Both the position numbers and the translations under genes were made by a program. Shown here one piece after another: positions 1-64,000 of a stretch of 64,000 bases of DNA. Source of the stretch: Neoechinorhynchus agilis (Eukaryota > Animalia > Acanthocephala). The stretch lies in assembly GCA_051530055.1 (NCBI GenBank), contig CM121342.1, positions 12,787,480 through 12,851,479 on the forward strand. The letters are read 5' to 3'. Positions within the stretch are counted from its first letter, which is position 1. The number at the start of each line of letters is the position of its first letter. The notes under the pieces are model-generated. The model saw only the letters and a program-made list of their open reading frames with translations, did no database searches and had not been told where the DNA came from.

Positions 1-1124
1 GGGCTTTTAATCTGTCTAAAGGTACAAGCAAATAAATAATCGTTAAGTCAAAAAAGGTGAGGTCGGAAAATGATGAAACGTAAATATTACACTCATTTTC
101 TTAAATTGGATAAAAGAAAAAGAAATTTGGAAAAATCTTAGCCTGCCAAGTAAGAAAAATCTTTTAGTTTGTAACCAAACGAAGTTGGGATTAAAAAAAA
201 TTAAAAATTGTTAACTACATCCATCTAAATTTTATACAAGGTCCCTTCCATATTCGTTTTTATAATCAAAGAAAAAGCAAACATCAAGGAATTTTGTGGA
301 TGTTCCAAGTGCTTTTGTATTGACTATCGGTAACTTGCGTTGTTTGCACGTTCTAAAAGCTGTTGGTTTCTCTAATTACTAAACGAACTATACAATGTAT
401 TCGAATGAGTCTTTTGTTTTCATCAAGACGTAATTCACGTTGTGAATGGCGACCTAACATATGCTCAGAATTCTTATTTACTTTGATTTATAGGAAAGGA
501 TGATGGAATTTTTGCGTTATAAGGATTTGCACAGTAAATTCATTCGAGCAAGCCTTCATTAATCAATCCCCATGAACACGAGTAAAATTCATCAGGAGAA
601 ACCAAAGGTTACTCGTCCTGCCCTCTACTAAACTTTACTGGAACGGAGGAGTAACTCTAAAGAGAGCCAATGTTTTGTATCACCTGAATAATTAGAGAAC
701 ATTGAAGATCGAGCATCAGCATTGAATGCGTTCGAATTTACGCATTCTATCGCTGTTTTTTCCAGTTTGATAAACAAATCACGGTTCAATAATTTGCACT
801 AGTATACATACGGCTTAGGATAAAATACACTAAAATCGGAGGAAATTAAAAATCGAACAGTCTATGAAGAAAGATTAGGAGTTTTCAAAAAATCTCACCC
901 TAGATTATCAAAAGTCACGCTATTAGGCGATTATTTGGGTTATTTTATTTTCCAGATTAGTTTCTACATGAATGTCTCCCATTTGAGTCATAGTGTAAAT
1001 AGAATTGCGAGAATCGGTAAAGAAGGAAACAGTTGTGTGTTTACTTGTAAAATATCAGAAGAAATTTTTACGATCTTCCGCAGTGCTCAGGAAACTCATA
1101 ATAATCTATAAAGTTTTGTAGAAT

Positions 1125-1340
1125 AATAACACGTTTATTTGTTTGTTAGATAACAAGAATTGTACCCACTTAATTTTGGGTCCTCATTGTGGCATTGTTT
1201 TCGATGACGATAGGATAATTGTTATTTAAGCGATAAACAATATTGGTTTGAAACTATGGAATGCGGATTTGTTGAGGTCGGGCGAAGTTTGTTCGGGTGG
1301 GGATTGGTGGTTATTGTTTGCAGGAGAGTTTGTGAGGTTG
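1125..1340 (-). mobile_element. 3' end relic of an L2/Crack-like LINE
   Basis: Similar to 33725-34030, with the shared GGACCCAAAA motif and AATAAACGTG followed by a (TTA/TTG)n-like tail on the minus strand. Confidence 0.4.
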
Positions 1341-1833
1341 GTACAGGTCAGTCGTTGTCATCATTTGCGTCCACCGGTTTTAGGTCTGAGAAGAAAAACG
1401 AGTACGTAGGAATTATGATGATGTGACGTCATTGTGCTGTTAGGACGTTTTTCAAACAGCGAGTTCAAATAAAAATTAACCTTAATTGATTCGTCGGAGC
1501 GCCGATGGGGCAGAAACTGTGGCTGGTTGTGTGTTGAACTGTGACTGACATTTACATTTGCCCTTGGACGCAGAGCACGGTCGAGAAAATGCCTTGAACT
1601 AGAACATTTAAATGGAACATTCATCAAGTGAACACTCGCAGAATGTTGTTTTTCGCAAAAAATGATTCTTGGACAGAGTACTCGTTGGTGTTTTGTTAAC
1701 TTCTCCGAAATTTCCGACAATTCTAATCTTTAAGATTTGGAATTCAACGTAAAGACCTACATTAAATTATAGTTAAAGATAAAATCCATGAGTATGTGGC
1801 GGTGGGGGAAAAATTATATCAAAGAATCACTTT

Positions 1834-1878
1834 AATCGAAATATTTCGCCCAATCACACTGGACTTCTTCAGTCAATT
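1834..1878 (-). ncRNA. Minimal type I hammerhead ribozyme motif of the Penelope-like element
   Basis: aattga-CTGAAGA-a-GTCCA gtgtgat TGGGC-GAAA-TATT-tcgatt; 6-bp stem I, 5-bp stem II, palindromic ATAT helix III. Confidence 0.75.
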
Positions 1879-2284
1879 ATCTAAAAAGGAATTAGGAACC
1901 ATCAGTGCCTTATCCGGAGATATCCCCAACCTTAGGGAATAATCTGTCTTATTTCCCTCGAACGTATTGGCTGCCTGAATGAACATGGCTTCGATAATAA
2001 CACGCTCAACCTTATGGTCATCGCGTTCCAACAAATATGCGTCGTTAATATCGATCTTATGGCCCGCATTCAGAGAGTGGGAAACCAAAGCGGAGTTCGT
2101 ATCCTGTTTCCTCAGTGAATAGCGATGTTCCCTCATCCTCCTCCCAGCATCGATCACAATCCAAGCAAGGTATTCTATATACCGCACCACTTGGGCCTTC
2201 ACGACTGCTCGGATAGATCAGGTCATGAAGATGATTCCTTCGTTTGGAATAGACGAGCGTACGTTTGCTCGGGTGGCCTGCCAA
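1834..2284 (-). mobile_element. Penelope-like element 3' fragment (GIY-YIG endonuclease, frameshifted)
   Basis: AVYRIPCLDC...RRMREHRYSLRKQDTNSALVSH...ERVIIEAMFIQ in ORFs 2057-2284 and 1873-2202; hammerhead motif directly at the stop codon. Confidence 0.85.
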
Positions 2285-2289
2285 TGATG

Positions 2290-4020
2290 TATGACCAAAA
2301 CAGGGGCTTCATTGCACAAAAACACACACCAAACACCACCAGGGGCGCGTGCTATATGGTAGCAAAAGCGCGGTGATGACGCGGGGACGACGGTGCCAAC
2401 AGTATCAATTAATCAATATCACAATCTTCCCCCTTCGCTCTTAGTTTGATGGGGATCCGACAGGACCTCCTAACTTCCAGTCCATCTTCTGTGTAATATT
2501 TTGAGTCCATCTCTGGGTGTTGAACATTAATGACGCCAAATCGCCTTCGCTGCTTTTTGCCGGCCATCAGGGTGTTCAATCAGTGCAGTTTTCTCGTCGC
2601 CACTGATCGTCGAATTTGGTCCTTGGAATCATGTTCCGTAAGAGCACCGTTTTATTTGAAGATATCCAGTCAGAAATGGAGGAGATTCGCTCACTTCTTG
2701 GGAAGCTGAACATCCGTTCATGCGGTGTCTTTCCTGTGCTAGTACAGAGTAACATCCGTATTTTTCTCAGCGCTTCGTGAAGCACATCCCTTGTGGTTTA
2801 AAAAATCGAGGCTTGATCCGACAGCAGACAACGCAAGCAGCACTGAGCTTCCGAATGTCTTCTATGCTGTAAGGAATATTGTTCTGTTTGACATAATGTT
2901 GCATTCGTGTGATTCCAGGGTGGTCAAGTCTTCGATGCAACTTAATTAGATGAGCAAGTCCAGATTTGTTGTCGACCGAACACAATCGGGCACAGGAGTC
3001 ACGGGACAGAACTTCAGCGGCCAAGTTCTCCCGTCCGACTCTATACCTGAGCGTATATGAGTAATTGGATAACTCTAGTTTCTATCGCAGAATCCTCTCA
3101 TTCCTGATTTTTTTGCGCGATCTTGAACCACCATGGAAAGGACAGACCTTTGGTCGGTGATAATTGTAAAGGGGCGAATAGCTAGGTATTTCCAGTGCTT
3201 TACCGCCTCGACGAGAGCATAAGGCTCTTTCTCTACAATGTGATACTTTTTTTTTGTGCTTGTTTAATGTTCTGGAAGAAAATCCGACTGGACGCCCATC
3301 CTGAAAAAGTGCCGCCCTTATGGCATTATCGGACGCGTCGGTCTCAATCACGAATTCTTTTATTTCATCGATATTGTTAATGACCGCATGTTTAATGGCC
3401 TCCTTCAGATCGTTGATCACCGACGTTAATTCACGAGTTAACGGAAAAATAATCTCCTTCGACACCAGGGGTTCGATTTTCTTCGAGTAATTGGGTATCC
3501 ATCGGCTTTGAAGTGTTGTTGAGTTGGTAGGAATCCCAATATCGTTTAAAGGCCTCAGTCGGTTTGGGTCAAGTCTTAGCTGACCGTGACCAATTTCATG
3601 TCCGAGGACGAAAATCCTATCCATTCCGTACTTGCTTTTAGTGTTATTTAATCGTAATCCCTTTCAGCTATCACCCGGAAACGGTTGAGGTTCTTATCGT
3701 GCTCTTCTTTTGTTTTCCCGCATATTATTACATCGTCCAAATACGAGTAAGTGTTGGCTAACACTCGAAGCCACTCTTTTCAATCTAAACTTAGAAAAAC
3801 ATGGGACCCAGATGGTTCAACGCCACCGGTCGCTGTGTTCCACGGGTGTGCGCGGCTGCAGAAAGGGTGGGGTCAGGTTTGAGATTGCTCATCGGTCCCA
3901 AAAAGTGGATTGGCCCTGCCCCTTCGAGTGCGGCTAAGCGCCTCCGAAGTGTGTGAGTTAGCCGAAAGGCAAAAAGGAATATATCCAAAAGGCTCAAAAG
4001 AAGATGTCGCAAAGACAATC
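2290..4020 (-). mobile_element. Degenerate, internally deleted Ty3/Gypsy LTR retrotransposon (RT, RNase H, integrase pieces, PPT, start of 3' LTR)
   Basis: YSYLDDVIICG near 3740; FVIETDASDNAI..GRPVGFSSRTL; HPGITRM..CVVC integrase zinc motif; PPT GCGAAGGGGGAAG at about 2426-2438 followed by TGT at 2423. Confidence 0.85.
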
Positions 4021-4271
4021 AATCAATCTGAAGAAAACAACTCATAAAATCATTCTTGGATATAATTTTTTCCCCACCCCCACATACATTAAATTATTGA
4101 AGTTCCAAACAAAACTCTACATACACTAAAAGCTAGCAAAGATTTATTACAAAGAAAAATTTCGGCCATATTCGCACCTGACATCAATTTATCTCCGAAT
4201 TTCCCATACTTCCGAAAGCTTAAATATTAATTAAGGTGACACGAAACGTGCATAATATCAGTCGTGAATAT

Positions 4272-6473
4272 TCAAGTCAAAATAGATTCTAGTGGCTTCT
4301 TTATTTTTCGTCTACGGATACTTTCTAAAATCAAGTTTAATTTGTTCTGGTTTTCTTTTATTCTATTCTGTTCTGTCAAGCTAACACATTCGTTCACCAA
4401 ACGTTCATATTGTGTTTTGAGTGTTTTTGATTGTTCAAACATAAGATTTCGTTCTCTCTGCAATTGAGCATTTTCATTCAACTGTTTAATATAGTCTTTT
4501 TGCAATTGTTGAAGGACACTGATATGAGCGCAGCGACGTTCATTTGTGTACTCAAAGGCTTTTACTTCATAGTTTCTATTAATAGTGTCTACCAATCGCC
4601 TTACCTTTCTGACGTCAGTCTTTAAAAGCTTATAAAGTACATTCAGCTGCTTAATTCGTGCAGCAAAGGTACGTTTCTTTGTAAGATCCGATCTTAGTTT
4701 ACTCAATTTTACCTCTAACTCGGCTGATTTCGTTTCAAATTCGAGTATTTGTTCTTCGAGAAATAGTTTCTTTTTGTTCATTTGTTCACAATCAAATTTA
4801 AGGCCAGAAATTTGTTTTTTAGCTCGTTTGAAATAATTTGCAGTTGGATTTATTGTACTGATTGCAGAAAACGCCGCATGTGCTCGCATGCGAGCATTTG
4901 CTTTCCTCAATCGTGCAATCCAAAATTTTCTTGCCTGTGATCTCTTAATTCTAATCATTCTCACAATCCTCGGTACCTTCCGCTTAGCTTTCAGTAAATG
5001 ACGACGTTTCAGGTCTAAACTTAACTCAAGACGTTGAAGGTCAAGAAGCTCTGTTAATGTAAATCTCCGCTCTTCGTCTTTCATAGCTTGTATTTGATCT
5101 TCGAAATGCTGGATTCTTTGTGAAGTTGCCGTATACTTTCTTTTCACATTCTCAATTTGACTCGAAATCTTCGCAATATCCAAAGAGCCGCGTCGAATGT
5201 ACCGTTGCGTCCATTGCAATGCGCTTTCAATCTCTTCGTGATTCTCCACTTCAGTCTCGTTCACTCTGGTTATTTCATTAAATCTGCGCTCAAATGTCAA
5301 CGCTTCATAAAAAGTTCGATCCTTGTTTACCTTCATCATTTCTATCTGTTCTTCGTACATCTTCGTTGCCTTTGACCACTCTCGCAGTTTATTCATTTCC
5401 GCTCCCAGCTTCGACTCTAAAGCTGCAATCGCACTCGACTTCCGCTCACTTCTTATATTAGCCTTTTCGACCGCTTTGCTGTAAGCTTCAATTTCGGTTT
5501 TGAATTTTTTTTCTTTTTCATTTAGTAACCGTAATTTACGATTAGCATTTCTTGTTCTTCTCACGCACTGCTTCCTCGTTTCTGCCAATTTTAAACACCC
5601 ATTATACATCGGCTTTAAAAAACTCAACTGTTTCAATGCATTCTCGATTTCATTTCGCAACTCATTTGCCCTAATCTTCATTTGCATCAACCGTCCAGTA
5701 TCCAATCTCTTCCAAAGTATCCTTTTTACTTCGCGTCTTCTCTTAATGTTTTTGGTAGGCTCCAATTGATTATTGGTTACAGAATGGCACTCAACTCGCT
5801 TCAGCGGCACGCTTTCAACTTTTGGCGTTTGCATCATCGATTCAGTCTTCTTCAAAACGCGAGAATCTTCAACAGCTTTTTTGAAAAATTCCAATTCAAT
5901 TTCAAAAAGCCTCATCGCCTCCTCCATTCTCTCCGTCAATCCAGTCTCGTGCTTCGTCAGACTTTTAGAAATATCTTCAATTTTTGTCAACAAAACCGAA
6001 CTCAATTCCTCTAATCTTGGCTTCCGTTTTTCTTTACTTAGTAGCTCATCTTTAACAGAAAATGTGCGCCGCCAATTTAATCCTTTCACCGCTAAAGTAT
6101 CAAACAAAAAATCGCTCATATCGACGGCTCGGTGCCGTTTTAGTATTGTCTCGACCTCCACGACTTTTCTCTTCTTCATCTCTTCGGCCATCGGTATTTT
6201 CTGGGTTCGGAGAAAATTTAATAACGGTTCCAAATGTTGATTGACGTGTTCAATCATACATCCTAGATTCTCATTTTTACTTCTCTTCAACGCCGAATCA
6301 TTGAACCAACCGTTCAGTTGGACAAGAACCTTACAAAAATCTGGACACAAACTCAAAATACGACGCTTATCGTCTTCAGTTAACTTGTTATTAAATAGAT
6401 GTAAAAGTGAATTGTCCAACGACGATTCGGAGGGCGCCGTTTTTCGGCTTGCATTCCCACACGACACTGGCAT
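4272..6473 (-). CDS. 733-aa basic coiled-coil protein, unknown function
   Basis: Long uninterrupted K/E/R-rich heptad-like ORF; splice-acceptor-like TTCTCTTGAATAG ends 3 nt before the ATG. Confidence 0.75.
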   Translation of the reverse strand: MPVSCGNASRKTAPSESSLDNSLLHLFNNKLTEDDKRRILSLCPDFCKVLVQLNGWFNDSALKRSKNENLGCMIEHVNQHLEPLLNFLRTQKIPMAEEMKKRKVVEVETILKRHRAVDMSDFLFDTLAVKGLNWRRTFSVKDELLSKEKRKPRLEELSSVLLTKIEDISKSLTKHETGLTERMEEAMRLFEIELEFFKKAVEDSRVLKKTESMMQTPKVESVPLKRVECHSVTNNQLEPTKNIKRRREVKRILWKRLDTGRLMQMKIRANELRNEIENALKQLSFLKPMYNGCLKLAETRKQCVRRTRNANRKLRLLNEKEKKFKTEIEAYSKAVEKANIRSERKSSAIAALESKLGAEMNKLREWSKATKMYEEQIEMMKVNKDRTFYEALTFERRFNEITRVNETEVENHEEIESALQWTQRYIRRGSLDIAKISSQIENVKRKYTATSQRIQHFEDQIQAMKDEERRFTLTELLDLQRLELSLDLKRRHLLKAKRKVPRIVRMIRIKRSQARKFWIARLRKANARMRAHAAFSAISTINPTANYFKRAKKQISGLKFDCEQMNKKKLFLEEQILEFETKSAELEVKLSKLRSDLTKKRTFAARIKQLNVLYKLLKTDVRKVRRLVDTINRNYEVKAFEYTNERRCAHISVLQQLQKDYIKQLNENAQLQRERNLMFEQSKTLKTQYERLVNECVSLTEQNRIKENQNKLNLILESIRRRKIKKPLESILT

Positions 6474-7455
6474 TTTCTATTCAAGAGAAGAAAGGTACAG
6501 AATTCTTCAAATCGTAACCATGGTAACGTGAATTATTCCGGATTAATTCAATTGGCGACAATAAAAATTACTTTTTATCTAATCAAGACCAAAAGACGTT
6601 CTTCAAAAAAGAAATCAGCGGTACAAAAATGTTAATCCGAACATGGAATTGCAACAAACAGAAATCTGTGTTCTTTGGTGATGAGAGAAGAATAAATATT
6701 GATTAACTAATTCTAAAAATATTTCGTCCGTCTCTCGTCAGACTTCTCGGTGGTCTAATTCTAAGTTTTAGCATATAATCTTCTTTATTAGACTGGAATG
6801 TATTCAGCTTTCATATCGATCGTCACTTTTCGCATAAATAAATCAATCTCATGATTCGATGTTGAATGACTCCTTTGGTTCGTTTTTCTTGTTCAACAGC
6901 GTTTCGACGCTGCTCATTCCGGCGCCGTAGATTATTCAATCGATCTCAGAACTTTTTTCAGCTTGATTTATGCATCTTAGTTTCTGAACTCTAAAAAACT
7001 TAAATCAAACAACGTCACTCGAAATATACGATTCTTCCGTGTCAAAGATTCTGTCTTCTCGCTCACAGCGTCCCGGAGAAGATTGAAAAGATGGCAGGAA
7101 CGACAAGGAGAGTTGTTTATAGACGTCGTCTTTCGTACAATACCCGGAGCAATCGTCGAAAAGTCGTACGGACGCCTGGAGGTCGCCTTGTAGTTCATTA
7201 CGTCAAGAAGCCTGGCACAGCTCCTTTATGTGGACAGTGCAAAGAGACGCGACTGAGTGGGATTAAGCCTTCGAGACCAAAGGACCGCCGTCGTCTTAAA
7301 CGGAACAAAAGAACGGTTTCAAGGCCCTACGGAGGAAGTCGGTGCTTTCAATGCGTCCGAGACAATATCATCCGTGCGTTCATTTATCAAGAGATCCAAT
7401 TTATGAGCCGGCAGGCCAAAGCATAAACCTTTTTTGTTGGTGTTAAGGGCGTGCT
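5130..7455. repeat. Source block A of the segmental duplication (inverted copy at 39885-42378)
   Basis: Near-identical reverse-complement match, including RPL34 and the 5' 60% of the coiled-coil ORF. Confidence 0.95.
7091..7426 (+). CDS. RPL34: 60S ribosomal protein L34
   Basis: RRRLSYNTRSNRRKVVRTPGGRLV..CGQC..VSRPYGGSRCFQC motif set; intronless. Confidence 0.95.
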   Translation: MAGTTRRVVYRRRLSYNTRSNRRKVVRTPGGRLVVHYVKKPGTAPLCGQCKETRLSGIKPSRPKDRRRLKRNKRTVSRPYGGSRCFQCVRDNIIRAFIYQEIQFMSRQAKA

Positions 7456-7698
7456 AGTGACGTCACTGAGAATTAAGTATTTGGTCCAAGAGGTCACGTG
7501 TTAACTTAGTCGATGTTATCCAAGGCGCTGCAAGTGTTCTCACGTTCAATTAATCATTAGAACTGATGTTTGGCGAGAAAGAAATCTAGATTGTAGGTCA
7601 CACGTGACCGCAGTGTTGGTGTTAAATTTCCGAGAAACATTACAGAAAGTTTGGCAGTCGTTGTAGTCTAATCTTTTTGATTCCTCTAAAGTTTAGAT

Positions 7699-8361
7699 AT
7701 GCCGCCATCTCATTCTTTTTCAAAGAAGCGACGGTCGGGGAGCAATGGTTCCGGTGCAAGAAGAGAGAAGCGATCCCGTCGATTAGATCAAAGGAAGCCC
7801 TTGGTGAACCAAGAGGAATCCAAACCGCCGAAGAAGCGAGAGGCCCGATGGTATGACAACTACGACATTCGATACGATTCGGCTATGGAGCGCAAAGCGA
7901 TGGAAGCGATTTGTAAGATGCCGGAGCCGGATTTGAGTTCACTGTTTCCGCCGAGTACACCATCAGTGAACACAATCGATTTGGATGCTTCGTTTGCGGA
8001 TTCGTATTGTGATAGTGAGGCTGAAGATCTCGGCGGACCACCAGTGACCAATATTGACAGTCCAAGAGCAAAGAACAAAAATGGGCGTTATAGAACATCG
8101 GTTTTGATGCGGTTAGTGTCTTCGTTTAAGCCAATACCAAGAGAGGAGGAGGTGAATTTCGAAGATGATTTGGACGATGACGCGTTAGTTAGACATGCAA
8201 TTGAAATGGAAGCAGCTGCCATTTCTAAAAAGGAATCGGAGTTCGATACTTCAATGACGGACGAAGAATTTCTTTTACAGTGCGAGGCATTGGAACGAGA
8301 GTTTGAACGTAAACAGAATGACGGGCCAGCAAGCAATACGAGATCGAGGGCGCATAGATAA
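7699..8361 (+). CDS. 220-aa hypothetical protein, basic N-terminus and acidic C-terminus
   Basis: Clean ORF with NLS-like KKRR; AATAAA about 28 nt after the stop. Confidence 0.6.
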   Translation: MPPSHSFSKKRRSGSNGSGARREKRSRRLDQRKPLVNQEESKPPKKREARWYDNYDIRYDSAMERKAMEAICKMPEPDLSSLFPPSTPSVNTIDLDASFADSYCDSEAEDLGGPPVTNIDSPRAKNKNGRYRTSVLMRLVSSFKPIPREEEVNFEDDLDDDALVRHAIEMEAAAISKKESEFDTSMTDEEFLLQCEALEREFERKQNDGPASNTRSRAHR

Positions 8362-8639
8362 AAGATTACGCGTTAAAATGTACACAAAATAAATAATATG
8401 ATTTGTGTTTAATCTTTGGGTTTTTTTGCTCATTAGGATTTTGCCAAATTAACATTAAAAACAAGGAATTTGATAGCGTGTCTGAAACGGCGAGTCTTTC
8501 TCAAGAATTATCTCGATTCAGTAAAATATTTTCTATCCAGGGGGAGGGATTATGATCACCACGTCATTTCATGATATGCTGCTACGATGCGGATCCTAAC
8601 TGGACATCAAGAAACGCCGGAAACATGGAGAAGTCCGTC

Positions 8640-9110
8640 GACAAAAACGGCGGCCAAGATTCCATTTGCACTCGAAGCAACGTGGTCTACGAGATGACCT
8701 ACGAACGATGTTTGGTCGATGCCAAACGAGAGTTAATCAATAGATAGGAAAAACTGAACGGCCTTTGCGTCAACGTTTGACGGAATACCTTCTCAATGCA
8801 ATGCGAATTAGATTTGTGGCCAAAACCCGGTGGAACCATCTATCACCGAGGCACTGCCTATTTCTGGGCCACGAGAACTGCTCGACGAACTTTTCGCTTC
8901 TATGTCGCTTCTTTAACACACTAAACATCTCCAAGCGCATTTGTAGACTCGCGAGCATGCTGTAAGACGACGAAAGCTCGAAAATAAAGATTTTCTCATT
9001 ACAATAGCCCGCTGAAGTGTCCATTTTCGAAAACAAAACTTCATAAATAGAGTGCTTTGAGTTTAATTTCAGGTTGGACAAGAAACTCAAAAATTTTCAT
9101 TGATGATCAT
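8640..9110 (+). mobile_element. Degenerate Penelope-like endonuclease relic
   Basis: CTRSNVVYEMTYERC...RPLRQRLTEY...TREHAVRRRKLE with stops. Confidence 0.6.
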
Positions 9111-9156
9111 TTAAGTTTAAGTGCGCTAAGGGTGGTGGATTGCAAACATCGTAAGT

Positions 9157-11803
9157 ATTCTTTTCACTCAAGAGGTCGTGGGTCCTAATATGATATCCAT
9201 TTGGTGATACATGTTGCGTCCAATTTAACTACGATCTTGATTTACACAATCCATCCCACGCTTCGTCGGTCTCCCTCGGCACCGCATTCTCAATATCCCG
9301 CCCCCTCTATGCTACGTAGTACATGCCCTCTCTCGTTATTCATAACCTTGTTGAACCACTGCAATCTTCTTTGAGCTATCCCTTCGGTGCATCGACGCAC
9401 CCCTACCATCCCTCTAATATCCTCGTTTCTTTTCATATCCTTGTGTGTGAAGCCAGCTGACCATCTCAGCATCCGCTGTCGTCCACGTCTTTGCGACGTA
9501 CAACATCGCTGGTTTCACTAGTCTGGAATAATCTTCCTTTTGGATTTAAACCGTTCCTTTTAGCACACAATACGCTTGACATTTTTCTCCAGTTGTGCCA
9601 TCCGCTTTGTATTCGAGCAGCTATTTTAGGTTTGAGAGAGTTGGTCATACTTACCTTGCTGCCGAGATATTCAACTGACGCTTTCAATTTTAATTGTTTG
9701 CCATCTAATTCTAGACCCTCCGGACCCATGTTAACTTTGAGTCCGTTGCTTTCCAATACCTCGCGCTATCCTTCCAGTCTTTGCATAGCCACTTCGCGTT
9801 TTTCCGCTGTGACTATCAAGTCATCAGCGTACATTAGAGTCCACGGAAGCATTGAATCGTTTTGCTGGGATCCAAATACGTCCATGATCGTGATTAATAG
9901 GAACGGACTGAGGGCAGATCCTTGATGTAATCCCACTGGGACCTTGAAATACTTTGTTTCGCCCACACTGCATCGAACACCTGTGCATGATCCGGCGTAC
10001 ATAGTCCTGATAGTTTGTACGTACTGCTCGGAGCAATTTTTCTTTCTAAGGTAGTTACATATCAGGTCTCTCGGCACTGTCTCCGGCTTCTGTTATTTAT
10101 CGAACTTTCATACAATTTTTGTTCACATCCGAGGAAATTCGACGATGGAAGGCAACAAATCTAACCATACGCTGGTGCTACCAATGTTGCGTAGCATGAC
10201 GGGCAAATTAGTCGGCAACAAACCGCAAGAGGTGTGCGCGGATGGAACTCCCCACACTTCGGGTATTAGCAAACCCGCGGATCTGAGCTACACCCAGACG
10301 TGACCGGCTGTGCATGATGTCCATATCCTCCATTTTAGATATCGACTGAAGAGGCAAGGAAAACCTTGTGAAATATTTCGAATATAAATGAGTAACGAAA
10401 GCACCGGGGGCAGGATTCGCCAACGCACAATTTGTCTAATTAAGAAAATCGCATCCATAGTGCTTCTTCGACCCGGCATGAAGCCACGCTGCTGCTCGTC
10501 GATACGGATCTCCTTTTGCAGGCGGCTGTTCAGAAGCCTCTCCCATACTTTCATTGTATGACTGATCAATTTTATACCCCTGTAGCTGCTTCATTGTTCA
10601 ACGTCCCCTTTCTGCTTATGGATCGGAATTACTGTACTTTTTTGCCAATTTCTGATTTCCTCATGAAAAGGTTGGTAAGCACTCCAGGCTTCGATCGGAA
10701 TATCGCCCGGTCCTGCACTTTTACCGGTTTTCATGTGCTTCATCGTAAGGCTAGTGAGGATTTTCCGTATTTCAAAGTTTGTTGAAATACTCTTGCCATC
10801 TTTGAAGGATATCGTTTTTGCTTCTTAAGGTTATTCCCGACGAATCCTTAATTCTTTTTATGACTGGAATATCCTTAGATCTTTTGTCGCGAATTCAGGT
10901 GATCTTGAATATCCTTTGTATATTTTTATCGTTTCAAATGCCTCGTATATTTCTCGATCCGATTCCTTCTTGGCCAAAGCACGTTCCTTTCTAGCATCTT
11001 TCCTCGCCTGCTTAAATTCCGCTAGATTTTCAGCTGTATGTGCGTGGTCTTAACTCTTTCTAGCTTCTCGTTTCCGACGTATCGCTCGCTTCACTCTTGG
11101 GTTCCACCACCAGGCCTCTTTACCTGTCTGAGGGGGTTTACCCGACGTCTGTCCAAGAATATTTCGACCCTCTTCCAATATGAGTTTGGCCGATTCGTTC
11201 CACCATGCATTTGGATCCTCCACTTTCGTTTCCAATTTACCAACTAGCGAATCACCAAATCTCTTACGCAGCACCGTATCTTTTAGCATCCACCACTTGA
11301 TTCTGGAGTTCGTTTTCTGAGTATATCGTCTCCTTCTTGTTCGGACCGTCAAGTGTGCTACTATTACCCGATGCTGTGATACCCAATGTTCGTGGAGAAT
11401 CGTTTTTACGTTTTTCAATACGTTCCATCGTGCTATCGGATAAAGGATGTAATCAATTTGACTATCTTTTCCTTCGTTCGAATAGGTGGCGATGTGCCTA
11501 TCTTCTTTTCGGTAGAACGTGTTTGTCAGTCTCAACACCTTCCCATCGCAAAGTCCAGAAGCTTTTCTCCTTCAGCATTTCGCAATCTAATACTATGTCC
11601 ACCATGCACTCGTTCATAGCCACCTCTACTTCCCACAAGTCCATTAAAATCTCCAGCGATCACATATCGAGCGCTTTTCGATTTCGCTACAGTATGGGAT
11701 CCCAAGCCCGGCTGAAAAAGGAGAAAGGTTGGCGCCAGGGAGGGCATCCGGCTGTAAAAATATGCCAAATTTTGAACCCAATGACATCAAACATACAAAT
11801 GAA
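9157..11803 (-). mobile_element. RTE-clade non-LTR retrotransposon, 5'-truncated with inverted 5' segment and 14-bp TSD
   Basis: APE motifs AGDFNG and SQIDYIL; RT motifs GLHQGSALSP and YADD; TSD CAAACATCGTAAGT at 9143-9156 and 11804-11817; 5'UTR piece at about 11697-11803 is on the opposite strand. Confidence 0.9.
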
Positions 11804-11914
11804 CAAACATCGTAAGTCTGATGGACTAAAATTCGTTTTTATTTCCACACGAACAAATTCTTTTTCCATTGGAACGAGTGTGCATTCGAGAAAAATCAAT
11901 CAGTGGTTAACAGA

Positions 11915-14900
11915 CTAGAATATATCAGGACACCGGGACCAATCTTGGTTTTCCTTACACTTCCAGTATTCATCGGTGAAAATATACATCTCAGTATTTG
12001 TGTATGGATCATGCTGTTTCTTGAACCAACAAGGAATATGTTCCTTGACCGCAACGGTTTGTTTCTCCTGCTCTTCACTTTGGGTCGAGGATTCTTCATC
12101 GTCTTCGGTAACTCGGGTTTCCTCCATTCGACGTCTGGCGTCTCGTTGTTTTTGTTCTACTCTCAGTTTTTCCGCATTGGCTTCATCCCACCGTCCCTCC
12201 TCCATAAGACGTTGATCTGGACGCAGACGGGAATCAGTAGGTGCGACTCCATCCTCCCATTCATTGAGCTGAACAGCAAGTTCGGTGAAATTATACAATA
12301 GTCTCAGATAAGGTCTAGGACGAATGAATTAAAGAGCGATTGAAAAAACACGACAAACAAAACACTCACGGTGGGTATTTTCTTTTCCAAAGAACGAAGG
12401 GATTCGCTGTATCCAGACGAGAATGAGAGGTAACTTTTTGTGGATTTATCACTTCGGCACCTATTGATTACGTAATCAATCGTAATATTCATTAGGCGCG
12501 ACACAACTCACATTCAATCATTTCATTCCATTTGCCGCTAATAACGTATCGAGCGATTTTATTCGAATCAGTAACAACTCCGATGACCTTCCTAGGTGGC
12601 TCCTTCGAAAAGTAGCTATATTCGTAGTACTTTATGTGACAATTGTCTTTTGTTTTTTGATTGTAAATATCCATCTCACCAACATTATCGATCCATAACT
12701 TACCGACAATAATGTTCTGGACGCACGTTGTGACTTTTCGCCATGTGTAGTGATTGCCAGATTGGGGGAAGAGGAGATGCGAATGTCCCAGTGGAACGAT
12801 ACTCAAATATTGACCTCTGAACTTACTTGTCATTGTGAATTGTTGCCACAAAGTCCAATCACGACCTGTGGCGTGATTTGATAGCGACGGAGGGTGGTGT
12901 GAGACCTGTTCCGCGATTGATCGCCACCCGAGATCATCTCGTCGATCACACTCATAAGTCTCACCTAAAAGAGGATTGAATGGTTTTGCCGCTCTCTCCG
13001 CCGTGGTACTGTAGGCTGATATTGTGAACGCAGCCACGTACGCCATTTGCTTGCAAGGGTTACTCGGAGTGGTCAAAGGATTCGCATTGTAGAGCAGCAA
13101 AAATCAACCACAAACTCAATTTAAACTTACTATATAATCTGTAGACGTTTAGTTCTCGTTGCTGTTCGATTAAAACTATATTCGCCGAGTATAGGATTTA
13201 AAAAAAGAAGAGGTGACTGGGGAAAGAAGACACGAAAACTGCAATTGAACTCAATGATCGCTCCGTTTAGAATCAAATTTAGCAGCGCGGTCAAGAAGCT
13301 CGCTATACTCGAGTTCTTCGGTCAATCTCTGAAGCATTGATATAGGTTCGCTGAAATTGACAGGAACGGGGATTCTCGATAAGTCTTTTCCTATACAATT
13401 CTTTATAATTCCCCACAGATTAAGGCTATAATCGGGTTTCGCTGGGATCTTAGTTCGCCTCACCTTCTTTGCTCCTGATGTAAATACCGGTGACTTTTCG
13501 GTCGTTGACTGGTCACGTCTTTCGCCTCTCGCTGGATGTGCAATCTTAATAAGAACGCTAGGTTTACCCGTTGATCGGTCATCGTCATCTTCTTCATCGC
13601 TTTCCTGGTCGTCTTGGATTACACGGTGATCGACAGTATCAAGTGGACCAACTGATGAGGACGGAAGAGGCATACGGACGATTTCTTCCAAGTCTTCAGA
13701 AGAGTCGAGAGCATCGTGGAAGTCATCGTCGGCCAGAGTCGAAGTAATACTCTGTTCGTCCTCGGTTAAGACTGTATTAGCGTCCACCGATTCCGGAACC
13801 ATAAATCTCACAGCTTTACCTGGAAAACAAGATAAAGATATCGGCGATTTGCTAGCAAAAAGAAGGGATGTGTGTTGTTGCAATAACACTAAAATCGACC
13901 TCTCTTTTTTTTAGCGTATCGCCGTTTGAACGTAAGTTATGCGGCTGGCGCCCGATTACCGCGTACACTGCCTACACGAACAAATTAATCAAAGTGGTGT
14001 TGTATTATTATTGGCTTATTTGGCCCGCCACCGCTACCCGATTCCAGAAAAGGGCAAAAAATAAAGGAGAAATTTAGAGATTTGGATATTTCTTTCGCTC
14101 CGCCTAAGACGATCCACCGTGGTGTCCGTGAAAACATGGGATTTCAAAAATCGGCGATCTAAGCAGAGACGGAGTCTCAGCTGAAGCAAGTCGTTATGTG
14201 TGTGCTGACACGTTCAACATGAGTTTGCGCTCGAATTTCTACGAAATGCACAAGTTAACTTACCTTCTTTATCGGCTTTGAACAAGGACCGTTCAAAATT
14301 CTTCATTTGTCGAGCCATTTGTTCGACCATCAGATCCAATTGAACTCTAAGTTCATGTTCCTTCATATAGGCCCGTTGCCATTGTTGCGCTTGTTTCCTG
14401 GCAATACTGACGAACGCTCTACAAGCGTTAATAAGACTCGTGATGGTGACCCTGAAAATGGTGGCACGTTCATTGAGAACTTTAGTAGTAGCCATGAATG
14501 TGGAAACGTCGGCCGGAGCAAGCGAATCAAGAGTAGCCACTTGTTTCTGAAGAAGGTGATGGTGTTTTTTGCTAAGATCGAAGTAATTCTCGACTTCTTC
14601 TAATTTTTCTATCAGGTCTCGGTTTAGTTCAAATGTAGGCTGGGAATAATCACGAGGTGTCTCAGGTGATCGAGAATGTGAGTCAGTGGACGTGTTTTTC
14701 CCCTCTTCGTCCTCACTTTCGTCTTCGTTCTGAAAAATACGATCGTAATGCACGGCTTTCGATTTGGCGAGTTCTAGGACAGATATCCATTTTTGCTTTT
14801 CGCGTTCATTGGCTGCCTTCAGATGCATGGACGTTCCACCGCTTCTTATCAAAAAGTGGCACGAATCGAGCGAAACGACGATCGCTGTACTCAAATAAAT

Positions 14901-15212
14901 TGTGCCTCTGCATGTGAATTGCATTTCGGTTTGGTTTCGATAATAACTGAGGATTCCATCGTTCAGGACAAACCAGCGGCGCTGGTATCCTTTGAGATAA
15001 TTCGTCCATTTGTGGAGCCATCCTCGCATCTTGTCGTCCTTAGCGTAGGCGGATTCCGTTTTTGAACACGATGACTGGTTCATAGAAACGTTTCTAGCGA
15101 TGTTTTCGATTGAGAGAGCAAGCATCGACGTGCTCCTCGATACGTTCGATGATCGGTTGATCGGAATGTGGAGAATATTGTGTTTTTGCGATTCCGTCGG
15201 ACCAGTCGGCAT
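11915..15212 (-). CDS. OSBP: Oxysterol-binding protein (PH domain, FFAT-like DDDFHDA, ORD domain); multi-exon
   Basis: GWLHKWTNYLKGYQRRWFVL; KPFNPLLGETYE; EQVSHHPP; PTDSRLRPDQR; three canonical introns plus one non-canonical insert at 13061-13267. Confidence 0.93.
13061..13267 (-). other. Non-canonical TA-flanked hairpin insert (putative intron) in OSBP
   Basis: GATTC-TA-[AACGGAGCGATCA...TGACCACTCCGAG-TA]-ACCCT; removal gives AAKFDSNPCKQMAYVAAF. Confidence 0.65.
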
Positions 15213-16439
15213 TTTCGATGTGTGTGTGCGCGCGCAGAAATACGAATGCGCTTGAATGCAAAGAGAGAGGAAAGAGAAGTGCGCAAAGTCTACCGTTACT
15301 AAAAAAATGACGACGACGACGAAAAGGCGAGGAAAACGAAATTAGCTAAATTTTAGCGATCCCTTTAAACATTTTTTTATCATAACATAATAAAGTACAA
15401 AACGAGCAATCACCACCGTCCGCAAAATTGGAGCTGGCGTAAAAAATTAAAATAATTTTCAGAACAACAATCTTGTACGACGCATTTTTTTATCAAGGCT
15501 GCTTGTAAATTTTTAAAAAAACAACCTTCTGAAAACAATGGGATAAATTCTTTTACGCCAGATAAAAACATGAACAATTCAATCTTCAAACAAACGTGAA
15601 TTCGTGGAGAATACATGGGAAAGGTGGAAAAAACCTTGGAATGGTTATCGAAAAGAAGGGAAGGGGTGCTCGAATTTTTATTATTTTAGGACGCAAATGA
15701 AAACTATCCATTATACTCAGAGCAAAGGACACGCTAAGATCAGTATACCATGAACAATACTCACATCGAATGCAAGATCTTAAATGCTTCAACGCAGAAG
15801 CTCAAAAGTACGACGAAAGACCAATGAAAAAAGCATAATCGCGTGCCTTTGAATTCTTCCTGAAGGAGCGCACAGTGGACTATTGAGTTTTAGATAGCAT
15901 CGAAAGTCGCGAAACAAGTTATTCGAATTTGTCCGAAAGGTTTTTTAAATGTGATCAAAATCGGGTATCCATTGCTATCCGCATTTTGAGATGGGATTGT
16001 ACCTAGAAACGATAGGTCGTTTTTAAATTTGTCAAAAAACTAAAGCTCGAATCTAACGTTAAATAGAAGTCAATCTTGAAATGTAGCATAAACTTATCAT
16101 CCAATACTTAATTCTGACAATCAGTGAGAAGATTGAAAATATTTTCATTGAAGGTCGATCTGATCAATACACGATCTTCCTTTAATGAAACTATTGGGTA
16201 TAAATGGTCGAAAATGGCAAGTAACGACTTGGTAACAATTATGCGTAAAATGTAGACTAATATGATCTTTTTTAATACGTGAAGTTTCGACTTTCTTAGT
16301 CGCTAATTTGTTCATATTCTGATTGAAAAGCAAAAAGCCCATTGAAATTTTAGATTCAGAAGCATTTTTTACGAATCGATTTAGTCCTGAATACTGTAAG
16401 TACGTCCAGCATTTTAGAGTCGAGCAATATTTGTCGACT

Positions 16440-16780
16440 CGATGGCCGTCGTAGACCGGACGGGCGAGGGGAGGCAAATGCCTTCTCTGGGGCGCCATTC
16501 GCAGCCAGCAACAGAAAATTCGCCACTATTAAACCGGAGGAGGAGCAGCAACGGCCGTTGAGGACCGCAAAAAGACCAAATACAGGGACTTGGGTCGAAA
16601 TCATTATTTCGTTCCCTTTGGCGTCGAGACACTCGGGTCATTTGGTACCGCTACGCAGATTGTCGAAGAGACTGAAACGAATCACTGGCTATACGAAGGC
16701 AGGAGACCCCCTCCCTGCAAAACATAGATCTAGCTCTGCAATTGGGGAACGCTGCATCTGTCTTTTCAATCATTACACCA
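16440..16780 (+). mobile_element. CRE-like non-LTR 3' fragment (restriction-like endonuclease)
   Basis: RRPDG...GGAATAVEDRKKTKYRDLGRNHYFVPFGVETLGSFG...QNIDLALQLGNAASVF in frames not listed in the ORF track. Confidence 0.8.
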
Positions 16781-17009
16781 TGACGGCAGTATTTTTTTAA
16801 ATTTCCTTTCAAAAAGTCTATATAGTCCATGTAGGCTTATAAACTACGATTGATGCTGGAATGATATTTGCACAAATATAATTCTGCACTTTACGCGATT
16901 TGAATGAAATGCTTTATTTTGAACACTAAAACGCATAAGGCTGCAATGATTTGCTCATCTTCACCGGAGGCTATAAGGACCGCTGTTGAGGTCATGTTTC
17001 AACATTTCC

Positions 17010-17330
17010 TGAGTTATTTTATTCCATCCTCTTCTTATACAAAATACGTCTTATACACTGATGATCTTCCCCCTTTCACTCTCAATTACTTATAATTAGA
17101 TTTTTCACGTTCAAGCATTTTGCTCCTCTAAATGTCTTACCCTTAACTTAAACAAGCGCTTTGAAATCGTCCCCTCAATCTCAAATAGTCCTTCCCATCA
17201 GCCGCTTCCTTTTCCTATCAATCGTGTCTCATCTGTTCGTATACTTGGTCTTCATTTTCAGGAAAATCTAAAGTGAGACAAGCACATATCAATTTCGTTG
17301 CACAAAGGTTCCATTAAGCTCTATCTTCTG
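17010..17330 (+). mobile_element. Degenerate L2/Crack-like RT relic
   Basis: KYVLYTDDL (YADD box) and ILGLHFQENLK..KLYLLKRLR. Confidence 0.55.
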
Positions 17331-17789
17331 AAACGCCTCCGATATCCAACCTTCTGCAATTTTTCTTTTAAACTATTCAAAAAACTTAATACATTTCACA
17401 ATAGGTGCGCTCTAATTACCCTTAGAAAAACACTTCTCTCTAATCTTTAGAGAGCACTCAAAGCGCCTTTATTCCCTTCTGCCTCGCACGCATACGCTCA
17501 ATCCTCCAAATGCGAATTGATTCGGAGGAAAAGGCGGAAAACAACAACTACAAATTAACCGACAATATTCGCTTAAAACGATTATGGGAATCAGTAAATT
17601 AAGAGGCTTTAGCGTCGAGCAGAATTGATTGTCAGACGCTCGAGGAAAGAAAAGAATAGCGATTCCTTTCCGATCCTCAGGATCCCATTCGTTGGGCAAA
17701 ATTCACGAGCGACATCAGCCGGCTTTTCTTAAAGAGACAAGACTGGAGGTTCGATTGATTCACAGGAGCACTATAACATAACGCCGTGC

Positions 17790-18050
17790 CCTAACAAGAA
17801 AGACGAAAAACACCACAATGCCTGATATCGTGCCTTATGTATAAGCATCCTTGTAGTAAGGTCCAATGTTCGACGACTCCGGAAAGGCCACTTTGCATCA
17901 GGTTTAGTATCGTCTACGAAACCTCCTGTGTTCAATGCGCACAAAAACGGATCGGGACCGTGTACATTGAGAAGACGAACACCTAAGAAACGCAATGAAC
18001 CCAAACGCAACCTCCATGGATCAAACACCAATGAATGCTCCACGTAGGCC
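17790..18050 (+). mobile_element. Penelope-like relic related to 29760-30130
   Basis: TVYIEKT (YIG box) and LRNAMNP, similar to EHVRNALNP. Confidence 0.45.
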
Positions 18051-18599
18051 AGGGGTCAAACAAACAAGCGAGAGACCCATTGGAACTTTCGCTTGCGTAA
18101 GCTTTGCTCTGATGATCGTAAGGAGCAAACGGCAAACGTAAGACGTGTTACGGCATTGAAAAAAAGGGACGACTTAGCCTGTTCAACGACTTTCTTTTAG
18201 CTGCCTATCTAGATCGTTTGTGTTTTGTTGAACTCCAATGAAGGAGTAAAACTCCTAAATATTGGTCCAAAATAAAGAATTTCGTTTCAATCGATAAAGG
18301 AGAACATACGATTGAGAAATCAGTTGACAATTCAGCTCTATTGGTTTCGTATCAAATTCCAATTCGAACCAATTCAACAAATATCACATTCCTCTGATTT
18401 TATAAAGCTTTACATTTGAATTTCATAACATTGTTTTGTCCTTCAAGCTAAGAATTTTATGGTTCAAAATCTATTTTGACAAGTGATGGCGTATATTGTT
18501 CGAGTAAAAATTGAATAGGTTCGCTGATCAACTTTTTGGCATCACAAACGACTTTTAGCTGTCAAACAAATCGAAATAAAGTGTTATTAAATCGAAATC

Positions 18600-19280
18600 T
18601 TAAAGTCCAACAAATGTCCCACAGAACGGACAGTACTGTACGTCATATTCTTCTCCATTTCTGTATCTTTTCCCACAAATTTGACAAAATTGTCTAACCT
18701 GAAGTTCATCTGAACCACTGTCGCAATCCTCTTCACTGCTACACTCATCCACAGGCTCGCTGCACTCTTCTTGCATAGTTTCTTCGTTAACATCATTATT
18801 TGATTTATTTGTATTAAACGGATTATTCTCTGATAAGTCAAACGTCTTTAAAACAAGATTAGACTGCGGCGTCCTTGCACAATCCTTCGTTTTCATATTA
18901 GAATTAAGTCCTTGAGTCCGCTCGAACCTTGTATTGGAAAATCTTACAACCGCAGAATTTGACTGGACAACAGAAGTCTTTTTGTTGCAATCGTCCATTC
19001 CATCTATCGCTTCATCTTCTACTTTTTTAGCCGGCCTTCGTTGTTCGATTCCATCCAACATCCTGGTTATGATTTTAACTCGTTCATTCTTTGCGTACAT
19101 TTTTGAACATGGAACTATATATTTTTTTTGCTCATCTTCAAATTTCTTATGAATGTCTTCTCCTTTGAAAATAACGTCCCCGACCTGGATTGACCTTCGT
19201 TCACCAGACCGAAAAAGGTATTTCTTAGCTGGTGGTGATTGCTTAGTATTATATTGATTGCGATTGTTCATAGGTTGCAA
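18600..19280 (-). CDS. Intronless low-complexity protein with C-terminal zinc ribbon (first ATG at 19271)
   Basis: C-terminal FCQICG-x12-YCPFCG; ORF open in both copies. Confidence 0.7.
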   Translation of the reverse strand: MQPMNNRNQYNTKQSPPAKKYLFRSGERRSIQVGDVIFKGEDIHKKFEDEQKKYIVPCSKMYAKNERVKIITRMLDGIEQRRPAKKVEDEAIDGMDDCNKKTSVVQSNSAVVRFSNTRFERTQGLNSNMKTKDCARTPQSNLVLKTFDLSENNPFNTNKSNNDVNEETMQEECSEPVDECSSEEDCDSGSDELQVRQFCQICGKRYRNGEEYDVQYCPFCGTFVGL

Positions 19281-19611
19281 ATACGGCGCCCGTAATCAGT
19301 TGAGACTGTACTCTAAGAGGTAATGCGTGCTTTTTTAATGAAGTTGCCTAGCAACTGAGCAGTAAAAACCAAAGTCGTTAAAGTGGAGAGTGTGCTTTCT
19401 TTGATTTAAACAAAGACTTCATGTTGCCTCGAGCTCGTTGTTATAGCAACGGTTAGAGAACCAAACATTCTTTGCTTAGGATTGAAATAAAAAAGACCCG
19501 GGAGAGTGGAGTCCAATTGTACGATTTATTTATCTTCAATTTCAATAAAAGATGGTCGCATTAAATGCCGACATTTGCTATTTATCCATTTTTAGTTATT
19601 TACATAAGGAC

Positions 19612-19782
19612 GGTTACAAGCCCGGCTGAAAAAGGAGGAGGGTTGGCGTCACGAAGGGTATCCGGCTGTAAAAATATGATAAATTTTGAACCTAATGGCA
19701 TCAAACATACAAATTATCACCAAATAGATGTCATATTAGGACCCGCGACCTCTCGAAAGAGAGAAAAGCGCAAAAAGAAGCT
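19612..19782 (+). mobile_element. Short non-autonomous RTE derivative (5'UTR fused to 3' end)
   Basis: 19617-19712 matches 11703-11800; about 19713-19760 matches the reverse complement of 9160-9208; A/G-rich tail. Confidence 0.75.
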
Positions 19783-19849
19783 CGTTGTTTTACATGTTAA
19801 GTTTCCTATCACTTCATTCCTTTGTAATCTATAAGCATAGAAGTTAGAG

Positions 19850-20714
19850 GCGGAAGGAAATTAGAGAGTTTCAGCGATCTCTTATCTCTTCAATACTCCT
19901 ATTTTTCATTTCCCTTAAATTACCTTAAAGAACCAATAAGACATTTCCTTGTATTCTTTTCGATCATTTTTCTAAAAAGGTTACATATTTTATTTTGAAG
20001 CTCACCGCATAATTCTATTGTTTTTGTCATTGAATTGAAGATTCTCTAAAAGTGGTATTATGCGAAGAAAATTCTATAAACTGCTGACGTGAATGTCGTA
20101 GAGGTAAAATTAAATTGGCGTAAAATCTTTTGTAATTTATTAATAAATTTATTAAAGAAAAGAACATTTTAAGTTCTGGGAAACGTCCGAGGGCAAAGAA
20201 GCAAACTTTACCGATAATGAAAGTTAAAATAATTATTTTCTCATAATGTCAAGTTCAGTTGAAGTTTCAGTGATTTTTTAGTATTCGTGCTAGAGAGTAA
20301 AAGAAGCCATTTCGGGAGGTTTTAACAAATTAGCGATTGTTTTAAGGTGGGAAATCAATTCCTAAAATCCGGTTATTTCTTTTAAAAACGTATTGTGAAA
20401 AAATTAAGTTCGATTTGAATACATTTTATAAAGTTGATCTCGAGTGAGCTGATTTCGTAAGAGCAATCATCATTATTTTCGCCGAATTAAAAGTCAGATT
20501 GAATTCTTTTAAACGAATTTGCAGTTTAGAAAGATGTGATGAGACACTAGAGATTAAGTTTGCAGGGTAAGAATATGTCGTCTGCATATAGAAGAGGTAA
20601 AATGTTCTTTGACTTAGATAATTTGACCTTAAATATGTAAATCATTACGCGTAAAAAGAAAGGAGGCGATAATGGTGAATCCTGTTGGACTCCGCACTTA
20701 GAATAGAAAAAGTA
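19850..20714 (-). mobile_element. Degenerate LINE RT relic
   Basis: GVQQDSPLSPPFF and ILPLLYADDIFL on the minus strand. Confidence 0.65.
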
Positions 20715-20744
20715 CGATTAGCGTCAACTTCGTAATAAAATGAT

Positions 20745-20990
20745 TTAGTTTCAATTATTCCTTTTAAATTGTTAATTACAAGCAAAACTTGACAAGACAA
20801 TTGAAAAACTTACAAGCAAAAACCTAAAAGCAATCGGCATGTCAACGATTCCACCGCCGTCCCCTCGCTCCACTCGGGACTTGACCATCTAGCCAAACCA
20901 CGATTCGCCTCGACGCCACGCGGATCACGAGAGGGCCGACGCTGCAAATTCACAAAATCAATTTTGGTCCGAACAACCTGTAGAGAACGT
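20745..20990 (+). mobile_element. 5' stub of a CRE-like element (family of 47200-48410)
   Basis: Matches the reverse complement of 48255-48410, with an extra ~70 nt. Confidence 0.6.
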
Positions 20991-21004
20991 ATGTAAGGAT
21001 ACTA

Positions 21005-21760
21005 AATATGGCAGAAAGATAAAAGTGAGCAAGGTGTTTAGGGGATTCGCCGAGGGGCAGGAGGAGTTTGAGAAGGTAAAGACGAGGGTTGGCATAGTTC
21101 GGAAATTTCGACAGCAATGTGAGTAAGTAGCGTAAAAGCTGTGGATACATTAGAAGTCGCTATAGAAACATTTTTCATATAGCTTCATCAACCCTATCTT
21201 TCTTCTTTTTTGTAGAAACTCCGTAGAAGCCAAAGATGAAGGGTTTTCTTGGGCTGACTACCTCTCCGTTGATATCTTAAAGTATTTTTTAAGATTCCAA
21301 ATTCTGTAAAAGGTTAAGAATTATTTTTTGGGAATAAGTAGTGGAGTCAGCATCGTTGCTGTTGCCTGATTTCTTTTGATCCTGATCATATGCACCTTTT
21401 TGAGGACGGGGGCGTGGAGCGCTAATGTTTTAAGACTCAAGGGAAGACTCGTCCCGAAAATACAAATGGCGTTACCTGTTATGAACATTCGTATTAAGGC
21501 CAGAGAATATAGGATGGGATTTTAGGAGATTTCTTAGCAAGTGCTAAGCATTCCTGGATATATTCATGGACTGCTTTCCATAATCTGGCAAAGGCTGGAT
21601 GGTTTAACTGGCAAATAAAATACATTTGACGTTTTTGGGATTTGGACAATTTCATTTGATGTGGTTATCCGCACAGAAAATGCAACGATTGGCATGTTTA
21701 CATTCGTATTCGTGGAGTTCCCAAAGTGAGCTTCACCCATTAAAAACCTACGGTTTAACA
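21005..21760 (-). mobile_element. LINE relic: gag-like Cys/His knuckles (21560-21760) and L2-like RT piece (21005-21150)
   Basis: ECKHANRCIFCADNHIK*NCPNPKNVKC; RLYLLKLL..LAHFYLSAIF. Confidence 0.45.
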
Positions 21761-22659
21761 TCTCACATCGTATTTTGATCTAAAATAACGACGCAAGGCA
21801 TTCGAGTTGAGTGTTGATTGTTTCTTTACAACAAAAAGCATACTAATGCTCAACGAAGTAACATCCACCTTAAATTGCACCCTAAAATCGATTTTGAATA
21901 TTAATTTTTGTCCAGTTCCGATAAATGTCGATAATACTCGATTTCCTTGGCTCCTCGAGATTACTAAGTGATTTTGGCGATTCTCGAAAGTTGGTTTACG
22001 TTGAGTGAGAATTTAATAAGCTTAAAGAAGAAGATAGTTTGTTTCCATGACCTTCTATTTTCTTCACAAAACACGAAGAGACGGTAGTACCGTAAAACTT
22101 CTTTACTATTTTGTTGACAAACTTGAACTTTAATAATAACTCGTTTTTTGTACAAAGTAGAAGAATCCATATACCTCGGGGTACCAAGTGATCTTTTTCG
22201 ACAATTAATTAGGACATTGTAGAAACTCGCCATCGCCAAAAATTGATATTCGCGACTACTGGAAAGGATCGATATTTTTAGGATGTGACTCTGTACCACG
22301 CGGAGACCATTTTCAAAAAATATCTTTTAAAAAGTTGTATTCAAATCAATTAGAAAAGTCGTGATTTGGCAACAATCGTAAGATTGTGCAGGTCGTCCGA
22401 GAGAGCGTTATAATGGTCGATTTGAAATTGTTTCCATGTAAAATTTTCGGATATTTAGTATTCTTTCCATACGTAATCCAACCACAATTCTTCAATCACT
22501 TCTTAAAAGTGGGTTTTTTGATCGTTCCGCCCATCGTGTTTTCCTTTTTCAAAAACATCCGAGCAAACTTACAAATGTTGACAAATTAGAAAATTCGAAT
22601 GTTTTGAAAGCATTTATAGGATATAGGAACGATCATGTGAGTTATTAAATCGTGTAGTG

Positions 22660-23613
22660 ATGATCTTTGAAGTTCTCCTATTAAGCGCCGGGATTTTATG
22701 TACTCTATCCAACATCACTGAATTCAAAGAGACCAATGATGCGAATGAGATGAGGTTTGAGTTTTTACGACCATTGAAATTGAATAAAAAAATTGATCAG
22801 TGGGATCCACATTAATGATCTGGAATCCACTCTGACTTATATGTTCCAAAAGGAGATTCCAAAACTAAAGAAGGTGAAGATTAATACTATTCACAGACTC
22901 ATTCAAGTTCTTCTTACGGTAATTAATTTACGTTAAAAATAATCTTAACTATTTTTCAGTATTGTCCAATGAGAAATACAACTCACAACCAACTCGTTTA
23001 TCTGGACGACAAACTCGCAAACCAAAGTGCTTCTAATATCAGCGGTCAAAAGTTCAGAAAATACGCCAGCACTAAAAAAACCGAGCGTTCCTTCTCTCAA
23101 ATACAATGGGAAAGTTGCAACAATTCAAGAGACGAATATACCAATTATGAATGCGGTATTTGGACATTATTCCATACAATGTCAGCGAAATTGTACACTG
23201 CAAATAATCTCACAGAGTCGCAGTACAAAAACGAAACTCTTCGAATCAAAGAATCCATAAAGAGGTACACAAAGCATCATCATTCGAATAAGGAACACGC
23301 CAAAACTTTTCTTCGACTGTTAAAACGTTGTCCAACAACGCCAGAGGATCTTCTTGTTTGCCTTTATAATGGTAAGCATCGGCGGTTTCGTTGACTAAAA
23401 AAATGTTCAAATCATTTTGCAGTCCATCAAAAAATCAGCGGAATGACAAATAAAAATTATTCAGGGAAATATCCATCGTGCCACAACGAAAGCAATAAAT
23501 CAAACATCGAAGAAATAGTGAAGTTCATTACCAAGCATTATACAAAAGTTTACGTTGATCGCACAAATCATCAATCGTCGCACAGAGAAAATTTGGCTAC
23601 GAGGATGCATTGA
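22660..23613 (+). pseudogene. QSOX-like (HRR+ERV) secreted protein lacking the FAD-proximal CxxC; this copy has a poly-A frameshift in exon 1
   Basis: Hydrophobic N-terminus; HINDLESTLTYMF; WESC..YECGIWTLFHTM; YNVHQKI; two GT-AG introns; A7 run at about 22786 versus A9 in the duplicate. Confidence 0.6.
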
Positions 23614-24053
23614 TTTTAGTCGCATTGGCCACGAATTTAGTTGTGGCTTTTTTGGTAGACGAAAAAATAAATAGTACGGCATTATTTTTTTGAATATTTG
23701 TTCAATAAGTTCAAGCTTCGGTTCATGATTACTTCAAGTTTTTCATATCCAGAAAATCCACAGGGATGGTAAATTTTGACTTGCGGTGAAGATAATCCCG
23801 GTTCCTAAGGCGAGGTTTCCTCTTTCGAAATATTTCAGAACAATAAAATGATTTTTAACCGGGATCATCTTCACCACAAGTCAAAACTTCAAGTTTTGTT
23901 TTACAAATCCTAAGAAAATATTAATGGTTGCTTCGAAGAAAACTCGTATCAAAGATGTATTTGCAATGGACGAGTATAACTCCGATTTGATAAAGCGTTA
24001 CATGGCAACCAACGTGATAAAAACAAAATTAAAATATCTTGTGAAATACCATC

Positions 24054-24854
24054 ATGGACTCATCAGATAGATTAGCTCCGAATTTTAAAGGTTTAAAAAG
24101 GATAGAAGACGATCAAAGGGACGATGGAACGAAGGACAAAACAAGGAAACCCTCTCTTTTGGTTGCCTCATCAAAAATAAAGTTCCAGAATATCCGTAAA
24201 AAATTCGAGGAATTAAGTCGAAATAACCAATGTGAGCAGCAAAGAAGCAAAATTTTAGGGTTGAAAGCGCCTAAAAAAGGAGAAAATCGAAATCAGGAAG
24301 ATGGTGACGCCCGTTTGAGTTATCAAGACGATTATCATCACGACATAATCTTTGGCGACATTGAAGAGCACCACAGAGAATATCATAAGAAGAATGAAGA
24401 AAATGTGGAGCGGTTGTTCGACAATCGATCACTTGATTTTACAAGTGATTCGTTGGAAGATCGCTTTGGTCGACTAATCGACACGCAGAATGATTCTTTG
24501 TGTGTTATAACAAAAGAAGTCCATTTGCGGCCGTTCGTTTCGTCGAATGGGAAAACCGATGAGTTCGTAAATCGAGCAGAAGAGGAGATATCGATAAATC
24601 AGAGCGACATCGATTGTATGCAAATTAAAAAGTCGGATAAATTTATTAAACAAATAATGAGACGATTGGTTAGCGAATTGGTTAAGAAAAATGAAAATAA
24701 AAATGAGTCAACGTTCTTGGATAGAAGCAGTGAAATCAATTCACAGAAGAGCTTAATTCCGACGATCAAGAAATACTGTCGCGTTTGTGGTCACAGGAAT
24801 CAAGAATTTACTTATCGACTACGGCACTGTGTGTTTTGCGGTAGTTTAGTGTGA
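24054..24854 (+). CDS. Intronless charged protein with C-terminal zinc ribbon
   Basis: C-terminal YCRVCG-x11-HCVFCG; ORF open in both copies. Confidence 0.7.
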   Translation: MDSSDRLAPNFKGLKRIEDDQRDDGTKDKTRKPSLLVASSKIKFQNIRKKFEELSRNNQCEQQRSKILGLKAPKKGENRNQEDGDARLSYQDDYHHDIIFGDIEEHHREYHKKNEENVERLFDNRSLDFTSDSLEDRFGRLIDTQNDSLCVITKEVHLRPFVSSNGKTDEFVNRAEEEISINQSDIDCMQIKKSDKFIKQIMRRLVSELVKKNENKNESTFLDRSSEINSQKSLIPTIKKYCRVCGHRNQEFTYRLRHCVFCGSLV

Positions 24855-25155
24855 ATAACGATTACTAAATAAAACATGCGATCATTTTGAAAATAGAAGT
24901 CACAAGGTCGTTGATTTCGTTTTTGAGAATTGCTGCATGAATAAACGATAGAAAAGTGTAGATTCTTTTCGTCTCAAAGTTTAGAGGCAATCGAATAAGC
25001 ATTCTGTCTTCTTTCACACATCTTGACTCTTTTAGTCTTTATAAGCTTGCTTCTTTAATCCCCACCTCTTTTAAGTGCTCTTTTCGTCTTTAACCTTCTT
25101 TACCATCAACAAGACTCCGTTTACTTTCTCTCTATCAAACTTTCTCTTTTTTCTA

Positions 25156-25857
<702 letters not shown>

Positions 25858-26168
25858 TTAGGAAACAATTTCGTCATAGAAACATTTTAGGCAGCTTGCT
25901 TACGTGTATTCCTGGGCAACGAGATTGTAGACTTGGGATTCTTTTACGTCTTTCTCAAAAGTCAGAATTGTTTGTTTGGTGATATAGAGATTAATTCGTG
26001 TGCTCTTTTTGGTTTACTATGGAAGAAGAATAACAAGAGATTCTGAAAAATGTTTTGTCCGTCTTCTGTCGGACAGATTATTTCGCAAGTTAAAAAACGG
26101 AGAAGGTTGTTACAGCCTCTGTCTGAACTTCGACTGTCGATGATATTTTTGAATTATACTTTTTTTGA

Positions 26169-26294
26169 TAGAGTTTATATTGGAAATATTTCGCGAGGAG
26201 GTAACCTCATCAACTCGAATATTTAAAAACTTACAAGCAATGACTGACGAGGCGAGATTACGTCCTCGCGAAACATTTCCAATATAAACTCTAA
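26169..26294. repeat. Inverted repeat carrying two outward-facing hammerhead-like motifs
   Basis: Arms 26171-26199 and 26263-26292 (28/29 match); CTGACGA-g-GCGAG..CTCGC-GAAA at 26244-26273. Confidence 0.7.
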
Positions 26295-26610
26295 AAATAT
26301 GTTATGATTGGGGGGGGGAGTTATTTTCAAAAAAAGTTTTGTTTAACCCTGAAGGATTTTCTCGAATTAATTTTGCAGAATCACGCAATATTTTTTGGGA
26401 CCTTTTTAGGTTTTTTTAGCGAGTTTAAAGTGCGAATCAAGAAGTATGATGAGAGAGACGAACGAAGCATCAATCGAGAATCACTTGGATTTGTTAAGAT
26501 TCTATTTTGTGGATAACACAGAGCGCGCGCGAGAGAGTATTATGATTGTTTCTCTTTCAAGTCGAAAGAATTTTTTCCCCGCCTTTCTTTTGTGTGCGTG
26601 TAGATTTGTC

Positions 26611-28039
26611 ATGTATTCAAACCGATGCGTGATATCGTCGATGGCACAAAAGTTGTGTACCGCTCCGGCTAATTCGATAGAAATTCCATGTGAGTGTTTA
26701 ATAGCACAAGCTCATGGAGGACGACTAGTGAAGAACACGTTGGTATTTTCGACGAACCGTCAATTTGTGTTCCAAATCACGAATGGGAGTCGTCGCGTGC
26801 GTATGTGCATGAATGCGGATTGCGTTGAGAGAATCTGTTACCGTTTAGCTGACGAAGTTCGACACTTATTTTTTTGTTTGAGATGAAATTCTCACACCCT
26901 AAGAAGGGCATCACAGAAGGTGGGGTGAGAGTTTCGTTGTATTTATGAAGACAGCCTTGGTCATATGATGAAAGGACTGAGGGCGTCTAAGAAGGAAACG
27001 AAAGGTTCAGCATCGACGTATACACATCCCGTTTTAGTGGTCATGAGTTCAAATGTACCCATGAGTGCATGTGAACGTTTAGTTGAACAATTGAACTTAT
27101 ATTTCTTTACCCAAGACTTGAGTGAGCTCGAAGACTATGAAGTAGTCGCAAAGTGCGTAATGCAGAACTGTGGCTCCCATCAATGGGCCATAGAACAAGC
27201 AAAGAGAAATCGATGCAGTTTTGAGCTGAAACAGAGCGGATTTCGATATGAACGAGCCTCGATCTTTATAGAAATCAATCATGTAAGCTGTCTTAGGGAA
27301 TCAAACGCGTTCTTGAATGATGCAATCGTTCATTTCTACTGTCAATATGTGTTCAATGAGCTTTCGGGTGTACAGGCCCAAAAGTATTGTTATGTATACG
27401 ATCCTCTTTTCATGGAATCCCTAAAAAATGGATTAGATAGTGAAGACGGACAGAAGCGACTTCGTAGTTGAGTGCGATTTAGCTTCTATGAAATAGCAGA
27501 TCTTTTTGCTTAATCTGCACGCATTTAAATGGACGCGCAATACTGATATCCGATCTAAGGACTTTCTCTTATTTCCCGTAGCCAGTGCTCTACATTGGTC
27601 TCTTTTAGTTCTATGCTTTCCCGGATTAGCAACCGTGAGCGAAGACGACTACATAGCGTTGAAACACAAAATTATCGAGGATCGGAAATATCAATCACCA
27701 AAGCCACGTATCCTTATAATGGATTCACTGACTTCTTCACTAGAATGTAAGACTTCTTCTATGTCGGCGCCATCGTTGATAGTTAAATATATGTCGCAAA
27801 TATGGACATCTAAACCAAGGAAGTTGCTAAATCTAGACATTGTAAATGTTTGTACACCACAACAAATGAACTTTGTTGACTGTGGACTCTTTCTTCTTGC
27901 ATACGTCGAGTCTTTTCTTTTGGGCTTTAACGAACGTTTTGATCAATTAGATGAAATAGAACGGGCTTTGGATCAAGTAAGTGTCAAAGGAATGAGGAAA
28001 CGGATACTCGATGTTGTGCGGCATTTGCCACCTCAATGA
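26611..28039 (+). CDS. SUMO protease, SENP6/7-like (Ulp1/C48); start approximate
   Basis: FLNDAIVHFY; KWTRNTDIRSKDFLLFP..HWSL; IMDSL; QQMNFVDCGLFLL (His-Asp-Cys triad). Confidence 0.88.
27467..27527 (+). other. Non-canonical TA-flanked hairpin insert (putative intron, 61 nt) in SENP
   Basis: CG-TA-[GTTGAGTGCGATTTAGC...GCTTAATCTGCACGCATT-TA]-AATGG; removal gives KRLRKWTRNTDI. Confidence 0.75.
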
Positions 28040-28153
28040 TGCACCTTCTCATAAATAATACAGAATATGATTTGCTTGGCCAAAAGCGTTGTTCAATAGA
28101 CTTAAATGTTGTTTAGTTTCTAATGAGCCAACAGCACGCATCCATTTCCGCTT

Positions 28154-29192
28154 TTATTCTAATGAGATGACCGAAATCATCGTTGCGATGCACTGACTGA
28201 CATTTCTGAGCAGCAGTTCATCTACCTCCTCATTGACGTGTCTTTTCGGATCCTTCCTTCCAACATTCTTGACAACCATTTCCTTCTCACTGAACTTCTC
28301 CTCTTCGTTCAGCCTACTCACATACTGTTCTCCTAAAGTCTTAAGATTTGTTAACGCTTCCACGTTTTGTTTCTCGTGTTCCTTAAAATCAGCTAAATGC
28401 CATCCTGCACTCCAATTTTCTCTATGAAGGTTAAGAAGCATCCACGTTTCGAGATCATTCTTCAAATATTGAATTCCTATTGAATAATAGTGGCGATTTA
28501 GTCCGTGCACAATGGCCTGCGTCGAAGGCTTGCATTGGTGGCCAATCATGCTGGTTACTTGACGAGACTCGTGTCTTGTCAAAAGCCCACCAGCTCCGAT
28601 CAATCGAAAAGCATCGATGACTACTTTTCCTTTGACGCTTTGAATGGGGTCGATGACCACAGCAACTGCTCTTTTCGCTAACTGTTCAAAACTTTGTTGT
28701 GTACTGATATCTACGCGGCGTGGAGAAAGAGTGGTTTTCAAATCTCGATTAGAGAAAAAAAGAAGGAAAAGCTCTCAAACCAAAAACAGCTCAAAAACCT
28801 CTCTTTCTCCGTACTCCAGAAAGCCAACACCCGAATCCAGGATGGCTGTGGTACCACCCAACTACGGTCTCGGGTCTTCCCGTCTGTTTCAACATATCGA
28901 GCATCTTTGCTTGAAACACTGGGTCGACCGCTTCAACGCTAACCCCAGTGCCCGATTGAGGCATCGCAAACACGTCCACGACCGTTACCGTGTATTCATC
29001 AACGAAGCGGCCCAACATAAGACCCATCACCTCCATCGGAACACCAGCTCGACCGTGTTTGAGCATCTTTAGTAAACTAAGGGCCGATATATATATCTGC
29101 TCAGCTGTATCTTGAACTTCAACATCTCGTTGACCGCCACCACCGTCGACTCGCTGACCACCCGTCACTATACTGCGAAGTAGATTCTCCAT
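28154..29192 (-). CDS. PSMD14: 26S proteasome JAMM deubiquitinase RPN11
   Basis: [32 protein letters not shown]; [17 protein letters not shown]; [19 protein letters not shown]. Confidence 0.97.
28712..28811 (-). other. Non-canonical GTA-flanked hairpin insert (putative intron, 100 nt) inside the RPN11 JAMM motif
   Basis: GGA-GTA-[CGGAGAAAGAGAGGTTTTT...GAAAACCACTCTTTCTCCACGCCGC-GTA]-GAT; 16/18 inverted repeat. Confidence 0.78.
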
Positions 29193-29439
29193 ATCGCTCT
29201 TTTTTCAGTTCCTCCGCCAAACGCGAGGAGTGGGAGAAGGGCCACTTCTTCAAAAGTCTTCCGTGTGAATGTAACGCAGTTTCCATTGATTATCATAACG
29301 GCAAAAAACCCATTTCCGATCAAACAGCGTCGCCGCCATAATGCCGATGACTCTTCCGAGTGCCAATTATTTTCATAATAGCGTGAATCGCTGAGGCGCA
29401 TGTTTTTATTTTAATTTCACAAAAATACGAGCTAGAGTT

Positions 29440-30438
29440 TATTTATTTGCCTAGCCTTCGCAGTACGACGGCTTCAACTGGGAAGCAGTCTAAAATGTGT
29501 GGAGTGGGGAGACACAAATAGGTCACAACGTTCGCGAATCGAGTTCACTAGCTCATTCCTCTTGTTGACGAGGTGCATCCGCCCTCATCCTCAGTTCTTT
29601 CCCGATTCGAACCCATCGCCTCTCCCAAAATCACCGCCGCTATCGCTAAATCCAAAAGGGGCTTTATAAATGATCTCGGTGGATAGGTTCACCTCGCCAT
29701 CTGAATGGCACCGCGAATGGTGTTACGCCCGAGGTGTGGCTGCGTATACTGGCAGGAAAAGGCCAGCAAGCGAATGGTTGATGATTTCGAGAGGAATCGG
29801 CAAAAGTTAAAGCCCATTCTGAAGATTCCATTCGTCAGCGAGCAATTCACGAGCGACATAAGAAGACTGTTGCGAAGAGCGGGATTGGATGTTCGCCTGG
29901 TTAACGAGGACGGAACATCGCTCATGCCCGAGCGCACGCCAGGCAAGGACAGGAAGGGTCGATATGGTGCTGCGCGGTGTGGAGAGAACGCAACGTTGTG
30001 TATAAGATGACATGCGAACATTGCAAAAAAAAGGAAATGGCGTTATATCACATATATTGGGAAGACGGAGCAGCGACCGCTGTACAAACGAGTTACATGG
30101 AACATGTTCGTAATGCGCTCAACCCCAGCGTGCCAGCAGCCACACCTCGGGCGTAACACCATTCGCGGTGCCATTCAGATGGCGAGGTGAACCTATCCAC
30201 CGAGATCATTTATAAAGCCCCTTTTGGATTTAGCGATAGCGGCGGTGATTTTGGGAGAGGCGATGGGTTCGAATCGGGAAAGAACTGAGGATGAGGGCGG
30301 ATGCACCTCGTCAACAAGAGGAATGAGCTAGTGAACACGATTCGCGAACGTTGTGACCTATTTGTGTCTCCCCACTCCACACATTTTAGATTGCTTCCCA
30401 GTTGAAGCCGTCGTACTGCGAAGGCTAGGCAAATAAAT
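29440..30438 (+). mobile_element. Penelope-like element 3' fragment with an inverted terminal copy (about 300-bp arms)
   Basis: Arms about 29441-29743 and 30137-30438 nearly identical; spacer encodes KIPFVSEQF..VYKMTCEHC..YIGKT..EHVRNA. Confidence 0.88.
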
Positions 30439-30980
30439 CAACTATATCTGTGCCGTATATGTCAAATTAAATTAAAATTAAACCCAATTATTTTCGTACC
30501 ACGACTCCATCGTCCCAATGATTCACTCTCTTGATGATTTTTATTGGCCCTTTCCCTAAATGGTCACAAACACAAAGATTTAATGGGAAATATGGTATTG
30601 GTTATGAATAATAAAAATTTCATTTTCCCTCACTGTATTGTCCGATGAGGCAACTTCTTCGTAAGCCATCAGCATCTTTTAGTGCTCGGTTAGACACTTT
30701 TTTAGATAGTAGTGGTCGAAGGACATACCTGTTCGCAATCCCGAAGAGCATGCCCGAACGTATCGATTCGAATCGCACTTGTGTCGCCATTAGTATAATT
30801 TATTGATTTTGCTTGTTTTTGATTGGAATAAAATTCAACTTGAGCAGAATCGGAGTTCAGGCTCCCGAGTCTGTTGAGAAACAATTCGTATGAAAGTTTA
30901 AAGAGGTATAGAGAGAGAACAAAGAAATATTCTATGTTAAAGGGACTCCGCGATATGACGATTAAATTTCGAGTCTATAG

Positions 30981-31900
30981 TCAATTAAAATCAACGAACC
31001 TTCCAATAAGCTTTAAATTGGTACTGTTATTATGATCATTTGGTTGGAAAGATCCAACGTCAAAAGGAAACCACATTCCTTGATTTAGGAGATCATATTG
31101 ATCGTCTTTACAGAATTCGATTTCTTTGTTTCCCCTAAACTCTAGCACGTGATCAATGGTGATGTGGTCAGTTGAGCATTGATTGGTATCGACAAGAAGA
31201 GTATCTGTGATTTCGACACCACACTCTTCCACCACAGATCGGGAACGAATAATTGCGATTTGGTTGTTTTGAGTGACCGTTCTTCTATATTCGTTTGAGT
31301 GATGGTCTAATGGAAACCTTAAAAATGATCTATTGAATCTAGAATGGCCGGAAGCGCTCGTGGTGTTCGCAAGGGGTGGGAGACTAGTGATCAATTCAGT
31401 GAATGGACCCATTGGATCCTTGACCACCAGTGACTCGAGATGACCATTGAGCACTTCCATTCCATACCGGTCCTCGCATAGACCAATTCGGATTATTTTG
31501 GATTCTGTGTACTTGGTCGTATTCAATTGTTGGTTTTCAGGATACAAAAATCTTCCAAACAAAGCACGGGGGAGATCCTACGATGGTTCAAAGAAAACTT
31601 TTTGTTGTTGTAAAATGCACGTACCCTTATCCGGTCTCCGATGCTTTGATGATGGCTCGAACAACCGACGATGGCAGCGTATGAAATGACGAACATGAGA
31701 GCAAAAACGAGGATTCCAAACACAACAAGGACACCAAGGAGTCGATTGATGAGAAGAAGACGACCTATTGTATGAGTTTGTGGATTGGCGTCGGTTTTGT
31801 ATATTCTGAGCTTATTGAGTTGATCATTACACCCCCGCCCACAAAGTGTAATCTCAACCCTTACATTGTTGTTGTTGCGGTTGCGATTGCGACTGTTCAT
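30981..31900 (-). CDS. Single-pass membrane protein, unknown function (two exons; may extend towards 30700)
   Basis: TM segment LLGVLVVFGILVFALMFVISYAAIVG; GT-AG intron at about 31579-31623 joins ORFs 31523-31900 and 30981-31562 in frame. Confidence 0.6.
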
Positions 31901-32237
31901 CGGTATTCTTTAGATCAAGAGATGAGCTAGAGGCTGATTTGGTTGATTGGGTTTCAGGGATGACCGATAATCGCTGCTGAGTATCCATGGAATCCGCCAT
32001 TCTAAGAGCTCGAGGATGTATGCGCGCGCGAAGAGAGGGGAATAGGAAGACGTCGATTGCGTCTGCCGGACAGTAGCAGCCTGATAATCCATTTATTCGT
32101 ACGGGCCCGCGCGTGTGTGACTGACGTTTGGGGCTGGTCAGCCTGCGTGATGTGCTGCCATCATATGCGGACGGGGTGCTGTGGTGCGTATTGCGCTTCC
32201 TTAAAGTTCACACACTCTAGCAAACCACCGATTTTAG

Positions 32238-32615
32238 ATGATGATGACATCGTCGATCGATGGATTCCCTTATCCGCGTATCAACGGATCTCTTCTTTCA
32301 AAGTACCAGTCTCAACGGGCCTGTGTTCTCGGCACAACCGAACCAAACGCCCATTCGGTAACCGAATTTATTCTTAGAATGTCCGATGGAAAGGAACTTG
32401 CAGTTCGATCGAGAGTACCACTTACACCCACATACTTACCATGCCTCGTTGAAGTTACCGGAACTGTCGGACCGACGTCTAGAACACCAACTTTCTCGGC
32501 CGATCATCTGACAATGTTCAGCGAAGAACAAGCCAAAGATTTCGATATAGAACTATATGATTCGGCTATACTGATCTCGAACACTAGTCCTAAAATGTAT
32601 CCTCTTGGAAATTAA
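32238..32615 (+). CDS. RPA3: Replication protein A 14-kDa subunit-like
   Basis: PRINGSLLSKY, LVEVTGTV, DFDIELYD; size about 125 aa. Confidence 0.75.
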   Translation: MMMTSSIDGFPYPRINGSLLSKYQSQRACVLGTTEPNAHSVTEFILRMSDGKELAVRSRVPLTPTYLPCLVEVTGTVGPTSRTPTFSADHLTMFSEEQAKDFDIELYDSAILISNTSPKMYPLGN

Positions 32616-33123
32616 ACTCTTTTGTGCATCAATAGATCTCACAGTTTCACATAACTTTTAAAAGTAACGTCTCGTCCAATCAGGTAGTCGCTAAAGATCA
32701 AAAGCGATACGCAAACGGGATTGCGACGTGACATTTTAACGCAACGTGGTGATCGATTTCTCGCAGCATTTTAGATATAAAAATTGGAGATCATGAAAAT
32801 AGTTTCGAACTGACATTTTTAACACAAAATCAACAAAACGCTTCGGAATATATTAGAAACATTATAATATAAATTAGATCTGTCGTTTAAATGTTAATAA
32901 TATCGAGATGGACAAACTTAACGAATGCATAATTTTATTGCACATAAATTCGTCTATCATCTTACGTGTTGGTGCTTCCTTGAATTCGAATTTATTGATC
33001 CAAATCGCATCTCGGATTAATCTAAGACCTTTCATAATTTTTACCCTGTATCAGGGCGAAGATCAAATATAAAGGCCGACTTTAAATTGCATTGATCATA
33101 ATGGTGGATTAAACATATTTTGA

Positions 33124-33230
33124 ATTAAGTTATTTCGCTAGGAAGCTAAACTTCATCAGTTATCTATAAAGATTTTAATCGTTTTGAATGGTAGCCAGGA
33201 TTCTCACCCTCACAATTTTCTCTTAATGAT
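33124..33230 (-). mobile_element. Possible Penelope-like 3' relic with degenerate hammerhead
   Basis: gataa-CTGATGA-a-GTTTAGCTTCCTAGC-GAAA-TAAC-ttaat. Confidence 0.35.
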
Positions 33231-33319
33231 TAATAAAGACCGACTTTCGTTTCCACATTAATAAAAAGTCGGCCGTTGAATGAAGTAATCAACCGACGGC
33301 CAAAGGAATACGACTTTTC

Positions 33320-33430
33320 TCGGTTTATAAGCATGGCTGTCCAGCGAGGGAACGCAGCTAGCATTATGGGCACGATTTCTAAAGGCAGCGAGCTATGCCG
33401 TTATTGATGCTGCGAGTACAAATAAATTGT
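33320..33430 (+). mobile_element. CRE-like 3' end stub
   Basis: FISMAVQRGNAASIMGT followed by AATAAA. Confidence 0.65.
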
Positions 33431-33724
33431 CTTACTCCCTAAAACAATGTAATTTTTTAAAGTCTATCTAGCCGTTTCACGGATGATAATTTTATTGCTT
33501 GGTCACACAACCCACCGATCTGGTTAAGGGCAGTGAATAAAATAACTTAATACCCTGAACCATACGGTTATGTGTTTTCAAGTCTCCGGCATAATCCCGA
33601 GCATGACATATTTGAAATATTCTCTAGGAGACGGGACTCATCAGCAAGCTTCCTCCCTTCACCAGTATTTCGTACCCTTGGTTGTGAGTCATCGGCGATA
33701 GTGAATTTTGAACAGGGATAGACA

Positions 33725-34600
33725 ACCTTCGCACAACTAACAACAACACGTTTATTGTTGAAAATACAAAGAAAGAATAGGAGGGCCCATGTACTTTTGG
33801 GTCCTTATAAGCATTCAAGTTCACAATCGTTCAAAAATAGGAAAAGCGTATCAATTAAGATGGGAATATCAAGTCGAAGGATGTCTATTCGGATGGGACT
33901 ATCCAGGGGGAAGGTTCGTTCGGGTGAGAATGTGTCCGTTCGTTTGAGAATATCCGGTCAGGTTGGAAGGTCGGTTTTGGTGGTAATTGGTGTTTATTTC
34001 TTGCAGGAGAGCTTGTAAGGTTGGGTCTTTCCTCAGGTTCATTTCAGGTTATGATATCCGAGGAGATTGGGCAGTATTGAAAAAGGAGCGGAGGTATAGG
34101 GAGGTGCGAGGTCAAGAGAGGATGAAACGAATTAGAATTACGAGTGTTGTGCTCGTGTGAAAAGTGAGCGATATGTGGTAGAAATTGTGGTGGTAGGGTT
34201 GAGAGGCGTTTTGGTTGTTTAATGAAAATAGCCTCAAGGCATTCGGTGAGAGGGGGAAAGTAAGTTGTGCAAATTTTAGATGCGTTTTTATGAAGAATTT
34301 CAAGACGGCGGACTCGCGATTTGGAAAGGTTGCAAAATATGGGGTAACCGTAGGTGAGGGATGGTAAAATAAAGCGGAAGTAAAATTTGTAGAGATCGGG
34401 TGAAGGGTTTCCTAAATGTCGAAGGCGTCTAAGGAGATAAATTTTAAAGGTATTGCGCTTGAGGGAGAGAGTGATGTGCGAGACCTATTTCAAATTTGAT
34501 TGAAATTGGACATAAAGAATTCTTAGGGAGGTTACTCGTGGGATGTCATTTAGAAGCTCAGGGGATGATGTGGGGTTGCGGGGGAGAAAGGGGATCATTT
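33725..34600 (-). mobile_element. L2/Crack-like LINE 3' fragment
   Basis: IYLLRRLRHLG..LYKFYFRFILPSLTYGYPIF..LEILHKNASKI; AATAAAC then (TTG)n tail at about 33725. Confidence 0.8.
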
Positions 34601-35099
34601 CCAAGCGTTTAAAGAAATTGAGATGGAGTTTGTGAGTGGTGCAGAAATCTTTGTAAATGGGAACATTTTATGTCCTCTAATTTTTGATGACTAATAACAA
34701 ATCGTTTAGTTTCTCTTTTAACAAGCAGGAAACATATACCGCTAACGAAGTCCAAAAAAAGAAGAACAATGCGGTGGCCATCAAGGAAGCTGCCGAACAA
34801 TCATAACGTATGGGTAATGCGGATATGATGTGACTGCGAAATAAAATGCTGAACAATTGAAGGAAATTATACAAATTGGACAAAACACTATCGAAAAGGA
34901 TTTATATTGAGGATTGCATTCGGTTGCGTAGTTAGAGCGATGTACTGTTATTTAGATAGCTTGTCAGCAGCCGAGAAGAGAGATCGTGTTAAAGTATACA
35001 TTTGGACTGTTTGTATCAGTCATTTGATCAGTTCTATCTAAGAATTTGATAAGGATTTCAGGAAAGTAATAGTAAATACTCTCTCTTCTTTTTTTGTTA

Positions 35100-35290
35100 A
35101 TTCTTTAAGCGAGGGTTGGAAGTACTCCTTGGGGAGATTTGAAATCGACTTCAAATCCAGGCACTTTACTTTTCTCAATTTTAAAATAAAGCAAACGTCA
35201 CAAATTACGTTCACCGCCTGAATTTGGACAGAGCGTTTATAAATCCGGCTTCAGTATAATCCAAAGTCTTTAGATTCTTTCTCATCAATG
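35100..35290 (-). CDS. Possible metaxin-like exons (weak)
   Basis: MRKNLKTLDYTEAGFINALSKF / KVPGFEVDFKSPQGVLPTL resembles the metaxin SPxGxLP motif; full model not resolved. Confidence 0.25.
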
Positions 35291-35333
35291 TTTAATCTTA
35301 TTAGCGTTTTAGGCTCGAAATCTCATTGTCGAG

Positions 35334-36346
<1,013 letters not shown>

Positions 36347-36451
36347 CGTTTTTTCACTACTTTGTGAGGAAATTGTACGGTCTGAAGATTCTAGGAACAT
36401 CTTCTACATTCTCAATGCCCTAAAAAGCTTTTTATTTAATCTCACCGTAAT

Positions 36452-36694
36452 TTAAGCTCTTACTCTTGGCACATACGGGTTTCCAGTTATGCGATGATCT
36501 CTCAGAAGCATGTAGAAATCCCGACTGTCTAAATTCTGACGATGCACTCTTCCCTGATTTATACATGAACGCGCCCTAATCAAAATCATACGAACCTTTC
36601 CAATCCAAAGCTTATTGATTCCGTATACAACGAGCGGTACGGCGCATATGGGTCCGGCCGTCAATGCCCAAGTGACCAGAATGTCGTACCACAT
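36452..36694 (-). CDS. NDUFA1: Complex I subunit NDUFA1 (MWFE)-like, with a probable 42-nt in-frame GT-AG intron
   Basis: MWYDIL + TM helix + MLLRDHRITGNPY. Confidence 0.8.
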   Translation of the reverse strand: MWYDILVTWALTAGPICAVPLVVYGINKLWIGKVRMILIRARSCINQGRVHRQNLDSRDFYMLLRDHRITGNPYVPRVRA

Positions 36695-36765
36695 CTAGAA
36701 AAAAATCCAAACATGGGTACCAAATTCGCACAAAAGAAACCACCTCTCCTATACAGAGTGAACGT

Positions 36766-37777
36766 CTATTTCTTCTCGGGCTTTGGAGGACGAAACTCAT
36801 CAATCTTTGCCTTTTTCCGGTTCTTCCGCTTTTGGAAGTTCTGCCAATTGCTCACTCTCGAATCTCTACTTTCTTCATAATTCTTATCCCATTCCTTCTT
36901 TTCAGCAGTAGCAATCTCATCGGCTGCGCGTTGATCCGCCTTTCGTTTCCTTCACACGCGCGCGCGACCATAACATTTATTCAAGTATAGCGAGAGAGAG
37001 AACTCACCTTTCTTCGTTTTTCTTCATTTCATCCCGAACCCGAAGACGCTCGAGATCCATGAACAACTTACATACAACCGCTCTCAGCGCTTTTGCATAC
37101 TTATCCGAATCGTCCTCGGGAATCAAGGGAAGACCTCGACACCGAGTTTCTCTTTTAATCTTCATCCTCTTCTCTTTTATCGACTGTTCCAATTGGATAC
37201 ACCAAAGGTCATCATAAGCTTTTCAAACAACGATGACCCATGGACAACGAGCTTCGTCCACAACCTCTAAACACTTCTTACGCTCTTTAGCATCCATCAG
37301 CTGCTTATAGGACCGATTAACGGCTTCAAAAGCAGTCTGAGCACGTTCCTGATCATTGGAATTCTTGTCCGGATGAACGAGAACTGACAGCTATTGGTCG
37401 TCTCTCATAGTTCAAATAATGGAACCAATGACACTCGTCGAACTTACCTTTTTATACCTTCTTTTGATGAGGTCGACGGACGCGTCGTAGGGAATTTTCA
37501 ATACCTATCTCAAAAACACGAAATAACCTTCAGAGAATAATGTTCTAAAGGGAGAAAAACACGAAACCTCAAACGGATTTAGATTCAAATATGCAGATCC
37601 CGGTTTCAAAAGTCGTTTTATTTGATCACACGAGTTCCAACTGGGATCGTATTGGCTTTCGTCACTTTTCTGTTCAATCTACACTCAAACCGCATCAAAC
37701 ATTATTAAAAATTCTAATGCGCACACACTTACCAGCGAATAGAAATCTTTTAACTTCTCGTCGTCGAGGTGATCCAT
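36766..37777 (-). CDS. DNAJC8: DnaJ homolog subfamily C member 8
   Basis: QIKRLLKPGSAYLNLNPFEVL; LSVLVHPDKN; EFRPPK C-terminus; four GT-AG introns. Confidence 0.9.
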
Positions 37778-37846
37778 ATCGTGTCCCCTCCCTACCCTTT
37801 CCGCGTCCAAAACTACAACCCAAACACAATTCTTCCGTGCTTTATC

Positions 37847-38449
37847 TCACATAAAATCTCCATCAATGTCATTTTCGTCCACGTTTTGCTCCAACCTGTC
37901 CAATCCAAAGACGTCGGCGTTAGCGGACACTTCAACGTCTTTCCGCACTCCTTTTGGCCTCTCCTTCTCTTCAGCTTTCTTTCGCTTTGTAAGTTCAGCC
38001 ATTGCGTGCATGAGCGCCTTCACGTCCTCCTCCCGACTCAACAAATCACATCCCGAATGAAGAGTGCGCTCAAAAAGCCTCGAAAAATAAGGACTCTTGC
38101 TCAAAATCGACAGAGCCGTCCCTAGAAGACGACCGTTTTTTAAATCGTCGATTTCGAGACTTTTACGGTCACTAAACATGACGTGAGCCTGCATGAACTT
38201 CTCATAGTCCTGTCGAAGCTCATTACGAGCGTCTTCATGCTTATCAATGGATTCCTGTTTAGACGCTACTTCACCTTTCTTTGGTTGTGATGGTTGAACA
38301 GAAGGCGGCTTTGCGACGTCGTCAATGTCCTCATCGTCCCAGCACTCCTTTATGTCATCATCCTCCTCCTCAACCGTACGATTAAGGATTGTAGGAAATT
38401 TGGACCTGTAAAAATCTTGCCGAAACTCGTCATCGAAGGGGTCCGCCAT
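37847..38449 (-). CDS. EIF3J: eIF3 subunit J-like
   Basis: Acidic N-terminus with WDDED; C-terminal DIDGDFM; about 200 aa. Confidence 0.65.
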   Translation of the reverse strand: MADPFDDEFRQDFYRSKFPTILNRTVEEEDDDIKECWDDEDIDDVAKPPSVQPSQPKKGEVASKQESIDKHEDARNELRQDYEKFMQAHVMFSDRKSLEIDDLKNGRLLGTALSILSKSPYFSRLFERTLHSGCDLLSREEDVKALMHAMAELTKRKKAEEKERPKGVRKDVEVSANADVFGLDRLEQNVDENDIDGDFM

Positions 38450-38629
38450 AATCTACAACAATTACACAACATATAAAAAGGAGTTCATCTGATCGAAAAG
38501 TCACTTATTTTTATTCGATGCGTTTCTTTTACAAACCCGGTGCGTGTGTGTGACGCACATCCTACTTTGAGGTTTCTTCCGTATCTTCATAATGTGCATT
38601 TGTGCCCCAAAACTGCGTCTTATTTTTAG

Positions 38630-38935
38630 ATGGCAAAGTCTAAGAATCACACGAATCATAATCAGAGTGGGTTTATTTTTAGAATTTTTCATGTCATGTT
38701 CCTTTGATATGCTTGTGAAGGTCATAAGAATCACCGGAATGGTATAAAGAAGCCTTCGAAGCTTCACTTCAAGTCTCTGAAAGGAGTTGATCAGAAGTAC
38801 GTCCGGAATATGAAGATCAGTCAACGTAAGAATAGAGAATTAGCGAGGAACAATAGAAAGGAGGACTGGAAGACTACGTTGGTAAGTTGTATTCGGTTAG
38901 CCAGTGATGACGATCTGTGCGTTTGTGATTTCTAG
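38630..38935 (+). CDS. RPL29: 60S ribosomal protein L29 (3' end uncertain)
   Basis: MAKSKNHTNHNQ/SHKNHRNGIKKP..SLKGVDQKYVRNM across one GT-AG intron; not in the ORF track. Confidence 0.92.
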
Positions 38936-39189
38936 TGAACTTAAAACGTTAAAGTCTGAGGCTTCTCTTTTTTTCGGGTAAATTAACGGACGAAAAACGT
39001 TCTTTTTTTAGCTGCCACTGTGGAGGGAGTCGAAAAACAAGCGGCAGACCGTTTAAATAAACGAGTCGTGTTATCGTTTTGAGTGTGTGTGTGATTTTTT
39101 GGGAGTTTAATGAGGCCACAAATCAGACGGTTGCCTCCGCTTTTTTTTACAGAAAAATGCGAATCCATTAGAATTCTCTTGTTTTGGAT

Positions 39190-39833
39190 ATGATTCATCG
39201 AACTCTAATCGCCATCACTCATCGAAGCGCCTCAACGGCGATTCGATCAGGCATCGTAGGTCGATACGTCACCGCTATTCACAATGCAGCCGTACACGAA
39301 AAAGCGCTGGATAAAGTCTGCAAAGACTTTGAATGTCTACAAACTATTTTTCAATCAAAACCGAATCTGCTATCTACCGAGCGATTCCTGATCATTCTTC
39401 TGGACGATGAACATGAACGCTCAGTGACTTAAATGCTCTTCAGAGCCCTTTGATAGATCGACCAACCCGCTCGAAACTACTTGAAGAACTCACTATAGAA
39501 CTAAAGGCAGATCCCATTGTGACGTCATCACTTGCACTGGTCGCGGCCAATGGTCGCGAACGATTGATTCCTAAGCTACTCAGTCAAATGGCCGAAATTG
39601 GAAAAGGTTTGAGAAAAGAACTCCAGTGTACGATATGGCTTTGCGAACCATTGTCCAGTCAGAAGAAATCAAAATTAGAAGACGCTTTAAGTGCAATCGC
39701 CAAAGGTTCTACACTTCGAATTGATTACCAAATTGATCCAAGTATCTTGGGAGGATTAAAGGTCCAAATCGGAAACGGTTTCATCGATTTGAGTATCCAA
39801 AACACCCTTAATAGATGCAAAGAAGCGCTTTGA
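39190..39833 (+). CDS. ATP5PO: ATP synthase OSCP subunit
   Basis: GRYVTAIHNAA; LVAANGR; IDPSILGGLKVQIGNGFIDLSI. Confidence 0.88.
39373..39431 (+). other. Non-canonical TA-flanked hairpin insert (putative intron, 59 nt) in OSCP
   Basis: CTGC-TA-[TCTACCGAGCGATTCCTGATCAT...ATGAACATGAACGCTCAGTGACT-TA]-AATGCT; removal gives KPNLLNALQSPLI. Confidence 0.72.
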
Positions 39834-39913
39834 AATTTTAAGTATTAAATTGAGGATGTCGTTGATAATGTTTCTAAGATCGTCAGCACGCCATTAACAC
39901 CAACAAAAAAGGT

Positions 39914-40249
39914 TTATGCTTTGGCCTGCCGGCTCATAAATTGGATCTCTTGATAAATGAACGCACGGATGATATTGTCTCGGACGCATTGAAAGCACCG
40001 ACTTCCTCCGTAGGGCCTTGAAACCGTTCTTTTGTTCCGTTTAAGACGACGGCGGTCCTTTGGTCTCGAAGGCTTAATCCCACTCAGTCGCGTCTCTTTG
40101 CACTGTCCACATAAAGGAGCTGTGCCAGGCTTCTTGACGTAATGAACTACAAGGCGACCTCCAGGCGTCCGTACGACTTTTCGACGATTGCTCCGGGTAT
40201 TGTACGAAAGACGACGTCTATAAACAACTCTCCTTGTCGTTCCTGCCAT
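39914..40249 (-). CDS. RPL34: RPL34 duplicate, intact ORF, identical protein
   Basis: Translation identical to 7091-7426. Confidence 0.9.
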   Translation of the reverse strand: MAGTTRRVVYRRRLSYNTRSNRRKVVRTPGGRLVVHYVKKPGTAPLCGQCKETRLSGIKPSRPKDRRRLKRNKRTVSRPYGGSRCFQCVRDNIIRAFIYQEIQFMSRQAKA

Positions 40250-40471
40250 CTTTTCAATCTTCTCCGGGACGCTGTGAGCGAGAAGACAGAATCTTTGACA
40301 CAGAAGAATCGTATATTTCGAGTGACGTTGTTTGATTTAAGTTTTTTAGAGTTCAGAAACTAAGATGCATAAATCAAGCTGAAAAAAGTTCTGAGATCGA
40401 TTGAATAATCTACGGCGCCGGAATGAGCAGCGTCGAAACGCTGTTGAACAAGAAAAACGAACCAAAGGAGT

Positions 40472-40647
40472 TGTGGCGGCGACTTCTTCCACGTAATGAC
40501 GGCAGCCGGAAGAAGTTTCCTTTCCCCGAATGAAAGCAGGGACAACAAGCATTCACCACAATGTAGATATAATAAACTTCGTCTTAATCTTACGTGACGC
40601 CGCCAAATTGGTGACCCCGACGAGACCGACCTGGTCAGCGTCCTGAT
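40472..40647 (+). mobile_element. Short LTR (40472-40605) with tRNA-Trp primer-binding site; truncated LTR retrotransposon 5' end
   Basis: TGTGGCGGCG...CGCCGCCA inverted ends; TATAATAAA; PBS TGGTGACCCCGACG at 40609-40622; absent from block A. Confidence 0.7.
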
Positions 40648-41034
40648 ATCGAATCATGAGATTGATTTATTTATGCGAAAAGTGACGATCGATATGAAAG
40701 TTGAATACATTCCAGTCTAATAAAGAAGATTATATGCTAAAACTTAGAATTAGACCACCGAGAAGTCTGACGAGAGACGGACGAAATATTTTTAGAATTA
40801 GTAAATCAATATTTATTCTTCTCTCATCACCAAAGAACACAGATTTCTGTTTGTTGCAATTCCATGTTCGGATTAACATTTTTGTACCGCTGATTTCTTT
40901 TTTGAAGAACGTCTTTTGGTCTTGATTAGATAAAAAGTAATTTTTATTGTCGCCAATTGAATTAATCCGGAATAATTCACGTTACCATGGTTACGATTTG
41001 AAGAATTCTGTACCTTTCTTCTCTTAAATAGAAA

Positions 41035-42946
<1,912 letters not shown>

Positions 42947-43247
42947 TAGAAAAAAGAGAAAGTTTGATAGAGAGAAAGTAAACGGAGTCTTGTTGATGGT
43001 AAAGAAGGTTAAAGACGAAAAGAGCACTTAAAAGAGGTGGGGATTAAAGAAGCAAGCTTATAAAGACTAAAAGAGTCAAGATGTGTGAAAGAAGACAGAA
43101 TGCTTATTCGATTGCCTCTAAACTTTGAGACGAAAAGAATCTACACTTTTCTATTGTTTATTCATGCAGCAATTCTCAAAAACGAAATCAACGACCTTGT
43201 GACTTCTATTTTCAAAATGATCGCATGTTTTATTTAGTAATCGTTAT

Positions 43248-44048
43248 TCACACTAAACTACCGCAAAACACACAGTGCCGTAGTCGATAAGTAAATTCTT
43301 GATTCCTGTGACCACAAACGCGACAGTATTTCTTGATCGTCGGAATTAAGCTCTTCTGTGAATTGATTTCACTGCTTCTATCCAAGAACGTTGACTCATT
43401 TTTATTTTCATTTTTCTTAACCAATTCGCTAACCAATCGTCTCATTATTTGTTTAATAAATTTATCCGACTTTTTAATTTGCATACAATCGATGTCGCTC
43501 TGATTTATCGATATCTCCTCTTCTGCTCGATTTACGAACTCATCGGTTTTCCCATTCGACGAAACGAACGGCCGCAAATGGACTTCTTTTGTTATAACAC
43601 ACAAAGAATCATTCTGCGTGTCGATTAGTCGACCAAAGCGATCTTCCAACGAATCACTTGTAAAATCAAGTGATCGATTGTCGAACAACCGCTCCACATT
43701 TTCTTCATTCTTCTTATGATATTCTCTGTGGTGCTCTTCAATGTCGCCAAAGATTATGTCGTGATGATAATCGTCTTGATAACTCAAACGGGCGTCACCA
43801 TCTTCCTGATTTCGATTTTCTCCTTTTTTAGACGCTTTCAACCCTAAAATTTTGCTTCTTTGCTGCTCACATTGGTTATTTCGACTTAATTCCTCGAATT
43901 TTTTACGGATATTCTGGAACTTTATTTTTGATGAGGCAACCAAAAGAGAGGGTTTCCTTGTTTTGTCCTTCGTTCCATCGTCCCTTTGATCGTCTTCTAT
44001 CCTTTTTAAACCTTTAAAATTCGGAGCTAATCTATCTGATGAGTCCAT
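43248..44048 (-). CDS. Duplicate of the 24054-24854 zinc-ribbon protein
   Basis: Intact ORF; P to S change visible. Confidence 0.7.
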   Translation of the reverse strand: MDSSDRLAPNFKGLKRIEDDQRDDGTKDKTRKPSLLVASSKIKFQNIRKKFEELSRNNQCEQQRSKILGLKASKKGENRNQEDGDARLSYQDDYHHDIIFGDIEEHHREYHKKNEENVERLFDNRSLDFTSDSLEDRFGRLIDTQNDSLCVITKEVHLRPFVSSNGKTDEFVNRAEEEISINQSDIDCMQIKKSDKFIKQIMRRLVSELVKKNENKNESTFLDRSSEINSQKSLIPTIKKYCRVCGHRNQEFTYRLRHCVFCGSLV

Positions 44049-44487
44049 GATGGTATTTCACAAGATATTTTAATTTTGTTTTTATCACGTTGGTTGCCAT
44101 GTAACGCTTTATCAAATCGGAGTTATACTCGTCCATTGCAAATACATCTTTGATACGAGTTTTCTTCGAAGCAACCATTAATATTTTCTTAGGATTTGTA
44201 AAACAAACTTGAAGTTTTGACTTGTGGTGAAGATGATCCCGGTTAAAAATCATTTTATTGTTCTGAAATATTTCGAAAGAGGAAACCTCGCCTTAGGAAC
44301 CGGGATTATCTTCACCGCAAGTCAAAATTTACCATCCCTGTGGATTTTCTGGATATGAAAAACTTGAAGTAATCATGAACCGAAGCTTGAACTTATTGAA
44401 CAAATATTCAAAAAAATAATGCCGTACTATTTATTTTTTCGTCTACCAAAAAAGCCACAACTAAATTCGTGGACAATGCGACTAAAA

Positions 44488-45442
44488 TCAATGCATCCTC
44501 GTAGCCAAATTTTCTCTGTACGACGATTGATGATTTGTGCGATCAACGTAAACGGTTGTATAATGCTTGGTAATGAACTTCACTATTTCTTCGATGTTTG
44601 ATTTATTGCTTTCGTTGTCGCACGATGGATATTTCCCTGAATAATTTTTATTTGTCATTCCGCTGATTTTTTGATGGACTGCAAAATGATTTGAAATTTT
44701 TTTAGTCAACGAAACCGCCGATGCTTACCATTATAAAGGCAAACAAGAAGATCCTCTGGCGTTGTTGGACAACGTTTTAACAGTCGAAGAAAAGTTTTGG
44801 CGTGTTCCTTATTCGAATGATGATGCTTTGTGTACATCTTTATGGATTCTTTGATTCGAAGAGTTTCGTTTTTGTACTGCGACTCTGTGAGATTATTTGC
44901 GGTGTACAATTTCGCTGACATTGTATGGAATAATGTCCAAAGACCGCATTCATAATTGGTATATTCGTCTCTTGAATTGTTGCAACTTTCCCATTGTATT
45001 TGAGAGAAGGAACGCTCGGTTTTTTTAGTGCTGGCGTATTTTCTGAACTTTTGACCGCTGATATTAGGAGCACTTTGGTTTGCGAGTTTGTCGTCCAGAT
45101 AAACGAGTTGGTTGTGAGTTGTATTTCTCATTGGACAATACTGAAAAATAGTTAAGATTATTTTTAACGTAAATTAATTACCGTAAGAAGAACTTGAATG
45201 AGTCTGTGAATAGTATTAATCTTCACCTTCTTTAGTTTTGGAATCTCCTTTTGGAACATATAAGTCAGAGTTGATTCCAGATCATTAATGTGGATCCCAC
45301 TGATCAATTTTTTTTTATTCAATTTCAATGGTCGTAGAAACTCAAACCTCATCTCATTCGCATCATTGGTCTCTTTGAATTCAGTGATGTTGGATAGAGT
45401 ACATAAAATCCCGGCGCTTAATAGGAGAACTTCAATGATCAT
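44488..45442 (-). CDS. QSOX-like secreted protein lacking CxxC; in-frame copy, three exons
   Basis: A9 run keeps NKKKLISGIHINDLEST in frame; exons join as ..LLT/YCPMRN.. and ..YN/VHQKI.. Confidence 0.65.
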
Positions 45443-46945
45443 CACTACACGATTTAATAACTCACATGATCGTTCCTATATCCTATAAATGCTTTCAAAA
45501 CATTCGAATTTTCTAATTTGTCAACATTTGTAAGTTTGCTCGGAGGTTTTTGAAAAAGGAAAACGCGATGGGCGGAACGATCAAAAAACCCACTTTTAAG
45601 AAGTGATTGAAGAATTGTGGTTGGATTACGTATGGAAAGAATACTAAATATCCGAAAATTTTACATGGAAACAAATTCAAATCGACCATTATAACGCTCT
45701 CTCGGTCGACCTGCACAATCTTACGATTGTTGTCAAATCACGACTTTTCTAATTGATTTGAATACAACTTTTTAAAAGATATTTTTTGAAAATGGTCTCC
45801 GCGTGGTAGAGTCACATCCTAAAAATATCGATCCTTTCTAGTAGTCGCGAATATCAATTTGTGGCGATGGCGAGCTTCTACAATGTCCTAATTAATTGTC
45901 GAAAAAGATCACTTGGTACCCCGAGGTATATGGATTCTTCTACTTTGTACAAAAAACGAGTTATTATTAAAGTTCAAGTTTGTCAACAAAATAGTAAAGA
46001 AGTTTTACGGTACTACCGTCTCTTCGTGTTTTGTGAAGAAAATAGAAGGTCATGGAAACAAACTATCTTCTTCTTTAAGCTTATTAAATTCTCACTCAAC
46101 GTAAACCAACTTTCGAGAATCGCCAAAATCACTTAGTAATCTCGAGGAGCCAAGGAAATCGAGTATTATCGACATTTATCGGAACTGGACAAAAATTAAT
46201 ATTCAAAATCGATTTTAGGGTGCAATTTAAGGTGGATGTTACTTCGTTGAGCATTAGTATGCTTTTTGTTGTAAAGAAACAATCAACACTCAACTCGAAT
46301 GCCTTGCGTCGTTATTTTAGATCAAAATACGATGTGAGATGTTAAACCGTAGGCTTTTAATGGGTGAAGCTCACTTTGGGAACTCCACGAATACGAATGT
46401 AAACATGCCAATCGTTGCATTTTCTGTGCGGATAACCACATCAAATGAAATTGTCCAAATCCCAAAAACGTCAAATGTATTTTATTTGCCATTTAAACCA
46501 TCCAGCCTTTGCCAGATTATGGAAAGCAGTCCATGAATATATCCAGGAATGCTTAGCACTTGCTAAGAAATCTCCTAAAATCCCATCCTATATTCTCTGG
46601 CCTTAATACGAATGTTCATAACAGGTAACGCCATTTGTATTTTCGGGACGAGTCTTCCCTTGAGTCTTAAAACATTAGCGCTCCACGCCCCCGTCCTCAA
46701 AAAGGTGCATATGATCAGGATCAAAAGAAATCAGGCAACAGCAACGATGCTGACTCCACTACTTATTCCCAAAAAATAATTCTTAACCTTTTACAGAATT
46801 TGGAATCTTAAAAAATACTTTAAGATATCAACGGAGAGGTAGTCAGCCCAAGAAAACCCTTCATCTTTGGCTTCTACGGAGTTTCTACAAAAAAGAAGAA
46901 AGAGTTGATGAAGCTATATGAAAAATGTTTCTATAGCGACTTCTA

Positions 46946-47190
46946 ATGTATCCACAGCTTTTACGTTACTTACTCACATTGCTGTCGAAATTTCCGAACT
47001 ATGCCAACCCTCGTCTTTACCTTCTCAAACTCCTCCTGCCTCTCGGCGAATCCCCTAAACACCTTGCTCACTTTTATCTTTCTGCCATATTTCCTATCCT
47101 TGCGCTTTCCCCTCTCCATTCCCCTCGAGACCTTCCACAAGAGAGCAGCTAGAATAAGCGGGACTTCACTCCCTCCCTTCGACGCCTGGA
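46946..47190 (+). mobile_element. L2-like RT fragment, longer than its counterpart at 21005-21150
   Basis: RLYLLKLL..LAHFYLSAIFPILA. Confidence 0.5.
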
Positions 47191-47199
47191 CATGTCAAG

Positions 47200-48410
47200 T
47201 GAGTGCTTTTTTTGCGGGAAGTTTCAATGAAGTACGAGTAAATCAATTTTTTACATATCGCCAAGAAATCACTTTCCCTGCTAATCGTCTCAATGTAGAG
47301 CCAATCGCGATGGGACGAATCAAACCGTCCTTCTTTTCTAAAGCGCAGAAGGAAGCGCCAGAGAATAACGTCCACTAACCGAGTCAAGGCATTCAGGAGA
47401 ACATGGGATGGATCACCTACGGAGAAGGACATCATGTCCTTTAGGTACTGAGGCCGAAGCCCATCGAGCCATGTGCTGACCCATTTGCGAACGAAGAAAC
47501 AGCTGTCATAACAACATCAACCGAAAACTCTAACGGGTGCACGAGGGGATCATCTCTGAATATTCTAGATGACCAGTGGGTCGAGGATGTTTCTCTCTGA
47601 GAAGTTGGAGAGTTTTCGTATCATTTCTTGTGAATTCGTTGGTGGATGATATAATGCGAACCGCGCCCCTCACATCACCATCGGCGAGTTTAGAAGATAC
47701 TCTCTGGATCATTGAACGAGTTGAAATTCGGCTCCGATTCGGTGGCTTTGAAAAATATCCTCTTAAAACGCGTTCTTTGCGTAGAACCTCTCCAAACGAA
47801 TTGCCGAAGGACACCCTGTTTTTGATGAGGGTAACAATCATCTCGTCAGATGGTACTCCAGCACAAAGTACCAGTCTCGGGAATGCGAAAAGGCGTGTCC
47901 AAGATATTTCGGTATTTGTCTCGAGACAGTCGCTCACCTGAAATCGAGCGCCCTCCGGGATCCGCTTCAGGATGTTTCGGGGCAAAAGGCGCACGATCTC
48001 CAGCAACGAAGGGGTGCAATAGACGATGGTTTGGATGTTCTGACGAGGTTCATTGAGCTGAGGAGCACAGTTTGCTAGCAGAAGGCCGGAACCAACACAT
48101 CGGGAATCCCTTAGGCCGTGAGTCCAAAATTCTCCCCCTTTCGTAATTTTGATCTGCTTGTCACAGACCGGGCAATTATGTGTTGAGAGCTTCGGATCTC
48201 GGGCAACATTGGCCTCACCTTCCAGAGTACTTGAAATTTCCGTTTGCTGCTTGTTCTCTACAGGTTGTTCGGACCAAAATTGATTTCAAGTCCCGAGTGG
48301 AGCGAGCGGAAGGCGGTGGAATCGTTGACATGCCGATTGCTTGTAGGTTTTTGCTTGTAAGTTTTTCAATTGTCTTGTCAAGTTTTCCTTGTAACTAAGA
48401 ATTAAAGGAA
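47200..48410 (-). mobile_element. CRE-like element B, 5' half only, degenerate
   Basis: HNCPVCDK..HGLRDSRC knuckle; RNILKRIPEGAR; LADGDVRGAVRII; FCALEKKDGLIRPIAIGSTLRRLAGK. Confidence 0.8.
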
Positions 48411-48417
48411 TAACCAA

Positions 48418-48530
48418 TGACAGGAGGGCTCGCTCGTTCCTAGTACAGAACATATCCTTGGCTATCCAGCGAGGAAACGCAGCGAGTGTCTTTCCGTGTT
48501 TCAATTTTCATCGAATCGAACTTTGATTGA
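48418..48530 (+). mobile_element. CRE-like 3' stub, tail-to-tail with element A
   Basis: DRRARSFLVQNISLAIQRGNAASVF on the plus strand. Confidence 0.7.
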
Positions 48531-48559
48531 GTCTATCAAACTACTGAAATATGCGGCTC

Positions 48560-51500
48560 ATTCGAAAATGTTTTGAATCTAACAGTAGATTTCAATTCAA
48601 CAGCATCACTTTTCGTAATCCCTCATTCCGCGCTACTCCATTGGGTCGTTGTTATCACGCTTGCCGTGTTGCCCCGTTGAATAGCCACACTCAAGCTTTG
48701 GATGAGGTAGTTCCTTTGTCTGTGATCTCCGCTGGCTTTTATGAGTAGTCAGCCTATCTCCGCGCAAAATTTCTTTGCCGAAACTCCAAACGCCCCATTT
48801 GTCTCCACACCGAAAGGAAGAAATAAGTGAGTCTTTTCCAGCTCAGCGTATTTCGCTGTCTTCCTCCTTTCGGCCGCCGTCGCAGCTCCTCCCGGTCCTG
48901 ATATTGCATCACTTCGGTTGGAGGGTGCTAACGAATCGACGCATGTGGCGTCCCAGATAAGGCATTTTCCTTCTTTCCACGGGAATATGGTCATCCCATC
49001 GGGACGTTTGCCATCTGAGCGACGGCTCTAACCAAGCTCCAGACTCCTTAGAAGAGCTCGCCACTAGCCGGGTTTGAGACACCGAATCGAGATGCCCTTT
49101 CAAGGAATTATAGGCTCTCTCTACGAGGGGTTTATCCCAAACAGGCTGTTTGTGGCTATTTTCTGGAACTTGATCAAGATCGGTCTTGATGAGCCACGAG
49201 GAAACTCCACGACGTTCGACATCATCCGTCGAGATATCGGTCTGCTGCAATATAACATTGGTTATATTTTTTGTTTTGGTGACCGATGCGAGGAAAGCTG
49301 GAAGTGCTAATTCGACTACGCTCCGAAGGCCCAATCCACCGTATTCTATAGGCAGTATTGCTTGTTGTCATGCCTCATTTGAAAGCTGGGAGTTCGTGAT
49401 GCGCTGTAGTTGTCTCCTCAGCATTGAATCAATCTGTCGAAGCTTATGTGAGTGCTCGAAGTATGGAGCCGCTCTTAACTTATACAGCATTTTTGGCATG
49501 CATAAACAATTCCTCAAAAGGAATAGGGCTTCATGAGAGCCAAGCTCACACGTTCGACTGCACAAACGTTCCAAATCAGGCAATACTTCATCGATTTCCC
49601 TCTCAACGTTCGAACTAAGGACACAGCTACCAAGAAGAGAGAAACGATCCGGTTCAATGAGTCGTATTCCCGGAGCGATATCAAGTAGGGAGCTGTAAAT
49701 TGCATCTCTATCCGATTGGTTTGCATTGATTAACATTAGCTCACATTTCGACGAGTTCACAGTTAATCCGATTTTCGATGTGGCGATGATCAGCCTCTTC
49801 AAATCATCTAGGACCACTGCCGGATCTCCACCAATTGTCGCGTCGTCTAGATACCACACGTTTAGTTTTGAGTTAAGCATCCGAATGATATCGTTCGTTA
49901 TCAAAGCAAACCCTATCAGACCCAGAGGATCTCCCTGTTGTACACCGGTTTCTGACCAAATGGTGTGGTGGTCGAAGAATAGAGGGGTCTTGGTGCTATA
50001 TGCGATCTGAAAATAACGATATGCTCCAGGAAGGCTAACAGCAACTGTTTTTAGTAGGGCTGAGCGACCGACTGAATTAAAGGCGTTGCTGAAATCCACC
50101 TTAAGCACTGCGTTCAATGTGCTCGATTGTCCGATGAAAGATCTTGTCGCATGGACGATCGATTCAGCTCCACATGGAGTGCAGCATCCTAGTTGAAAGG
50201 GACGGAGTTGACGTCCAACGTCATCGTAAAATCTTTTGCACAATAATTTAGCAGCCAAACGTCGTATTGTACATCCCACAGCAATCGGACGAATGTCACA
50301 ATTCGTTTTGGATAAGGCGCATAGTGTGGCTGAGAAGAGGAAGCTTGTCGCCTCGGGAGGTGGGATACCGTTGATGATTTGTTCCGTGAAATCCCTTAGG
50401 GGTGCTTCAAGAGTTGATCCAGCAGCTGCTGCTCCTAAACTGAGCATGTCTTTCTAATGTTGAGGGCGAAGATCATCGGGACCATGCCCAGAGCCGTTGG
50501 GGAAGGAGGCGATTGCTTTTCTTAACTCTGAGATATCGCATTGGAAACTGGCCTCAGTAGGGACTTCAGGTAAGGAAGGGGGATTGCCGACGGGGTGTTT
50601 ACCCCAAAGTGCATCAAGTGTGCACTGATCACTTCTAGCAAATGAGTCCGTCGAACTTAGCAACCGAACTGCACCTCGTACATCGAAGTCAGCCAGTTTT
50701 GCAGAGACTCTCTTGGCAAGGAGAGAACGCTGGTTTGAGCATTTTGGGCGTTTAGCTTCGATTGAAGGCGACTCCATAGATCTACTCAAGCTTATCCCAA
50801 ATAAATTGTCATAATCCGTGAGTCGCTTTTTGATCGTACAGGTGAGATTACTGTCCGAGTCGCGGTTTGTGTTCAAGATTATTCGAGGAAAGGCGAATAA
50901 CCGCAAGTAGTTAGCTTTGATCGGCTCAGAGGCGCACTTCGAGAGCAGTGTCGAATAGAACCTCGCACATTGGTATCTCGCGCCTTTTGGGATCCTTTTT
51001 AATATGTTTTGTGGCAAGGCGCTGATCAGGGAGACGATTGGAGATACTGAGTCAGATTGGCCACCACTGAAGGATTGTGGAGGTAAAGGTGGAAGGGAAG
51101 AACCAAGACATCTCGTTTTCAATGGACCGTGTTTCCTAGTTAAACCCATCGAGGTCAATCCGAATTTGCGACCGCATACTGAACAGTGTCGTGTAGGTTT
51201 GTGTGCATCATCATCTTGTGCAGCGATACAACCAGCCAAATCGGAACAGTCCTTACTGCTCGGGTCCATGGAGGGATCCGAGCTCAGAAACCTGTGTGTT
51301 ACTATTCTTCCGTGCTTGTGATTCGGTAAAGACGTCATTGAATGTTTCGTTCACAAATTCTTCCTTTTCGTTTGTTTGCTCGGGTATCAAGATATATTTT
51401 GTTATTTGCTTTATGATTGTTTGAATTCGGAGATCGACAAAATTGTCAATATGCGTTGTTTTTGTTAAATCTTGACTTAACAGTAGATTTTAGTTAGTCA

Positions 51501-51575
51501 CGATACAAACTGACAAAGTTACAGATAAGCGATGGAATGAGACTGGCTTGTTCGCAAGTTTTTTCAACTGTGAAC
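48560..51575 (-). mobile_element. CRE-like element A, near full length (zinc knuckle, RT, RLE), inactivated by stops and frameshifts
   Basis: IRPIAVGCTIRRL; KVDFSNAFNSV; GVQQGDPLG; WYLDDATIG; PDGMTIFPW..WDATCVDS; SVAIQRGNTAS. Confidence 0.92.
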
Positions 51576-52450
51576 GCTAATCGTACTTTTTCTATTCTAA
51601 GTGCGGAGTCCAACAGGATTCACCATTATCGCCTCCTTTCTTTTTACGCGTAATGATTTACATATTTAAGGTCAAATTATCTAAGTCAAAGAACATTTTA
51701 CCTCTTCTATATGCAGACGACATATTCTTACCCTGCAAACTTAATCTCTAGTGTCTCATCACATCTTTCTAAACTGCAAATTCGTTTAAAAGAATTCAAT
51801 CTGACTTTTAATTCGGCGAAAATAATGATGATTGCTCTTACGAAATCAGCTCACTCGAGATCAACTTTATAAAATGTATTCAAATCGAACTTAATTTTTT
51901 CACAATACGTTTTTAAAAGAAATAACCGGATTTTAGGAATTGATTTCCCACCTTAAAACAATCGCTAATTTGTTAAAACCTCCCGAAATGGCTTCTTTTA
52001 CTCTCTAGCACGAATACTAAAAAATCACTGAAACTTCAACTGAACTTGACATTATGAGAAAATAATTATTTTAACTTTCATTATCGGTAAAGTTTGCTTC
52101 TTTGCCCTCGGACGTTTCCCAGAACTTAAAATGTTCTTTTCTTTAATAAATTTATTAATAAATTACAAAAGATTTTACGCCAATTTAATTTTACCTCCAC
52201 GACATTCACGTCAGCAGTTTATAGAATTTTCTTCGCATAATACCACTTTTAGAGAATCTTCAATTCAATGACAAAAACAATAGAATTATGCGGTGAGCTT
52301 CAAAATAAAATATGTAACCTTTTTAGAAAAATGATCGAAAAGAATACAAGGAAATGTCTTATTGGTTCTTTAAGGTAATTTAAGGGAAATGAAAAATAGG
52401 AGTATTGAAGAGATAAGAGATCGCTGAAACTCTCTAATTTCCTTCAGCCT
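51576..52450 (+). mobile_element. Duplicate of the degenerate LINE RT relic 19850-20714
   Basis: LLYADDIF at about 51705-51730. Confidence 0.65.
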
Positions 52451-52517
52451 CTAACTTCTATGCTTATAGATTACAAAGGAATGAAGTGATAGGAAACTTA
52501 ACATGTAAAACAACGAG

Positions 52518-52687
52518 CTTCTTTTTGCGCTTTTCTCTCTTTCGAGAGGTCGCGGGTCCTAATATGACATCTATTTGGTGATAATTTGTATGTTTGATGC
52601 CATTAGGTTCAAAATTTGGCATATTTTTACAGCCGGATACCCTTCGTGACGCCAACCCTCCTCCTTTTTCAGCCGGGCTTGTAACCG
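52518..52687 (-). mobile_element. Duplicate of the short RTE derivative
   Basis: Reverse complement of 19612-19782. Confidence 0.75.
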
Positions 52688-53017
52688 TCCTTATGTAAAT
52701 AACTAAAAATGGATAAATAGCAAATGTCGGCATTTAATGCGACCATCTTTTATTGAAATTGAAGATAAATAAATCGTACAATTGGACTCCACTCTCCCGG
52801 GTCTTTTTTATTTCAATCCTAAGCAAAGAATGTTTGGTTCTCTAACCGTTGCTATAACAACGAGCTCGAGGCAACATGAAGTCTTTGTTTAAATCAAAGA
52901 AAGCACACTCTCCACTTTAACGACTTTGGTTTTTACTGCTCAGTTGCTAGGCAACTTCATTAAAAAAGCACGCATTACCTCTTAGAGTACAGTCTCAACT
53001 GATTACGGGCGCCGTAT

Positions 53018-53698
53018 TTGCAACCTATGAACAATCGCAATCAATATAATACTAAGCAATCTCCACCAGCTAAGAAATACCTTTTTCGGTCTGGTGAACG
53101 AAGGTCAATCCAGGTCGGGGACGTTATTTTCAAAGGAGAATACATTCATAAGAAATTTGAAGATGAGCAAAAAAAGTATATAGTTCCATGTTCAAAAATG
53201 TACGCAAAGAATGAACGAGTTAAAATCATAACCAGGATGTTGGATGGAATCGAACAACGAAGGCCGGCTAAAAAAGTAGAAGATGAAGCGATAGATGGAA
53301 TGGACGATTGCAACAAAAAGACTTCTGTTGTCCAGTCAAATTCTGCGGTTGTAAGATTTTCCAATACAAGGTTCGAGTGGACTCAAGGACTTAATTCTAA
53401 TATGAAAATGAAGGATTGTGCAAGGACGCCGCAGTCTAATCTTGTTTTAAAGACGTTTGACTTATCAGAGAATAATCCGTTTAATACAAATAAATCAAAT
53501 AATGATGTTAACGAAGAAACTATGCAAGAAGAGTGCAGCGAGCCTGTGGATGAGTGTAGCAGTGAAGAGGATTGCGACAGTGGTTCAGATGAACTTCAGG
53601 TTAGACAATTTTGTCAAATTTGTGGGAAAAGATACAGAAATGGAGAAGAATATGACGTACAGTACTGTCCGTTTTGTGGGACATTTGTTGGACTTTAA
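53018..53698 (+). CDS. Duplicate of the 18600-19280 zinc-ribbon protein
   Basis: Intact ORF; three visible amino-acid changes (D/Y, R/W, T/M). Confidence 0.7.
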   Translation: MQPMNNRNQYNTKQSPPAKKYLFRSGERRSIQVGDVIFKGEYIHKKFEDEQKKYIVPCSKMYAKNERVKIITRMLDGIEQRRPAKKVEDEAIDGMDDCNKKTSVVQSNSAVVRFSNTRFEWTQGLNSNMKMKDCARTPQSNLVLKTFDLSENNPFNTNKSNNDVNEETMQEECSEPVDECSSEEDCDSGSDELQVRQFCQICGKRYRNGEEYDVQYCPFCGTFVGL

Positions 53699-54030
53699 GA
53701 TTTCGATTTAATAACACTTTATTTCGATTTGTTTGACAGCTAAAAGTCGTTTGTGATGCCAAAAAGTTGATCAGCGAACCTATTCAATTTTTACTCGAAC
53801 AATATACGCCAGCACTTGTCAAAATAGATTTTGAACCATAAAATTCTTAGCTTGAAGGACAAAACAATGTTATGAAATTCAAATGTAAAGCTTTATAAAA
53901 TCAGAGGAATGTGATATATGCAAGCGTCGTTATTGACTTTGTTTAATTGGTTCGAATTGGGATTCGATACGAAACCAATAGAGCTGAATTGTCAACTGAT
54001 TTCTCAATCGCATGTTCTCCTTTTGCGATT

Positions 54031-57000
54031 ACTTTCCTCAGGATCATTTCAAGTTCTGATATTCGAGAGAAGATTGGGCAGCATGGAAAAAGAAGCGTAG
54101 ATATACAGTGGATTCCGCTTAATTGGGACACCGCTTAATCGGGACAGCCGCTTATTTGGGACAAATCTCAAAGAACGGAAACCAAACCAAGAAACCAATA
54201 GTAAATTTGTATATTTAATTGGGACAACATTCCGCTTAATTGGGACAGTAAATTTAAGATTTTAGTACAGTAGAGTATCTATTAGCTGATTTTGTTTTTA
54301 CTGAGTTTTGGTTTAACCGAGCCGCTGCAGCGGAAAAACAAACACAACCCCCTCCCGGGAAAGCCAGAAAGACGGCTTCTTTCTGAACCCGACTCCCGCG
54401 TTTTATAAAGCCGTGGCGGCCTCATATCAACATTTGCAATCTTTTACATCCGAGCCGGGGCAGCGGACATTCGATTACCAATCACCTCCCGCGTTAACAA
54501 CGCGTGAAGCTATTTTTTGTCAATTGTATTTTTTTTTAAAATTTACCCTTTCTAAAATGCCAAGGAACGATTTGTCATTTACCAATACAATTGCCTTGCT
54601 TGATAAAATAAAAAGCCAGCCGCTTAATACAAGTTATCGTCGGCTCGCTGAGATAACTGGTGTACCAAAATCTACTATATCGCGTGTCTTACGACAAGAA
54701 AGTCAACTGCGTAAGGAATTCGAATTACAAGAAGGACAGGCAGGGACATCCAAAAGAAAACGTGAGGGGAAGGATCCAGACGTTGAAGAAGCACTGGATC
54801 AATGGTTTTCTATTGTTAGTGGCAGAGGCGTAAATATGAACGGTCCAATATTGAAGGCGAAGTCAGAGGAGTTCGCTAAAAAACTGGGCCGCAACGATTT
54901 CAAAGCAACTGATGGTTGGTTATCGCGATGGAAAGCAAGGCACGATATTAAATTTAAAAAAGCGCACGGTGAAAAGACCAGTGCCGACAAAGAAAGTTTG
55001 GAACAGTGGAAGATTACAAAAATTCCTACCTTTTTAGAGAATTTTTGTGCTGATGACATTTACAATGCTGATGAAACCGGCCTCTATTACCGTGCTACGC
55101 CAGACGGTTCCTTATGCTATATACATATTGCACTGTCTGGTTATAAAAAGGCGATGGACCGCATTACTGTGTTATGCTGCGCAAATATGTCAGGTACTGA
55201 CAAAAAAGTGCCAGACCTCGATGCTTTAAGGGGTTAAGAGTGGAGGGTTTACCAGTGGAGTGCTATGCAAACAAAAATGCGTGGATGACTTCTGATATTT
55301 TTCGAAATTGGCTGTTCAGTTGGGACAAAAATTTACAACTTAAACAAAGAAAAATTCTGCTGATTGTTGACAATTGTGCCGCACACCCTCATTTAGACAA
55401 TCTACGAAATATATATCCGGAATTTCTTCCTCCTAACACCACCTGCTTAGTGCAACCAATGGACATGGGTGTAATCAAAAATTTGAAGGCTTTCTAACGT
55501 GGAAAATTGGTTAATTTCATATTAGAATCCATTGATGAAAACCTATTAACATGTTCCACAACAGCCAGAGAGATTAGTTCCCAAATTAACCTTTTGCAAG
55601 CAATACAGTTTGTCGCTGACAGTTGACGAGCTATAAAAGCCACCAATATACAGAACTGTTTTGCTAATTGCGGCTTTAAACCTTTGGATATTTTAGAAAT
55701 TTTTAACAATGAAGAAAATGAGGATATGTTACCAGTTCCTGTTATTAACTCAAGAATTTTTAGCTATAGATAACAATTTACCATGCTACGATGAAAATGA
55801 AGACTGTGAGGATTCAATTGTAGAAAGTATTAAATCTAAACATGAAAAATTAGACGAAGATGAAGACGATTATGATGAATCACCTGTGCCAGTGACTAAC
55901 CAGGAGACAAAAAAAGTGTATGGCCGTGTTACAACGTTATTTTATGCAGGAAGGAAATGAAGGAAGCCCTACATCTGCACTGAACATCTGTGCTGATTTT
56001 GTAGAAGCCAACTGTCACAAAAACAAAAGACAAACTACACTTGACTCATTTTTCCATTGAATTAGTATGTATCTACCAATTAAATATTTTATTAAGGATT
56101 TTTTAGATTTATAATACATACATATTCATAATATATTATGTACCTATATATAAAGTTTTCAAGGGTTTATAAAATAAAATTATTGAAAAATATGCATTGT
56201 TTAATTTTGTGTGTTACTGGTTAATGACCTTGTTCCCAAAACCAATAAAATTAATTTCTTTAAAAGTGAACTTCGCTTAATCGGGACAGACGCTTAATTG
56301 GGACAAAAAGCCTCGATCCCGATGTGTCCCAATTAAGCGGAATCGACTGTAGTGAGGCGCGAGGTATAGGAGGGTGAAACGAATTAGGATTACGAGTGTT
56401 GTGCTCGTGTGAAAAGTGGCTGAAAAGCGATAAAAAAATGTGGTGATAGGGTTGAGAGGTGTTTTGATTGTTTGACGAAAATTTTATTACGGCATTCGGT
56501 GAGCGGGGGAAATCAACTGAGCAAATTTTAGAGGCTTGCGACGGATTTGTGATTTGGATAGGTTGCAAAAGACGCGATATCCGCATATGAAGGAGCGTAA
56601 AATAAGGCTGTAGTAAATTTTGGAGAGAGCAGGCGAAGGGACTCATAAGTGGCAGAGCCGTTTGAGGAGGTAAATTTTAAATGTAATGCGTTTGAAGGTT
56701 CTCATTTCAGATTTGATTGAAACTGCAGACCCAGAATTCTGAAGGAGGTGATTCGTCGGATGTCATTTAGTAGCTCGGAGGAGGATAAGGGGCTGTGGGA
56801 GAGTGGGGGATCACTTCGAAGCATTTAGAGAAATTCAGGTAGAGTTTGTGATCGAGACAGAAATCTTGACGTGGATGATTTCGTTAGAGGTTAAGGAGAG
56901 GGAGAGGTGGGCTGGTGATTGAGTGATGAGGGTGAGATCGTCGGCATATTAGAAAAGTTTAAAGTGAGAGGATAGAGATTCAAGGTCGCTTAGAAAAATA

Positions 57001-57300
57001 TTAAAGCGAAGTGAGTGAGGAATAGGTCGATCATCGAGGAGGCAGACCGGCAGTGAATGCATTGTTTGAGATTGTGAAGATAAGAAGCCAGCCAGGGAAG
57101 TGCCACGAATTTAGACCGAAATCGGGACAGGCCTGAAAGAGTAGTGAGGGAAGGGGTCTACGGAGTCCAATGCTTTCGATAATTCCAGTTGAATGAGAAG
57201 GGTGGCGTGAGAGGGATTATTGCCGATATTGCTCAGGGTCGTAAAGTTTGCAAACTACATTCTTGTCAGAAAACAACCAGGACTCGGTGCAACTGTTGGA
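54031..57300 (-). mobile_element. L2/Crack-like LINE RT fragment split by the Tigger-like insertion
   Basis: LSKALDSVD; FNIFLSDL..KLF*YADDLTL at about 56935-57010; flanks of the Tigger rejoin to match 34030-34140. Confidence 0.8.
54106..56349 (+). mobile_element. pogo/Tigger-type DNA transposon with TIRs and TA TSD; transposase disrupted
   Basis: TIR CAGTGGATTCCGCTTAATTGGGACA / TGTCCCAATTAAGCGGAATCGACTG; TA at 54104-54105 and 56350-56351; CENP-B/Tc5 HTH, YNADETGL, LIVDNCAAH, QPMDMGVI. Confidence 0.95.
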
Positions 57301-57400
57301 TCCCATAAAGATAAAGACGTAAAAGGATCAGGAACACAAAATCATTGATTTGATATTAAGTCTCAACTAACTTCAATAATCGCATTAGACTTGCGATTAC

Positions 57401-58825
57401 TCATTGTCGATTCCATTCATCCACTTGACTGCCCATTCCGCCGCCATGTGGATAGTGGCCTCCCATTCCGGGCATTTGACCTCCTATTCCGCCTCCGTGT
57501 GGATACTGGCCTCCCATTCCAGACATTTGACTTCCCATTCCGCCTCCAGGTGGATACTGGCCTCCCATTCCGGACATTTGACCTCCTATTCCGCCTCCGT
57601 GTGGATACTGGCTACCCATTCCAGCCATTTGACCTCCTATTCCGCCTCCGTGTAGATACTGGCCTCCCATTCCAGACATTTGACTTCCCATTCCGCCTCC
57701 GTGTGGATACTGGCCTCCCATTCCGGACATTTGTCCTCCTATTCCGCCTCCGTGTGGATATTGGCCCCCCATTCCGGACATTTGACCTCCTATTCCGCCT
57801 CCATGTGGATATTGGCCTCCCATTCCAGACATTTGACCTCCCATTCCGCCTCCGTTTGGATATTGGTCTCCCATTCCAGACATTTGACTACCCATTCCGC
57901 CTCCGTGTGGATACTGACCTCCCATTCCAGACATTTGACTACCCATTCCGCCTCCATGTGGATACTGGCCTCCCATTCCGGACATTTGACCACCCATCCA
58001 GGACATTTGACCTCCTATTCCGGCTTGATGTGAATACTGACCAACAATTCCGCCGCCGTGTGGATACTGGCCTCCTATAGCAGACAATTGACTGCCCATT
58101 CCTTCTCCATGTGGATACTGGCCTCCCATTCCGGACATTTGACCTCCTATTCCGCCGCCATGTGGATAGTGGCCTCCCATTCCAGCCATTTGACCTCCTA
58201 TTCCGCCTCCGTGTAGATACTGGCCTCCCATTCCAGACATTTGACTTCCCATTCCGCTTCCATGTGGATACTGACCTCCCATTCCGGACATTTGAACGCC
58301 TATTCCTCCTCCGTGTGGATACTGACCTCCCATCGAAGTTATGCCACCCAACATGTTTGAAGAACTTGTGCTTCCACCAGTAGATGGCCACTGGCCATTT
58401 ATCCCACCGCTGTGCATGAAGTGATTTCCGACACCACCCATTGCAGGTCTGTAACCCGCTGTTCCAGCAGATCCTGGCCAAACATTTCCTGAGAGGCTTG
58501 AATTTTCCGCAGGCTTTATGCTGGGCGGTGGCCTAGATGGAGGTCCTAAAGCATTTCGTCCAATTCGTTCCTCCCGCCTCCAACGTGATGATCCCACGGG
58601 AACTGAATGGATTCCGACTGTTGGATTATATTTTCCTGTAACAGGTGCAATTCCATATTTAACTTTGTTTAGTTTTCTGCCACTTGGTAAATTCGTGTGT
58701 AGCGCATACATTTTAAAAAACTTGTTTAATGTTCGAGGAATCTTGGTTTCAGTTAGAAACCATCCTTTTTCTGTCAGATGTTTGCCTTCGATAGTCAAAA
58801 ATAGCACACCGACCCATAAGTTCAT
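57401..58825 (-). CDS. 474-aa Gly/Met/Gln/His-rich tandem-repeat protein
   Basis: About 18 copies of GGQYPHGGG(I/M)G(G/S)QMSGM after a non-repetitive N-terminus. Confidence 0.7.
   Translation of the reverse strand: MNLWVGVLFLTIEGKHLTEKGWFLTETKIPRTLNKFFKMYALHTNLPSGRKLNKVKYGIAPVTGKYNPTVGIHSVPVGSSRWRREERIGRNALGPPSRPPPSIKPAENSSLSGNVWPGSAGTAGYRPAMGGVGNHFMHSGGINGQWPSTGGSTSSSNMLGGITSMGGQYPHGGGIGVQMSGMGGQYPHGSGMGSQMSGMGGQYLHGGGIGGQMAGMGGHYPHGGGIGGQMSGMGGQYPHGEGMGSQLSAIGGQYPHGGGIVGQYSHQAGIGGQMSWMGGQMSGMGGQYPHGGGMGSQMSGMGGQYPHGGGMGSQMSGMGDQYPNGGGMGGQMSGMGGQYPHGGGIGGQMSGMGGQYPHGGGIGGQMSGMGGQYPHGGGMGSQMSGMGGQYLHGGGIGGQMAGMGSQYPHGGGIGGQMSGMGGQYPPGGGMGSQMSGMGGQYPHGGGIGGQMPGMGGHYPHGGGMGSQVDEWNRQ
57420..58330. 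repeat. 51-bp coding minisatellite
   Basis: Unit about CCCATTCCGCCTCCGTGTGGATACTGGCCTCCCATTCCAGACATTTGACYT. Confidence 0.95.
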
Positions 58826-59552
58826 TGTGTTTGCGTTATGGAGTTGATTTCAAGCCTCGGCTTATATAGTATTGAAAGTTTTCAAGTAAACATATTGATT
58901 TAAGTTTCACGATTCAAAAGAACGGTAAACAAGTGAGCAGTCTTCAGGTAAAGTTAGAAGGTATGATCATTGGAGTGCAGTTAAAACTCAGGAGGCTCTT
59001 AGCGCTAAACACTCTATGGTGTCCGGAGGCAGATGAAAGTTATTGGTTGTCGAGGAAATGGGATTGTATGAAGGATAATAGTCAACAGACTATATGTTAA
59101 AAAATGAAAGGCAAGATGGGTTATTGATCTAAGATTTGAGTGATGGAATGTAGTAAAACCCAAATTTTAACCATTAAAACAAAGAAATACTAAAGGAAAT
59201 CTTTCTGGAACTTTTCGGTTCTGATTTCTATTAACGCATGTCGGAGCGATGCCTTGAAAATATCTTCAACAAATCATGAGTTCGTTTTCAGATTGAATAT
59301 ACTCTTTCGCCAAGTATTTTAACGCGGCCCATACAACGAGCTTCCAGGTTTCCTTTTGACTGATGTGTTCATGGTAAAAAAGGCGAAACACCTGGGCACC
59401 GCATCAAAAGTGCCTTTCAAGAGAATATTTGATTACGATCCTTAGTCCTTTCACATCACTCTGAACTGACGTAACTTAGATCATCTATAATCTTTGATAG
59501 AGCAAAACAAAATCGAGTTTAAGCTTTACAACTACACGCCGAAGAGAAATTC

Positions 59553-60227
59553 TCAATGCCTTCTTTTGGAGTTGGATGGTGGTGGAGGAGGTATTCTTGG
59601 TACAAAACCCGGTTCTTCACTATGGACCAAAGGAATTTGATCTCGTGGTGCTTTATGGTGAGGCGCGGACGATGGGTTCAACTTTAGACGAATGGTTTCA
59701 CCAGTTTTAAGGCTAAAGTCGACGGAACTCTCAACTGTATCATCGCTTATAACAATAGATGCCTTCTTGAAAAAGTCTTGTAAGGCCCTTACAAACGATT
59801 GTATTGCCCGCCATCGTTTGTAGAGACGCTGTAACGCGACATTAAAATCGAATGCGTCTGATCGATCATTGAATCCAATGCCTACATAAGCTGTTCTTGA
59901 TCCTTTTGGTTCAAATAGACGTATAAGGAAGTATCTACTTGAGTCAGCGGTTGGTTCAATGGAGACTCCTCCCGGATACCGGTCAACTGGGCACTCAGCG
60001 AACACTTCTCCGGATTGTTTGTCTTCGAGACGAAGTGAGCAGGTGTCCTGTGATCCATCTGATACAGATTCAAATATTTTAGCTATGATCCTGAGTCGAC
60101 AAACTTTACTCGGTTTACTGAGAGGCCAATCCGCCGCTCGTAAACCGGCAGCAGCTGATTGACGCGGTGGTACAATATAGACGAACACTTCATTCTTCAC
60201 GAGCAGGACCTGTTCGAAAGTGGCCAT
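59553..60227 (-). CDS. NECAP: Adaptin ear-binding coat-associated protein (NECAP)
   Basis: MATFEQVLLVKNEVFVY; DSSRYFLIRL; AYVGIGFNDRSDAFDFNVALQ; DFSLKTGETIRL. Confidence 0.9.
   Translation of the reverse strand: MATFEQVLLVKNEVFVYIVPPRQSAAAGLRAADWPLSKPSKVCRLRIIAKIFESVSDGSQDTCSLRLEDKQSGEVFAECPVDRYPGGVSIEPTADSSRYFLIRLFEPKGSRTAYVGIGFNDRSDAFDFNVALQRLYKRWRAIQSFVRALQDFFKKASIVISDDTVESSVDFSLKTGETIRLKLNPSSAPHHKAPRDQIPLVHSEEPGFVPRIPPPPPSNSKRRH
59781..59831 (-). other. 51-nt in-frame TTACA-flanked hairpin insert in NECAP
   Basis: Duplicated ALQ; perfect 10-bp inverted repeat TACAAACGAT/ATCGTTTGTA; removal gives FNVALQDFFK. Confidence 0.7.
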
Positions 60228-60657
60228 GATATTCTCGCTGTCTCTGATAACACTGAAACGGAGATCTTGCTCACTTTCTAAAAAAATACACGACGCCAAA
60301 AGTCTAAGAAGTGCACAGAAATCGATCGGAGAAGTGCAAGAGCAAAAGATTGCTTTCGAGGAATATTATGCACGATTTTGCCAGTTTTGATTGCTTTTTT
60401 ATTTGGAGATGGGCAAGATTTTTAATTTATGTCCTGGCATCAAAAAGGACCATTCTAAACTGTGAGATGGCCAGCGGAAAAATACGTTGCTTAAGAAAGA
60501 GTCAAATAAAATCAATTAAGTAACGTAAAATTTTATTCAGATATATAAGTTCAATTAGTTGTTTTAGAGGGAATCCATTTGAATAAACGAGTTTCTTAAA
60601 GATGAGCTGCCGAATAAACAACCAGTCCGATTGGAATTATCGTTTTGGTCTACACCC

Positions 60658-60779
60658 GGTAAATGAGTATTTATTAAAGACGTTTCGAACCTCGTCGGGT
60701 TCATCATCGCGTCTATTACTAACAAACTGATCGTGAACCCGACTAGGTTCGAAACGTCTATAATAAATACTAATTTACC
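60658..60779. repeat. Inverted repeat with two outward-facing degenerate hammerhead-like motifs
   Basis: Both arms read GAACC-cgac(t/g)a-GGTTC-GAAA-CGTC; cores CTGATCG and GCGATGA. Confidence 0.65.
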
Positions 60780-60785
60780 ACAGGC

Positions 60786-60932
60786 GTAAAAAATTAAAAG
60801 AATTTATTAGATCCGATGTCACAATCTCGTACGCGTTTTTCAAGGTTGGTTGTAACTTTTTAAAGAAGCAACCTTGATAAACGCGTACAAGATTGTGCCA
60901 TCGGATCTAATAAATTCTTTTAATTTTTTTAC
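60786..60932. repeat. MITE-like inverted repeat (about 63-bp arms)
   Basis: GTAAAAAATTAAAAGAATTTATTAGATCCGATG...CATCGGATCTAATAAATTCTTTTAATTTTTTTAC. Confidence 0.85.
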
Positions 60933-61762
60933 ACCATAAACAACCATGAATAATTCAATCTTCAAATAAGCATAGAAAGGGATATGAAGAATAAAATTAT
61001 TGAGTTTCATTTTAAATGTGCAAAGTAAACTAGGAGCATGGAATGCAAACTAATTTAGATGAAAATTAGGACGATAAGGAATTGAACACATGACGATGGC
61101 TCACGGGCGATGCCACATCAATTTATCTTTTCGTCCATAAAAAGGATAAATCATGAGTTTGAGATCCTTTTAAACGTGAAGATAATGAAAATGCGATGAC
61201 TAACATATCTCAAATTCGGTTGACTTCTACAGTCTAACTTCCAGTCAACCGAAAAACTCAATCAGTTTCGAGTTTGACGGACAAACCTATCACAAAAAAA
61301 TTTAAATTTGTAGTATTTCGGAGCGAGGGAATCCCTCAACGGAGTAAGATAACAATGTACACGTAACAAATCCTGTCGGGAAGAATCATTTATGAACGCA
61401 TGATTTGAATCAAAGATAAATCCTTCTGGAATATAAAGTTCGTAGTGGGGCTTCATCTTTCGAAATATCTCCATTCAATAAAATATTTTCTACTCGAGAA
61501 TTATGATCATTACAAAACATGATTTGAATGTCAAGATTTTTATATCCATAATGCACTATTTGCTTTTAATCTCGATAGTTTCGTCAACAATTTTTACCAT
61601 TTAATTAAATATAAAGTCAATGAAAGCCGAATGCTTTCTATTCTCTTTCTCATAAGGCTCACCAACAAATGTTCGAGGTTTTTATAGAGCGCGCGAGCGT
61701 AAACTGGAGTTTGGAACAATAATTAAACCTTTGTTGTTCTAGTTATTTCAGCTGTCATTCAG

Positions 61763-61778
61763 GCCTCCGTGGCGCAAT

Positions 61779-61818
<40 letters not shown>

Positions 61819-61835
61819 GAGCCCACCCGGGGGCG
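61763..61835 (+). tRNA. tRNA-Asn (GTT)
   Basis: Cloverleaf GCCTCCG/CGGGGGC; anticodon loop CTGTTAA; GGTTCGAGC T-loop; T5 terminator at 61841. Confidence 0.97.
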
Positions 61836-62045
61836 ATTCATTTTTGCACTTTGTATCGACGAGGTACGAAAACAAAGGGCATATTTTTTCGTTAGCGTCG
61901 CGTATGAAATCTCCCTGCTCTTTCTGAGTAGCAAGTCTTTCGCTCGGCACAAGTGAGTTTTTTCCACAGTTCTGATGAGAAGTGAATAAGTCTCAGATGC
62001 ATGCCGGGATGACGGTGTGCTTTTTAAATTCTTCCTTTTGATTTA

Positions 62046-64000
62046 GTGCCGATTTCAGATCCGACAGCTCCGCCATCTTCAGCGGATCAAGAAGGTACGT
62101 CCTTTCCCCCGACAAAAGAAGAAATAAGCAATCCATCTAAAGCGGCGATGGAGAAATCTGTGTTGATTAATAATCTCAAAAGACAAGTAAAGCACGTGGT
62201 TGAATCGAGTGCTTCGAACCGTCAGTTGTCCGGTGATGGCTATTCTGTAAAAGTTTTAACACGTAAGGTTTTATTTGTTATATCTATAATATTAAAAGGG
62301 ATTTCGGTACTATAGTGGCAATCGAGAACTGCCTTCAGCATGAACTTCAAAAAGGCAATAGGCTAAAAAGTGCGGCTAGGTGGTTACTTGAACACGAGGC
62401 TTCCAGTATGGATATTCTTTTGCTGAAGGTATCAAACACGAGTAGTAGTAGTAGTAGTGAGTATATGAAGAATCTGGTAAAAAGGAGCAGCCGTTTATGG
62501 GAGGGAACTTCAACTGAACTGCTGACGTAAGAATTATTTTAAAGCGAAGGAGAGGCACGCGACGATTCCGAAGGTTAGCCGACTATGATATAGTCTCACA
62601 AATACTCTCTTGTCTTTTAAAGCACATCGTGTTCAGAAGCGCCGAAATCTAGCGGTCATAGAGATGAGCAAGATTTCAGTTGGGTTAGAATGGCGCTTAC
62701 TACCAATAATCTTTACCACATCGTCCAAGAAATCGTTGAACGCGCATCGTGAGTTTATCCAAAAATACCTCTGTCCATATCGCCAAATTATCGGATGCTA
62801 CTGCACTCTACGTAAAATCGGCAATGAATTTTAATAATATTTGAATGTTTACGAGAAACCTAGAAATCGATTGATCAGCATGTGGGGACCAATTTATAAA
62901 TGAATCATTTTCAATCGGTTAAGAAAATAATTTTGAAAACACCAAAGATTACTTTTTGATTTACATCGATTAAGTTAAACTAGCAATCTAAAAACTCGTA
63001 ATCCTGTCTAAAAACACTTGCAGGTCTTCTCTTGCGTCTTTACATAATCTACTTGCTGTCGTTATTTTTTCGTCTGGAAAAGCATTGCAATTTAGTAAAA
63101 AAAAGGGCCTCGAGGGATTCGCTTATAGTAGCGAATTTCCAACACCATACACGCCTTTAAAGTGCAACGCATATACATTGTGATTTCCCTTGAGCGCAGC
63201 GGTTGTTAAATTTTAAAAATGAGCTCTGTACATTTAGCGAATTCTACCATCAAAATGCACTATTGAGAGATCCCGTCTACAGCGAAATATTCCTTTCATT
63301 GATTGGTAAGGATGTGATGATTTGAATTAAATAAACTATACGAGGAATTAAGCCGGTCCGTGCATGCTGAACTACAGCAATGCGTTGTTTACTTTCGCTA
63401 CTTCGAACGAACCGGACGCGAGGGAGTTGATAACTCGTCAATCATTGAGCCTAAAGTGTCGGCAGAATGACAGCGAAGAGGATGAAGCAAGTGTTGATTT
63501 CGATAGTGGAAAATGGTGCAAACGACTAACCAAACGACAATTTTCTTTGAAAACCGCGGTTCAGTCTCTGTACCACACGAGTTCAGATCGAATGATTTAC
63601 GCAAAAAATAACATTAAGATAGAGGTATGGTAATTTATAAAAATTCATCTAATTTTTGTTGACAGGATCGGCGTTCAGTGGTACAAGCCGGACATCTGTC
63701 TGTAATACGAAATCTTAAACCTTCTAAATCGCCGGTCATACAGTGGATCCCCAACATAGTGATGTTAGCATGGGTTCTATTGTCCATGACGGTCTAGACA
63801 GGATGATAGGCTCCAGAATAACGGGACATGCATCTTTGTCTTCAATGTCTAACAAGAAAATCAGCGCCGATGGATTCCTAGCGATTGATGTTGTTCGTCT
63901 ATCGCATGTCTATCATCGACAAAGATTTATGGACTCTCTTGTAGTTTTAGTTGAACGATCGGGATCACAACTACCCAATATCCTCTTCAATGATTCCAAA
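62046..64000 (+). CDS. SGSM/RUTBC-like RUN-domain protein, multi-exon; 5' end uncertain, runs off the window
   Basis: NLKRQVKHVVE..LAIENCLQH; WVRMAL; IYAKNNI; QWIPN; LVVLVERSG. Confidence 0.7.

Follow-up and report, generated by a model that had tools for sequence, protein, structure and literature searches.

A hairpin-forming, transposon-like insert within the catalytic motif of RPN11 in Neoechinorhynchus agilis is a candidate unconventional intron

The RPN11/PSMD14 gene of the acanthocephalan Neoechinorhynchus agilis (minus strand, 29192–28154) is intronless except for a 100-nt insert (28715–28814) that lies between the G and V codons of the catalytic S-G-V-D, and no canonical splice can yield the normal RPN11 protein from it. 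On balance, we favour reading the insert as an unconventional intron that is defined by its structure, derives from a foldback transposon and is removed from the RNA independently of GU/AG ends. At least one, and probably two, further introns of the same anatomy are located in the neighbouring conserved genes OSBP and ATP-synthase OSCP, which suggests that in N. agilis a class of transposon-like, unconventional introns is removed in a manner that the published annotation misses. All positions refer to the window, the stretch of 64,000 nt that was analysed, in which position p corresponds to position p + 12,787,479 of contig CM121342.1 in assembly GCA_051530055.1.

RPN11 is an essential gene that encodes the JAMM/MPN+ deubiquitinase of the 26S proteasome lid. 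In JAMM enzymes, an Asp binds zinc and a Ser three residues earlier supports catalysis. Exon 1 of the N. agilis gene extends from Met1 to Gly126 (28815–29192, minus strand) and exon 2 extends from VDISTQQSF to the stop codon at 28156–28154 (28154–28714, minus strand), as defined by the open reading frames, the joined translation and a tblastn search with the joined protein (100% identity). Joining 28815 to 28714 produces a 312-aa open reading frame with a complete JAMM motif. The joined protein shares 63–68% identity with animal PSMD14/RPN11, its best matches are all PSMD14, and the annotated product carries the MPN/JAB domain (PF01398) and the RPN11 C-terminal domain (PF23594). Both halves of the gene are intact open reading frames in which all the catalytic residues are present, and they share about 66% identity with their counterparts in other animals. 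Without splicing, translation from the ATG at 29192 (MENLL...) enters the insert and ends with VRRKRGF at an in-frame stop 8 codons into it (28793–28791), which gives a 133-aa open reading frame; the second frame resumes at 28714 and is open to the end of the gene. An exact look-up of the 312-aa, 316-aa, 133-aa and 195-aa products in the protein collection found none of them. The motif E...HxH-x7-S-x2-D is contiguous only when the 100 nt are exactly removed, and its S and D are set apart in both the genome and the public gene model. Among 95 full-length orthologues, the 20 residues of this active-site region contain 0 indels and show substitutions at just three positions.

The insert reads GTACGG...CGCCGC, i.e. 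GTACGGAG...CACGCCGC, and is bordered by a GTA direct repeat. The upstream copy (28812–28814, minus strand) contains the TA of a possible target-site duplication, and the downstream copy (28712–28714, minus strand) is the Val codon of S-G-V-D. Because GTA stands at both edges, the cut can slide by 0–3 nt through the GT..GC, TA..CG, AC..GT and CG..TA frames, that is, from 28715–28814 down to 28712–28811, and the latter coordinates, under which the insert was originally described, correspond to the CG..TA frame. The insert contains an inverted repeat, GGAGAAAGAG[A/T]GGTTTT, with 17-nt arms that are complementary at 16/17 positions. In the RNA, the 5´ arm reads GGAGAAAGAGAGGTTTT (28794–28810, minus strand) and the 3´ arm reads AAAACCACTCTTTCTCC (28722–28738, minus strand); both were recovered by the repeat search and by folding. 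Between the 3´ arm and the junction are 7–8 nt, ACGCCGC(G), which pair in part with GU, the first bases of the intron, and with UGG, the exon bases just upstream. The foot of the hairpin is lengthened by G-C and U-A pairs and by three bases of exon, and the exon ends therefore become adjacent.

The predicted fold of the RPN11 insert has an energy of –36.5 kcal/mol (z = –2.4), which 3 of 200 shuffled sequences equal, and its end-to-end pairing of –19.5 kcal/mol falls within the lowest 0.1% of 3000 random segments of the window. The empty site, TCTGGAGTAGATATC, contains a single TA within GGAGTAGAT, and the filled site has the target-site duplication layout g[TA]CGGAG...CCGCG[TA]g with terminal inverted repeats, as in a Tc1/mariner-like MITE. 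Judged by its form, the insert would fit a 98-bp foldback element flanked by a TA target-site duplication. Pattern searches and blastn-short detected no further copies of the insert or of its arms in the 64 kb. The window also has many other MITE-like hairpins, 84–142 bp in length, which lie in non-coding DNA.

The original prediction held that every equivalent boundary of the insert is non-canonical, and a reading of the sequence agrees in all four frames. It also held that the GT..AG reading shifts the frame and that the other GT-AG options separate S from D by four or more residues. We enumerated every excision that holds GFGCWLS and ISTQQSF in the same frame, and both statements stand. GT(28814)..AG(28711) removes 104 nt, which is 4 too many, and causes a frameshift. 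Just three GT-AG excisions are in frame (43, 55 and 88 nt), and with these 19, 15 and 4 additional residues, respectively, remain between S and D; in the +15 and +4 products an Arg replaces the catalytic Ser at position –3. No U2-type GT-AG or GC-AG pair restores S-G-V-D. Only exact removal of the insert gives back HxH-x7-SxxD in the joined translation. Obtaining the acceptor GCAG in place of GCCGC requires two substitutions, which is atypical for a long-read assembly error.

Several other routes were rejected. A U12-type intron does not apply, as the 5´ end is GTACGGAG instead of /RTATCCTT and the branch site TCCTTAAC is absent. IRE1 introns of the XBP1/HAC1 type carry CNG|CNGN at the cut sites in two 7-nt loops, and inspection by eye found the combination of C at –3 and G at –1 in none of the four RPN11 cut positions. 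Creation of splice sites by A-to-I editing was ruled out by inspection, as GC cannot turn into AG. In a scan of Rfam 15, the best scores of the insert were 17–22 bits versus gathering thresholds of 46–73. An old intron position was rejected on the basis of bdelloid rotifer genes, which have no intron at the site. The RPN11 gene of Adineta steineri has short introns after residue 58 and near residue 146, and that of Didymodactylos carnosus has two short introns, one of which is near residue 54; S-G-V-D is uninterrupted in both. Because the bdelloid genes are uninterrupted there, we regard the insert as a gain and not as a decayed ancient intron.

A second insert of the same kind is located in OSBP (207 nt; 13063–13269, minus strand). 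It reads tc|TAAACGGAGCGATCA...GACCACTCCGAG|ta, with a TA repeat and with CGGAG/CTCCG termini that close the minimum-energy fold. The upstream exon, ...LEYSELLDRAAKFDS, runs into an in-frame TGA (13253–13251) without a prior GT or GC, and the next conserved exon begins with NPCKQMAYVAAF at 13061. None of the 543 in-frame excisions joins these exons by GT, GC or AT paired with AG or AC. When 207 nt (the element plus one TA) are removed, the product aligns end to end with the lipid-binding domain of human OSBP1 (E = 2.6e-103) with a single gap of one residue. The public annotation cuts OSBP exactly at the insert into two models, a 505-aa model that stops at this TGA and a 341-aa model that opens with the ATG of MAYVAAF.

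The ATP-synthase OSCP gene is a probable third case. Its 50-nt insert (39375–39424, plus strand) reads atc|TACCGAGCGATTC...GAACGCTCAG|tg, its ends pair, and the z value of its fold is –0.5. GT is absent throughout 39336–39423, and the conserved exons can be joined solely by removal of the 50-nt segment with paired ends or by a poor GC-AG pair, GC(39369)..AG(39424), that removes 56 nt at CT|GCTATC. A weak GC-AG intron is thus a possible reading of the OSCP insert. The annotated OSCP product is 151 aa long compared with about 195 aa expected.

To place the three inserts among the introns of the window, 14 hand-verified GT-AG introns were used as the canonical set (five from DPM1, three from OSBP, three from DnaJ and one each from L29e, eIF3j and QSOX). 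Thirteen of these are 44–105 nt long and one is 444 nt long; their donors include GTAAGY, GTGAGT and GTTAGC, and their acceptors are mostly YAG. Several further introns of SH3BP5, just outside the window, look canonical by eye. For each intron, the duplex energy between the first 18 nt and the last 18 nt was calculated, and 6 bases of exon were included on either side. It amounts to –19.5 kcal/mol for RPN11, –11.2 kcal/mol for OSBP and –13.1 kcal/mol for OSCP, compared with –3.3 to –9.4 kcal/mol for the canonical introns and a mean of –6.3 kcal/mol for the window background. The end-pairing of all three inserts is therefore stronger than that of all 14 canonical introns (rank probability 1/680), and the background fractions of OSBP (0.08) and OSCP (0.04) are individually unremarkable.

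What the three inserts have in common is an architecture and not a repeat family. In the TA frame they start with TA|CGGAG, TAAA|CGGAGCGATCA and TACC|GAGCGATTC, the downstream exon begins with T in every case, and ACCACTC is common to the 3´ arms of RPN11 and OSBP. Beyond their ends, the inserts have no overall sequence in common, and the terminal motifs TA-N0-2-CGGAG...CTCCG, TANNCGGAGCGATCA and TACGGAGAAAGAG are no more frequent in the window than in shuffled sequences. A common transposon family behind the three inserts is thus not supported by shared sequence or by motif enrichment, which is a point against the favoured reading. The stems of OSBP and OSCP are 5–8 bp long, and the RPN11 hairpin is far longer; with the longest stem, the RPN11 element looks the youngest, and it may be a different, younger thing than the other two.

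A generic screen for excisions that fuse open reading frames and are bounded by hairpins or by TA was too permissive, as the reversed-sequence control scored as many, and when exon chains were rebuilt by brute force from the lengths of annotated products, the solutions were not unique. Pfam scans of the remaining parts of the window found no additional conserved genes, and with a retrotransposon protein from the window as query, no copies annotated elsewhere in N. agilis were recovered. At 27463–27497, a junction in an Ulp-like gene may represent either another insert of this kind, which would be the fourth, or an assembly error of 1 nt.

The favoured reading can be stated as a series of steps. 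A short foldback DNA transposon would have entered RPN11 at a TA. After transcription, the two ends of the insert would pair, which would bring the last base of exon 1 and the first base of exon 2 together at the foot of the hairpin. The segment would then be cut out and the exons joined exactly, so that S-G-V-D is restored. The remover may be a spliceosome-independent cut-and-ligate activity that resembles SOS splicing (AKAP17A/CAAP1/RTCB) or the nonconventional-intron machinery of Euglena; alternatively, it may be a relaxed spliceosome. We infer all three elements of this scheme from the sequence, namely that excision occurs, that it takes place at the level of RNA and what type of machinery performs it. 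Precise removal of the RPN11 insert had originally been argued from the essential role of the gene, and the argument is strengthened by the OSBP and OSCP inserts, by the 95 indel-free orthologues and by the finding of no second RPN11 in the searches described below.

The genome resource bears on several alternatives. The N. agilis assembly is a nanopore, PacBio HiFi and Illumina hybrid that was made from pooled worms and purged, and its annotation was produced by BRAKER guided by RNA-seq, with 74 RNA-seq libraries (PMC12690905). The genome BUSCO values are 47.1/58.4% versus 54.9/71.0% for the transcriptome (PMC12690905). A genome value below the transcriptome value would fit introns that defeat gene finders, and other causes are possible. 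All three host genes are mis-modelled publicly, with 15 aa added to RPN11, OSBP split in two and OSCP truncated. The genome paper does not mention introns or splice sites, and PSMD14 is absent from one of its supplements (PMC12690905). The pooled-worm assembly may carry errors, as the possible 1-nt frame problem in the neighbouring Ulp-like gene illustrates.

One alternative, which we consider improbable, is that a recent foldback insertion has killed this copy of RPN11 and that an intact allele or a second locus, unassembled or unannotated, supplies the protein. A purged hybrid assembly of pooled worms could retain a minority allele (PMC12690905). The perfect direct repeat and near-perfect arms are expected of a young insertion, the window is rich in MITE-like hairpins, and RPN11 has no other introns, so that a retrocopy is possible. 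The original prediction had itself allowed for another copy of RPN11. No second locus is present in the 64-kb window, and this part of the check favours precise removal; among the annotated proteins, the 120 best matches include no other RPN11 of N. agilis, but the test is weak, and a query with the RPN11 C-terminus returned distant matches only and missed even the known N. agilis protein. Against a dead copy, both halves of the gene have remained intact open reading frames with every catalytic residue kept, and OSBP and OSCP would likewise need to be broken alleles. That three conserved genes within 64 kb are all broken alleles is implausible, and removal of the segments by the worm is the simplest reading.

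Removal could also occur at the level of DNA, with germline-limited, TA-flanked elements being cut precisely from somatic DNA in the manner of the internal eliminated sequences (IES) of ciliates. We know of no precise IES-type elimination in any animal, and we regard this possibility, too, as unlikely. TA direct repeats and terminal inverted repeats are present at RPN11 and OSBP, and removal of the element plus one TA mends both reading frames exactly. The DNA was obtained from whole worms of both sexes, which are rich in germline and embryonic tissue (PMC12690905), and the gap between the genome and transcriptome BUSCO values is equally compatible with DNA excision. However, the inserts are present as the assembly consensus, and the OSCP element has TA on one side and TG on the other instead of TA on both. 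Removal from RNA is favoured because the 5–8 bp stems of OSBP and OSCP suffice for pairing in RNA, whereas repeats of this length are short for a transposase site.

We find it hard to credit that ordinary splicing occurs within the insert, from GT(28798) to AG(28744) or AG(28711), and leaves 15 or 4 (RRKR) extra residues that are tolerated or that make the protein inactive. The first of these choices, a 55-nt segment (28744–28798, minus strand), is the intron of the public model KAL7672798.1, a 327-aa ‘hypothetical protein ACOME3_007677’ that matches the window gene minus this intron and therefore leaves 15 residues inside S-x-x-D. The segment is in frame and free of stop codons, has the size of local introns (44–105 nt) and contains a pyrimidine tract. 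Nevertheless, a predictor would pick such an intron merely to keep the frame open, so that the model provides no evidence of splicing, and neither its donor, GTTTTT, nor its acceptor, TCGAG, compares well with local sites such as GTAAGY and YAG. The extra residues shift the catalytic Ser away from the zinc-binding Asp and place an Arg at –3, none of the 95 orthologues has an indel at the site, and OSBP, in which no such choice is available, is left unexplained.

Translational bypass, in which the ribosome would leave the first GUA, skip 100 nt and land on the second, is to our knowledge without precedent in nuclear genes; the known models are phage T4 gene 60 and the byp elements of yeast mitochondria. 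Matched GUA codons stand at both edges of the RPN11 insert and the hairpin begins at the take-off site, but distances of 100 nt (RPN11) and 207 nt (OSBP) far exceed known hops, no stop codon directly follows the take-off codon, and OSBP and OSCP have no matched codon (just TA or T), which makes this explanation very improbable.

Beyond the RPN11 insert itself, we tentatively propose, short of regarding it as the likelier outcome, that N. agilis, or acanthocephalans in general, possess a genome-wide minority of end-pairing introns that arose from TA foldbacks, that these are removed precisely by an SOS-related, spliceosome-independent activity, and that essential genes depend on it. If this is true, transposon insertions become introns in a bilaterian, with RPN11 as a young, long hairpin and OSBP and OSCP as older-looking examples. 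A part of the ‘missing’ acanthocephalan core genes would then be an annotation artefact; claims of massive gene loss in acanthocephalans are partly based on such gene models. A literature search for work linking acanthocephalans or rotifers to non-canonical introns found none.

As a DNA element, the RPN11 insert resembles a Tc1/mariner MITE in that it is 98 bp long and non-coding, bears terminal inverted repeats and has TA on both sides, with one TA at the empty site. It differs in that one terminus has 7 extra bases, so that the repeats are not strictly terminal, and in that neither a second copy nor a related transposase was found in the window.

As introns, the inserts can be compared with the introners of Amoebophrya, in which inverted repeats of 8–20 nt join the ends and direct repeats of 3–5 nt span the boundaries (Farhat et al. 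2021, PMC7789003). The terminal dinucleotides of those introns are not fixed, the cut site is ambiguous and the introns resemble non-autonomous transposons with terminal inverted repeats; more than 60% of the introns of Amoebophrya are of this kind, they belong to repeated families, and U1 snRNA could not be detected there (PMC7789003). The 17-nt inverted repeat of RPN11 (16/17) and its 3-nt GTA direct repeat both lie within these ranges. In contrast to Amoebophrya, the host is an animal, GT-AG introns dominate in the N. agilis window (14 verified versus 3 inserts), and no repeated family was found within the 64 kb.

The nonconventional introns of euglenids also have non-GT-AG borders, with short complementary motifs near the ends that draw these together and, at the junctions, repeats that resemble target-site duplications (PMC12501133; reviewed in PMC11282704). 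They range from tens to thousands of nucleotides, occur alongside introns of the conventional type and probably do not need the normal spliceosome for their removal (PMC12501133; PMC11282704). In Euglena, they follow the code 5´-N3-CDG...CH´G-N5-6|R (PMC12501133). The 5´ side, N3-CGG, can be read in both RPN11 and OSBP; the GTA-CGG of RPN11 fits, and its downstream exon starts with G. However, the matching CCG is located 1 nt from the RPN11 3´ end and not 5–6 nt, so that RPN11 departs from the code, and the 3´ spacer is 1–3 nt in the inserts described here (7–10 nt when counted from the main stem).

Among animals, Fritillaria borealis provides a close parallel. It has MITE-derived introns with terminal inverted repeats, target-site duplications, species-specific positions and non-GT-AG ends (PMC11282704; PMC13326754); such introns form the majority, prefer AG-AC or AG-AT and are removed by a modified major spliceosome (Henriet et al. 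2019, via PMC11282704; PMC13326754). N. agilis is likewise an animal host, of inserts with terminal inverted repeats, target-site duplications, species-specific positions and non-GT-AG ends. Compared with those of Fritillaria, its inserts are a minority and have no common dinucleotides.

Finally, SOS splicing, which works through AKAP17A, CAAP1 and RTCB, takes inverted-repeat elements out of mRNAs in C. elegans and in human cells at sites other than GU-AG (Zhao et al. 2025, PMC12779559). The cuts are made within the repeats or close to them, seldom at GU-AG, and the process acts on short non-autonomous inverted repeats, even on those that are not transposons, and rescues the host gene (PMC12779559). 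It yields several imprecise isoforms with small indels and rescued function only at poorly conserved sites, and the targets known from nature lie in UTRs and a pseudogene instead of essential coding sequence (PMC12779559). RPN11 of N. agilis shares with these cases an animal host and, as read from the sequence, base-paired inverted repeats within an exon. The imprecision of SOS splicing speaks against a direct equation of the two, since RPN11 demands an exact join inside the catalytic motif. Hairpin-guided excision at non-GU-AG sites was first described in animals in 2025, and the cases were limited to UTRs, a pseudogene and alleles that were engineered or mutant; if the favoured reading is true, N. 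agilis would give SOS-type removal a natural role, as an animal in which essential genes such as RPN11 need it at a position where mistakes are not permissible.

The oxysterol-binding protein gene and the ATP-synthase OSCP gene carry introns that resemble the 100-nt hairpin insert of the proteasome deubiquitinase gene RPN11. The oxysterol-binding protein intron (13063-13269, minus strand) is flanked by TA and has CGGAG/CTCCG ends, and no solution that combines a GT, GC or AT donor with an AG or AC acceptor is possible for it. The public annotation divides this gene into two models of 505 and 341 aa, which are split at the intron. The OSCP intron (39369-39425, plus strand) lacks any GT donor and can be removed only by a weak GC-AG reading or by an end-paired excision of 50 nt; the annotated OSCP product is truncated at 151 aa. 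In a Ulp/SENP-like protease gene (Peptidase_C48, plus strand), two ORFs that meet at 27460-27500 are out of register by one base, and a 33-nt GT...AG segment lies at this site. The annotation contains only a 119-aa fragment of this gene. The register shift either stems from a 1-nt error in the assembly, marks a pseudogene or reflects a further unusual intron.

Near-perfect foldback hairpins are found between genes at 23771-23889 (with a copy at 44212-44330), 26169-26293, 56265-56348, 60658-60779 and 60788-60929. These MITE-like elements span 84-142 bp with arms of 24-64 nt, and their sequences are unrelated to that of the RPN11 insert. Directly upstream of RPN11, two inverted repeats of ~340 bp (29404-29743 and 30136-30477) share 96% identity and are separated by ~390 bp; the ORFs in this region (MAPRMVLRPRCGC..., YKMTCEHC...) look by eye like a GIY-YIG or Penelope-like element.

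Three pairs of larger inverted segmental duplications (5130-7455 and 39885-42378; 18289-20724 and 51574-54030; 20995-25725 and 42378-47101) show identities of 98.5-99.7% and double RPL34e, a 733-aa coiled-coil ORF, a QSOX-like gene and other content. They could reflect a palindromic duplication that is real, or a part of the assembly that was misjoined or left uncollapsed. A non-LTR retrotransposon (47530-51340, minus strand) encodes a reverse transcriptase whose PF00078 relatives come chiefly from moths and metagenomes, and no annotated N. agilis copies of this enzyme are present in the protein collection. The window also contains a transposase-like ORF (54317-55494, plus strand) that is pogo/Tigger-like by eye, a long ORF of 474 aa (57400-58830, minus strand) whose ~51-bp tandem repeats encode Gly/Met-rich units of the GGQYPHGGGIGGQMSGM type, and a tRNA-Asn (GTT) gene (61763-61835, plus strand).

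The transcriptome-based BUSCO values of N. agilis (54.9% metazoa and 71.0% eukaryota) are above the genome-based values (47.1% and 58.4%, respectively; PMC12690905), a difference that one would predict if the DNA does not suffice to model some of the introns.
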